64,000 nt of DNA from Pristiophorus japonicus (GCF_044704955.1 NC_091982.1:102734001-102798000), one strand, 5' to 3'. Shown: positions 1 to 64,000, counted from the first letter of the stretch. The notes: generated by a model not told the origin, from the sequence alone. Translations and numbers: made by a program.

Positions 1-990
1 CTGAAGCTAGATTAAAATGTGATTTTTCATGTTGAAACGAGATTTGCATCGAAGGATGATGTCATCAAACTGTGTCCAAAGGTATTCCGCGAAACAGGCA
101 GTCCGATCCAAGGTTTCAAGGCGAGTGTCAGAGTGCAGAAGGATGCTAGACCAGTTTACTGCAAACCACGTCCCGTACCATATGCACTCAAGGAGAAAGT
201 TGATCAAGAACTCAAAAGACTAGAGCATTATCTCGAAGGTAGATCTGATTAATTGGGCTACACCCATTGTTGTTGTACCTAAGTCAGATGGTAAGGTAAG
301 GTTGTGAGGTGATTATAAGACAACCGTAAACCAGATTCTAGAGGGTAATCTACCAAATACATTACCAAATGTAGAAGATTTGTTCACAGTGCTGACAGAT
401 GGCTAGATCTTCTCAAAGTTAGATCTGACAAATGCCTACTTACAACTTGAACTAGATGAGGAATCCAAGTTATGCTTGACTATAAATACTCATCTAGGCC
501 TATATCAATTTAATAGATTACCATTTGGAGTATCATCCATCCCTGTCATATTCCAAGGGGTGATGAACCAGATTTTGCAAGGCCATGAATGGGTAATGTG
601 TTATTGAGATAACATACTCATTTCAGCACCAAATAGGTAAATCCATAATCATGTATTGAATGAAGTGCTCAAACAGCTAGAGAAGCACAAAGTACAAGTG
701 ACTGTTCATAAGTCTGAGTTATTTCAAAACTCAGTGGAGTACTTAGGGCACAGAGTAGACAAAGATGGTTTATATCCAAACAAGGGAAAGCTGGATGCAA
801 TCAGAAATGCACCCACTCCCAAGAATATCACTGAACTTCAATAATTTTTGAGTCTTTTGAACTATTATGGGAGCTCCTACCAAATTTGGCTACAGTGTTA
901 CATCCACTTAATGAAAAAACAGGTCTATTGGATGCGGTCAGAAGAATGCGACACAGCATTCAAAGAGTGCAAAAGCCAGTTGGATAAGAT
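1..990 (+). mobile_element. Gypsy LTR retrotransposon A, left part (degenerate pol: RT), cut by window edge and by a CR1 insertion
   Basis: ORF 19-252 (ARPVYCKPRPVPYALKEKVDQELKRLE) and 656-844 (VEYLGHRVDKDG...APTPKNITELQ) are Gypsy pol segments; stops and frameshifts in between. Confidence 0.9.
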
Positions 991-991
991 T

Positions 992-2410
992 ACATGGAAA
1001 CATTGAAACATAGACAATAAGTGCAGGAGTAGGCCATTCGGCCCTTCGAGCCTGCACCACCGTTCCATAAGATCGTGGCTGATCATTCACCTCAGTACCC
1101 ATTTCCTGCTTTCTCTCCATACCCCTTGATCCCTTTAGCCATAAGGGACATATCTAACTCCCTCTTGAATATATCCAACGAACTGGCATCAACAACTCTC
1201 TGCAGTAGAGAACTCCACAGGTTAACAACTCTCTGAGTGAAGAAGTTTCTCCTCATCTCGGTCCTAAATGGCTTACCCCTTATTCTTAGATTGTATCCCC
1301 TGGTTCTGGACTTCCCCAGCACCGGGAACATTCTTCCTGCATCTAACCTATCCAGTCCCATCAGAATTTTATATGTTTCTATGAGATCCCCTCTGATCCT
1401 TCGAAACTCCAGTGAATACAGGTCCAGTCGATCCAGTCTCTCCTCATATGTCAGTCCTGCCATCCCGGGAATCAGTCTGGTGAACCTTTACTGCATTCCC
1501 TCAATAGCAAGAACGTCCTTCCTCAGATTAGGAGACCAAAACTGAACACAATATTCCAGGTGAGGCCTCACCAAGGCCCTGTACAACTGCAGTAAGACCT
1601 CCCTGCTCCGATACTCAAATCCCCTAGCTATGAAGGCCAACATGCCATTTGCCTTCTTCACCACCTGCTGTACCTGCATGCCAACTTTCAATGACTGATG
1701 TACCATGACACCCTGGTCTCGTTGCACCTTCCCTTTTCCTAATCTGTCGCCATTCAGATAATATTCTGTCTTTGTGTTTTTGCCACCAAAGTGGAGAACC
1801 TCACATTTATCCACATTATACTGCATCTGCCATGCATTTGCCCACTCACCTAACCTGTCCAAATCACCCTGCAGCCTCTTGGCATCCTCCTCACAGCTCA
1901 CACCACCACCCAGCTTAGTATCATCTGCAAACTTGGAGATATTACACTCAATTCCTTCATCTAAATCATTGATGTATATTGTAAAGAGCTGGGGTCCCAG
2001 CACTGAGCCCTGCGGCACCCCATTAGTCACTGCCTGCCATTCTGAAAAGGACCCGTTTATCCCAACTCTCTGCTTCCTGTCTGCCAACCAGTCCTCTACC
2101 CAGGTCAATATATTACCCCCAATACCATGTGATTTTAATTTTGCACTCCAATCTTTTGTATGGGACCTTGTCAAAAGCCTTTTGAAAGTCCACATCCACT
2201 GGCTCTCCCTTGTCCACTCTACTAGTTCCATCCTCAAAAAATTATAAAGATTTGTCAAGCATGATTTCCCTTTCATAAATCCATGCTGACTTGGACCGAT
2301 CCTGTCATTGCTTTCCAAATGCGCTGCTATTTCATCTTTAATAATTGATTCCAACATTTTCCCCACTACTGATGTCAGGCTAACCAAACTATAATTCCCT
2401 GTTTTCTCAC
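992..2410 (-). mobile_element. CR1 LINE 3' part (RT C-terminus, 3' UTR and tail), interrupted at 2411 by Gypsy B
   Basis: ORFs 1488-2774 and 1092-1463: GVPQGSVLGP, KFADDTKL, LVRPHLEYCVQFW; GAAACAT-type tail at ~992-1015. Confidence 0.95.
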
Positions 2411-2621
2411 TGTTGTGTATCTGTAAAGCATGCACTCCCATATTCTGCCACCAGCGAGAGCATCCGCTGAAGCCCCAAGGGATCCCAGCATCCCTTGGGA
2501 GCACTATATGTAAGCCGACCCCGAAGACCTGTTCCTCACTCTGGAGTGTCTTAATAAAGACTGAGGTCACTGTTACTTTAACCTCCCTGTGTGAAGTTTC
2601 ATCTGTGTTAAGAACACAATA
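2411..2621 (+). repeat. 5' LTR of Gypsy B
   Basis: TGTTGTGT...ACACAATA, internal AATAAA; 19 mismatches in 211 bp (manual count) to 6781-6991. Confidence 0.95.
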
Positions 2622-2623
2622 AC

Positions 2624-2633
2624 TGGCGACGAG
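2624..2633 (+). other. Primer binding site TGGCGACGAG (complementary to the 3' end of tRNA-Ser(GCT))
   Basis: 2 nt after the 5' LTR; vertebrate tRNA-Ser(GCT) ends ...CTCGTCGCCA. Confidence 0.8.
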
Positions 2634-2653
2634 TATACTAAGCCAACGCAAAG

Positions 2654-5600
2654 ATGCAGCAAACTGTGGGCATCCTGGAGAAGTTCTCCGACGGTGAGGA
2701 CTGGGAAGCCTATATCGAATAGCTAGACCAGTAGTTTGTAGCCAACGAGCTGTATAGAGAAGGAAGTGCTGCAAAAAGGAGAGTGGTCCTCCTCACGGTC
2801 TGCGGGGCACCGACCTGCAGCCTCATGAAGAATCTTCTGACTCCGGTGAAACTCACAGATAAGTCATATGAGGAGCTGTGTACACTGGTTCGGGAGCATG
2901 TTAACCCGATGGAGAGCGTGCTGATGGCGAGGTATTGGTTCTACACGTGCCAGCGATCTGAAGGTCAGGAAGTGGCGAGTTATGTCGCCGAGCTAAGGCG
3001 ACTTGCAGGACAATGTGAGTTTGATGGCTACCTGGAGCAAATGCTCAGAGACTTTTTTGTACTGGGCATTGGCCATGAGACCAACCTACGAAAACTTTTG
3101 ACTGCAGAGACACTGACCCTCAATAAGGCCATTGCGATAGCACAGGCGTTTATGTCCACCAGTGATAACACCAAACAAATCTCTCAGCACACAAGTGCTA
3201 GCAATGTTCATAAATTAACTGGAACTGTGTTTGCGAGCAGAAATGTACAGGGCAGAAACCACGAGTCTGCAACTGCCAGCAGGCCTCAGGTGACCCAGAT
3301 GACTCAGAGTCCGCAACAAAGGATGAATGCAAGGCAATTCACACCTTGTTGGCGTTGTGGAGGTTTTCATTCAGCCTATTCATGCCGCTTCAAAGGGTAT
3401 GTTTACAAGAGCTGTGGAACAATGGGGCACCTCCAACGAGCATGCAGATGAACTGCAAGCTCTGCAAAACCTGCTAACCACCACGTGGCAGATGAAGATT
3501 GGTCCATGGTGGATCAAAGCAATTTTGAGCCTCAGAGAGAGGAGGCAGATGCTGAAGTACACAGGGTGCACACACTTTCGATGAAATGTCCACCTATAAT
3601 GCTAAATGTAAAATTGAATGGCTTACCCGAAGGCATGGAACTGGACACTGGCGCTAGTCAATCCATCATGAGTAAAAAGATGTTTGAGAGACTGTGGTGC
3701 AACAAGGCACTCAGACCAGCCCTGAGCCCCATCCACACGAAACTGAGAATGTACATCAAAGAGCTTATCACTGTCCTGGGCAGCGTCATGATCAAGGTCA
3801 CCTACGAGGGCACGGTGCATGAACTGCCACTCTGGATTGTCCTGGGCGATGGCCCCACACTACTTGGAAGGATCTGGCTCGGCAAAATCCGCTGGAACTG
3901 GGATGACATGTCGATGAGGCCTCATGTATGCAGGTTCTTAACAAATTTCCTTCCATTTTTGAGCCAGGCATTGGAAACTTTTTTGGGGCGAAGGTACGGA
4001 TCCACTTGGTCCCAGAGGCACGACCCATTCACCACAAGGTGCGAGCGCTACCTCACATGATGAGGGAGAGAGTGGAAATCGAGCTGGACAGGCTGCAACA
4101 CAAGGGCATCATCTCCCCAGTGGAATTCAGTGAGTTGGCCAGCCCAGTTGTTCCAGTACTCAAATATGATGGCACAGTCAGGATTTGCGGCGATTATAAA
4201 GTAACTATTAATCGTTTCTCGCTACAGGACCAATATCTGCTACCTAAGGCAGGCGACTTATTTGCGACGCTGGCAGGAGGCAAGACATTCACCAAGCTTG
4301 ACCTGACTTCGGCCTACATGACGCAGGAGCTGGAGGAGTCTTCGAAGGGCCTCACCTGCATCAACACGCACAAGGGACTGTTCATCTACAACAGATGCCC
4401 GTTTGAAATTCGGTCGGCTGCAGCGATCTTCCAGAGAAACATGGAGAGCCTACTCAAGTCGGTACCACGCACAGGGGTTTTTCAGGACGACATATTGGTC
4501 ACGGGTCGCGACACCGTCGAACACTTATAAAACCTGGAGGAGCTCCTCCAGCGACTGGATCGCGTAGGGCTGCGGCTGAAGAGGTCGAAATGCATCTTCA
4601 TGGCAACAGAAGTGGAGTTTTTGGGGAGAAAGATCGCGGCGGATGCATTCGGCCCACAGACGCCAAGGCAGAGGCTATCAGGAACGCGCCCAGGTCACAG
4701 AACGTCACGGAGCTGAGGTCGTTCCGGGGACTCCTCAACTATTTTGGTAACTTCCTACCGGGGTTAAGCACCCTCTTAGAGCACCTACATGTGTTATTGC
4801 ATAAAGGTGAGAACTGGGTATGGGGAAAAAACCAAGTAATTGCTTTGGAGAAAGCCAGAAACATTTTATGCTCCAACAAGCTGCTTGTATTATATAACCC
4901 CTGTAAAAGACTTATGCTAGCATGTGATGCGTCGTCGTACGGAGTCGGACATGTATTACAACAAGCTAACATTGCGGGGAAGTTACAACCTGTCATCTAT
5001 GCTTCCAGGAGCTTGTCTCAGGCTGAGAGGGCCTACAGCATGATTGAGAAAGAGGCATTAGCGTGTGTGTTCAGAGTAAAGAAAATGCATCGGTACATGT
5101 TTGGCCTCAAATTTGAGCTGGAAACCGATCACAAGCCCCTCATATCCCTGTTCGCTGAAAACAAGGGGATAAATACTAATACCTCAGCCCGCATACAAAG
5201 GTGGGCACTCGCGCTATCAGCGTATAATTACACCATCCGCCACAGGCCAGGCACCAAGAATAGTGCAATGCTCTCAATCGGCTACCAATGCCCACCACAG
5301 GGGTGGAAATGGCGCAGATTGCAAACTTGTTGATGGTGGCGCAGCCCGCAGACTTGTTGATGGTCATGGAAGCGTTTGAAAATGATAAATCACCTGTCAC
5401 GGCCCGCCAGATTAGGACTTGGACCAGCTAAGATCCTCTGCTGTCCCTAGTAAAAAACTGTACTGAATGGGAGCTAGGCCAGCATCCCCGTTGAAATGCA
5501 AGAGCTAATCAAGCCGTTCCAGCGGCGAAAAGACGAGCTGTCCATTCAGGCAGAGTGCCTGTTGTGGGGTAACCGTGTAGTGCTACCAAAAAAGGGCAGG

Positions 5601-6744
5601 GGGACATTCATCTCGGCTCTCCACAGCACACACTCGGGTATAGTAATGATGAAAGTGATAGCCAGATCCCACGTGTGGTGGCCCGGTATCGACTCTGACT
5701 TAGAGTCCTGTGTACGGCAACGCAGAATATGTGCTTAGTTGAGCAGCGTGCCCAGAGAGGCACCACTAAGTTTGTGGTCCTGGCCCTCCAGACCATGGTC
5801 AATGATCCATGTCGACTATGCGGGCCCGTTTCTCGGTAAAATGTTCTTGGTGGTGGTGGATGCTTTTTCAAAATGGATTGAAGTGAAATAATGTCGGGAA
5901 GCACTGCCACCGCCACTATTGAAAGCCTGAGGGCCATGTTTGCCACTCACGGCCTGACTGACATACTGGTCAGTGACAACGGGCCATGTTTCACCAGTGC
6001 CGAATTTAAAGAATTCATGACCCGCAATGGGATCAAACATGTCACCTCGGCCCCGTTCAAACCAGCCTCCAATGGGCAGGCAGAACCGGCAGTAAAATCA
6101 AACAGAGTCTTAAACGAGTCACAGAAGTCTCACTCCAAACCTGCCTGTCCCGAGTACTGCTCAGCTACTGCACAAGACCCCACTCACTCACAGACGTGTC
6201 CCCGGCTGAGCTACTCATGAAAAGGACACTTAAAACCAGGCTCTCGCTGGTTCACCCCAACCTGCATCATCAGGTATAGAGCAGGAGGCAGCAACAAAAT
6301 GTAAACGATGGTCACGCCACTGTCACGGGAAATTGATCTGAATGACCCTGTGTATGTGCTAAACTATGGACATGGTCCCAAGTGGATTGCAAGCACAGTG
6401 ATAGCTAAAGAAGGGAGTAGGGTGTTTGTCGTCAAACTAGACAATGGAAAGATTTGCAGAACGCACCTGGACCAAACGAGGCTGCGGTTCACAGACTGCC
6501 CTGAACAGCAGACACCACCTTTTTCGAGCCCACAACACACACCCAAAGGATCAACGACACCACCCCGGACCACGAAATTGAACCCATCACGCCCAACAGC
6601 CCAGCAAGGCCAGGCTCACCCAGCAGCCCTGCAGGGCCAACAGCACGCCAGCCCAGCGAGGGCACAGCCAACACACCAGAACAGACATTTGTACCGAGGC
6701 GGTCCACCAGGGAAAGAAAGGCTCCCGGCCGTCTCACCTTGTAA
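2654..6744 (+). pseudogene. Disrupted gag-pol of Gypsy B
   Basis: Zn knuckles CWRCGGFH..C/CGTMGH, protease ELDTGAS, RT FQDDILV, RNaseH LACDAS/ETDHKPL, integrase LVSDNGPCF; many frameshifts and stops. Confidence 0.93.
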
Positions 6745-6764
6745 ATAGTTTTCACTTTGACTTT

Positions 6765-6780
6765 GGGGGGGGGGTAGTGA
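6765..6780 (+). other. Polypurine tract of Gypsy B
   Basis: G10-TAGTGA immediately before the 3' LTR. Confidence 0.85.
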
Positions 6781-6991
6781 TGTTGTGTATCTGTAAAGCT
6801 TGCACTCCCATGTTCCGCCACCAGGGAGAGGATCCCCTGAAATCCCAAGGGATCCCAGCATCCCTTGGGAGCACTGTATATAAGCCGGTCCCTAAGGCCT
6901 ATCCCTCACTCTGGAGTGTCTTAATAAAGACTGAGGTCACTGTTACTTTAACCTCCCTGTGTGCAGTCTCATCTGTGTTCAGAACACAATA
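6781..6991 (+). repeat. 3' LTR of Gypsy B
   Basis: Direct repeat of 2411-2621. Confidence 0.95.
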
Positions 6992-7620
6992 CTCTCTCTC
7001 TCCTTTTTTAAAAAGTGGTTTTACATTAGCTACCCTCCAGTCCATAGGAACTGATCCAGAGTCGATAGACTGTTGGAAAATGATCACCAATGCATGCACT
7101 ATTTCTAGGGCCACTTCCTTAAGTACTCTGGGATGCAGACTATCAGGCCCTGGGGAATTATCGGCCTTCAATCCCATCAATTTCCCTAACACAATTTCCT
7201 GACTAATAAGGATTTCCTTCAGTTCCTCCTTCTCACAAGATCCTCGGTCCCCTAGTATTTCCGGAAAGTTATTTGTGTCTTCCTTCGTGAAGACAGAACC
7301 AAAGTATTTGTTCAATTGGTCTGCCACTTCTTTGTTCCCCATTATAAATTCACCTGATTCTGACTGCAAGGGACCTACGTTTGTCTGCACTAATCTTTTT
7401 CTCTTCACATATCTTTCGAAGCTTGAGCAGTCAGTTTTTATGTTCCCAGCAAGCTTCTCTCATACTCTATTTTTCCCCTTCTAATTAAACCCTTTGTCCT
7501 CCTCTGCTGAATTCTAAATTTCTACCAGTCCTCAGGTTTGCTGCATTTTCTGGCCAATTTATATGCCTCTTCCTTGGCTTTAACACTATCCTTAATTTCC
7601 CTTGTTAGCCTCAGTTGAGC
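6992..7620 (-). mobile_element. CR1 LINE, 5' continuation of 992-2410 (5'-truncated)
   Basis: ORF 6899-7408 (SPGPDSLHPRVLKEVA, DWRVANVKPLFKKG) joins across the LTR insertion; colinear with the CR1 at ~44100-44750. Confidence 0.93.
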
Positions 7621-9793
7621 TCGATGTTAGCTCACTTTTACGTATCTAAGGAGATCAAGCTGACATGTGATGCCCCTGCAAATGGAATTGGGACAGTGAC
7701 CTCTCCTGTATTACATAGTGGGGAGGAGAGACCAATTACTTTTGCTTCATGTGCCAGTGAGCGTAATTATGCGCAGATTAAAAGGGGTGAAGAAGTTCCA
7801 CAAGTACTTGTATGGTCATCAATTCATCATTGTTACTGACCATAAGTCCTTGACAGGAATCCTCCATCCAAAGTCCCCAGTTCCAATCTTAGCTGCAGCC
7901 CAAATGCAGAGATTGGTTTTGATTTTGTCAGCATATACATATGACATTGAGTACAGATGATCAGCTGATCACAGTAATGCTGATGCTATGTTCAGGTTCC
8001 CATCCCCAGCACAAGTTACACCCAATACGGAAGAAGTGTTCTATTTTTCATACATTGATGGTTTACATCCAACCAAGGGGAAACTGGATGCAAGTCACAG
8101 CTGAACAGATTGGTCGAACAACCAAACCTGACCCAGTTATGTCAAAGGTGTATGATTACATAGCAAATGGTTGGCCAAACCAGGTATCAGAGAAAGATAT
8201 TCATCCATATTTCATTCGTAGGAATGAATTGTCAGTGGATAAAGATTGTATCATGTGGCGTGCAAAATTAGTTATTCCAAATAAGTTCAGGCCCAAATTG
8301 TTAGAAGATCTTCATGACCAGCACGTGGGAATGTGCTTGACCAAGAGTTTTGCATGGAGTTACTTATGGTGGGCAGGCTTAGATAAAGATATAGAGTACA
8401 TCGTTAGTCAGTGTACAACATGTCAATCGGCAAGCAAGAAACCACCATCAGTACCATCGCAGCCATGGAAATGGCCTTCCAGGGTGTGGCAAAGGTTACA
8501 CATAGATTTTACTGAGCTAGAAGGACAACAATTGTTCATTGTGATTGATAGCCATTCAAAATGTGTAGAGGTGTTTCCAATGTGGAAAATAACAACAATT
8601 AAACACTAAATAATTTGCGAAGATTGTTTTCTTCATATGGCCTCCCAGAAGAAATTGTGTCTGATAATGCGCCACAATTTTGTTCAGAAGAATTTGCACA
8701 GTTCATAAGCAGAAACGGTGTGAAACCTACCAAAGTTCCACCATATCATCCTGCTTCAAGTGGTGCAGCAGAGTGCACTGTATAAATTGTAAAATGTGCC
8801 CTCATCAAGCAAATATTGGATCCAATTCCAAAGAAACGACAGTTGTCATTGGATCACAAACAAGCAAATTTTCTAATCACTTATCATAATACTCCTCATA
8901 CTACTGGTAGAACACCAACAGAGATGTTTCTCAAATGACAGCCATGAACTAGGTTCTCATTGCTAAACCCAAACTTGGCACAGTCAGTAGAAGAGAAACA
9001 ATTAAGACACAAAGAGAATCATGACAGAGGTAGAGTAAGAGAGAGAAGTGTGAAATTGAATCAGAAAGTGAAAGTGAAGAACCATCACCATAAATGGTTA
9101 AAGTGGTTACCAGGAAGTGTAGTGAATATATGTGGCCCTCGTACATATTTGGTCAAGATGTTTGATCATAGAAAGGTTATGTTTGTTCACATTGATCATA
9201 TTTTACCTACAGATGTGGAAGGAGTTGAAAGTTGGAATGATTCGATTATTTCTGATGAGTTAAATAGCCTTCTAAAGTAGAGTACCAGTAGCAAACCCTA
9301 CATCAGATGTATTAGAAACAAGTCCAAGAGAAAATCAGAATTTAAGTCTGTGTCTGAGTCAATCTGAAGTTGTAGAGAGTCCAAATGTAAATCAAGAGTT
9401 ACCCTTAGAGGAAAACTCTCCTCAGGCTCTGCCTAGAATGAGTCTAAATTTGATACCATGTTTGGAAGGTTCTGTTCGAGACGAAGGTATCCTCTTCGAA
9501 ACAGAAAACCAGTGGTTAAGTTTAATTTGTAAGTATGGCAAAATAAGTCCATATCTGTTGTTATGTATAACCATGCAAGTTATGTGTGATGATTATTTTG
9601 TTGTGATTACTTCTTCATTAAGGAGGGAGACGTGTAATATAGCTCCATCTAGTGAACTACTGCTCCATCTAGTGGACTACTGTGGTAATGCAAATGCTGA
9701 TATATATAATAAAAGCATCATGTAACAAGTTCACCTGACAAGTTCCTGTTGGAGATATCTTGTAGTGTGTGTTGTTGTAAATAATATATTACA
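7621..9793 (+). mobile_element. Gypsy A, right part (RNaseH, integrase, PPT, 3' LTR)
   Basis: KLTCDA, VTDHKSL, LHDQHVG...CTTCQ, RLHIDF; PPT AAGGAGGGAGA before the LTR. Confidence 0.9.
9633..9793 (+). repeat. 3' LTR of Gypsy A (161 bp)
   Basis: Perfect 9-bp terminal inverted repeat TGTAATATA...TATATTACA, internal AATAAA, follows the PPT. Confidence 0.85.
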
Positions 9794-10018
9794 GTCATCA
9801 CACTTGCTCCGCCCACTGAGGTGACACTGAGAAGGAACAGGAACTTAGATCCTCTGTGAAGATTGATACATTCCTGCATATCACCTGTCCTAGCTTCTGA
9901 AAGACAATGTCAACGATCCGAAGTAAAACTGATATCATTGCAGAGACCGTTTTTGTATACAACAATGGAAATATTGTGCTGGTAAGTCAACAAATACAGA
10001 AATCCACTAATGGATAGA
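9794..10018. repeat. Dispersed repeat fragment, inverted homolog of 26664-26890 (inside the Harbinger-derived region)
   Basis: Colinear reverse-complement similarity, e.g. CCCACTGAGGTGACACTGAGA and GTGCTGGTAAGTCAACAA. Confidence 0.8.
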
Positions 10019-10730
10019 AGGGCAGAAATTTGATGACGTTGCAAACCCTCTAGGATCCACCTCTGCAAGAAGGAGTCCAGGGAAAACCTGTGGCCTACAT
10101 TGTAACCATTGCTACACTTCATTGTGTTCCGTCCTTTGAGACATTTTGGCACAAAAGTCACTATATAAACGTATAACTGAATATATAATGAAGAATCGTC
10201 AGCATGCTTGATCAACTGGCTATCTTTAGTAAATAAAAGCAATCTGATTTTTGTTAATTCTCTCAACCTTTTAAAATGTGTTGTAAAACTCAAAAATAAA
10301 AATTTACATCATTATAATAGTCATCTTAATCTTAACCTCAGGTTCCTTCTCCTAGCTAAACCCCAGGAACATGTCCACGCTTGTTCTCAGCCCTAGGACC
10401 ACCTGTACTTCCTTCCCCAGACTCCACACTTTGTCACTCCCAGTTGCTAGGTAACGGGAAACTGACTCCACTCATTCCTGCTTCCACTCAGGCCGCACTA
10501 CCCATACCACCCTTGTTCCAGTTCTAATTTCACTCAACTGCTCTGCTCTTTGACCCCCATACTCCATTGCTGCACTTTGCCACACTTGTATTCCTGTGCT
10601 CCATCAACCAACCAGTGCTCCAAAGCATCTATGAAGAACGGCACTGACAATTTACCAGTATAGCTTAAATGAGTTCAAGTAAATACATTGTTATAACAGC
10701 TACATTCCTATTATGGTCTACATTTTATAC

Positions 10731-10856
10731 CTGGGTGGAGCAAGTGTCTCCTCAAGAAACTCTTCAATCTTGATGAAATCAGTTTTCAGCTCCCCATTGA
10801 AGATAAGGAATGGAGGATTAGTGCCCGGAGCCAAATCTTTCAATTCTTTTGGTCTC
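10731..10856 (-). CDS. CLIC2: Chloride intracellular channel 2, coding exon 3 (126 bp)
   Basis: RPKELKDLAPGTNPPFLIFNGELKTDFIKIEEFLEETLAPPR; acceptor CACAG, donor GTATAA; phase matches exon 2. Confidence 0.95.
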
Positions 10857-11365
10857 CTGTGTGAATTAGAACTGCTGTCAGTAAAATAATGGTAATACAT
10901 GACTCCAACATAATGTGTCTCATGTACAGAATGAAAGTCTCCACTCAATGCTGACTGTTGATGACTAGCAATATTCGGAGATGCCAAATTAAAAAATACT
11001 GAGCTTTATTTTCCTGCAAAATAGGGATCCATGAGGCACCAGCTATCAGGGCCCATGCGAAGCAGAACTAACACCAGAAACCACCAGTCCTGTGCTAGGG
11101 TTTCTCCCAAGGACCCAATGAGGTGCCCAGCTGCAAACACTCTACAATTCCCTTAAACTAACTTTCTCACCACAAGGTAGAATTGTGTTGCAGTGATGTG
11201 CAACTATCAGGACAGTTATAGACATGTTCTTAACAGTCCTGATCGCCCATGCTGCTTTTCAAATATGACTATATCAACAGTTTACAAATCATACTACAAA
11301 TACCCTAAATAAACTCAAGGGTTACCAAGAAAATGAACATTACGTGTTAGCCTTGACTCAGTGTT

Positions 11366-11660
11366 ATAGGAACATAGGAACAGGAGTAGGCCATTGAGCC
11401 CCATGAACCTGTTCCGCCATTCAATGAAATCATGGATCAACTGCGATCTAACTCCATATACCCACCTTTGCCCATATTCCTTAATATCTTTGGTTAACAA
11501 AAAGCTATCAATCTCAGATTTACAATTAACAATTGATCGTGAATCAATTGCCATTTGTTCAAGAGAGTTCCAAACTTCTACCATCCTGTGTGTATAGAAG
11601 TGTTTCCTAATTTCACTTTTAAAGGTCTGGCTATGCTTTTAGACTATGCCCCCTAGTTAT
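11366..11660 (-). mobile_element. CR1 3' fragment
   Basis: ORF 11315-11584 (VWNSL...KSEIDSFL) and tail ATAGGAACATAGGAACAGGAGTAGGCC. Confidence 0.85.
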
Positions 11661-12024
11661 AACTGAAGGTTGCAGGTTGAAGGCCCACTCCAGAGGCAGG
11701 GGCGCATAATCTAAGGTGACACTTCAAGGCAGTACTGGGAGAATATTCTCACCTGCATTCCAACCTTCTCGCCGCCTGACTGGCTCACAGCATTCTGTTT
11801 AAAGAAATCCCTGACTTACTGTTGGTTTGAGTGTTTTGTCTCTCACTGTTCACAACCAGTAAAGGAAGACTTATCAGATCCCCATTGTGTACCTAGGACC
11901 ACGTGTTTATTGATTACCAAGACAAGTTAACAAATAGCAAATTATTTACAGTTTATGAGAAAACAACATCGAACCTAGAATCATAACTACCTATTTTATT
12001 AACTTTTGTTGCATAGCTGGCAAG

Positions 12025-12365
12025 CATTTATTATCCATCTTGGTGAGCCTTCTGCTTCAACCACTGCAGTGGTTCGATATAACTGAGTGGCTTGATAGTC
12101 CACATCAGAGGGCAGTTAAGAGCCAGTCATGTTGATGTAGGACTGGAGTCACAAATAGGCCAGACCAGATGAGAACGGCAGGTTTCCTTCCCTAACGGAC
12201 ACTAGTGAACCAGTTAGGCTTTGACAACAATCCGACAGCTTCACAGCCACTTTTACTGATTTTTGAAACTGAATTCAAATTCTCAAACTGCCCTGGTGGG
12301 ATTTGCACTCTGAATTATTAGTCTAAGCCATGGTATTACTAGCTCAATCACTACTCTACCTGTGA
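12025..12365 (-). mobile_element. tRNA-headed SINE, inverted relative of 37666-38035
   Basis: Reverse complement carries GGTTCACTAGTGTCCGTTAGGGAAGGAAACCTGCC and TGACTCCAG core seen at 37845-37960. Confidence 0.75.
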
Positions 12366-12407
12366 CTTCACTATCTTCATAATTGCTACGTCACGTGTCA
12401 TCTCAGA

Positions 12408-13040
12408 GTGCGCCCCATTTGGGGGCGGTAACATCCGGGAGGCGGGACATTTTGCGGCAGGCACAGAAATCCCGCCCTGCTCTAAAAATTGGGTTACCGC
12501 CCCTGAAAGGAAGCGGAGCGCAAAATAACGGGCTCCACTTCCTTTCTGGGGCAGTAGTGAGGCAGTCGCTTAGGGAGCGGGGCGCATTGCTATGCAATGG
12601 GCCACATAGCGCTACCACATAGGAGGGACTCTTCCTTTCATTAAAGGGAAGGGCTCAAGCTGCAAACTCTGCAGTGTAGAAACGGGCCTCCCTGGACCAC
12701 CAGGGAGCAGGTTGCCGTGCCAACAGCCCGGCACTCGCCACCTCCCCTTTTAAGTATCACCCCGTGAGCGGCCTGCCACCAGGTTCACGTCCCCTTAAGC
12801 TGTCACTGACATCACTCGGTGCAGCTTCAGAGGGTGATACCCAATTTAGGGTCCGGGGCGATAACGGGGCACTGTGCACGGCGATGACGTCATCATCGCT
12901 GGAGCAGTGCATCGAGGCACTACGGGTTACCACCACCATTAAACTCCCACGAATTTAGCGGGAGTTGTTAGCAGCACCGCACTCAGGCAAAAAGTAATTT
13001 CTGGCCCATTAGTGCCCCCCCAGGGAGGCGCAAATGACCC
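12408..13040. mobile_element. GC-rich MITE fragment (Harbinger-like family related to 15245, 17028, 23976, 25212)
   Basis: Shared motifs GCTCCACTTCCT, CCTCCCCTTT, AAGCTGTCRCTG, AATTTAGCGGGAG; termini eroded. Confidence 0.7.
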
Positions 13041-13563
13041 TATGCTTTAAAACACATTTAAAAGTAATTCTATTTTTCCAAATCCATTCTGTGGAAAAAC
13101 CCAGAGATAAGTTTTGTACTTACCTTTTGGGGCTTCTGCATCTGTTCCAACTGCTTCTGCTGAGCAATGTCCTCAGCCGATGCTCCATTCAGTAGGCCAT
13201 TAAAATAGCTCTAAGGTCACATCTAGTGATAGAACACCTAGTTGCAAATATTTATGAGCTGGCAACTTAAGTCTAGTGGACACCTATACTGCCCAGGAAA
13301 ACAGTCTGGGGAGCGGGAACAGATTGGTAAGTGGATCACTTTTATTTTATCTCTCATTCGCCAGGAGCTAAAATCCCCCCCCCCACCCCGCCCCTAACGT
13401 TTGAGTTCTAATCATTGTCATTCACCACTTTTATCAGCACACAATTAGAAAGGAAACTTTACAGAAAAATCTATGGATTTGTGAATCAATTTGAGAGAGG
13501 AACAATACAAAACAATCTCCCTTGCTCACAAACTACAGAGTGCTCTCAACAGTTTCCTTATAG

Positions 13564-14635
13564 AGAGTCCAACTTTGCCCAACCCCTTTTTTCGGCGCAC
13601 TTACTTTGCACGCTGGAAACGATGCCGGAAAAAAGGGGCCCCATCCTGGCCGCTCTTCCGAGTCCCGGGAGTCCCGGCATGGTATGCATTCTGAAGTGGG
13701 AGTCGGAGCAATAGGCCAGCACCGAAAACAGTGCCGGCACCTGCGCGCATGCGCAGTGAAGTCTGCGCGCATGCTCCTGCCCTCCCAGCGTGTCCTGCAG
13801 GCTGTGAGCAGGACCCGATGCTCGCAGCCCCTTTTCTCAGCTGAAGGGACGCCCCGACCTCGCTGCACCCTATCCCCAGCCGTGTGGCCTCCCGCACCGG
13901 CCGGCCGGCCCGCTAACTTCCCAGGCGAGGTAGGACTTTGGTTTTATTTTTTTATTCATTGGTTGTGCTTGAGAGTTTTGATTGGGGGGGAAGGAGGAGA
14001 GTTTTGGGGTGGGGGGGTAGAGAAAGAGTGTATTGGAGGGGAGAGGAGGAGAGTTTTTTTGGGGGGGAGGAGAAAGAGTGTTTTGTATACCAGCATTTCT
14101 CTCTCTCTCTCTCTCTCTGGCTACCACCGCACCGCCCCCCCTCCCCCCCACTGACATTGCGGCCAGCAACTCGCATTTCTCCCGTCGCTTTATGTAGTGG
14201 CCCCACCCCCCCGGTGACATCGTGATAGGATTTACTTCATTTTTATTCATATTTTAATTGTTTGAGCTTTGCCTTGCAATGTTTGGTGCTTGGTTGTTGA
14301 GGTCCTCTCCAGTTCCCTTCCCTCCCCTAATGTCTGCCGAATGTGCACTGCTTTTTCTTCACTGCCGGCAAGGTTTTCCAAGCTGGCCACATATGCTGAC
14401 CTAAGTGGATTTGGAGTAAGTTTTTGCTGGCCAAAGTGGTATTAATGGCCAAAACTGGCGTAATTGTCTGGAAACGCCCCCTTTTGAAAAAAAAAACTGA
14501 CCTAAAAAGAAAACGTACCTAACTGACCTACTCTGGAGCAAATTTTTGGGGGAAAATGGCATTTTTTAAACTTACGCCAGAAAAAACAACTTACTCCAAA
14601 AATATTGATGCAAGTCATGACCAAAGTTGGGCCCA
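13564..14635. mobile_element. MITE (PIF/Harbinger-type)
   Basis: Imperfect TIR GAGTCCAACTTTG...CAAAGTTGGGCCC, 3-bp TSD TAG/TAG. Confidence 0.75.
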
Positions 14636-14750
14636 TAGTTTCTAGATAAACTTACATGATAGATTGACTTAAAATGTGATAGCTCAGGCTCTAACAGTCA
14701 TTGAAAATATACCAAGTATTAAACCAACCCGCCAGCTCTGATGATCTTAC

Positions 14751-14860
14751 TTTTTCATGTCCACTGTTGTTACATTAAAGACAACGCCTTTCAGCCACAG
14801 AACCATGAAGAGACGTTGGCAAAATGGGCAGTTCCCAATGTTCTCTCCATCAAAACCAGC
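14751..14860 (-). CDS. CLIC2: Chloride intracellular channel 2, coding exon 2 (110 bp)
   Basis: [36 protein letters not shown] with the CPFC motif; acceptor TTTTCTCTAG, donor GTAAGA. Confidence 0.96.
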
Positions 14861-15072
14861 CTAGAGAAAAGGAAAAAAAGAACAGGAAGCTTAGGTTCTT
14901 ATTAAAGTAGTCCACAGTATTCTGCTTTAATAGAACTAATGTAAGGGGCTGAATATTATGGTTATTATTCCATACACTGAATGAAAACGGATGATGATTT
15001 TATAACACCAGCTGTAAGGGATCACTGGAAGAGCCCAGTTAGAAGCTTCCTTTGTAGCTACCCACAGTCCAA

Positions 15073-15152
15073 TAAAGAAAGAAAGAACTTGCATTTATAT
15101 AATGCTTTTCATGACCGCAGGATGTCCCAAAGTGCTTCACAGCCAATGAATT
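15073..15152 (-). repeat. L2/Deu-SINE-type 3' tail fragment
   Basis: AACTTGCATTTATAT...TGTCCCAAAGTGCTTCACA, same tail as at 37420 and 57960. Confidence 0.65.
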
Positions 15153-15244
15153 ACAAATTGGACCTTAGTGACTGGGATTGGTATAATATACCTTAAATAA
15201 CATTAAATTTGCAAATGTTTAGAACGTCATTTTCTGACATTCTC

Positions 15245-16065
15245 GGGGCAAAATTGCCCTGCGGCCCAATTAGGGGCGATAATCATCTGGGGCCGGGACT
15301 TTCTGTGCCCGGTGCAGACGTTCCGCCCTGGCGCGGAATTGCCCTTACCGCCCTTCAAAGAAAGCGGAGCGCAATCTCCCACACTCCACTTCCTTTGGGG
15401 GCGATTACCAGGCCGCTACTGGGGTGCTGAGGGAAGTGCTACATGGATGCTCCACGTAGCACTGACCCACTTCAATGCTCCTCCCCTTCGATTAAAGGGG
15501 AGGGCCACTGCGCACTCTGCAAGGCGGCTGATGGCCTCCATTGGACTACCAGGGCAGCGTACGACTGAGCCAGCAGACTGACACCCAAGACGGAGTGCTG
15601 GGCTGCACAGTGCCATCCCGGACCATGCTAAGACCGCCATTGTAGAGCCGACCTGAGAGTTGTCAGGCAAAAAAAGGTTGCGGCCAGGGGTATTGGTGCC
15701 CTCCTCTTTAAGGAGCACCCCAAGAGCGGATGTCGGACAGCTTTGCGACCCACAAAGCTGGCGTTGACATCCACTCGCGCCAGCCTCATGGCCCATGGGG
15801 CAATTTCCCCCATGGGGTGTTCGGGGGTCATCACGGGGCGTTGAGGGGTCGTCGCGTACGGGGATGATGTCATCGCCAGTTGTGCGGCGGCCAGGGGCGT
15901 TCACTGTAGGGCGAGGCGCTGCTATAGCAGTGCCTCCGTAAACTCCGGGGCAATTTCAAAGGAGGCGGTTACGCCCCTCTCCCCTGGGTGAAAAGTCTGC
16001 TCCGCCCATTAATGCCCCCTCCCCGGAGGTGCTAACAGAGGTATAAAAAGGAGCAATTTCACCCC
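15245..16065. mobile_element. MITE (PIF/Harbinger-type)
   Basis: TIR GGGGCAAAATTGCCC...GAGCAATTTCACCCC; exact 3-bp TSD CTC. Confidence 0.85.
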
Positions 16066-17027
16066 CTCTGCTTCTTAGATACGACCATAAATTCTTTTAA
16101 AGGTGAAATTGCTCGGAATATGAGATGTAAAAATGGTTAAGAAATGTCTCAGTTCACTGTACAATGCCAGTAACTAGTACTGTAACAGTGTTTGAAACTC
16201 AGCAATGTGCAAAACTCATAAAAAATGTAATGTTTAGCACTTTGGAATGTTAATACTGTTTGAGAAATTCAACAGTATCTAACGTGAATTTCTAAATTGC
16301 TAAAATAAAAATAATTTACTGATCATCTCAGTCACAGAAGAGCAGAAATTATTGATGGTGATGTTATTGCACAAATGTGTTCTCTCAAATCCCTCTCTTT
16401 ATTACTTTAACAGAGGCACTAACCATTTATTTTAAATGGGTTAATAGCTTTTTTACATATGATGAAAATCATTTTCTATATAATTGAATTTGAACACACC
16501 AGTACGGGTTTCTAATTTTTTTTTTGTGTTAACTTGCGTTAATATATATCTAAAATTGCATTTAATTTCCAAAGTGCTTGGAACGTCATTTTCTGAAACC
16601 CTGTTTTTTTTAGATAAGACATCCATCATAGGGTTAGCTGCCAAACTTCACCATCAGGGAACAACTGATAAAGTTCACTGATGACTTCTCAAATCTACAA
16701 AGTGTGAGAAGGTCACGCACCCAGCAGGGTTCAGGAATAAGCTTCTTACCCTGTCAGCACTCTGAGGGTGTATTTATATTGCAGCTGTTGGTTAGATTCT
16801 AATAGAGCATTTCTATTGCTTGGCTCCTGTTCAGGAGAGAGTGCTGCACATGCCTAGATGCACACAAATAGTTGCCTCTCAAAAATGTGAAATGTAAATA
16901 CTTGGAGAGTGAGGAGGAGAGAATCCCAGCACTCTCACCATTTAAGTTAAGGTTGGGCAGGCTACAAAGTGTCCAGGAGACCCTCTGAGCGTTTTGCAAA
17001 CCAAGTTTAACTGGATTTACACTCCTT

Positions 17028-17673
17028 GGTCGGGAAATTGAGTAGCGCCCGTTTGCGGGAGGTGACATCCACAAGGAGGGATTTCTTGCGCCAGGCACGG
17101 AAGTTTTCCCCACTCGTGAAATTGGTGTTACCGTCTCCGAGAGGAAGTGAATCGGAAAATAATGCGCTCCACTTCCTCTCTGGAGCGCAAAGGGGGGGCG
17201 GAAGCAGAGGGAGCGGGACACAGTGCAACGCAGTGGGCCACGTAATGCTGCCGCTTAGGAGCGGCCCTCTCCTTCACCAAAGGGGAGGGCCAAGCTGCAG
17301 ACTAAGGCGGATTGCGGGGCTGCCAGATCGCTGCACAGACCCCGCATTCAAGGAGGCAACGGGCCGTGAGAGTTAAGTCAGACGATTTTTTTTCACACGT
17401 ACACCACCTCCCCTTTAACTAACGCCCCGCGAGCGGCCAGCCGCCATGCACGTGCTCCCTGAAGCTGTCGCTGGCATCGCCTGGAGCAGCTTCAAGGGGC
17501 GATACTGAACTTTTGTTCTGGGGCAAAAATGGGTCGTTGCACAAGGTGATGACAATTGTGCTGAATTTAGCGGGAGCTGTTAGCTGTGCGCGCTCAGGCA
17601 AAAAGTCATTTGCACCCCGTTAGCACCGCAGGGGCCGCGAACGAGAGGCGTAAACGATCCCAATTTCTCTCCC
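17028..17673. mobile_element. MITE (PIF/Harbinger-type)
   Basis: TIR GGTCGGGAAATTG...CAATTTCTCTCCC; TSD CTT/CAT; internal similarity to 12408-13040. Confidence 0.75.
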
Positions 17674-17739
17674 CATGAGTCACTTGGGAGTCAGCTCAGG
17701 CCCTGACTCCTGATTTACGCTGCCAAGTTAGCATCAAGG

Positions 17740-19330
17740 CATAGTAGAAATATAGAAACATAGAAATTTACAGCGCAGAAGGAGGCCATTTCGGCCCATC
17801 GTGTCTGCGCTGGCCGGCAAAGAGCCGCACGGCCCTTCGTCAACAGCCCTAAAGGTTACATACAAACCCATGAACAATAACAGAAAGGCAAAGAGCACAG
17901 AGCCCAACCAGTCCGCCCCACACCACTGCAACACCCCTTATACTAAAAACATCTACACTCCACCCAAATTGGAGTCATGTGGTCTCCTGGGAAAGGCAAA
18001 AATCAGATAAAAACCCAGGCCAATTTAGGGAGAAAAAATCTGGGAAAATTCCTCTCCGACTCATCCAGGCAATCAAAACTAGTCCAGGAGATCACCCTGG
18101 CCGTATTCTATTCCTTGCAGTACTTACTATTATATATACGCCGACCAACAAAACATCATCTAGTCTAATCCCAATTACCAGCTCTAGGTCCGTAACCCTG
18201 CAGGTTACGGCACTTTAAGTGCCCATCCAAACATCTCTTAAAAGTGATGAGGGTTTCTGCATTCACCACTCTTCTAGGCAGCGAGTTCCAGATCCCCACA
18301 TCCCTCTGTGTAAAGAAGCCCCCCCTCAAATCCCCTTCCACCAACCACCTTAAAACTACGGCCCCTCGTAATAGCCCCCTCCACCAATGGAAATAGATCC
18401 TTACTGTCCACTATGTCCAGGCCCCTCAATATCTTGTACACCTCAATGAGGTCTCCTCTCAACCTTCTCTGTTCCAATGAGAACAAACCCAGCCTATCCA
18501 ATCTGTCCTCATAACTAAGATTGTCCATTCCTGGCAGCATCCTAGTAAATCTCCTCTGCACCCTCTCTAGTGCAATCACGTCCTTTCTATAATAGTGACC
18601 AGAACTGCACGCAGTACTCCAGATGTTGTCTAACCAAAGTATTATATAATTTAAGCAAAACCTCCCTGTTCTTATATTCTATGCCTTGGCCAATAAAGGC
18701 AAGTATTCCATATGCCTTCTTAACCACCTTATCTACCTGACGTGCTACTTTCAGGGATCTGTGGACAAGTACTTCAAGGTCCCTTTGTTCATTTACACTA
18801 TTAAATGGCCTACTACTTAATGTGTATAGCCTTTCCTTATTAGCCCTCCCAAAGTGCATCACCTCACACTTCTCTGAATTAAATTCCATTTGCCACTGCT
18901 CTGCCCACCTGACCAGTAGATTGATATCCTCCTGCAGCCCATGACTTTCCTCTTCATTATCAACCACACAGCCAATTTTAGTGTTGTCTGCAAACTTCTT
19001 AATTATACTTCCTATATTCAAATCTAAATCGTTGATATATACCACAAAAAGCAAGGGACCCAATACTGAGCCCTGCAGAACCCCACTGGAAACTTCCTTC
19101 CAGTCACAAAAACATCCATCAATCATTACCCTTTGCTTCCCACCTCCAAGCCAATTTTGAAGCCAACTTGCCACTTTGCCCTGGATCCCATGGGCTTTAA
19201 CCTTCATGACCAGTCTACCATGCGAGACCTTATCAAAAGCCTTGCTAAAGTCCATATATACTACATCGTATGCACTACCCTCAAGACCCTCTTGGTTACC
19301 TCCTCAAAAAATTCAATCAGGTTAGACAAA
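17740..19330 (-). mobile_element. CR1 3' portion, subfamily with a long (~450 bp) 3' UTR
   Basis: ORFs 18587-19255 (DFSKAFDKV, QGSVLGP, KFADNTK) and 18274-18579; TAGAAACATAGAAA tail. Confidence 0.92.
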
Positions 19331-20537
19331 CATATAAGAGTCACTTCGCTCTAAACTTGTAGTTTAAATGCTCCAAGTTAGGGAACAACGCAAGAATAAT
19401 TTCAAGAGAAGGGATAAAAATGAACAATTGAGTAGTTATCACTATTATTGCTTAGCACATGCACTAGTACAGAGGAATTTTGCCCATAATACCAGAATAA
19501 TGAGGCAATAATTCTGTCTCAGGGCTCAGATTCGATAGTGTTCCCACAGTAAGACCATCCTATGAAACCCTCTACAGAATGATTTGTATATTCTTTGCTA
19601 CATATTATTTTGTACGCAGTATGCGAGAGAGGCCACTTCCAGGCTTTGTTGAACACCATGCAATCGCATACGTTATATATTTAATTTGAAGCCACAGCCT
19701 TAGCTGTGATGTTTTTTTAAAGTCTGTTATTTCCAGGCGGAGAAGATCAATACTTGTCTCAAAAATCTGATCAATTCAAGTTGCTTCTCGGACAAAAAGA
19801 TTTATTCAGGAAGCTGACAAGGAATGTTAAGTTCGAAAAGGACAGGACACAGCCAATGGCCATTGAGGCTAAATAAAGAAAGGAAAGGGTTATTATTCTG
19901 TGGGAAGTATTACCTCAGATAATTTATACACAGTAGAGGTAATGAGGCACAGTGAGATTTTTAGCTCTTTCATTATTGGTTTGGCTCATGTTTGGGTTCA
20001 AGGGGTCAGTCCAACCCCCTGCTCTGGCCCAAGATCAGTTTCAGGTTTAACAGTGTCTGTTCCTGTGCTTCCTTTAACACTGGTGCGTTAACAAGAAACA
20101 CTGGGGATAGGCAAACAGATTGCAATCCACTTCATCCTGTCAAGTCTTTCATTTTACCGCCAGCAATTTTACTCTCCACTTGCTGTTGTTAGCTTCCTTA
20201 TCCCTACAGAATGTGAAGTACATCTCAAGCTTGGTACTAAACACACCGAAAATAAAAATATTGAATATATTATCATTTATTATCTATTATTAGTGCAATA
20301 CTTTATAATTAATTTTAATATTCATTGATATACAGTATAGTGTCATTCTAAATTGAACCACAATTCAAAATAATTTAAGAAAACGATATGTTAAATGTTT
20401 CCTTATTTGGATAATGAAACTGTCGACATTTAAAAGATAATCTAGGTGGATGAAGTAAAACTAACAGCCACTCTACATTCAAACCGCAGAGAAGGGTTTT
20501 GTGTAATTCTCTATCAAAAAATCCATTCGCTTTTTAC

Positions 20538-20591
20538 CTTAATGTAAAGTTCAATTTCTAGGGTTCTGCTGCCAGATCCTTGTTTGGCCAT
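20538..20591 (-). CDS. CLIC2: Chloride intracellular channel 2, coding exon 1 (54 bp)
   Basis: ATG...MAKQGSGSRTLEIELYIK, donor AAG|GTAAAA in phase 0 joining exon 2; EIEL(F/Y)xK is the conserved CLIC first strand; in-frame upstream stop in unspliced sequence. Confidence 0.9.
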
Positions 20592-20902
20592 TGCTGGATC
20601 AGAGAAACAATCAACCAAGCAGTCCAAGTGTAAGCAAAGTCTTCATAAAGAGTCTCAAAAGAATCAAGAAGCACCAAACAAGTATGGCAGCCTCTTTGAT
20701 TATCCCGCTCTCCTCTGAGCTTTTCTTAAGGCACAGGGTACTGTCGAGTCAACTTAAGGCACAGGGTACTGTCGAAGTGTACTCAGCGACAATAAGTCTC
20801 CACAAGGCACACAAGAGTGTTGCTTTCTTTCAGTTAGGGTGTAACGTCCTGCCTGTCTTAACACTATGCTTCCCTCAGTTGTAATTGGAGGGTGGCTCTA
20901 AC

Positions 20903-20908
20903 TTTATA
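20903..20908 (-). promoter_or_regulatory. Possible TATA box of a proximal CLIC2 promoter
   Basis: TATAAA on the minus strand ~310 bp upstream of the ATG in unique sequence; motif only. Confidence 0.25.
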
Positions 20909-21189
20909 AGCCAGAAAGCAACAACTATGACTCAGCACTATCCCAATATTATTTACAGTAAAATACAGGAACAAATTCGAACAGTATAAAGAAAGTGCAG
21001 AAACATGCAAAAAGCCAAACAATTTGAATAAAAACATTTTTTAATAATATCATGTAAAATTGCTAGATGACTAGTCTTTATAATCACACAGATATTTAGA
21101 ATAGAAGCATTCATATAAATTCCTGAATCTTTAATGCTGATTATATTAATTTCTATAAATACCCTATAAATTCCTGTCAGCAGACATTG

Positions 21190-22720
21190 GCACCAGAATT
21201 GAAAGAAAGAACTCCATCACCATCCCTGGGTATCTCCTGTGCCACCGGCAGGACAGACCGACCAGGGGTGACGGCACAATGGTATACAGTCGGGAGGGAG
21301 TGACCCTGGGAGTCCTCAACATTGACTCCGGACCCCATGAAGTCACATGGCTTCAAATCAAGCATGGCCAAGGAAACCTCCTGCTGATTACCAACTACCA
21401 CCCTCCCTCAGCTGATGAATCAGTACTCCTCCATGTTGAACACCACTTGGAAGAAGCACTGAGAGTAGCAAGGGCACAGAAGGTACTCTGGGTGGGGACT
21501 TCAATGTCCTTCACCAAGAGTGGCTCGGTAGCACCACTACTGACAGAGCTGGCTGAGTCCTGAAGAACATATCTGCCAGACTGGGCCTGCAGCAGGTGTT
21601 GAGAGAACCAACACGAGGGAAAAATCTACTTGACATCGTCCTCACCAATCTACCTGTCGCAGATGCATCTGGCAATGACAGTATTGGTAGGGTTAGGGTT
21701 AGGGTCCTTATGGAGATGAAGTCTCATTTTCGCACTGAGAACACCCACTATTGTGTTGTGTGGCACTATCAATGTGCTAAATGGGATAGACTTAGAACAG
21801 ATCTAGCAGCTTAAAACTGGGCATACATGAGGCGCTGTGGGCCATCATCAGCTGCAGAATTGTACTCCACCACAATATGTAACCTAATGGCTCAGTATAT
21901 CCCTTACTCTGCCATTACCATCAAGCCAAAGGACCAACCTTGGTTCAATGAGGAGTGTAGAAGAGCTTGCCAGGAGCAGCACCAGATGATCCTGAAAATG
22001 AAGTGCCAACCTGGTGAAACTACAACACAGGACTACATGTATGCTAAACAGAGGAAGCAGCATGCTAGAGACAGAGCCAAGCGATCCCACAACCAATGGA
22101 TCAGATCAAAGTTCTGCAGTCATTAATGGTGGTGGACAATTAATCAATAAACAAGAAGAGAAGGCTCCATGAAAATCCCCATCCTTAATGATAGTGGAGC
22201 CCAGCACATGAGTGCAATGCCGTTGAATGTCAAGGGTAGATGGTTGCTGGAATGGTCATTGCTTGGAATCTCTGTGGCCTGAATGTTACTTGCCATTTAT
22301 CAGCCCAAGCTTCAATGTTGTCCAGGTCTTACTACATGCCGGACTGGTTGTGCCTGAATGGCCTGTTTCTGTGCCGTATATCCTATGTAATTATCCGGGC
22401 GTCCAGACTTGCAGCAACTCGTAAAGGCTTCTTCGGTAGCATCTCTTAAACCTGCGACCTCCACCATCTAGAAGGACAAGGGCAGCAGATGCATGGGAAC
22501 ACCATCACCTTCAAGTTCCTCTCCAAGTCACACACTATCCTGACTTGCGTAAATATCAACATTCCTTCATTGTTGCAGGGTCAAAATCATGGAACGCCTG
22601 GAAAATTATTGTGGGAGCACTTTCACCAAACGAGCTACATCAGTTCAAAAAAACAACTCACTCCCACCTTCTCAAGGGCAACTAGAGATGGCCTTGCCAG
22701 TGATGCCCACATTCTGATTT
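21190..22720 (+). mobile_element. Rearranged non-LTR retrotransposon (APE endonuclease region, inverted internal piece ~22215-22340, 3' tail)
   Basis: YHPPS..., EPTRGKNLLDIVLTN, KDQPWFNEEC; 3' end GGGCAACTAGAGATGGCCTTGCCAGTGATGCCCACAT shared with SINE 37666-38035. Confidence 0.8.
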
Positions 22721-23396
22721 TTAAAAAAATGCTGAAAGTAATTTCTAGTTTTATGAGTCTTAAAGGCATTTTAACAGACCTAAGGAGCCAACTATAATAT
22801 ATCATAGTCAGGGGAGCCAGGTCAAACAAATGAAATGGTGACCCCTCCCACCAAGCCTCTGAGCAGCAGATGAACAATGAAAACAATGATCAGGAGCTTT
22901 GGGAGTTGGCAACAGGAAAATGGAAACTCTGATGCAGAAACCTTAGAAAGCCAGGGGAAGTATGATTCCTGTAATTCAGAGGATATTTTTCCAAAAAAAC
23001 CATACATATCAGAAGCTCCACAACTATGAAAACATTTACTTCGAAATAAAAAAGTGCAAAATTCATTTTCAATGTCATCGAGGGTCATACAGAAAGATGC
23101 ATAGCAGTTCTGTCAAACAACAGATGAACTAATTTAATAAATACTTGATTAATATTTACATAGAATTACATAGAAATTACAATGCAAAAACAGGCCATTC
23201 GGTCTAACTGATCTATACTTCAACATTTACACAACCATTCTTCAAGTTTATGCTTCAAACTAGCCTCCTTCCACCCTACTTCATCTCATCTTATCACCAT
23301 ATACTTCTAATTTTTTCTCCCTCATGTACTTATCTAGCTTTGTCTTAAATGCCATTTGCCTCAATTACACCATGTGGTAGCAAGTTCCACATTCTA

Positions 23397-23975
23397 TGAT
23401 GAACCTGTACAAAACACTGGTTCATCCTTAACTGGATTATTATGTCCATTTCTGGGCACCGCACTTTAGGAAGGATGTGAAGGCTTTAGAGAAGGTGTAG
23501 AAAAGATTTTCAAGAATGGTTCCAGGGATGAGGGACTTCAGTTACATGGATAGACTGGAAAAGCTGGGATTGTTCTCCTTAGAGCAGAGAAGGCTGAGGG
23601 GAGGTTTGATAGAGATGTTCAAAATCATGAGAGGTCAACACAGAGTTGATAGTGAGAAACTGTTCCCATTGGCGGAAGGGTCGAGAACCAGAGGACACAG
23701 ATTTAAGGTGATTGGCAGAAGAACCAAAGGTGTCATGAGGAAAAATCATTTTGCGCAATGAGTGGTTATGATCTGGAATGCACTGTCTGAAAGGGTGGTG
23801 GAGGCAAGATCAATTGTGGCTTTCAAAAGGGAATTGGATAAGTACCTGAAGGAAAAAAAATTGCAGGGCTAAGGAAAAGGGTGGGGAAGTGGGATTAGGT
23901 GCAGTGCTCTTGCACAGAGCCGGCACGGATCGATGGGCTGAATGACTGCCTTCTGTAACCATTCTATGATTCTAT
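23397..23975 (+). mobile_element. CR1 3' fragment nested in the older CR1
   Basis: ORF 23516-23761 (RLEKLGLFSLEQRRLRG); ATTCTATG tail. Confidence 0.88.
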
Positions 23976-24661
23976 GGGGGAGAAATTTGGATCATTTGTA
24001 ATGGAGCGTGAACGACTTTGGGACTGGGCATGGCACAGTTAACAACTCCCGTTAAATTTGGCGGCAGCAGTAACACATAGTGCTCTGCTCTGCCATGCCT
24101 GCCGATGCTGATGTCATCACCGTGCACAGCGCCCTGTTAGTGCCCCGGACTCTAAATTGGGTATCGTTCCCTGAAGCTGCACCGGGCGATGACAGCGACA
24201 GCTTGAAGGGACGTGTAATGGCCGGCTGGCCGCTAGCGGGAAGAAAGTTAAAGGGGAGGTGGTCGGCTGATCGTGAAAAAAATGTCCGCTTTTCTTGTGC
24301 GCGCCTTTGCCGCGGGGTCCATGCCGCGATGGGTCGGTCAGCCCGGCACTCTGCTTGAGTACCAGGTTGATTGTGCAGCTACCTGGTGATCCAGGTAGGA
24401 CACTTTCGTTAATGCAGAGTGTGCAGCTCGGGCCCTTCCCTTTAATTCAGGGAAGAGACCCTCCTACGTGGCAGAGGTATGCGACCCAGTGCGTAGCTCA
24501 GCTGAGATGTGCGCCCCGCTCCCGAGGCATCCACGCCGCTACTGCCCCAGAAAGGAAGTGGAGCACTTGTTTTAGCACTTTCTGGGCCGGTAACTCCAAT
24601 TTCTCATGAAGGTCAGACTTCTGTGCCTGGTGAAAAGTCTCACACCCAAATTTTTAGCCCT
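23976..24661. mobile_element. MITE inserted in a CR1 tail, inverted relative of 12408 and 17028
   Basis: TIR GGGGGAGAAATTTGG...CCAAATTTTTAGCCC, TAT flanks. Confidence 0.75.
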
Positions 24662-25211
24662 TATACTCTAACCACTCTCTGGGTATAGAGGTTTCTCCTG
24701 AATCCCTTCTTGGATTTATTCGTGACTATCATATTTATGTCCCCTAGTTTTTACACTTCCCCACTAGTGGAAATAACCTCTCAACATTTACCCAATCAAA
24801 CCCTTTCATAATCTTAAATATCTCCATTAGGTCAGCCCTCAGTCTTCTCTTTTCAAGAGTAAAGAAAATAAGAACATAAGAAATAAGGGCAGGAGTAGGC
24901 TATACGGCCCATCGAGCCGTTCAATAAGAGCATGGCTCCCAGCCTGTTCAGCCTTTCCTGATATAACTTTTCAGTTCTGTATCATCCTGTACATCTTTTT
25001 TAGATCTCCTTCAGTGCCTCTATATCCTTTTTGTAATATGGAGATGTGGTCTAACCAAAGTTCTATACAAGTTTAACATAAGATCGCTGCTTTCCAATTC
25101 TATCCCCCTAAAAATGAACCCCAGTGCTTGGTTTGCTATTTTTATGGCCTTATTAACTTGCGCTGCTGCTGTACCTCTCGATCCTTCTGCTCCTGTACGT
25201 CATTTAGACTC

Positions 25212-25883
25212 TGGGGGGCGCTAACGGGGCGCAAAACTGTTTTCGCCTGGGAGGAGTTGGGCACGACAGGTTTCCACAAAATTGCACGGGAGTTAGCAGA
25301 GGCGTGAACACGGTAGCACCACGACCCTTTTTTGGCTCGTGCCAATCTCTTTCCACCCCGCGGCAGAAATTGACCAGCGCCTCGCGAGGCTGTCGTGGGC
25401 GATGTCAGCGCCAGCTTCACGAGTCGCTCACCGGGCCGACCTCCACTCGGTGGGCGGAAGTTAAAGGGGAGGTGCACTGCACCGCACACCGCCTTTTTTT
25501 CCTTCAGCTGACTCACCGGTCGGGCGATTGTGCTTTGCTGTCGCACGGTCCAGGCCATCATCGTGCAGCTCATCGCTCCGTCTCGGTATCAGGCTGTGGC
25601 CACAGCAGCCCTGGTGACCCAGTGGAGGCCTTGAGATGGCCATGCAGAGTTCGCAGTGTCCCCGCATTTAACAGAAGGGAAGTGTCAGTGCTACGCAGAG
25701 AAGTTGTGTAGTGCCCCCGAACCCGCCCCCGACGGAATTGGAGCATGTGACATTGCGCTCCACTTCTTGTGAGGGGCGGTAACCGCAATTTCGCGGCCGG
25801 GGCAGGTCTTCTGTGTCGGGTGCAGGAGATCCCGCCTCCCCTCGGTTACCACCCCAAAATGGGGCATAATCCAATTTTGCTCC
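25212..25883. mobile_element. MITE fragment in CR1
   Basis: GC-rich, ends CCAATTTTGCTCC; flanks are contiguous CR1 sequence. Confidence 0.7.
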
Positions 25884-28044
25884 ATTATTATCCAAGCAGT
25901 ATGTGGCCTCTTCATTTTTCTTACCAAAATGCACCACCTCATACTTATCTACATTAAAATTAATTTGTCATTTACACACCTACTCTGCAAGGTTATTAAA
26001 ACATTTATTTTTATATTTTGTCACAGTCTTGCTCAGTATTAAATACATCCCCCAATTTGGTGTCATCTGCAAAATTTGAAATTATACCTCCAATTCCAGA
26101 GTCCAAATTGTTACTGCAAAAGGTGAACTACAGTGGTTCCAGCTCCAATCCCTATGGAACACCACTTGCCATATCTTTAACTCCTGCTCTCTGTTTTCTG
26201 TTTTATAGCCAGCTTGCTATCCATTCTGCTACTTGCCCCCTGACTCCACGTGCTCTGACCTTCGTCATGAGTCTGCTATGCAATAACTTATCAAAGACCT
26301 TTTGAAAATCCAAGGGGGAGAAATTGGGTTACTTTGTGCCTCCCGTTAGCGACCCCGGGTAACGCAAATATGTTTTCGCCCAGGCGTGGTGAGAACAGCG
26401 CCTCCTGCTAAACTTGCCGGGGGTTTTGCGGCGGCGGTAACACGTAGAGCCCCGCTCGGCTGAGCCCGGTGATGCTGACATCATCACCGTGCGCAGTGCC
26501 ACATTACTGCCCCAGAACAAAAATTAGCCCTCGCCCCTTGGTTTATTGCCTGGCGCTGACAGCGACACCTATAACTGTTGGGTTTCAGTCGGATTTCAGC
26601 TGGAGGAGCGCTATTTAAAGGCTCCAACATCAGGTAAAGTTTTAGTCGGCCAACAAAGTCTGGTCTGTCCGTTATTAGATTTCTGTATTGTTGACTTACC
26701 AGCACATTATTTCCACTGCTGTACACTAAAACCAATCCCTGCAATGATATTACTGTTTTACTTTGTGTCATCGACATTATCTTTCAGAAGCTAAGACAAG
26801 TGATACACAGGAGTGTGTCAATCTTCACAGGGGATCTAATCTCCTGTTCCCTCTCAGTGTCACCTCAGTGGGTGGAACAAGTGTGGTGACACGATGCAGC
26901 TCCTCAGTGGGATCCTGTGACAAATGCTGGGTTTCAGACGGGTATTGAGATGGTCCTGTCACTACTGCCAGCACCTCAGTGCCATTCTGGCCGCTGTTCT
27001 CCACCTGCCTCCTTTGGATGACAGGTGCTATCCTCCACCTTCTTTCAGCCCTCTGAGGGACCATCTGAAAGGTCAAGTACTCATCTGTCTCTTCGCTTGC
27101 CATACCACAGCTGCTGGATACAAATGATCAGGGTGCTTTGGCCATTACTAAAAAGTGCGAAGCCTGCTAACAAGGATCTCTCTTGCAAATCGTCCAGACT
27201 TCATAGACCACTAGTAAAAACCTCCTGTACATTGGACCCTAAGTTAGCAATCGTGGCAGAGACAGTGCTGAGAAGCAAACTACATCGGTGCTTGGGCCTT
27301 CTGCCCTGGAGTTACTACTCGCTCTAGGGTATAATGCAGCTTCACAAACCCTCGGGTAAGCCTACACAGATGACTGAGCATGTTGCATGTTCTGGGCCAT
27401 TCTGTACAGGGAGCTCTGAAGATTCTCAAAGATCTGTACAACGAGATTCCCCGATTCATGATGTAGCTCAGGATGTAGCCCATCTGGCCCTACCCCTCGC
27501 TTCATCCTGTTGCTGCTGTTATGCTGCCAACTCCACTAGTTCCGCCCCGTTGTTGCTTGAATCCTCACCAGATGCTTCCTGCTGATTCTCTTCTATCTGA
27601 TTCGCCCAAGGTGCATGTTTCTGCACTTGCAGACTCTGGAGTGCTTGATGGGTGCTTATGTGATGGGACTGCTTCCTGCTCCTCCCCAATGACAGCACAG
27701 TGGCCTTATCTTGGGAGAGCCCTGCACAAAAAAAAGGGAACACGTTGGCACAGAGGAAGTTGAACTTTGGTTGGCTGGCATGCAGCCACTAAGCTCTCCT
27801 GCACTTACTGTGCAAATTACTTGGAAGGCCCGCTCCTCAAAGTCCCTTGCGGTGACTCAAGTTAAGTGGTCCGCCTTCAGTAGATGTCCTCTGCCGAAGA
27901 TTGTGTGTGACCTTCAAAACAGGACAGGAGATTTTTCATTAGCAATGAAGACTAGTTGCAGACCTATTGCCCTATCCTCATCCCTCCTGCTGTGAAAGGA
28001 ATGGTGACCATGCACATAGGTTTAGGAGCCATAGTGAGTGGGTG

Positions 28045-31000
28045 AACAAAGATATGAAAAGGAGCAGGAGTAGGCCATTTGGCCCCTCAAGCCTGCTCCA
28101 CCATTCAATAAGATCATGGCTGATCTGATCTTGGTCTCAACTCCACATCCCTGCCCGCTCCCCATAACCCTTGACTTCATTATCGTTCAAATGTCTGTCT
28201 ATCTTCACCTTAAATATATTCAATGACCCAGCCTCCACAGCTCACTGGGGTAGAGAATTCCAAATATTCACGACCCTCTGAGAGAAGATATTCCTCCTCA
28301 TCTCCGTTTTAAATGAACAACCCCTTATTCTGAAACGGTGCCCCCTAGTTCTAGATTCCCCCACGAGGGGAAACATTCTCTCTGCATCTACCCTGTCAAG
28401 CCCCCTCAGAATCTTCTACATTTCAATAAGATCACCTCTCATTTTTCTGAACTCCAGTGAGTATAGGCCCAACCTGCTAAAACTTTCTTCATAAGACAAC
28501 CTCATCATCTCAGGAATTAACCTCGTGAACCTTCTCTGAACTGCCTCCAATGCAAGTATATCCCTTCCTATATAAAGAGACCAAAACTGTACACAGTACT
28601 CCAGGTGTGGTCTCACCAATGCCCTGTACAGTTGTAGCAAGACTTCCCTACTTTACACTCCAACCCCTTGCAATAAAGGCCAACATTCCATTTGTCTTCC
28701 TAATTACTTGCTGTACCTGCATACTAACTTTTTGTGTTTCATGTACAAGGACCCCCCAGATCCCTCTATACCTCAGCATTTTGTAATCTCTCCACATTTA
28801 AATAACAATTTGCTATTTTATTTTTCCTACCAAAGTGGATAACCTCACATTTTCCCACATTATACTCCATCTGCTAAATTTTTGTCCACTCACTTAGCCT
28901 GTCTATATCCCTTTGCAGATTCTTTTCATCCTCTTCACAACTTCTTTCCCACCTGCCTTTGTATCATCAGCAAATTTGGCTACATTACATTTGGTCCCTT
29001 CATCCAAGTCATTAATATAAATTGTAAATAGTTGAGGCCCAGCACTGATCCCTGTGGCACACCACTAGTTACAGTTTGTCAACCTGAAAATGACCCATTT
29101 ATCCCGAGTCTCTGTTTTCTGTGAGTTAGCCAATCCTCTAGCCACGCTTATACATTACCTCCAACTCTGAGCTCTTATCTTGTGCAGTAATCTTTTATGT
29201 GGCACCTTATCCAATACCTTCTGGAAATCCAAATACACGGCATCTACTGGTTCCCTTCATCCACCCTGCTTGTTACATCCTCAAAGAACTCCAGCAAATT
29301 TGACAAACATGATTTCCATTTCATAAAACCATACTGACTCAGCTTGACTGTATTATGATTTTCTAAATGTTCTGCTACTACTTCCTTAATAATGGACTCC
29401 AACATTTTCCCAATAACAGATATTATGCTAACTTGTCTAAAGTTTCCTATTTTCTGTCTCCTTGCTTTCTTGAATAGGGGCGTTACATTTTCAGTTTTCC
29501 AATCTGCTGGGAGTTCTCCAGAATCCAGGAACTTTTGGTAAATTACAACCAATGCATTCGCTATCTCTGCAACCACTTCTTTGAAGATCCTAGGATGCAG
29601 GCCATCAGGTCCAGGGGACTTGTCCACCTTTAGTCCCATTAGTTTGCCTAGTATTTTTTCTCTGGTGATAGTGATTGTTTTATGTTCCCCCTCCCAATAG
29701 CCGCTTGATTATCTATTATTATTGGGATGCTTTTAGTGTCTTCTACTGTGAAGATCGATACAAAATATTTGTTCAAATCTCTGCCATTTCCTTGTTTCCC
29801 ATTATTAATTCCCCAGTCTCATCATCTAAGGGACCAACATTTACTTTAGCTACCTTTTTATACGTCTGTAGAAGCTCTGACTGTTTTTACATTTCTTGCT
29901 AGTTTACTCTCATATCTATCTTCTCTCTCTTTATTATTTTTTTAGTTGTCCTTTGCTGGTTTCTACAAATTTCCCAATCCTCTGGCCTACCACTAATCTT
30001 TGCAACATTGTATGCCTTTGTTTTCAATTTGATACTATCCTTAACTTCTTTAGTTAGCCACGGATGGTTCATCCTTCTGTAAGAGTCTTTCTTTCTCACT
30101 GGAATATATCTTTGCTGATAGTTATGAACTATCTCCTTAAATGTATGCCATTGTTTACCTACCATCTAACCCTTTAATCTATTTTCCTAGTCCACTTTAG
30201 CCAACTCTGCATTCATGCCTTTGCAATCACCTTTATTTAAGTTCAGGACCCTAGTTTGAGACCCAACTTTCTCACCCACAAACTGAATTTGAAATTCTAC
30301 CATGCTATCTATGATCCCTAGAGGATCTTTTACGATGAAATCATTAATTAATCCTATCTCATTACACATTACCAGATCTAAAATAGCCTATTCCCTGGCT
30401 GGTTCCACAATGTATTGTTCTAAGAAACCATCCCGAATACACTTTATGAACGTCCTCAAAGGTACCAATTTGTTTTGTCCAATCTATATGAAGATTAAAA
30501 TCGGCCATGATTATTGCAGTATCTTTCTTACAAGCCTCTATTATTTCTTGATTTATACTCTTAGCTGCAATACAGCTTCTGTTAGGGGGCCTATAGACTA
30601 CTCCCACCAGTGACATCTTTCCCTTATTATTTCTTATCTCCACCCAAACTGATTCTACATCTTAATCTTTTGAGCCAATATAATTTCTCATTACTACACT
30701 TTATTAACAGAGCTACCCCACCTCTTTTTCCTTTTTGCCTGTCCTTCCGAAATGTCAAATACCTCTGAATATTCAGTTCCCAGCCTTGGTCACCTTACAC
30801 CCACATCTCTGTCATACCCATTTATTTCTATTTGTGCCATCAACTCATCTATTTTGTTACAACTGCTGCATGCATTCAGATAAATAGCTTTTAATTTTGT
30901 AATTTTACCATTTTTCTCTACTCTGACTCTACTTTCTGATGCACTCTTATATTTATACGCTCTGCCCCTTCCTGTCACTCTCTGGTTATCATTACCCCTA

Positions 31001-34000
31001 TCGCTAACCCCACACTATTGCCTTCTTCTTTCTCTTTGACTTTTTAAATTTCCCCTCATCTGAACCCTCCTGCCCACTATTTAGTTTAAAGCCCTATCTA
31101 CAGATCTAGTTATTCGATTCGCCAGGACACTGGTCCCAGCATGGTTCAAGTGAAGCCCGTCCCAATGGAATAGTTTCCTCCCGCCTTCTCCCGCCACTCT
31201 CCTGCCGCTCTCCCACTGCTGTAAAGCACACACCTTCACAATGTTAAAAACATGTTAAACTCGGTGCAACCTCACATTTACTGTTTAAAAAGACAATTCC
31301 ACAAATCAAAAACAGTCGGTAGCAGTGTGATGTATTTAATTCCTGCATGTATGTATTAGTTTATCTTTATGACTATTGGTGCCAGTGCCCCATGAATCAA
31401 AACCCATTTCTCCCACATCAATCTTTGAGCCACGCATTCATCTCTCTGATCCTATTCACCCTATGCCAGGTGGCTCAGGTCATAATCCAGAGATTATTAC
31501 CTTTGTAGTTCTGCCTTTTAATTTAGTCCCTAGCTGCTCATACTCCCTCAACAGAATCTCTTTTTTTGGCCCAGCTATGTCGTTGGTACCTACGTGGACC
31601 ACGACAATTGGATATTTCCCTGCTCACTCCATGTTCCTCTCCAGTCCAGCGGAGATGTCCTTAACTCTGGTCACTGGACTGGAGAGCGACAACACAGCCT
31701 TCGGGACTCACTTTCTTGGCTGCAGAGAACAGTATCTATCATCCTAACTATACTTGTCCCTACCACTACTACATTTCTTTTTACTCCCCTAACTTGAATG
31801 GCCCCCTGTACCACGGTGATGTGGTCAGTTTGCTCATCCTCCCTGCAGTCGCTACTCTCATCCACACAGGGAGTAAGAGTCTCGTACCTTTGGACAAGAG
31901 CAAGGGCTGAGGCTCCTCCATCACTACATCCTGGGTCCCCATACCTGCCTCGCTCATAGTCATACCCTCCTGTCCCTGGCCACAGACCAAATTTGAAGTA
32001 TTTAACCTAAGGGGTGTGACTGCCTCCTGGAACACAGCGTCCAGATAACTCTCCCCCTCCCTGATGTATCACAGTGTCTGAAGCTCGGACTCCAGCTCAT
32101 CAACTGTGAGCCAAATTCCTCGAGCAGCTGACACTTACTGCAGATGTGGTCACCATGGATCATGCTGATGTCCACCAGCTCCCACATATTGCAGCTGTAA
32201 CACATTGCCTCCCCTGCCATCTATATTGTATTTTATTTAACTAATTAGGTTTTCAAGTTTTGAAATTTCAATTATCTACGTATGGTTTTTAATCTGTAAT
32301 CACAGCTCTTAATTTAAACCAATGCTCAAGTTTAGAAAAAAGAGAGTAATACTCACCAACCAATCACTTACCTGCTTTCCTGTGACATCACACTTTGATT
32401 TTTCCCCCCCCCTCACAATTCCGTTCGCCCTGCTCTCAGTTAGTTGTTTTTGTAGTCCTGGCTACTCCCACTTTCGGCCCATGGTCTCGGCCCAGATCTC
32501 AGCCCCTGGTCTCGGGCCCTGGTCTCGGGCGCTGTTTATATTGTCCTGGCTGTTCCCGCTCTCGGCCCCTAGTCTCGGGCCCTGGTCTCGGGCGCTGTTT
32601 ATATTGTCTCGGTGGCTCACAGTCTCGGGCCCTGATCTCGGGCGCTGTTTATATTGTCTCGGTGGCTCACAGTCTCGGGCCCTGGTCTCGGGCGCTGTTT
32701 ATATTGTCCCAGATGTTTCCGCTCTCAGCCCCTGGTCTTGGCCCCTGGTGTCAGGCACTGTTTATATTGTCCCGGCTGTTCCCGCTCTCGGCCCCTGGTC
32801 TTGGCCCCTGGTGTCAGGCACTGCTTATATTGTCCCGGATGTTCCCGCTCTCGGCCCCTGGTGTCGGGCGCTGTTTATATTGTCCCAGGTGTTCCCGCTC
32901 TCGGCCCCTGGTCTTGGCCCCTGGTCTCGTGCGCTGTTTATATTGTCCCGGCTGTTCCCGCTCTCCGCCCCGAGTCTCGGCCCCTGGTCTCGGCCCCTGG
33001 TCTCGGCTCGGTCTCAGCCCCTGGTCTCGGGCGCTGTTTATATTGTCCCGGCTGTTCCCGCTCTCGGCCCCTGGTCTCGGGCGCTGTTTATATTGTCCCG
33101 GCTGTTCCCGCTTTCAATCCATGGTCTCGGCCCCTGGTCTCGGGCGCTGTTTATATTGTTCCGGCTGTTCTCGCTCTCGGCCCCTAGTCTCGGCCCCTGG
33201 TCTCGGCCCGGTCTCGGCCCCGGTCTCAGCCCCTGGTCTCGGGCGCTGTTTATATTGTCCCGGCTGTTCCCGCTTTCAGTCCATGGTCTCGGCCCCTGGT
33301 CTCGGGAGCTGTTTATATTGTCCCGGCTGTTCTCGCTCTCGGCCCCTAGTCTCGGCCCCTAGTCTCGGCCCCGGTCTCGGCCCCTGGTCTCGGGCGCTGT
33401 TTATGTTGTCCCGGCTGTTCCCACTCTCGGCCCCTGGTCTCGGCCCCTGGTCTCGGGCGCTGTTTATATTGTCCCGGCTGTTCCCGCTCTCGGCCCCTGG
33501 TCTCGGCCCCTGGTCTCGGGCACTGTTTATATTGTCCCGGCTGTTCCCGCTCTCGGCCCCTAGTCTCGGCCTCTGGCCTCGGCCTCTGGTCTCGGCCCCT
33601 GGTCTCGGGCGCTGTTTATATTGTCCCGGCTGTTCCCGCTCTCGGCCCCTGGTCTCGGGTGCTGTTTATATTGTCCCGGCTGTTCCCGCTCTCGGCCCCT
33701 GGTCTCAGCCCCTGGTGTCAGGCACTATTTATATTGTCCCGGCTGTTCCCGCTCTCGGCCCCTGGTCTCGGACCCTGGTGTCAGGCACTGTTTATATTGT
33801 CCCGGATGTTCCAGCTCTCGGCCCCTGGTCTTGGCCCCTGGTGTCGGGCGTTGTTTATATTGTCCCAGGTGTTCCCGGTCTCGGCCCCTAGTCTCGGGCA
33901 CTGTTTATATTGTCCCGGCTGTTCCCGCTTTCAGTCCATGGTTTCGGCCCCTGGTCTCGGGCGCTGTTTATATTGTTCCGGCTGTTCTCGCTCTCGGCCC

Positions 34001-34830
34001 CTAGTCTCGGCCCCTGGTCTCGGCCTGGTCTCGGCCCCGGTCTCAGCCCCTGGTCTCGGGCGCTGTTTATATTGTCCCAGCTGTTCCCGCTTTCAGTCCA
34101 TGGTCTCGGCCCCTGGTCTCGGGAGCTGTTTATATTGTCCCGGCTGTTCTCGCTCTCGGCCCCTAGTCTCGGCCCCTGGTCTCGGCCCCGGTCTCGGCCC
34201 CTGGTCTTGGGCGCTGTTTATGTTGTCCTGGCTGTTCCCACTCTCGGCCCCTGGTCTCGGCCCCTGGTCTCGGGCGCTGTTTATATTGTCCCGGCTGTTC
34301 TCGCTCTCGGCCCCTAGTCTCGGCCCCTGGTCTCGGCCCCTGGTCTCGGCCTCTGGTCTCGGCCCCTGGTCTCGGGCGCTGTTTATATTGTCCCGGCTGT
34401 TCCCGCTCTCGGCCCCTGGTCTCGGCCCCTGGTCTCGGGCGCTGTTTATATTGTCCCGGCTGTTCCCGCTCTCGGGCCCTAGTCTCGGCCCCTGGTCTCG
34501 GCCCCTGGTCTCTGGCGCTGTTTATATTGTCCCGGCTGTTCCCGCTCTCGGGCCCTCATCTCGGCCCCTGGTCTCGGCCCCTGGTCTCGGGCGCTGTTTA
34601 TATTGTCCCGGCTGTTCCCGCTCTCGGCCCCTGGTCTCAGCCCCTGGTCTCGGCCCCTGGTCTCGGGCGCTGTTTATATTGTCCCGGCTGTTCCCGCTCT
34701 CGGCCCTGGTCTCGGCCCCTGGTCTCGGGCGCTGTTTATATTGTCCTGGCTGTTCCCACTCTCGGCCCGGTCTCGCCCCGGTCTCAGCCCCTGGTCTCGA
34801 GCGCTGTTTTTGTAGTTCCGGCTGCTCCCA
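28045..34830 (-). mobile_element. Near full-length CR1 (ORF1 zinc-finger + SGNH esterase, ORF2 APE-RT, 5' tandem array), degenerate
   Basis: ORF1 MAGEAMCYSC...CSKC (ATG 32220), VVVVGTSIVR; ORF2 YLNACS, GVVYRPP, SPGPDGLHPR, LVRPHLEYC; ~190 bp foreign insert at 31181-31373. Confidence 0.92.
32472..34830 (-). repeat. Composite tandem array at the CR1 5' end: 37-bp core + 1-5 copies of a 13-mer, ~33 units
   Basis: Plus-strand core GGGCGCTGTTTATATTGTCCCGGCTGTTCCCGCTCTC, 13-mer GGCCCCTGGTCTC; periods 50/63/76/88/99 bp. Confidence 0.97.
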
Positions 34831-37408
34831 GAAACATGCACATTTCTGTGACTGAAAGAAAGCCTTGGCTTTCCTCTTTTGCTAAATTGGAGTTGCGGCT
34901 TCAATGAGATGGTAGTGAGAGGGTGTTCGATGTGACTGTCTTAGGCCAGTGCTTTGCATAGTTGATTTTGCAGCACTCTGTAGACTGAGTGCTAGGTACA
35001 AGCCTATTAGAGGATTTCCTTTCCTTTAAGTGAATGACATTTATGAAGTTTACTGTTGTACTCTTCCTCAGTCCTGAGACCTTGATTGAATGTTCACTCC
35101 TCCTACAACCTATGGATGGGCGAGGCTGCATTCACTCTGTTCACCATCTCCTGCTATACCTGAGCTTCATCTCATCTAGCCAGACCTCCAGGCTCACCTC
35201 AGTGAAGGGAGCGCTTATTAGAGCTCCCACAGTTGTCATTTTACAAAGCAGTGTTGCAGTCCTTTGAGTGTAGCAGCCCTTTAAGAGTTGCTGCACTTCA
35301 GATGCCTTCCTCCCCTCCCCAGGTGACTCAATACTTCCCTTAAATGTAAAAACTGCACAGAAAACTGAAGCAAATTATTTAAATTAGCTGACTCTACTGA
35401 ATCCGGTGTGGTCAATTGACCAAACAACCTACAGGAGTGAACCACAAGTGTCAGGAGCTCAGGCTGTATTTTAACCTGATTAAGGAATTGGCCCATGTAT
35501 TGTGTACATAGCTTTGCATGATAGTATTCCAAATTTCAGAGGAGGCTCATACCACCGGTGTCTACCTATCAATGAATGCCCGCTGCCTAAGGAGTTGGAT
35601 TCTCTTTAGTTGGCCCATATAGAGTGCTTACCATGCACTTCATGATGTTAGGTTGCTTTTATAAATTTACTTGTGAACACTTTTGTACCTTATCACAGTT
35701 ACACATTCCTACTGATCAGTGCCAAAGACTGATAAGGGAATCCCCACTTCCCAACAAACTAGAGTGTTCAATGTCTAAGTAATTGCAATGAGCCCAGGGG
35801 TCAAACAGAAACCCATGTCACTAAATTTGGCTTGCTGGATAAAACCCATGGCGTCATGCAATCACACTGACTTTGGAAAGCAGTTGGCTAAACACTCTAT
35901 CATATCATGGCTTAGGCTAAAACTACCAAAGAGATTTATTTACAATTAATGGATAGGCACACATAAACATCAGATATACAGAACTTAACCATCCCTCCTG
36001 AGAAGATAAGAAATAATAAACAGTCATGTCTCCCATGTTAAAACTCGTGGGCTAGAAATTCGTCTCGGGCAGTGGTGCAACACAGGCATTATCGGATCGG
36101 CCTCCCGTTATATCCAGTGCCTGATATTCAGCTCCACTGCAGTCAACCCTTCACAGAGCTTCCTGCTTGTCAATCTCTCTCTTGCTCTACTGGCTTCCGA
36201 AGGACTGGTGAACTCAGACAAGTTGTCCTGAGATTTATGTTCCAATTCCTTTGAAATACAACTGGTGAACAAAGGAAATCAAAAATGTATACATATCTCC
36301 GAATTTCTGACAAACATGCGCAGGATGTCATAGATAATGGCTGGGTTTCCCTGTAACTGTCTCCAGGGAGATAACTCAGAAGCCTCTCAATTTCTGGCAG
36401 CGTGCAAACAGCTTACTAGAAATTATGCCAACACACCGAATCAAATATCAGAGCTGGACCTCTACTGAGCTAACAGCTGCTAGAATAATTTAATTGTCAT
36501 CACGTTGTGAGAGCCCCAGTGAAATCAATGAACAAAACAATAAGTTGAACAAGGGTGCAATTTAAGGCATTTACTTATTAATGTCTCCCTGATACCTGTA
36601 ACAGTCATGTCACTTGTTTCCTGAAATGTTGCGTATCAAACAGACGAGTTTATTTTCTTTAGGTGAATCTGGTTTTCACCACAAAGGTACTGTGATGAAA
36701 GGAAAAGGCAACAGAAAACCATACAAAAATGAATGACCATGAAATCCAGTGATTGTTGTCATGTAGACAGAAGCAGCAGCGATTTTGCATCCACAAAGAG
36801 CAACAAGAACAAGGGCCAGTCAAACCTACTCCTGTGGCGTTGGTTGAAGGAGGAGTGTTGACTAGGAAACTGAAACTACTTCCTGCTCCATATGTTGCTA
36901 TGGCCTGTTAACATTGACCTAATTAAAGCATGTAGAACCTTATTTTAAGGCCTTATGTGAGAGACAATAGGGACAATTTTCTTCGGGGGGGAGGCATGGG
37001 TGGGAAGGGGCAGTGGGGACAGCGGGAGCTTTGTACATCCAACAGTTGCAGCATAATTGTGTGAGGCAAGGTGCCCACAATTTTCTTGTCCAGGGCTATG
37101 TGTATCGTCTGGGTGTACTCCCAGGTAGGCTTGGAGCCTGGTGGGGCCTTACACTGGAAATGATGGACAGCAACAGGAGCAGAGCTGAAGGCCTGGATGC
37201 CAGTTGGAGAGCAGCAAAACAGAAAGCCCCAAAGCCAAAGATCATCCTAGGGCAAGTGAAGATCTGAATTCCTGTGCCGATATTCTATCTTTGGGCTTCC
37301 CGGAAGCACTCACAAGTACTCTGTTACAAATAGGGTCCCAATGCATGTCCCAATGTCACGTTTCTTTGGGCTGGGATACATCTTGGTCCAACTACTTATT
37401 ACTAGAGG

Positions 37409-37665
37409 GAACAACATCAACAACAACTTGCATTTATATAACAGCTTTAACATAGTAAAATGTCCCAAGCTGCTTCACAAAAATGTTATAAGACAAAAAA
37501 ATTAATTTGAAATCAAGCCAGATACGAAAAAATTACGGCAGATAACCAAAAGCTCAGTCAAAGAGGTACATTTTAAGGAGCATCTTGAAGGAAGTAAAGA
37601 GAGGTAGAGAGGCAGAGAGGTTTCGGGAGGGAGTTCCAGAGCTTCAGGCCCAGGCAGCTGAAGGT
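37409..37665 (-). mobile_element. L2 LINE 3' fragment
   Basis: ACAACAACTTGCATTTATAT tail and GGGAGTTCCAGAGC...GGCAGCTGAAGG; homologous to 57953-58200. Confidence 0.75.
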
Positions 37666-38035
37666 ATGATAGTATAGTAGTAATGTTACTGGACTAGTAA
37701 TCAAGAGGCCTGGACTAATAATCTGAGGACAACAGTTTAAATCCCATGGCAGCTGGGGAATTTAAATTCAGTTAAATAAACCTGGAATAAACTAGTATCA
37801 GTAATAGTGACCAGGTCACTACCGGATTGTCGTAAAAACCTGACTAGTTCACTAATGTCCTTTAGGGAAATAAATCTGCCATCCTTACCTGGTCTGGCCT
37901 ATATGTGACAGCAATGTGGTTGACTCTTAACTGCCCTCTGAATTGGCCTAGCAAGCCACTCAAGGGCAATTAGGGATGGACAATAAATGCTGGCCTTGCC
38001 AGCAATGCCCACATGCTGTGAATGAATGAAAAAAA
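37666..38035 (+). mobile_element. tRNA-headed SINE with LINE-derived tail
   Basis: Degenerate A/B-box head, core GTTCACTAATGTCCTTTAGGGAA, tail GGGCAATTAGGGATGGACAATAAATGCTGGCCTTGCCAGC, A-rich end. Confidence 0.8.
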
Positions 38036-38109
38036 CCTCCCAAATAAACTGGAAAGAAGAGGTAGGTAGAGAGTAATAAAGAATAGAGTTTTTACTGTGT
38101 GTTTAGGAC

Positions 38110-41100
38110 TCCTTTCTTACCCAATACTTAAAAAGCCCAACCGGAGAGGAATCACTGCTTGATCTAGTCATGGAACTGAACCAAAGCAGATAAGAATAGG
38201 AGAACATTTTGGCAATAGTGATCACAACATAATAAGGATGAAAATAAAGATTGAGAAAGACATAATTGAGACAAAGACACAGCAATAGATTGTAAAAAAG
38301 CTCATTTTGAGGAGATAAGAATGGTAGCAATGAAGGTAACTATAAAAATAGTTGTTGGGAGACAAGGAGATTGAACAGCAGTAGGAAGAATTAAAAAATG
38401 TGATCAGTACAGTTCAGGAGAAATATATTCCACTAAAAAAACAAGAAAAACTGGCTAATAATGAAATACCATAAATGAATAAATAAATGTAGGTAAAATT
38501 GAAACAAAAAAAAAGGCATCCATTGAGTACATGAGGGTGAAATTGATCGTCCGCCCATTTCTCGGCGGTATGCCAGTGGTATTTCATTTCAGACTGCCAG
38601 GTACCACTGGGGTGGAGTGGGCGTGATTTTTGGCACTTTTTTCTTGGCGGTATCCTGAGCGGAGTACAGCGGGCGGAGCGGTGTGCAGCGGGCGGTGTGC
38701 GGGCGGTGAGTCCCTTACACTCAGAAATCTTCGGGTCCCAAGTTCTGCACACGCGCATGCTGCTGCGAAGCTCCGTCCCCCACCCCGAGAGGCACAGACC
38801 AGAATCCACAGAGACTGCTAGCCTGAGGGCGATGTACAGGTATGTGGGGGGAGGGGGGCGGTGCGGGGTCGCTGCTGTGAGGGGAAATAGCTTCTTGGGG
38901 GGAGATCACTGCTGTGGGGGGGGGGAGATTGCTGCTTGGGGGAAAATTGCTGCTTGAGGGGGAGATCGCTGTAGGGGGGTAACAGATCGCTGTGGGGGAT
39001 GGGGAAAGAGATTGTGGAGTGGGAGAGACAGGATGGGGTGAGATATAAAAAAAAAATTACAGGTAAAGATGCACACCGCTGACTGAAGATCGACTTAAAA
39101 CCACCTTTTCCAGGATGGTCTGCAGGGTTGGTGGTATGTCGATGGTAAGTGATCAATTTGACAATTTTGGGCGGTATGTCGGCGCAGTGCATGGGCGGAC
39201 GGTATGCATACCACCCGGCGGTATGTCGCTGATGAATTTTCCAGCGGGCGGTATGTAGCTATTTTTCAATCAATTTGGCGATTTTGGGCAATATGTCGGC
39301 AGTCCGTGGGTGGTATGTCCACCAATTTCGGGCTACTGGACAATAAAAGAGAGGATGACAAAAGGGAATAAGAAGAGATTAAAAAAGTGGGAAAACATTC
39401 GAAAATCAAAGAAGAGTTATGAAATTAAATTATCAAGGAATTTAAAAATAAGTAGAAAAGTATTCTATAGACACCAGAACAATAAAAGAAAAAAAATCAG
39501 GATAAGAACAGGACTACTAAGGGATATACCATGATAAATTCAAAGGTAATAATAGTACAATGGCAGGCATATTGAATAATACTTTGCCTCAGTATTTACC
39601 AGGGAGACTAATAAGGTGGACAAGATATTAGAATAAGCTATCAAAAAATTATATAAAGACATTTAAAATAGAAAGAGGGAGATAATTGATAACTTAATCA
39701 AGCTTTGAGAGGATAAAACCCCCTGGTCCGGATGGATTGCATCCATGCATTTTAAAAGAATTAGGGAAGAGATACCAGAGGCACTATTATAAATATATAA
39801 AAATTCATTAGGAAAGGGAATAGTGCCAGAGGACTGGCAGGCAACCAATGCTATTCCTATTTTTAAAAAGGGGGATAGACAAGTCCAGGGAATTATAGAC
39901 CAGTTAGTTTAGCATCTATGGTAGGAAAGATAATGGAATCTTTACTCAAAGATGTTAAAGATAAACATCTAGAAAACGAACATTTAATAAAGACGAGTCA
40001 GCACGGATTTCAAAAAGGGAGATTATGCTTGATCAACCTTATTGAATTCTTTGAAGAAGTAGCAGAAAGAGTTAGCAAGGGTAATGTCGTAGATGTATTA
40101 AACTTGGTTTTCAAAAGGCCTTCGATAAGGTACTGCATAGAAGACTCATGGGTGGAGTCAGGAGACAAGTAGCAGACAAAATAGAAAACAGAGATTAGGG
40201 ATTAAGGGTAGCTACTCAGACTGGCAAACGGTAGGAAGCAGTGTTCCACAGGCATCGGTGCTAGGAACACTGTAATTCGCAATTTACATAAACCATTAGG
40301 ACTTGGCAATTGGAAGTACAATTTCAAAATTTGTGTACGACATCAAATTGGGGAATGCAGTTAATACTAAGAAAGCATGCAACAATGTACAAGAAGACAG
40401 TAATAAATTTACAGAATAGACATGTAATTGGAAAATGAATTTCAATATAGATAAGTGTGAGGTGGTGCATTTTGGTAGGAAGAATTGGATAATAAAATCT
40501 AAACGGGGTAGAGGAGCAAAAGAATCTAGGGGTACAGATACACAAACCGCTAGGGACACAGGTTAATGAGGCCATAAAAAAACAAGCACTGGGGTTCATT
40601 TCAAGAGGGATAGAATTGAAAAGCAGAAAAGTTATCTTTAATTTATATAGAACCTTGGTTAGACCACATTTAGAGAACTGTGCACAGTTCTGGTCTCCAT
40701 ATTATAAAAAGGATATAGAGACACGGAGGAAAGTTCAAAAAAGATTAACTAGAATTATATCAGAACTGAGAGGATATACTTATCAGGAAAGCTCTTTTCT
40801 CTAGAGGGGTGACCTGATAGAGATCTTTAAGGTTTTGAAAGGATTTGATAGGGTAGGCATAGAGTTTCCACTGTGGGGAGACCAAAACTCGACTCTATAT
40901 AAGACAGTCCAATAGAGAATTCAGGAGAAACTTTACCCAGAGAGTGGTTAGAATGTGGAACTCGCTACCACAAGGAGTAGCTTTGATTATTTAAGTGGAG
41001 GTTAGATAAGTATATGAGGGAGAAAGGAATAGAAGGAGATTCTGATAGAGTTAGATGAGGAATGGTAGGAGGAAGGTCGCGTGGAGCTTAACCGCTGGCA

Positions 41101-41146
41101 TAGACCAGTTGGGCCGAACTAGCTGTTTCTGTGCTGTAGACTCAAT
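38110..41146 (+). mobile_element. Old, degenerate CR1 ORF2, interrupted by a MITE
   Basis: SQHGFQKGRLCLINLIEFFEEV (39918-40172), LVRPHLENCAQFWSP (40616-40804). Confidence 0.85.
38534..39335. mobile_element. MITE with internal GGCGGTATG repeats
   Basis: Imperfect TIR AGGGTGAAATTG...CAATTTCGGGCT; CR1 continues on both sides. Confidence 0.7.
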
Positions 41147-42190
41147 GGGCCCGATCTTGACTGGGGCAGATTTTGTAAGCAGCGGGGGCAGGGGGTGGAG
41201 AAGAGTTTTGCCGGGAAACCCTGAAATCCTTTTCTCCCCACCTGGATGTCGGACAGGCTTGGTTCCGTCAGGTGGGGAGCACTCTGGAGGCTGCAGGCAG
41301 GAGCAGGTAAGGAGCCTGCAGCTGGTTTAATGGGAATGTTGGGAGGGGGGGGGTGTCCAGATCTTGTCGGAGGTGGTTGCCAAATCCCAGTGTGGGGGTC
41401 TGATCCCGGGATGCGATGGTCGCTGATCCCAGTGGGGGGGGTGGGGGGGGGGGTCCGATAACAGGCTGGGGTGGTCACCAATCCCGAGGGGGGTGGGGTT
41501 CGATTCCAGGCTGGGGTGGTCACTGATCCCAGTGGAGTGGGGGGGTGGTCCGATCCCGAGGTGGGGTGGTCACCAATCCCGAGGGGGGTGGGGTCCGATC
41601 CCGGGGTGGGGTGGTCGCTGATCCCAGTGGGGGGGGGGGGGTTCCGATCCGGGGTGGGGTGATCACCGATCCCAGTGGGGGTGGGGAGGGGTAGGGGTCT
41701 GATCCTGGGGTGGGGTGGTCACTAATCCCGGGGGTGGAGGGGGGGCGGCAGTACGATCCCAGTGGGGGTGGTCCGATCCCGGGGTGGGAGGGTTCCAATG
41801 GCGGGTAGGGAAGAAGGTAAGCTTGGTGGGGCAGAGGGAAGCATTCCTGCTCCTCACGGCCCACAGCAGAGCTGGAAAGGCACTTACATCTTCCATGAAG
41901 GCATCCTCGCCTCCCTTTAGCTGCCGGGTTTCCCGAACTTGGGAAGTCCGGCCACCCAGGGTAAAACCTGGAAGAAAGGTTAAATCTGAGGCATGCTGCC
42001 TCATCATAATATTTAAATGACCAACCCACCTTCTGGGAGTGGGTGGGTTGCCTGCCCCCTGTCCTGCTTCTGTTCAACAAAAAGTGGATGGGTTGGAGGC
42101 GGAATGTGATCAGGTTTAAGAGTTTTTAAAATTTTTACATCTCACCCGACCCAAACCCACCCATTTATGGGTGTTAAAATTCCCCCCCCC
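41147..42190. mobile_element. MITE with G-rich internal minisatellite
   Basis: GGGCCCGATCTTGAC...GTTAAAATTCCCCCCCCC, exact TSD AAT; repeats of GGGGTGGTCACYGATCCC at 41390-41790. Confidence 0.75.
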
Positions 42191-42240
42191 AATGTTACTT
42201 TATGTTACTCTATAGAAGGTGAGGCAAAGATATGGAATGT

Positions 42241-42766
42241 CTCATGGAAACAAAGAAACAAAGAAACAGAAACATAGAAAATAGGTGGAGGAGTAGGCCA
42301 TTCAGCCCTTCGAGCCTGCATCGCCATTCAATAAGATCATGGCTCATCAATCCCTCAGTACCCCTTTCCTGCTTTCTCTCCATAGCCCTTGATCCCTTTA
42401 GCCGTAAGGGCCAATATATCCAATGAACTGGCATCAACAACTCTCTATGGCAGGGAATTCCACAGGTTAACAACTCTGAGTGAAGAAGTTTCTCCTCAGC
42501 TCAGTCCTAAATGGCCTACCCCTTATCCTAAGACTACGGCCCCTGGTTCTGGACTTCCCCAACATCGGGAACATTCTTCCCGCATCTAACCTGCCCAGTC
42601 CCATCAGAATCTTACATGTTTCTATGAGATCCCCTCTCATCCTTCTAAACTCCAGTGAAAAAAGGCCCAGTTGATCCAGTCTCTCCTCATATGACAGTCT
42701 AGCCATCCCTGGAATCAGTCTGGTGAACCTTCGCTGCACTCCCTCAATAGCAAGAACGTCCTTCCT
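42241..42766 (-). mobile_element. 5'-truncated CR1 3' fragment
   Basis: ORF 42467-42739, AAGAAACA tail. Confidence 0.9.
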
Positions 42767-44888
42767 AATGTATATTTCTTAAGGTAAAATGTATTTATTC
42801 ATTGTTTATTGTGGTCTGCTTTCTTTCCAGAACCCTTGGTCCCCTTAGCCATAAGGGCCATATCTAACTCCCTCTTGAATATATGCAATGAACTGGCATC
42901 AACAACTCTCTGCGGCAGGGAATTCCACAGGTTAACAACTCTCTGAGTGAAGAAGTTTCTCCTCATCTCAGTCCTAAATGGCCTACCTCTTATCCTAAGA
43001 CTGTGTCCCCTGGTTCTGGACATCCCCAACATCGGAAACATTCTATCCACATCTAACCTGTCCAGTCCCGTCAGAATTTTATATGTTTCTATGAGATCCC
43101 CTCGCATCCTTCTAAACTCCAATGTATAAAGTCCCAGTTGATCCAGTCTCTCCTCCTATGTCAGTCCTGCCATCCCAGGAATCAGTCTGGTGAACCTTCG
43201 CTGCACTCCCTCAATAGCAAAAACGTTCTTCCTCAGATTAGGAGACCAAAACTGAACACAATATTCCAGGTGAGGCCTCACCAAGGCCCTGTACAACTGC
43301 AGTAAGACCTCCCTGCTCCTATACTCAAATCCCCTAGCTATGAAGGCCAACATACCATTTGCCTTCTTCACCGCCTGCTGTACCTGTATGCCGACTGATG
43401 AACCATGACACCCAGGTCTCATTGCACCTCCTCTTTTCCTAATCTGCCGCCATTCACATAATATTCTGTCTTCGCATTTTTGCCACCAAAGTGGATAACC
43501 TCACATTTATCCACATTATACTGCATCTGCCATGCATTTGCCCACTCACCTAACCTGTCCAAGTCACCCTGCAGCCTCCTAGCGTCCCCCTCACAGCTCA
43601 CACTGCCACCCAGTTTAGTGTCATCTGCAAACTTGGAGATATTACACTCAATTCTTACATCCAAATCATTGATGTATATTGTAAAGAGCTGGGGTCCCAG
43701 TACTGAGCCTTGCGGCACTCCACTCGTCACTGCCTGCCATTCTGAAAAGGACCCGTTTATCCCGACTCTCTGCTTCCTGTCTGCCAACCAGTTCCCTATC
43801 CACGTCAGTATATTACCCCCAATACCATGTGCTTTGATTTTGCACACCAATCTCTTTTGTGGGACCTTGTCAAAAGCCTTTTGAAAGTCCAAATACACCA
43901 CGTCCACTGGTTCTCCCTTGTTCACTCGACTAGTTACATCCTCAAAAAATTCCAGAAGATTTGTCAAGCATGATTTCCCCTTCATAAATCCATGCTGACT
44001 TGGACCGATCCTGTCACTGCTTTCCAAATGCGCTGCTATTTCATCCTTAATAATTGATTCCAACATTTTCCCCACTACTGATGTCAGGCTAACCGGTCTA
44101 TAATTACCCGTTTTTTCTCTCCCTCCTTTTTAAAAAAATGGTGTTACATTAGCTACCCTCCAGTCCATAGGAATTGATCCAGAATAGATAGATTGTTGGA
44201 AAATGATCACCAATGCATCCACTATTTCTAGGGCCACTTCCTTAAGTACTCTGGGATGCAGACTATCAGGCCCCGGGGATTTATCGGCCTTCAATCCCAT
44301 CAATTTCCCTTACACAATTTCCCGCCTAATAAGGATATCCTCAGTTCCTTCTTCTCACTAGACCCTCTGTCCCCAAGTACTACCGGAAGGTTATTTGTGT
44401 CTTCCTTCGCGAAGACAGAACCAAAGTATTTGTTCAATTGTTCTGCCATTTCTTTGTTCCCCATTATAAATTCACTTGAATCCAACTGCAAAAGACTTAT
44501 GTTTGTCTTCACCAATCTTTTTCTCTTCACATATCTATAGAAGCTTTTGCAGTCAGTTTTTCTGTTCCCGGCAAGCTTCTTCTCGTACTCTATTTTCCCC
44601 TTCTTAATTAAACCCTTTGTCCTCCTCTGCTGAATTATAAATTTCTCCCAGTCCCCAGGTTTGTTGTTTTTTCTGGCCAATTTATCTGCCTCTTCCTTGG
44701 ATTTAACACTATCCTTAATTTTCCTTGTTAGCCACAGTTGAGCCACCTGCCCCATTTTATTTTTACTCCAGACAGGGATGTACAATTGATGAAGTTCATC
44801 CATGTGATCTTTAAATGCTTGCCATTGCCTATCCACCGTCAACCCTTTAAGTATTATTTGCCAGTGTATTCTAGCTAAATCACGCCTC

Positions 44889-46412
44889 AGAGTACGTAAG
44901 GAGGTGGCCTTGGAAATAGCGGATGCATTACAGTCATTTTCCAATATTCCATAGACTCTGGATCAGTTGCTATGGAGTGGAGGGTAGCCAATGTAACCCC
45001 ACTTTTTAAAAAAGGAGGGAGAGAGAAAACAGGGAATCATAGACTGGTCAGTCTGACATTGGTAGTGGGTAAAATGATAGAATCAATTATTAAGGATGTC
45101 ATAGCAGCGCATTTGGAAAGAGGTGACATGATAGGTCAAGTCAGCATGGATTTGTGAAAGGGAAATCATGCTTGACAAATCTTCTGGAATTTTTTGAGGA
45201 TGTTTCCAGTAGAGTGGACAAAGGAGAACCAGTTGATGTGGTGTATTTGGACTTTCAGAAGGCTTTCGACAAGGTCCCACACAAGAGATTAATGTGCAAT
45301 GTTAAAGCACATGGGATTGGGGGTAGTGTGCTGACATGGATTGAGAACTGGTTGGCAGACAGGACGCAAAGAGTAGGAGTAAATGGGTACTTTTCAGAAT
45401 GGCAGGCAGTGACTAGTGGGGTACCGCAAAGTTCTGTGCTGGGGCCCCAGCTGTTTACATTGTACATTAATGATTTAGATGAGGGAATTAAATGTAGTAT
45501 CTCCAAATTTGTGGATGACACTAAGTTGGGTGGCAGTGTGAGCTGCGAGGAGGATGCAATGAGGCTGCAGAGTGACTTGGAAAGGTTAGGTGAGTGGGCA
45601 AATGCATGGCAGATGAAGTATAATGTGGATAAATGTGAGGTTATCCACTTTGGTGGTAAAAACAAAGAGACAGACTATTATCTGAATGGTGAAAGATTAG
45701 GAAAAGGGGAGGTGCAACGAGACCTGGGTGTCATGGTACATCAGTCATTGAAGGTTGGCATGCAGGTACAGCAGGTGGTTAAGAAAGCAAATGGCATGTT
45801 GGCCTTCATAGCGAGGGGATTTGAGTACAGGGGCAGGGAGGTGTTACTACAGTTGTACAGGGCCTTGGTGAGGCCACACCTGGATTATTGTGTACAGTTT
45901 TGGTCTCCTAACTTGAGGAAGGACATTCTTGCGATTGAGGGAGTGCAGCGAAGGTTCACCAGACTGATTCCCCATGGCGGGACTGACATTTCAAGAAAGA
46001 CTGGATCAACTGGGCTTGTATTCACTGGAGTTCAGAAGAATGAGAGGGGATCTCATAGAAATGTTTAAAATTCTGACGGGTTTAGACAGGAAGAATGTTC
46101 CCAATGTCGGGGAAGTCCAGAACCAGGGGACACAGTCTAAGGATAAGGGGTAAGCCATTTAGGACCGAGATGAGGAGACTGGTGGACCTGTGGAATTCTC
46201 TACCACAGAAAGTTGTTGAGGCCAATTCACTAAATATATTCAAAAATGAGTTAGATGTAGTCCTTACTACTAGGGGGATGAAGGGGTATGGCGAGAAAGC
46301 AGGAATGGGGTACAGAAGTTGCATGTTCAGCCATGAACTCATTGAATGGCGGTGCAGGCTCGAAGGGCCGAATGGCCTACTCCTGCACCTATTTTCCATG
46401 TTTCTATGTTTC
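44889..46412 (+). mobile_element. 5'-truncated CR1 inserted antisense in a closely related CR1
   Basis: ORF 45154-46068 RT; ends in TTTCTATGTTTC tail; host sequence resumes at 46413. Confidence 0.92.
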
Positions 46413-48435
46413 AAATGATCAAAGTTACCTTTCCTTAAGTTCAGGACCCTAGTTTCTGAATTAACTGTGTCACTCTCCATCTTAATAAAGAATTCTACCA
46501 TGTTATGGTCACTCTTCCCCAAGGGGCCCCACATAACAAGATTACTAATTAGTCCTTTCTCATTACACATCACCCAGACTAGGATGACCAGCTCCCTAGT
46601 TGGTTCCTCGACATATTGGTCTGGAAAACCATCCCTAATACACTCCAGGAAATCCTCCTCCACTGCATTGCTACCAATTTGGTTAGCCCAATCAATATGT
46701 AGATTAAAGTCACCCATGATAACTGCTGTACCTTTATTGCATGCATCCCTAATTTCTTGTTTAATGCTGTCCCCAACCTTACTACTACTGTTTGGTGGTC
46801 TGTACACAACTCCCACTAGCGTTTTCTGGCCCTTGGTATTCCGTAGCTCCACCCATTCCAATTCCACATCATCCAAGCTAATGTCCTTTCTTACGAGTGC
46901 ATTAATTTCCTCTTTAACCAGCAATACCACCCCGCCTCCTTTTCCTTTCCGTCTATCCTTTCTAAATGTTGAATACCCCTTGATGTTGAGTTCCAAGCCT
47001 TGCTCACCCTCGAGCCATGTCTCCGTGAAGCCAATTACATCATACCCATTAACTGCTATCTGCGCAGTTAATTCGTCCACCTTATTCCGAATTCTCCTCG
47101 CATTGAGGCACAGAGCCTTCAGGCTTGTCTTTCTAACACACTTTGCCCCTTTAGAATTTTGGTGTAAAGTGGCCGTTTTTGCTTTTTGCCTTAGGTTTCT
47201 TTGCCCTCCACTTTTACTTTTCCTCTTTCTATCTTTTGCTTCTGCCCCCATTCTACTTCCACCTGTCTCCCTGCATCGGTTCCCATCCGCCTGCCATATT
47301 ATTTTAACTCCTCCCCAACAGCACTAGCAAACACTCCCCCTAGGACATTGGTTCCGGTCCTGCACAGGTGCAGACCTTCCGGTTTGTACTGGTCCCACTT
47401 CCCCCAGAACTGCTTCCAATGTCCCAGGAATTTGAATCCCTCCCTTCTGCACCACTCCTCAAGCCACTTATTCATCTGAGCTATCCTGCGATTCCTACTC
47501 AGACTAGCACGTGGCACTGGTAGCAATCCTGAGATTACTACTTTTGAGGTCCTACTTTTTAATTTAGCTCCTAGCTCCCTAAATTTGTCTCGTAGGACCA
47601 AATCCCGTTTTTTACCTATATCGTTGGTACCTATATGCACCACGACAACTGGCTGTTCACCCTCCCTTTTCAGAATGTCCTGCACCCACTCCGAGACATC
47701 TTTGACCCTTGCACCAGGGAGGCAACATACCATCCTGGAGTCTCAGTTGCGGCCACAGAAACTTCTATCTATTCCCCTTACAATGAATCCCCTATCACTA
47801 TAGCTCTCCCACTCTTTTTCCTGCCCTCCTGTGCAGCAGAGCCACCCACAGTGCTATGTTACTTGGCTGCTGCTGCCCTCCCCTGATGAGTCATCCCCCT
47901 CAACAGTATCCAAAGCGGTGTATCTGTTTTGCAGGGGGATGACTGCAGGGGACCCCTGCACTACCTTCCTTGCACTGCTCTTCCTGTTGGTCATCCATTC
48001 CCTATCTGGCTGTGTACCCTTTGCCTGCGTTATGACCAACTCACTAAATGTACTATTCACGTCATTCTCAGCATTGTGCATGCTACAGAGTGAATCCACC
48101 CGCAGCTCCAGTTCCGCAATGCGGTCGGTCAGGAGCTGCAGGCGGATACACTTCCCGCATACTTGGTCGGCAGGGACACCGGAAGCGTCCCTGACTTCCC
48201 ACATAGTACAGGAGGAGGATAACACGTGTCCGAGCTGCCCTGCCATGACTCAACCCCTAGATAAACTTAAATTGGCAACAACACTGCTAAATGTTAGTTA
48301 CTGATATAGAAAAGAAAAAGAAAAACTACTTACCAATCACCAGCCAATCACTTACCGCCTTGGCTGTGACGTCACCTTTCGATTTCTTTCTACTTCTTTT
48401 TTGCCTCCCTGCTGCAGCTGCACCAGCTGGCCTTT

Positions 48436-48886
48436 CCGACTCCCTGCTGGGCCTCCCGGCTCGACACTGGCCTTCATAGGCCTCCTGACGACGCTGCTGC
48501 TCTGCCTCTCCGACTCCCTGCTGGGCCTCCCGGCTCGACACTGGCCTTCATAGGCCTCCCGACGACGCTGCTGCTCTGCCTCTCCGACTCCCTGCTGGGC
48601 CTCCTGGCTCGACACTGGCCTTCATAGGCCTCCTGATGACGCTGCTGCTCTGCCTCTCCGACTCCCTGCTGGGCCTCCTGGCTCGACACTGGCCTTCATA
48701 GGCCTCCTGACGACGCTGCTGCTCTGCCTCTCCGACTCCCTGCTGGGCCTCCCGGCTCGACGTTGGCCTTCATAGGCCTCCTGACGACGCTGCTGCTCTG
48801 CCTCTCCGACTCCCTGCTGGGCCTCCCGGCTCGACGCTGGCCTTCATAGGCTTCCCGACGACGCTGCCGCTCTGCCTCTCTGACTC
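48436..48886 (-). repeat. Tandem array of six 74-bp monomers at the CR1 5' end
   Basis: Units start 48436, 48510, 48584, 48658, 48732, 48806 (CCGACTCCCTGCTGGGCCTCC...TGCTCTGCCTCT). Confidence 0.96.
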
Positions 48887-49292
48887 AATACATGGTTATG
48901 TTGGGTTGTGCTTACTTCAGGTGCAGGCCCAGTTCATTCATTTTAGGGCGGTCCAGGAGTTCTTGGTGCAGCATTGTGGAGGGTGGACAGCTAACCTTCT
49001 CTGTTAACAGTTCTCTGACCCCATTTCCTATTCGCCTTGCCTGAGAGTGAATGCAGTCCCAACACAAAAACAAGTGGAAAGTCAGCCTCGTGTGCAAAGG
49101 TATGAAAACAGAGCAAGAGCCCGGTTTCTGAGGGTCTCTGCCCCATTCACAATGCTCTGATATTAGTCAACCCCACTAATATTAGGAAAGTTGAGCCTAG
49201 AAACTCCAGTGAAGGGCTTTTAGGAGTCGGTTCTAAGGTGAGCAACAACTTTTACTCACCCATGGATGCGTCACTGACACCATCTCGAATTC

Positions 49293-52160
49293 TAGACCGG
49301 AATTTTCCGGGGTGATAGCGGGCGCGATCGGAGGTGGGTCGGGTCGGAAAGTTGTTATTTTTGGGCAATTGTTATTACTGTCATCCCGTTCCCATGCGGT
49401 TTTCCCCCAGGCGGGTCTGTCGTCGTGGACCTGACCGGCAGAGGCAGTTGACCCAATTTTAATTATTCGTAGCTAAGTGTGTCAGACACTTAAGAGTGGT
49501 TTTAACCTTTCCTTTTAAATTTAACTGGATAGCCACGGGAAACACTGTCAACCTGAGGCAGGAATTCAGTGGCCATTGCTCCAGCTGATTAGTTGACAGC
49601 ATCAAATGTGCAATAAAAGCTCCTCACTTTCTTCAGCAGAACCTGTTGCTGACTCCATTCCCAGCACAGATTCTGCAGACTGCAGTCTTTCCAGCAAAGT
49701 CCCCATCCAGTGTCACTTCATTGGAAGAGCCTCTCTCACCATGGACAGATTGTTTCTGTCATCTCTACTTTACCTGCCATCTATACCATCAGCATGGGTA
49801 TCGTTTATACTGTCTTAACTTGGTCCTCAGAATCGGACCACGAAGAGCCCAACACCAGCAGTACCAGGCACACCAGCATCACCAACAACAATATAACCAA
49901 CCTTCTCCGCAATTACCTGATGCTGCTCAGGACCGCGGGCACCAGCACACAAGCAAATGCTGCCCTGGGAGGCCAGGGATGGCCCCATCATGGCCAGATT
50001 TTCTTCACTTGATGCAGTATGACCCATATGGCTGCCACATGACCTGTCAGGTTGGCACCACCCCATAGCAACACCTCGCAATGACCAAGCTATTCCTTTC
50101 ACACTCATTACCATTGCTGGAGCTATCGTTTTGTCTCACCATTCACTGCAACCCACTAAGCCACTTACAACTGTGCACACAAATCTGTCCAAGACCAGAA
50201 AGTGTTGAAAATAAAGATTTTTTAATGTTTGACAGCACATTAACGGAAACTTTATATAAACAGTGGATAAAACACCCAAGTGGCTACCCATGTGAATCTA
50301 CTTGTGTGTCATCTTTCTCTTCCTCATGCTTCTATGAGATGCTACCCCTGTGGCTTCAGCCGAGGTAGAGGCAGCCTGCTCACTTCTCTGCTGCCAAGCA
50401 GCTGGCGAACACCTTGTTGCACATCAGTGGGGCCATTAGGACCCATGGCTTCGCCGACATCCCTCCTCGACAGGAAGTCTATGAGCCTCTGCCATCTATT
50501 CTCCAAAGAGATCATATGCTCGATGGCGCATTAGCTGCTCCATGCAGGTGGCCATCCTATCCATGGAAGAGCCTACAGTCGCCATCACCTGTGACACGGT
50601 GGTGCTCATGTTAGAGATGGACTCCTCCATTCTCTGAACAACTGTAGAAATCTTGCTTGCAAAATCTGTAGGAGCCCCCTACACGTCTTGCTGCACCTCC
50701 AGAATCGCCATCTTTCTGGATGGCCCCCGAGGCTCAGCATCTGCATGCAGTTGAACAGAACTGGGAGTGTCCTGCGCCCTCCAGCAAGAACTCTCCCTGT
50801 CTCCACCATCTGCTCTTGCTCACTTGTGAATTGTAAGACACCATGTGACAACACTGCTCTACCTAGGTGTGCGTATCTGCGCTGGTGTTGGGTGCGCTTA
50901 GCCTGGTGACGGTGAGCCCTCAGAGGCTGGAGACGCCTCGGAGGAGTCGTATTCCTCTTCCTCCTGGACAGTGGGGGGGACCTTGATGGACCTGTGGGAG
51001 AGTAAAGAGATGAGTTAGATATGTCATATGAAGAATGGGTACAGATACCATTATGCACATGATGACCAGTCAGTGGCTGCTGACGTCAGTGCCCATGTGA
51101 GTGACTGATGCATGCCAGGTAGCTGTAATATGTAATTCTGTCACCAGGTTGCTGTGATGTCCCACGCTCTCCATTTTCCACCTCCAGCTGCTCAGCGACT
51201 CCTGATATTTCTAACGCAGCCTCCTCTGTTGTTGTAAGGTTTGCAAATGATGGAAGGCCACCGTCAGTTTTCGCCTTCTTATTTTGCTCTCTTTTCCTGC
51301 AAGGAGGAAAAGAGAGAAGTTTGAGTGAGAGTGATGGAATGAGTGTCAGGAGTGGATGGGTTAGATCTTTAGAGGGAGACTATGATGGAGTGGGGTGACA
51401 ATGCCAAGTGGCCTCGTTTTCTGTTGTTAGTTGGTATGAGTGCATTAGGCTGAGGGGGAGTGTGAATGTTGGTTAGTCAGATGGGGATGTGATAATGTAG
51501 ATAGAGAGAGAGGGATAGGTGGATGTGCAAGGTATGTTGGTGTGAGTAATGATGTGCAGGGGTAGGATTGGGAAGGCAGAGTGATGGGGATGTGATGAGA
51601 GGCACAGCAGGATGAAGGTAAGTGTGGCTTTGTGCTCACCTATCCTGATCCAATGAGATAATTGAAACTTTTGCGGCACTGCACCCAGGTCGTCCTGACC
51701 ACATCCCTGCTAGTGACCTCATCTGAAATCTCCAACCAGGCTGTTTTGGTGTCCCGGAGATGTCTCTTCTGCCAATTGGAAGGGAAGTGGACCTCCCTGC
51801 GTGCTCTGACTCTGTCTATAACCATAAGGAGGGAGTCATGGGAGAACCTGGGTATAGTCCACTGCCTCTGTGCAGTCTTTGCAGTGTTTTCAGCACTCCA
51901 ATGCTGTAGGGCACTTAGAGCACTATGTTACATTGACATTCAAATCCAATGTGGCCGTGGCCTCTTTAAATAACCCGGCTGAAAACACATCAACGATGAC
52001 ATCACCAGACCCGCACCATTTAATTAGGCCGGGTAACACGTAGGGCTGGCTGAATATGCATTTTTAAGGGAAAGTCGTTTTCAGCAGCGATATGGACCCA
52101 GCAGCAGGGTTATGACCCGTCATGGCCACCGCCCGAACCGGACCCGCCCAGGTGCTCTAT
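49293..52160. mobile_element. Non-autonomous Harbinger derivative with Myb/SANT gene
   Basis: GC-rich ends with GGGTCGGGTC/GACCCGCCC subterminal motifs; plus-strand transposase-like N/C stub with AATAAA at 50210; convergent Myb/SANT pseudogene; homologous to 52995-56229. Confidence 0.75.
50330..51900 (-). pseudogene. Spliced Myb/SANT-like (Harbinger ORF2, NAIF1/MSANTD-like) gene remnant: exons ~51640-51900, 51145-51296, <=50991
   Basis: PRFSHDSLLMVIDRVRARREVHF...AWLEISDEVTSRDVVRTTWVQCRKSFNYL; exon 2 KAKTDGGLPSFANLTTTEEAALEI; canonical GT/AG sites; in-frame stop and frameshifts. Confidence 0.8.
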
Positions 52161-52319
52161 TTTAGTAAATGATCTGTTCTGTTTAAGCATCACTTTTTGG
52201 AAATAGGTTTCCATAGGGCCTGAGGGAATTTGAGATTCTTAAAAAAAAAGATAAACTTACAGGACCATAGGTTAAGTAGATGGTGTAGCCAAAATCATCA
52301 AAGGGAGATCCTGTTTCTA

Positions 52320-52425
52320 TAGCAGGAAGGGGGTACTGAAGTTGCATGTTCAGCCATGAACTCATTGAATGGCGGTGCAGGCTAGAAGGGCTGAATGGCC
52401 TACTCCTGAACCTATTTTCTATTTT
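52320..52425 (+). repeat. CR1 3' tail fragment
   Basis: Nearly identical to 46298-46400. Confidence 0.85.
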
Positions 52426-52994
52426 CTTCGTACAATTCTGTGTAATTACAAAAGAAAACCACAAACAAATTTAAGTAGCTGATGTTGATAAAAAGTTTAT
52501 GGGTGAGTTCATGCACACTAAAATTATCTCATGTTAAACTATTAATTTAATCGGCCAAAGACATGCGGTCTATTTTTCTTATGTATCACATCTTAGCAGT
52601 GTGTAATGGAAATTTGAGTATAATTGAATGAACAGCATGTTTCCTGCTGATAAGTCTGTGGCCAGAGTATATTGTCATACATTCTGTGTGTATTTGCCAT
52701 GGATATGAGAAACTGTACTCACTTTCTATAATAAGTGTTGTCTGCAGCTCTAGTTAAATGAGAATCACTTGTATTTCTTTTCAGTTATATGACCAAGAAT
52801 TAATATCTGTCCCATGAAGCTAAATGCAGAATGTGTAGATGTCAGCAATTATACAAAAATAAAAATACCCTCGCTGTTAATAAAGAGCTTTTTCAACTGT
52901 TCCCGTCTCCTCTTTCAGTGGTAGTAACATATGCTGGGATATGGTTCTACACACATTGGCTGCTCTCTCATCCCTCAGTGAAGTGGCCACTCTC

Positions 52995-55900
52995 AGGCCG
53001 GAATTTTGCTGGTGCTCAGAGGATGGGATCAGTGGCGGATCAGCTGTTAAATTTAAAATGATTGACAGAGTGTTGGGAACCCGTTGCCACACAACTTTCC
53101 CAAATGTTGGGTCTGTCAGTGCTGAACAGACCTGACACGCAATAGTGGGGGAGGCTATCTAGGTCATTATGACCTTGTTAAGAGCCTATTAAAAAGAATT
53201 TGGAACTGAACTTACCATTTTACCAGGTTTTCCACGAAGTTCACGCTGCTCGGGGATCACGTCAAGTAAGGGCGTCGGGCATTGTGTTACCATGAATTAA
53301 TTTCTTTACCTGACAGCTGCAAATATGCTATAAAAGTTCCCATCTCACAGCTGTTCAGTTTCCAAGATCAGGACCTCTTGCTTACTGCATTTGGAAGGCA
53401 CATGGAGCTTTATGCAGATTGCAAGTGTTTGGAAGTGGTTGCAAGTCTATCCAGTGTCACTCATTGGAACAACCTCTCTCACCATTGACAGATTGCTTCA
53501 GTCACCTCAAGTTCACCTGCCACTATTAGCATTGGTGCCCTTGAAACTATCTCACCTTGGTCCTCAAAATCACACCACAATCAGCCCCCACACCAATATC
53601 ACTAAACATACCAGCATCACCAACAACAACACCAGACCTCTCTGCAATCACCTGATGCTGCACAGACACAGCGCATCAGCACCCAAACACATTGCTGTCC
53701 TGGACGCCGGGGATGGCCTCACCAGGGCCACATTTACTTCACTTGACGCTGTACACCCTGGCTGCCACATGATGCGCCAGGTTGGTACCACCCCACACCA
53801 GCACCATAAAACATCCCTACAATGCCCAAGCCATTCCTTTCACACTCTTGACCATTGTGGGGGGAACCGTTATGTCTCACCATTCACTGCAACTTATTGG
53901 CCCTGAAATTCCGATGTCCCGGGTCCGTACAAAGTTTCTACGGACCCGGAAAGGCATCGGAAAAGCCGTTTTTTAGCGCACAATGGGCATGCGCTGAAAA
54001 TCGGCTTTTCCGACCTGTCCAGCTGGAGCTCGACAGGTCTTGCCCGTGCGATGCGTTCTCGCACAAAATTCTGACTTTTAGAGATCTTCTGCCCAGGAAT
54101 AGGGCACGAAAGTTCTGCGCGAGATAAAGCAGGCATACAGCCTGCATTCTGTGTATCTACCTGAAACTTTGCTTCAAACTGCTCAATCGCCTTCAGCATA
54201 AGCAGCAGTCGATGCTGAGGAGTTCTGTAGAGTAAAAGCTTAACACAAACTAAATAAACAGCAGGAAATGGAATCAAGCAGATTCCTCTCAAAGTACTGA
54301 GAGATTCAAATCTTCCAACTTTTATAACATTTGAGGTACCGTGTTGTCTATTTCAGCTTGGCTTATAAAATATGATCGACTTTAAAGTCAGACACTCAGT
54401 ACCCAGCTCAGTAATTGTGTTGAGGTAGAATGCTTTCCAAGGGTAGTGCAGAATATAGAGGATGGCTTCTTGAGAATAATAGTGCAAAGGCTTTCCAGCA
54501 ATTGTAGTGAGTCCCAAAATATGGCCAAAAGTTTCCACAAACAATCTCAGTTGAACAGCGTACTTTCAACCATGTACTTCTACCTTGGTGAATGGGTCCC
54601 GACAAACTGTACCTTTTACATAGAGGCTCAGCTTTTCGAGAACGGATGGGAGGGCAGGAGTTTTGGAATTTAGGACAAGTGCTTTCATCCCATCCTAATT
54701 TCGTCATTTGTACGCTGCTGCACTAGGAGGGCAGTTGCTTCTTCAGTGTGTTCTGTCATACATCGACCCAGCCAACAATTCCTGGCCCCGCCAATGTACA
54801 CCCTCCCCCAAACCAGAAATTTTGTGGCCATCAATCTTATAAACATTTTCTCCTCCTTTCATTTGTACATGCAGTTTAGAAGTCGCTACTTTTTATTTGC
54901 TGGCCATGCTATTACACTCTGCACAACCATGACCCGTTCAGAAATGCAAGACATTTTTAAAGTCTTTATATTGCTTTAATTAACTTTTAAATTGTTTAAA
55001 ACTGTTAAAATGTTTAAAATAAATTCGACAATCTTTAAACTATTCTAAAAGATTAAAAAATCATTGAAAAGTCTCACCTTTCAAAGCCTTGTAGTGATCT
55101 CTAAACCAACTGCAACACTGAAGGTAAAAAAAAATTGGGGCATGGCCTATGTAAATGAGCTCCTTTTGACAACTCCTGTGGGTGGGGACAAACTCCGAAA
55201 GAAGCCACAGGCTTCGCACGCACTGCGTATCCGGGCGGCGTGACGTCATACGCTGCCCGGGAATCTTCATCACTCTATCGGAAGTTCAAGAGGGCGCAGG
55301 AGAGAAAGGTAAGTGTACATTTTTTTCTTTATTTTACCAGATTGCCTGCAGGAATGGTGTTACCGGAATTTCAGGGCCATTAAGCCACTTCCAAAGGTGC
55401 ACACAAATCTGTCCAAGAACACAAAGTGTTGAAAATAAAGGTTTCAATGTTTGACAGCACATTAACAGAAACTTTACATGAATATTGGCTAAAACACACA
55501 AGTGCCTAACCTTGTGTGTTGTTAGTTGATATGATTGGACTCAGGTGAGGGTAGGCGTGAAGGGTGGCTAGTGAGATGGGGATGTGATAATGTAGTTAGA
55601 GAGGGATAGGTGGAGGTACAAGATAAGTTGGTGCGAGTAAGGATAGGGAAGGCAGAGTGATGGGGATATGATGAGTGGCACAGCAGGATGAGGTTAAGTG
55701 TGGCTTTGCAGTAACGTTTTGTGATCCACTGAGATCATTCAAAGGATTGCACCACTGCAGCCTGGTCCTCCTGATGACATCCCTGCTTGTGTCCTTTTGT
55801 GCAATGTGCAACCAGGCTGTGTTGATCTCCTGGTGAGGTATTTTACGCCCATTGGAAAGGAAGAGAACCTCCCTGCTTGTTGTGATTCCATTCATAAGCA

Positions 55901-56229
55901 TCTGGAGGGAGTTCTGGGAGATCCTCGGTGCAGCTGTGCACCTTTGTGCAGTGCTTGTCAGTGTTGCAGCACCTCAATGCTATAGAACACTGACAGCACA
56001 AATGTCAAAATCAATTTGGCCATGGTCCCTTTAAGGAAACCGACTGATGACACATCATCGAATGATGTCATCAGACCCGCTTCCTGCAATTGGCCCATGC
56101 TAGTCGAGTTTAACAAGCCCAATCAACGGAAAATCATTTCTACACAGTGGGCTGGAGTGAGCAGCAAGGTCGGGACCCGCCTATCGACTCCAGCTGCACC
56201 AGACCACCGAGGTAGGTGAAATAGCGGCT
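52995..56229. mobile_element. Second copy of the Myb-carrying Harbinger derivative (internal deletion, MITE insertion)
   Basis: TIR-like AGGCCGGAATTTTGCT...GGTGAAATAGCGGCTT; Myb exon 1 at ~55715-55980 (REVLFLSNGRK...AWLHIAQKDTSRDVIRRTRLQW..LNDL). Confidence 0.75.
53899..55378. mobile_element. 1480-bp MITE (PIF/Harbinger-type)
   Basis: Perfect 15-bp TIR GGCCCTGAAATTCCG, exact TSD ATT; empty site visible in the paralog at ~50140-50170. Confidence 0.92.
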
Positions 56230-56624
56230 TTGGTGTTGGAGCATTGCAGTCCAGCCTGACCCTTCTTCAGCCAACATCTAAACATGGACAGCTTTCACTA
56301 TGGATCACTGGATAGTGATGCGGATTTGGAATTCTTGGATTGGTTCTTCCCTAGTTAACACAAATACATTTTTGGATCAGTTTGGTGTCTGATAGACACA
56401 GAAACACGTCACCTTGTTTAGGAGTCTCCAAATCAAACCACGAAGAAATCTACATCAATCTGTAAGGTTTATATTTGCATTTCCTCCAACTAGGGCCACA
56501 TCCCATGAAGAATACATCCTTTTTACCCCTGTACAGATAGCTTAATGCAGGTTGGCAGAGTGAAGACTTATAACCCTCCAGTGTGCACAGGAACGCTGCT
56601 GGAGTTTAACCAGCTAAAACTGCG

Positions 56625-56910
56625 CAGCTTGGCACTCTCATCTCTAAGTCAATAGGTTATGGGTTCACAGCCCACTCTAGAGACTAGAGCACATCATTCA
56701 GGCTGACACTTCTGTGCTGAAAGAGTTCTGCACCAGCGGAGGTGCCGTCTTTCAGATGAGACATTAAACTGAAGCCCTGTCTGCACACTCACGTGGATGT
56801 CAAAGTTCCCATGGCACTATTTTGAAGAACAGCAGGGGAGTTATCCCTGGTATCCTGGCCAATATTGATTCATCAGCCAACATCACTTAAACAGATTATT
56901 TGATCATTAA
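56625..56910 (+). mobile_element. Deu-domain SINE (SacSINE1/AmnSINE1-related)
   Basis: GGAGGTGCCGTCTTTCAGATGAGACATTAAAC...CCCATGGCACTATT..GAAGAACAGCAGGGGAGTT..CCTGGCCAATATT, recognised as the Deu core. Confidence 0.8.
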
Positions 56911-57952
56911 TCTCCTCTTAATCTTCTCTACTCTAACTTCATAACTGAAGTCCCTCATCCCTGGTACCATTCTAGTAAAGCTTTTCTGCACCCTCTCAAA
57001 GGCTTTGACATTCTTCCTAAAGTGTGGAACCCAGAATTTAACACAATACTCCAGCTGAACCAGTATTTAGCATACCCTCCTTGCTTTTGTACTTTATTCC
57101 TCTATTAATAAAGCCAAGGATCCCAAATGTTCTTTTTAACAGCCTTCTCAACTTATCCTGCCACCTTCAAAGATTTGTGTACATACACTCCCAGGCCTCT
57201 CTGTGCCTGCAATACAATTTAGTTCATACTGTCTCTCCTTATTCTTCCAGCAAAATGTATCACTTCACACATCTCTATGTTAAATTTCATCTGCCATGTG
57301 TTTACCCATGTTACCAGTCTGTCTATGTCCTCCTGAAGTCTGTTACAATCCGCCTCATTCTTTACTACATATCCGAGTTTCATATAATCTGCAAACTTTG
57401 AAATTCAGCCCTGCATTCTCAAGACCATTTCATGAATATATGTCAATAAGAGCAGTGGTCCTAATATGGACCTTTGGGGAACACTACTGTATACTTCCCT
57501 CCAGTCTGAAAAACAACTATTCACTGCTATTTCTCTGCTTTCTGTCCATTAGCCAATTTTGTATCCATGCTGCCTTTGTCCCTTTAAACACATGGGCTTT
57601 AATTTTGCTAACAATTCTATTATGTGATACTTTGTTAAACGCCTTTTGAAAGTTCATATACACAATATCAACCACACTACCCTCATCAACCCTTTCTGTT
57701 ATTTCATCAAAGAACTTGATCAAGTCAGTGAAACACTACTTGCCTTTAATAATGCCGTGCTGTCTTTCATTTATTAGCCTATACTTTTCTAAATGCCAAT
57801 TAATTTTGTTGTGGATTATTGTCTCCAAATGGTTCCCCACCACCGATGTTAGGCTGACTTGCCTGTAGTTGCTGGGTTTATCCCTCTCCCTTTTTTAAAC
57901 AGGGGTGTAACATTTGCAATCCTCCAGATATTTTGCACCACTGCTATAACCA

Positions 57953-58752
57953 ATAACAACAACAACTTGCATGTATATAGTGCCTTTAACATAGCAAAAG
58001 GTCCCAAGGTGCTTCACAAGAGTGCTATTAATCAAAATTTGATACTGAGCCACAGAAGGAGATATCAGGGCAGATTATCAAAAGCTTGGTCAAAGAGATA
58101 GGTTTGAAAGAACATCTTAAAGGAGGAAAGAGAGATAGAGGTGGAGAGGTTTAGGGAGAGAATTCCAAAGCTGAGAACCTTGCCAGTTGAAGGCACGGGC
58201 GCCATTGGTGGAGTGATTAAAATTGGGGATGTGGAAGATGCCGAAATTGGAGGAGCACAAGCTTGTAGGGCTGGATGAGGTTACAGAGATATGGAGGGGT
58301 GAGGCCATGGAGGGATTTTAATGCAAGGAGGAGAATTTTAAAATTGAGTTGCTGCCATATCAGGAGCCAATGTGGGTCAGCGAGCAGGGGGGTGATGGGT
58401 GAAAGGGACTTGATGCGAGTTAAGATATGGACAGCAGATTTTGGATGAGCACAAGTTTATGTAGAGTGGAAGATGGGAGGTCGGCCAAGAGAGCATTGGA
58501 ATAGGCAGTGTTGGTGATGGATATGTGGTTGGAAGCTCATTTCGGGGTCAAACACACCAAGGTTGCGAACGGTCTGGCTCAGAGTCAGACAGTTGCCAGG
58601 GAGAGGGATGGGATCGGTGGCCAGGGAACGGCATTTGTGGCGGGGACTAAAGACAATGGCTTTGTTCTTCCTCATATTTAGTTGGAGGAGATTTTTGCTC
58701 ACCCAACACTGTATGTCAGACAAATCAGAGAGAGTGGAAGGCTAAAGAGAGG
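57953..58752 (-). mobile_element. L2 LINE 3' fragment nested in CR1
   Basis: ORF 58457-58723 (SDIQCWVSKNLLQLN..K..AIVF, VRNLGVFD) typical of L2; ACAACAACTTGCAT tail. Confidence 0.85.
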
Positions 58753-59081
58753 TTTAGAAAATTGTGGCCAGAGCTTCTAAAATTTCCACCATTACTACCT
58801 TCAGTAACCTAGGATGCATCCCATCTGGACCAGGTGACTTATCTACTTTGAGGACAGCCCATCTTTTAAGTATATCCTCCCTCTCTATCTATTTTTATCT
58901 CTTCCAATATCGCTGCTGCCTCCTCCTTTACTGCTACATTGGCAGCATCCTCTTCCCTAGCGAAGACAGAGGTAAAATATTCATTTACTACCTCAGCCAT
59001 GACCTCTGCCTCCACAAGATGATCTCCTTTTTGGTCTCTAATCAGCCCCACCCCTCCTTTGACTATCCTTTTAGGATTTAA

Positions 59082-60128
59082 GGGCTAGACTTTCCACTAT
59101 GGTTGCTATCGCCCAACAATGGGCGATATTTCTGGCCTTAATGCTTTTTTTATTTTTCAGGATCGCTGGAATATCGCCCATTTTAAAAACCACTAGTTTC
59201 GCCTTTTTAATTTGGGCCATAGCCTTAGCGATGTGAAATGGGTCTTAGCGATGTATTCAGTCATGCAAGGCTGGCAACCATAGCAACAGCCATTCTGCCC
59301 ATGTGCGTTTTTTTTTCAGGCAAAGAACTTTTCCCACGGGGATTGACAGAGAGAACAGGGGACCTGGTCCCCTTCAATAACATAATAGAACCTTTTCTTT
59401 TATTCTAGCCCCCGTTGCTTTATAAAATAAAATCTATCAGTCAATTGAAGTGAACTCCATTTCTTTCCTCATGGGATGACATACCCTAGTTCTGCTTCTA
59501 CTTGTACTGTGGACCAGAGAGGGAAGAAATCCATGATTTATTAACCCTGACATTACAGTAATTTTCTTGTATGTAATGTTTCTCGTTTTATTCTCACATT
59601 TCTATTCTGCAGCATGTGCTTAGTGATCAATACTGGTTGAGAAATTACAGGCCCCATCACTATAAATGCCCTTAATTTATCCTCAATGATTGGCAAGAGT
59701 CAAAAAGGTCCTTAAAATCACTCACAAATTGATTCTCCTGACAGCCTTTTACTACAGATCCTCCCCGTAGTACCAAGTAGTGCCGAGTTATTGCAGCTTT
59801 TCTTCAGCGTCTTTTTGGGCCAGCGATCATTTGGTGAATTGTGGGCGAAAGTAACGCTCGGCGATAATCTGAGCCATAATCAGTCGCAAGTTTCCATTAT
59901 AAGCACTATTCTTGGCTTTGCACGAGGATGACATCATATTTTTTTTTTTAAATAGGCCGGGCGATGTATCTCATTCATGTGTGCCGAAAGTTGGACCGGC
60001 AATAAATGGTCTAGAATCAGGTTCTAGTTTCCACTTTTCAGCAATTATGGGTGATAGCCTGCATCTCAGAACTTATATGGGCATTAAATGGGCAATAAAT
60101 GGGCGATGATGTGCCGAAAGTCTAACCC
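59082..60128. mobile_element. MITE (PIF/Harbinger-type)
   Basis: 13-bp TIR GGGCTAGACTTTC...GAAAGTCTAACCC, TSD TAA/AAA. Confidence 0.8.
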
Positions 60129-60745
60129 AAAATGTTCATAAAAGACTTTTGGTTTCCTTTTAGGTTAGCCATTAATCTATTCTCATACTCGCTCTTTGAC
60201 CCTCTTATTCCCTTTTTTAAAATCCTCTGTAATTTCTATTATCAGCTTTCCTCTCTATTGTATTATGAACCTTACAATTATCATAAGCCTTCTTTTCCTG
60301 TCTCATTTTAACCTCTATATCTTTAACCATCCAGGGAGCTCCAGCTTTAGATGTCCTTCCTTTCCTCCTCATGAGAATGTGTCTGCTCCATACCCGAACC
60401 ATCTCCTCTTTGAAGGCCTCCCATTGTTGAATTACTGTTGCCGACCAATTTTTGACTCCAATCCACCTGGACCAAATCCCTTTTCACCTCATGGAAGTTA
60501 GCCCTCCTCCAGTTAAATATTTTTATGCTTGATTGTACCTAGTCCTTTTCTATAACTATTCCTGATGATATTATGATCACTGTTCTCCAATTGCTCTCCC
60601 ACTGAAACATGCTCCACTTCCCCCACTTCATTCCTCAGATGTAGATCCTGCACTGCTTCCTTCCTTGTTGGGCTGGAAACACACTAATCAAGCAAGTTCT
60701 CTTGTACACATTTCAGCAATTCCTCCCCCTCTTTGCCCTTTATGC

Positions 60746-61211
60746 AGTTAAGAACATAAGAACATAAGAAATAGGAACAGGAGTAGGCCATACTGCCACT
60801 CGAGCCTGCTCCGCCATTCAATAAGATCATGGCTGATCTGATCATGGACTCAGCTCCACTTCCCTGCCCGCTCCCCATAACCCCTTATCCCCCTCTCTTT
60901 TAAGAAACTGTCTATTTCTGTCTTAAGTGTATTCAATGTTCCAGCTTCCACAACTCTCTGAGGCAGCGAATTCCACAGATTTACAACCCTCTGAGAGAAG
61001 AAATGACCCCTCATCCCAATTTTAAATGGGTGGCCCCTTATTCTAAGATCATGCCCTCTAGTTCTAGTCTCCCCCATCAGTGGAAACATCCTCTCTGCAT
61101 CCACCTTGTCAAGCCCCCTCATAATCTTATACGTTTCGATAAGATCACCTCTCATTCTTCTGAATTCCAATGAGTAGAGGCCCAACCTAAATCTTTCCTC
61201 ATAAGTCAACT
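60746..61211 (-). mobile_element. CR1 3' fragment
   Basis: ORF 60850-61209; AAGAACATAAGAACATAAGAA tail. Confidence 0.92.
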
Positions 61212-61283
61212 TACTATCACAGTAAATCCCCCGTTATCACAACATTAGTTCTTGCCTTTTTCTGTGATTTGCTCCTCTATCTC

Positions 61284-61499
61284 TGTTGTGTATGCGTGTA
61301 AACTTCACCTTTGTGTAAGACTTGCCACTAGGGGGCACACCTGTGGGAGACCTATGGGTCACCTGTGCACCCTGGAGCAATCAGGTATAAAAGGCAGTCC
61401 ACCATGCTACTGCCTTATTTTGGAGTTATATTAAAGAGACCAAGGTCACAATAGTTTGAGCTTACAACACAGTCTTGTGGAGTCATTTTGAACTTAACA
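61284..61499 (+). mobile_element. Solo LTR (Gypsy-like)
   Basis: TGTTG...TAACA termini, exact 5-bp TSD ATCTC, TATAAAA and ATTAAA inside, starts like the Gypsy B LTR. Confidence 0.88.
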
Positions 61500-62137
61500 A
61501 TCTCCTTCCCACTATTTAGTCGAAGGTAGGTTGAATAAGCACTCTATAGAGATTATGGCAGAAGCTTCAGACCATTAACTGCTTTATTTAAATACAATTC
61601 TTAATTGAAGTATATAGAGTTTGCTATATTCTTTGACATTTCTCAGTTTATGAAATCAATAAGGGTGCAAATTGCTTTCTGTTTTAACTGGGGTCGTTAG
61701 AGAAAAGACTGTTCACTCTAGCTTAACCCCTCAAAGTATTGGAGGCTTACAAAGCCCTTTAGCACTCGAAAAATGGGAGCTGTGCAGCTGAATTTCTCGG
61801 CCCAAAAGTTGTGACATTGCTGCCCTAACTTGAGCTGTCCGTATATGATTCCGTACGAACACATAGAACTGTGAACATTATGTCAATCATTCCTTTGTGT
61901 TTCCTCAATTCACTTTTAATACTTGTTTATAAAATGAACATTGGCCTTTTACAAACATTCACATGGAAGGTAATGGTGTTTATTAAAGATATCTTCGTGT
62001 TTGAATGAAATTATACTGCTTCCTTCATTTAGTTGAAGTTCTCAACATTTAAAATAAAAGTGATAGTGCATACAGTCAGCCTGTCCTTGGCCTGCATTTT
62101 AATTGCAATGTGTCTTCACTGGATCGTATTTCTTTAC

Positions 62138-62389
62138 CTTCATCCACAACTTGTTTTTCACCATGCTTTGATGTCTGGGCATGGGATCGGCCTCTTCCTG
62201 TGCTTCCGGTAAAAGTCATGTTATTTCCACATTGCTTGTTCTTCTCGTATCCCTAGTTAGCTGCTCTGCTCCTGCAATGTTTGGCTCAGTTACATTTTAT
62301 ACATACTTTGGCAACACATTTACTGAGAGCTTCATTGTTCTTTAGTTTGTCTGGGTTCTGAGCATTCTTTGCATTATTGATTTTGCTCC
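62138..62389 (-). other. Candidate upstream exon of CLIC2 (ATG at 62219)
   Basis: TTATTTCAG acceptor, AAG|GTAAAG donor; 27 codons + 1 nt fits in frame onto CCAG|CA-ATG at 20593; no homology support. Confidence 0.3.
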
Positions 62390-62799
62390 CTGAAATAAAT
62401 ATGCCTGTTTGTCGCAAACTACAAAATAAATAAGTCTGCTGGTTTGCGAAGAGCTGGTTGGATTCTCTCATGCAGAATTTGGGCTTTATTAAATAGACCA
62501 ATTCAGATAATCACTGCGTAGCTTTCAACTGGTCCTGATTTAACTGGAATCTCCTAACATTCAACAGTACCATTGGGTAACTACCAGAGCCATTTGATAA
62601 TTCTAACCAGCAAATCTAGTGCCTTGACAATATTGCAGGAACTGCTTCCTTAACCCTAAGTGTAACTTAAATCCCAGCCTTTCAGCATATTATTGGTTGT
62701 TGACCATTCATTGTTTTCTATTACTGACTTCCATTGGACATAATTGGATTCAAAATAATTCATGAGCCCTGTCCTGGGAGTCATTTCAACTCACTGTAA

Positions 62800-63005
62800 T
62801 TCATAGAATCTTACAGTACAGAAGGAGGCCATTTGGTCCATCATATCAGTGCCAGCTCTTTGAACAGAGCTATCCAATTAGTCCCACTCCCCTGCTCTTT
62901 TTCCCATAGGCCTGCAATTTTTTTTCCTTTTCAAGTACATATCCAATTGCCATTTGAAAGTTACTATTTCATCATCTTCCATCACCCTTTCAGGTAGTGC
63001 ATTCT
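62800..63005 (-). repeat. CR1 3' tail fragment
   Basis: CATAGAATCTTACAGTACAGAAGGAGGCCAT... Confidence 0.75.
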
Positions 63006-63624
63006 TTTACATTTTGTTGCAGATAAACTCACACCCCCTCCGTGCAGATAAAACTCACATCCTTGTACGTGCCCCCAGCTTGGGAATGACATTCATGCAA
63101 TTACAAGAACATTGCTGATCTCTGTGACAGCTGATTTCTTTGGGGACAACCCTCAGTTCAGCTCAGATGCACATAATTAGCAATTGACAACCACATTAAA
63201 CCAATGGGACTGAATTCTATATAAAGGGCTTGCATACACACTTTAATCTCCATTTCTCACAGGTCCAGTAGCATTGAACTGAGGTGATAAATCTAGCTAC
63301 CCAACTTGTTATGGTCCACTGGCTAGTATAGTAGGTTAGAGTAAAGCAATGATTAGAATTCGATTGTGCTTTTTGCAACATTTCATGATTTACACTTTGC
63401 ATTGTAGCCGCATGTAGGGTTCCATTTAATTACAAATGTTCAGTAATTTACCACCAGTTTATTGACTGGTGCTTATCTGTCAGATGGACAGTGTTATAAC
63501 TGCATTGCTAAGGTCTGCCACACTGTGCTAAAGTAAACACGGTGGTATTGCTGCCTTGAAGACCGGCACAGGTTTGTTCCCACAGATAGCTCTGGAGAAC
63601 AGTCTTCGCAGCTGCGTAAACATT

Positions 63625-63880
63625 GGGCCAGATTTTGCTGTCAAAATAACAGTAAGGCTAATGCCACTCAATGAGCCCGAAATTGATGATGTCCCGCTGC
63701 CGCACGTTTCTCGGCAGAATTTGGGCGGCCCTTCATTTTTTACAGCCCGCTGCCGCTGAGATCCTCCAGCGAGGATTTCATGGTGATGTAGCAGGCAGTG
63801 CAGGCCATTATACCCGGCAAAGATCGGAGGTCGAGTTCTGCGCATGCGTGATCAAAGGGAGACTCTTCCCGTAAATTTGC
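63625..63880. mobile_element. MITE fragment
   Basis: GGGCCAGATTTTGC start, GC-rich, GCGCATGCG motif shared with other MITEs here. Confidence 0.5.
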
Positions 63881-64000
63881 AACACAAGCTAACTCTACAG
63901 CCAACCCTACCTGCTGTACTGAGTCACTGACACACTGCACCAAACATTAATCCAAAACACTCAGCACGATCACACTTAGCTCAGTTTTTTGGAAAGTTCC

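Follow-up and report, generated by a model that had tools for sequence, protein, structure and literature searches.

The window, which is the whole 64-kb stretch of DNA that was analysed, carries on its minus strand a CR1 retrotransposon with a long tandem array at its 5' end and, some distance away, a second CR1 from another family with an array of its own (Table 1). Assignment of the array-bearing element to CR1 is based on ORF1, on similarity in ORF2, and on the 3' end. ORF1 matches P0027, a PF13472 protein from a chondrichthyan CR1 ORF1 set, in six pieces at 56–70% identity and has accumulated five stops, four frame changes, and a ~190-bp insertion at about 31180–31375; the match of its 47-aa stop-free piece alone to PF13472 is weak and below the cut-off (E 0.037). 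A search that used the esterase region of the neighbouring element as the query recovered 43 proteins, nearly all of them with SGNH/GDSL domains, and the best matches named among these 43 belong to sharks and rays. ORF2 was recognized through tblastn matches to endonuclease and reverse transcriptase (RT) pieces of neighbouring elements, while its RVT_1 match is partial and below the cut-off (E 8.9e-05) because the stop-free part contains the start of the domain only. The CR1-type 3' end lies at about 28076–28044. A 17-nt CR1 3' word followed by a short-repeat tail, with no poly-A, was seen in eight of the nine matches to this word in the window (the other match is not a tail), and the tail of the array-bearing copy is degenerate. 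In the accessible text of a recent survey, canonical vertebrate CR1s possess an esterase ORF1 and chondrichthyan L2s lack an ORF1 (PMC13343379). Due to the esterase ORF1 match, the broken ORF1 and ORF2, and the distinction drawn in that survey, the element is, as judged from its sequence, a dead, structurally full-length chondrichthyan CR1. The first-pass annotation had called it a near full-length CR1, which holds in outline, but with broken ORFs the element is no longer alive.

Table 1. Features of the array-bearing CR1 and of the second CR1, with positions counted from the first nucleotide of the window
Feature	Position	Strand	Method
5' copy of the candidate target-site duplication ATGTGCATG; 4 nt separate it from unit 1	34835..34843	-	
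Unit 1, 5'-terminal, of a type without TATA (ACTACAAAAACA); the insertion likely has its 5' end here	34759..34830	-	
33 interior monomers, head with ACAATATAAACA plus 1–5 13-mers	32471..34758	-	TRF and unit parse
Unit 35, 3'-terminal, TATA-less type as unit 1	32442..32470	-	
Tether between array and family-wide UTR, 38 nt, G run at its end	32404..32441	-	
UTR motif GTGAYGTCACAG-N7-GGTAAGTGATTGG of the array-bearing CR1	32360..32391	-	
AT-rich proximal 5' UTR	32221..32359	-	
ORF1, zinc finger and SGNH esterase, broken; ATG at 32220	31084..32220	-	
ORF2, endonuclease and RT, many stops and frameshifts; approximate limits	28137..30900	-	
CR1 3' UTR and degenerate tail	28044..28136	-	
Candidate target-site duplication ATGTGCATG, 3' copy, 26 nt past the apparent tail	28009..28017	-	
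Second CR1 family: GC-rich array, 74 bp x 6.2, TATGAA, no TATA	48430..48886	-	TRF
Second CR1: conserved UTR motif	48344..48375	-	
Second CR1: ORF1	48246-47302	-	

The tandem array of the first CR1 was confirmed with TRF at 32476–34830, with overlapping periods of 13, 50, 63, and 76 bp, and on the minus strand could be parsed from 34830 to 32442 into 35 units, 33 interior units and two divergent terminal ones. Interior units consist of a fixed head followed by one to five copies of a GC-rich 13-mer and range from 50 to 102 bp in length. On the sense strand TATAAA occurs 30 times in the array and is absent from units 1, 9, 21, 29, and 35. The array has a CpG observed/expected ratio of 0.78 at 64% GC, compared to 0.28 at 41% GC in the body of the element, and its sense strand contains 17 G4-type patterns, compared to about 0.2 per kb elsewhere. 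An earlier description from the sequence, with ~33 TATA-bearing monomers in 2.3 kb, a head followed by a variable number of 13-mers, and a TATAAA in CpG-rich context in nearly every unit (here 30 of 35), is borne out by this parse. The same description had the array directly adjoining ORF1, and here only the upstream position stands: a distance of 250 nt separates the array from the ORF1 ATG, and 32340–32441 is unique UTR and tether. Neither the monomer nor the tether has a match elsewhere within the 64-kb window. A coding role for the array was considered and rejected, with open frames on the plus strand returning one and nine protein matches, all of them to unrelated low-complexity repeats, and a search of Rfam returned two chance matches (E 0.3 and 0.62).

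Several observations tie the array to the element. It lies in the orientation and at the 5' position of the CR1, and array and tail together are enclosed by the 9-bp candidate target-site duplication (TSD) ATGTGCATG; a match of at least 9 bp to the 5' flank was found in 5 of 2539 control windows. In the accessible part of the literature, TSDs of the L2/CR1 clades peak at 3–5 bp, such that the candidate here is longer than this peak, and a zebrafish L2 often has additional nucleotides at its 5' junction (PMC4245944). The candidate was picked post hoc, and the 26-nt spacer between its 3' copy and the tail speaks against it. A TSD was also looked for around the second CR1 and none was found.

The second CR1 belongs to a distant family, its ORF1p being only 39% identical to P0027, which is a close relative of the ORF1p of the first CR1. 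The array of the second CR1 is unrelated in sequence to that of the first, yet is found at the same 5' position. At both of the ORF1-bearing CR1 5' ends in the window, the motif GTGAYGTCACAG-N7-GGTAAGTGATTGG is immediately preceded on its upstream side by a tandem array, and the motif was found at two sites only, the two CR1 UTRs. Based on orientation, position, the candidate TSD, and a second CR1 of the same build, the array is probably the CR1's own 5' monomer region, and the occurrence of a different array at the same place in the second CR1 suggests that 5' monomers recur. The motif is also where cover of the UTR by sequencing contigs is highest in all four runs that could be used (see below). 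It contains parts that we take to be a CRE-like word, a reversed CCAAT, and two splice-donor-like sites; no splice from a donor-like site was seen among the 15 of 134 contig joints that were listed. We infer that a constant promoter or RNA-processing core would reside in the downstream GTGAYGTCACAG-N7-GGTAAGTGATTGG, with the monomers as replaceable add-ons.

Searches in wider collections did not add to the two arrays. Exact pattern scans for the UTR motif in metagenome contigs and for a 19-nt monomer word in viral contigs each gave zero matches. Profile scans with ORF1 recovered 54 metagenome loci, no viral loci, and six loci in GTDB at about 22–53% identity, and TRF on the 33 of these 60 loci that were CR1-like and had upstream DNA detected no tandem array of at least 60 bp, a set of distant, old copies from other hosts that is little informative.

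Other copies of the family could be explored through contigs of 4 of 15 sequencing runs, which were placed on 31420–32640 at 80% likeness. Evidence from individual contigs derives from those listed (32 of about 27,000 pieces and 24 of 1944 loose ends), and the best run, X2 from organism A, contains 0.37 of the words and may not be from the species of the window. A majority of the same-label contigs on this interval (10975 of 13635) are <95% alike to the array-bearing CR1, as would fit an old element body. In all four runs, ORF1 and the UTR are heavily covered up to 32403. In X10, 117 contigs with loose ends continue from 32400 into other sequence, and two contigs from organism A (record 24 of X2 and record 15 of X13) extend 94 and 136 letters past 32401 without a fit. 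Summed contig depth in X2 is 10,000–70,000 for the UTR, 78 for the adjacent bin, and 200–630 for the monomer, which is a hint and not a copy number, and single X2 contigs among those listed have depths of 6–14. The tandem monomer is also present in X2, where one contig turns back from 32568 to 32490, and a further X2 contig (depth 167 of 803) has a 3-nt deletion within the TATAAA, a form not seen in the array. There was no monomer cover in X9, X10, and X13, nor in X2 at 32445–32485, which are contig holes and were not counted as evidence, and no second copy of the monomer joined to the CR1 UTR was seen among the contigs listed. Given the low cover of the monomer and the divergence of other copies at about 32400, the contigs lean towards most copies of the family having other 5' sequence, with the monomer confined to a small subfamily or to the present locus.

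This sharp end of family homology at about 32403, beyond which other copies continue differently, is also what would be seen if the array were an unrelated host minisatellite, beside which a CR1 truncated at its 5' end at about 32400 had landed, or which had been picked up a single time by template switch or 5' transduction. That monomer and tether have no further match within the window, and that the TSD candidate is atypical, point in the same direction. Such an origin is nonetheless unlikely: an array occupies the same place in the second CR1, the array of the first grades into the tether via unit 35, and a 9-bp word repeated outside the array and tail is rare by chance, as the control windows indicate.

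Whereas the body of the element is old and frameshifted, the interior of the array appears young. In their first 43 nt, interior units diverge from the consensus by 4.1% (31 of the 33 units, with the locally divergent units 32 and 33 omitted), and the pairwise difference among units 2–31 is 7.5%. A block of 503 bp is repeated 817 bp away at 96.8% identity and with no gap; units 9–12 recur as units 21–24, with equal lengths and private variants, and units 14–16 recur as units 28–30. A unit that has lost its TATA is among the duplicated units and was copied twice, the TATA having already been lost at the time of duplication. An assembly artefact is an unlikely source of the repeated block, as its copies differ by 16 substitutions, 13 of which are transitions. 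The two terminal units are of another type. Unit 1 and unit 35 are identical at 24 of 29 sites and differ at five, and together they have five differences from the interior consensus in common, three of which fall in the TATA word (ACTACAAAAACA compared to ACAATATAAACA). Variation is about threefold more frequent at CpG sites (28 of 264) than at other sites (42 of 1155), an excess that is consistent with a degree of decay through methylation and less so with an island under full protection.

Older ends around a homogenized core are the edge pattern of slippage and unequal exchange. With a young interior and older ends beside an old, frameshifted body, growth of the array would postdate the insertion. 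Gene conversion could, as an alternative, have homogenized an old array and made it look young, and instability of the G runs (G4-type) perhaps helped the array to grow. The reading that we favour, with a probability of roughly 55%, is that local overgrowth turned a 5' monomer module of the dead CR1 into a minisatellite. The original state would have been a short, promoter-type 5' monomer module of an esterase-type shark CR1, which would have arrived with the CR1 insertion inside the candidate TSD. After insertion, minisatellite-style slippage and unequal exchange would have enlarged the module, and this growth would have spread a variant with TATAAA through the interior, flanked by two end units that are older and lack TATA. 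As with those of mouse L1, the role of the monomers may be, or may have been, that of CpG-rich internal promoters or enhancers.

It is possible to suppose instead that a rare CR1 subfamily exists whose master element passed on the long array whole, with internal-promoter monomers like those of mouse L1, of a terminal and an interior type, and a promoter activity independent of the TATA. The candidate TSD does enclose the entire array, the tandem monomers in contigs of organism A include a variant absent here, such that other loci or alleles may exist, and subtypes of mouse monomers show position preference in the accessible text of PMC6454616. This inheritance is hard to reconcile with a gap-free block duplication at 96.8% identity and a unit divergence of 4% set against a frameshifted body, and monomer cover in X2 is far below that of the UTR; it is assigned a low probability.

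The first-pass annotation had proposed a self-renewing TATA promoter. As a relay, the TATAAA of one unit would drive a start ~30 nt downstream, and the transcript would retain the TATA units further downstream, renewing the promoter of a CR1 subfamily. The sense-strand TATAAA in most units, the CpG-rich context, and an insertion whose first base coincides with that of a unit agree with this. The distance from the first T of the TATA to the start of the next unit is 32 nt in the six interior units of 50 bp, and the first base of the array lies 32–33 nt from the place that a TATA would have in an upstream unit of 50 bp, which is a marginal fit. Promoters in an upstream copy are known from Drosophila HeT-A and from the pseudo-LTRs of Penelope, in which, per the accessible text of PMC2377424, an upstream repeat drives the downstream copy, though these rely on the 3' end of an element present in tandem copies and the repeat here is a 5' minisatellite. 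Under a relay, the insertion should begin with an ordinary interior unit, but the 5'-most unit is of the TATA-less terminal type and matches unit 35 at the five diagnostic sites. For 27 of the 33 interior units the following unit begins 44–84 nt away, so that the starts of a relay would fall inside the 13-mers. Nor is a canonical TATA conserved across monomer types and families. The word reads TATAAAC at 29 of the 30 sites, with TATAWAW fitting at one; the monomers of the second family have TATGAA in six of six units and no TATA; and the X2 contig described above has a deletion in the TATAAA. The contigs of other copies, with their different upstream sequence, likewise argue against a relay. 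The same bases fit RYAAAYA, with 32 matches beside ACAAT, and if RYAAAYA is the forkhead consensus and TATAWAW that of the TATA box, as we assume, the TATA label is not unique. A relay is accordingly improbable, and the TATA-like word is likely a passenger of array growth and not a self-renewing promoter. A wider scheme for shark CR1s, in which a modular promoter would combine the conserved core (CRE-like, reversed CCAAT, and twin splice-donor-like words) with swappable GC-rich monomers, and TATA relays would be the device of one subfamily, is likewise doubtful.

The comparison to the tandem monomers of mouse L1, which the earlier annotation had also drawn, proved apt with respect to 5' position, orientation, the candidate TSD, and the second CR1. 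According to the accessible portions of the papers, monomer arrays in mouse and rat L1 are joined to ORF1 by a ~250-bp tether (PMC5381506), and mouse L1 monomers have internal starts, with a promoter of 50 monomers ascribed to unequal crossing-over (PMC6454616). Like the mouse elements (L1Md A, Gf, and Tf), the CR1 here has CpG-rich tandem units at the 5' end of a LINE, variable in number and with a unique stretch of ~250 bp to ORF1, and its overgrown array of 35 units can be likened to the 50-monomer outlier. The units of mouse L1 are ~200 bp in length and belong to the L1 clade, whereas those here belong to the CR1 clade, measure 50–102 bp, and contain an internal 13-bp variable repeat. Further, no YY1 word was found in the CR1 monomer array, unlike in mouse L1. 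By analogy, the array is built like the monomeric 5' end of mouse L1 and has a putative promoter role.

Tandem repeats near the 5' UTR, with a sequence specific to each species, have been reported for CR1-group LINEs of vertebrates (Stuart et al. 2026, PMC13343379), in a paper whose main text does not contain the words 'promoter' and 'monomer'. The repeats described in its accessible text are found in elements without ORF1 and have one to five units of 100–500 bp, whereas the two CR1s here are canonical with an esterase ORF1 and have 35 units of 50–102 bp and six units of 74 bp. Tandem arrays can be amplified from the non-coding parts or UTRs of transposons (PMC9659126); the sole CR1 case noted in the accessible part of that paper, the chicken HinfI repeat, derives from ORF2 and the 3' UTR and not from a 5' monomer. 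Searches of the openly accessible literature listed no account of a CR1 with ORF1 whose monomer array bears a TATA or had been assayed as a promoter; such 5' ends may be on record in Repbase or in subscription papers and supplements.

CR1-group elements constitute 22–34% of elasmobranch genomes, based on the accessible text of PMC13343379. CR1 thus fills much of shark genomes, yet its promoters have barely been described. The array here most likely reflects a known kind of event, the local growth of a repeat on an element that is dead, and the motif common to two distant families is a concrete target for locating the CR1 promoter. Should esterase-type CR1s prove to have 5' monomer arrays as a rule, the promoter design of mouse L1 would have arisen independently in a second LINE clade, and the 5' ends of CR1 would be a standing source of CpG-rich minisatellites.

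G-run minisatellites are common in the window DNA, since three short G-rich tandem arrays occur besides the main array of GC-rich monomers upstream of the first CR1.

Repeats, elements and motifs in the window
Feature	Position	Strand	Remarks
Broken Ty3/gypsy-like gag-pol frames	2735-5333 and 7923-8609	+	Translations judged by eye
Short G-rich tandem arrays	41395-41686, 38872-38962, 13971-14085		Besides the main array
~190-bp insertion	about 31180-31375		First CR1 ORF1, esterase part
Conserved UTR motif GTGAYGTCACAG-N7-GGTAAGTGATTGG	32360-32391 (first CR1), 48344-48375 (second CR1)	minus	Two distant CR1 families
GC-rich 5' array, 74-bp x 6.2	48430-48886	minus	Second CR1, less decayed
Nested CR1 pieces	42270-48886		Plus CR1 inside minus CR1

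The second CR1 is broken up by the plus-strand CR1 at about 44990-46420. Its 5' array starts within a unit and has units differing mostly at CpG-type sites, and no TSD was found for this element. A database protein from a 4-kb contig (P0007), annotated as an SGNH hydrolase of Pseudomonas aeruginosa, shares 68% identity with the shark CR1 ORF1 esterase and likely stems from contamination by host DNA. The insertion in the first CR1 had no further match within the window. At window position 32537, three bases of the TATAAA are missing from a contig of run X2 (organism A; depth 167 of 803), a monomer variant that the main array does not contain and that may mark another locus or allele.

The spacing between GTGAYGTCACAG and GGTAAGTGATTGG is constant across the two CR1 families, and in each a second splice-donor-like site and a pyrimidine run come after the motif. 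UTR contig cover peaks at the motif in all four runs aligned (X2, X9, X10 and X13). The motif is a candidate for the core promoter of shark CR1s, or for an element in them that binds U1.
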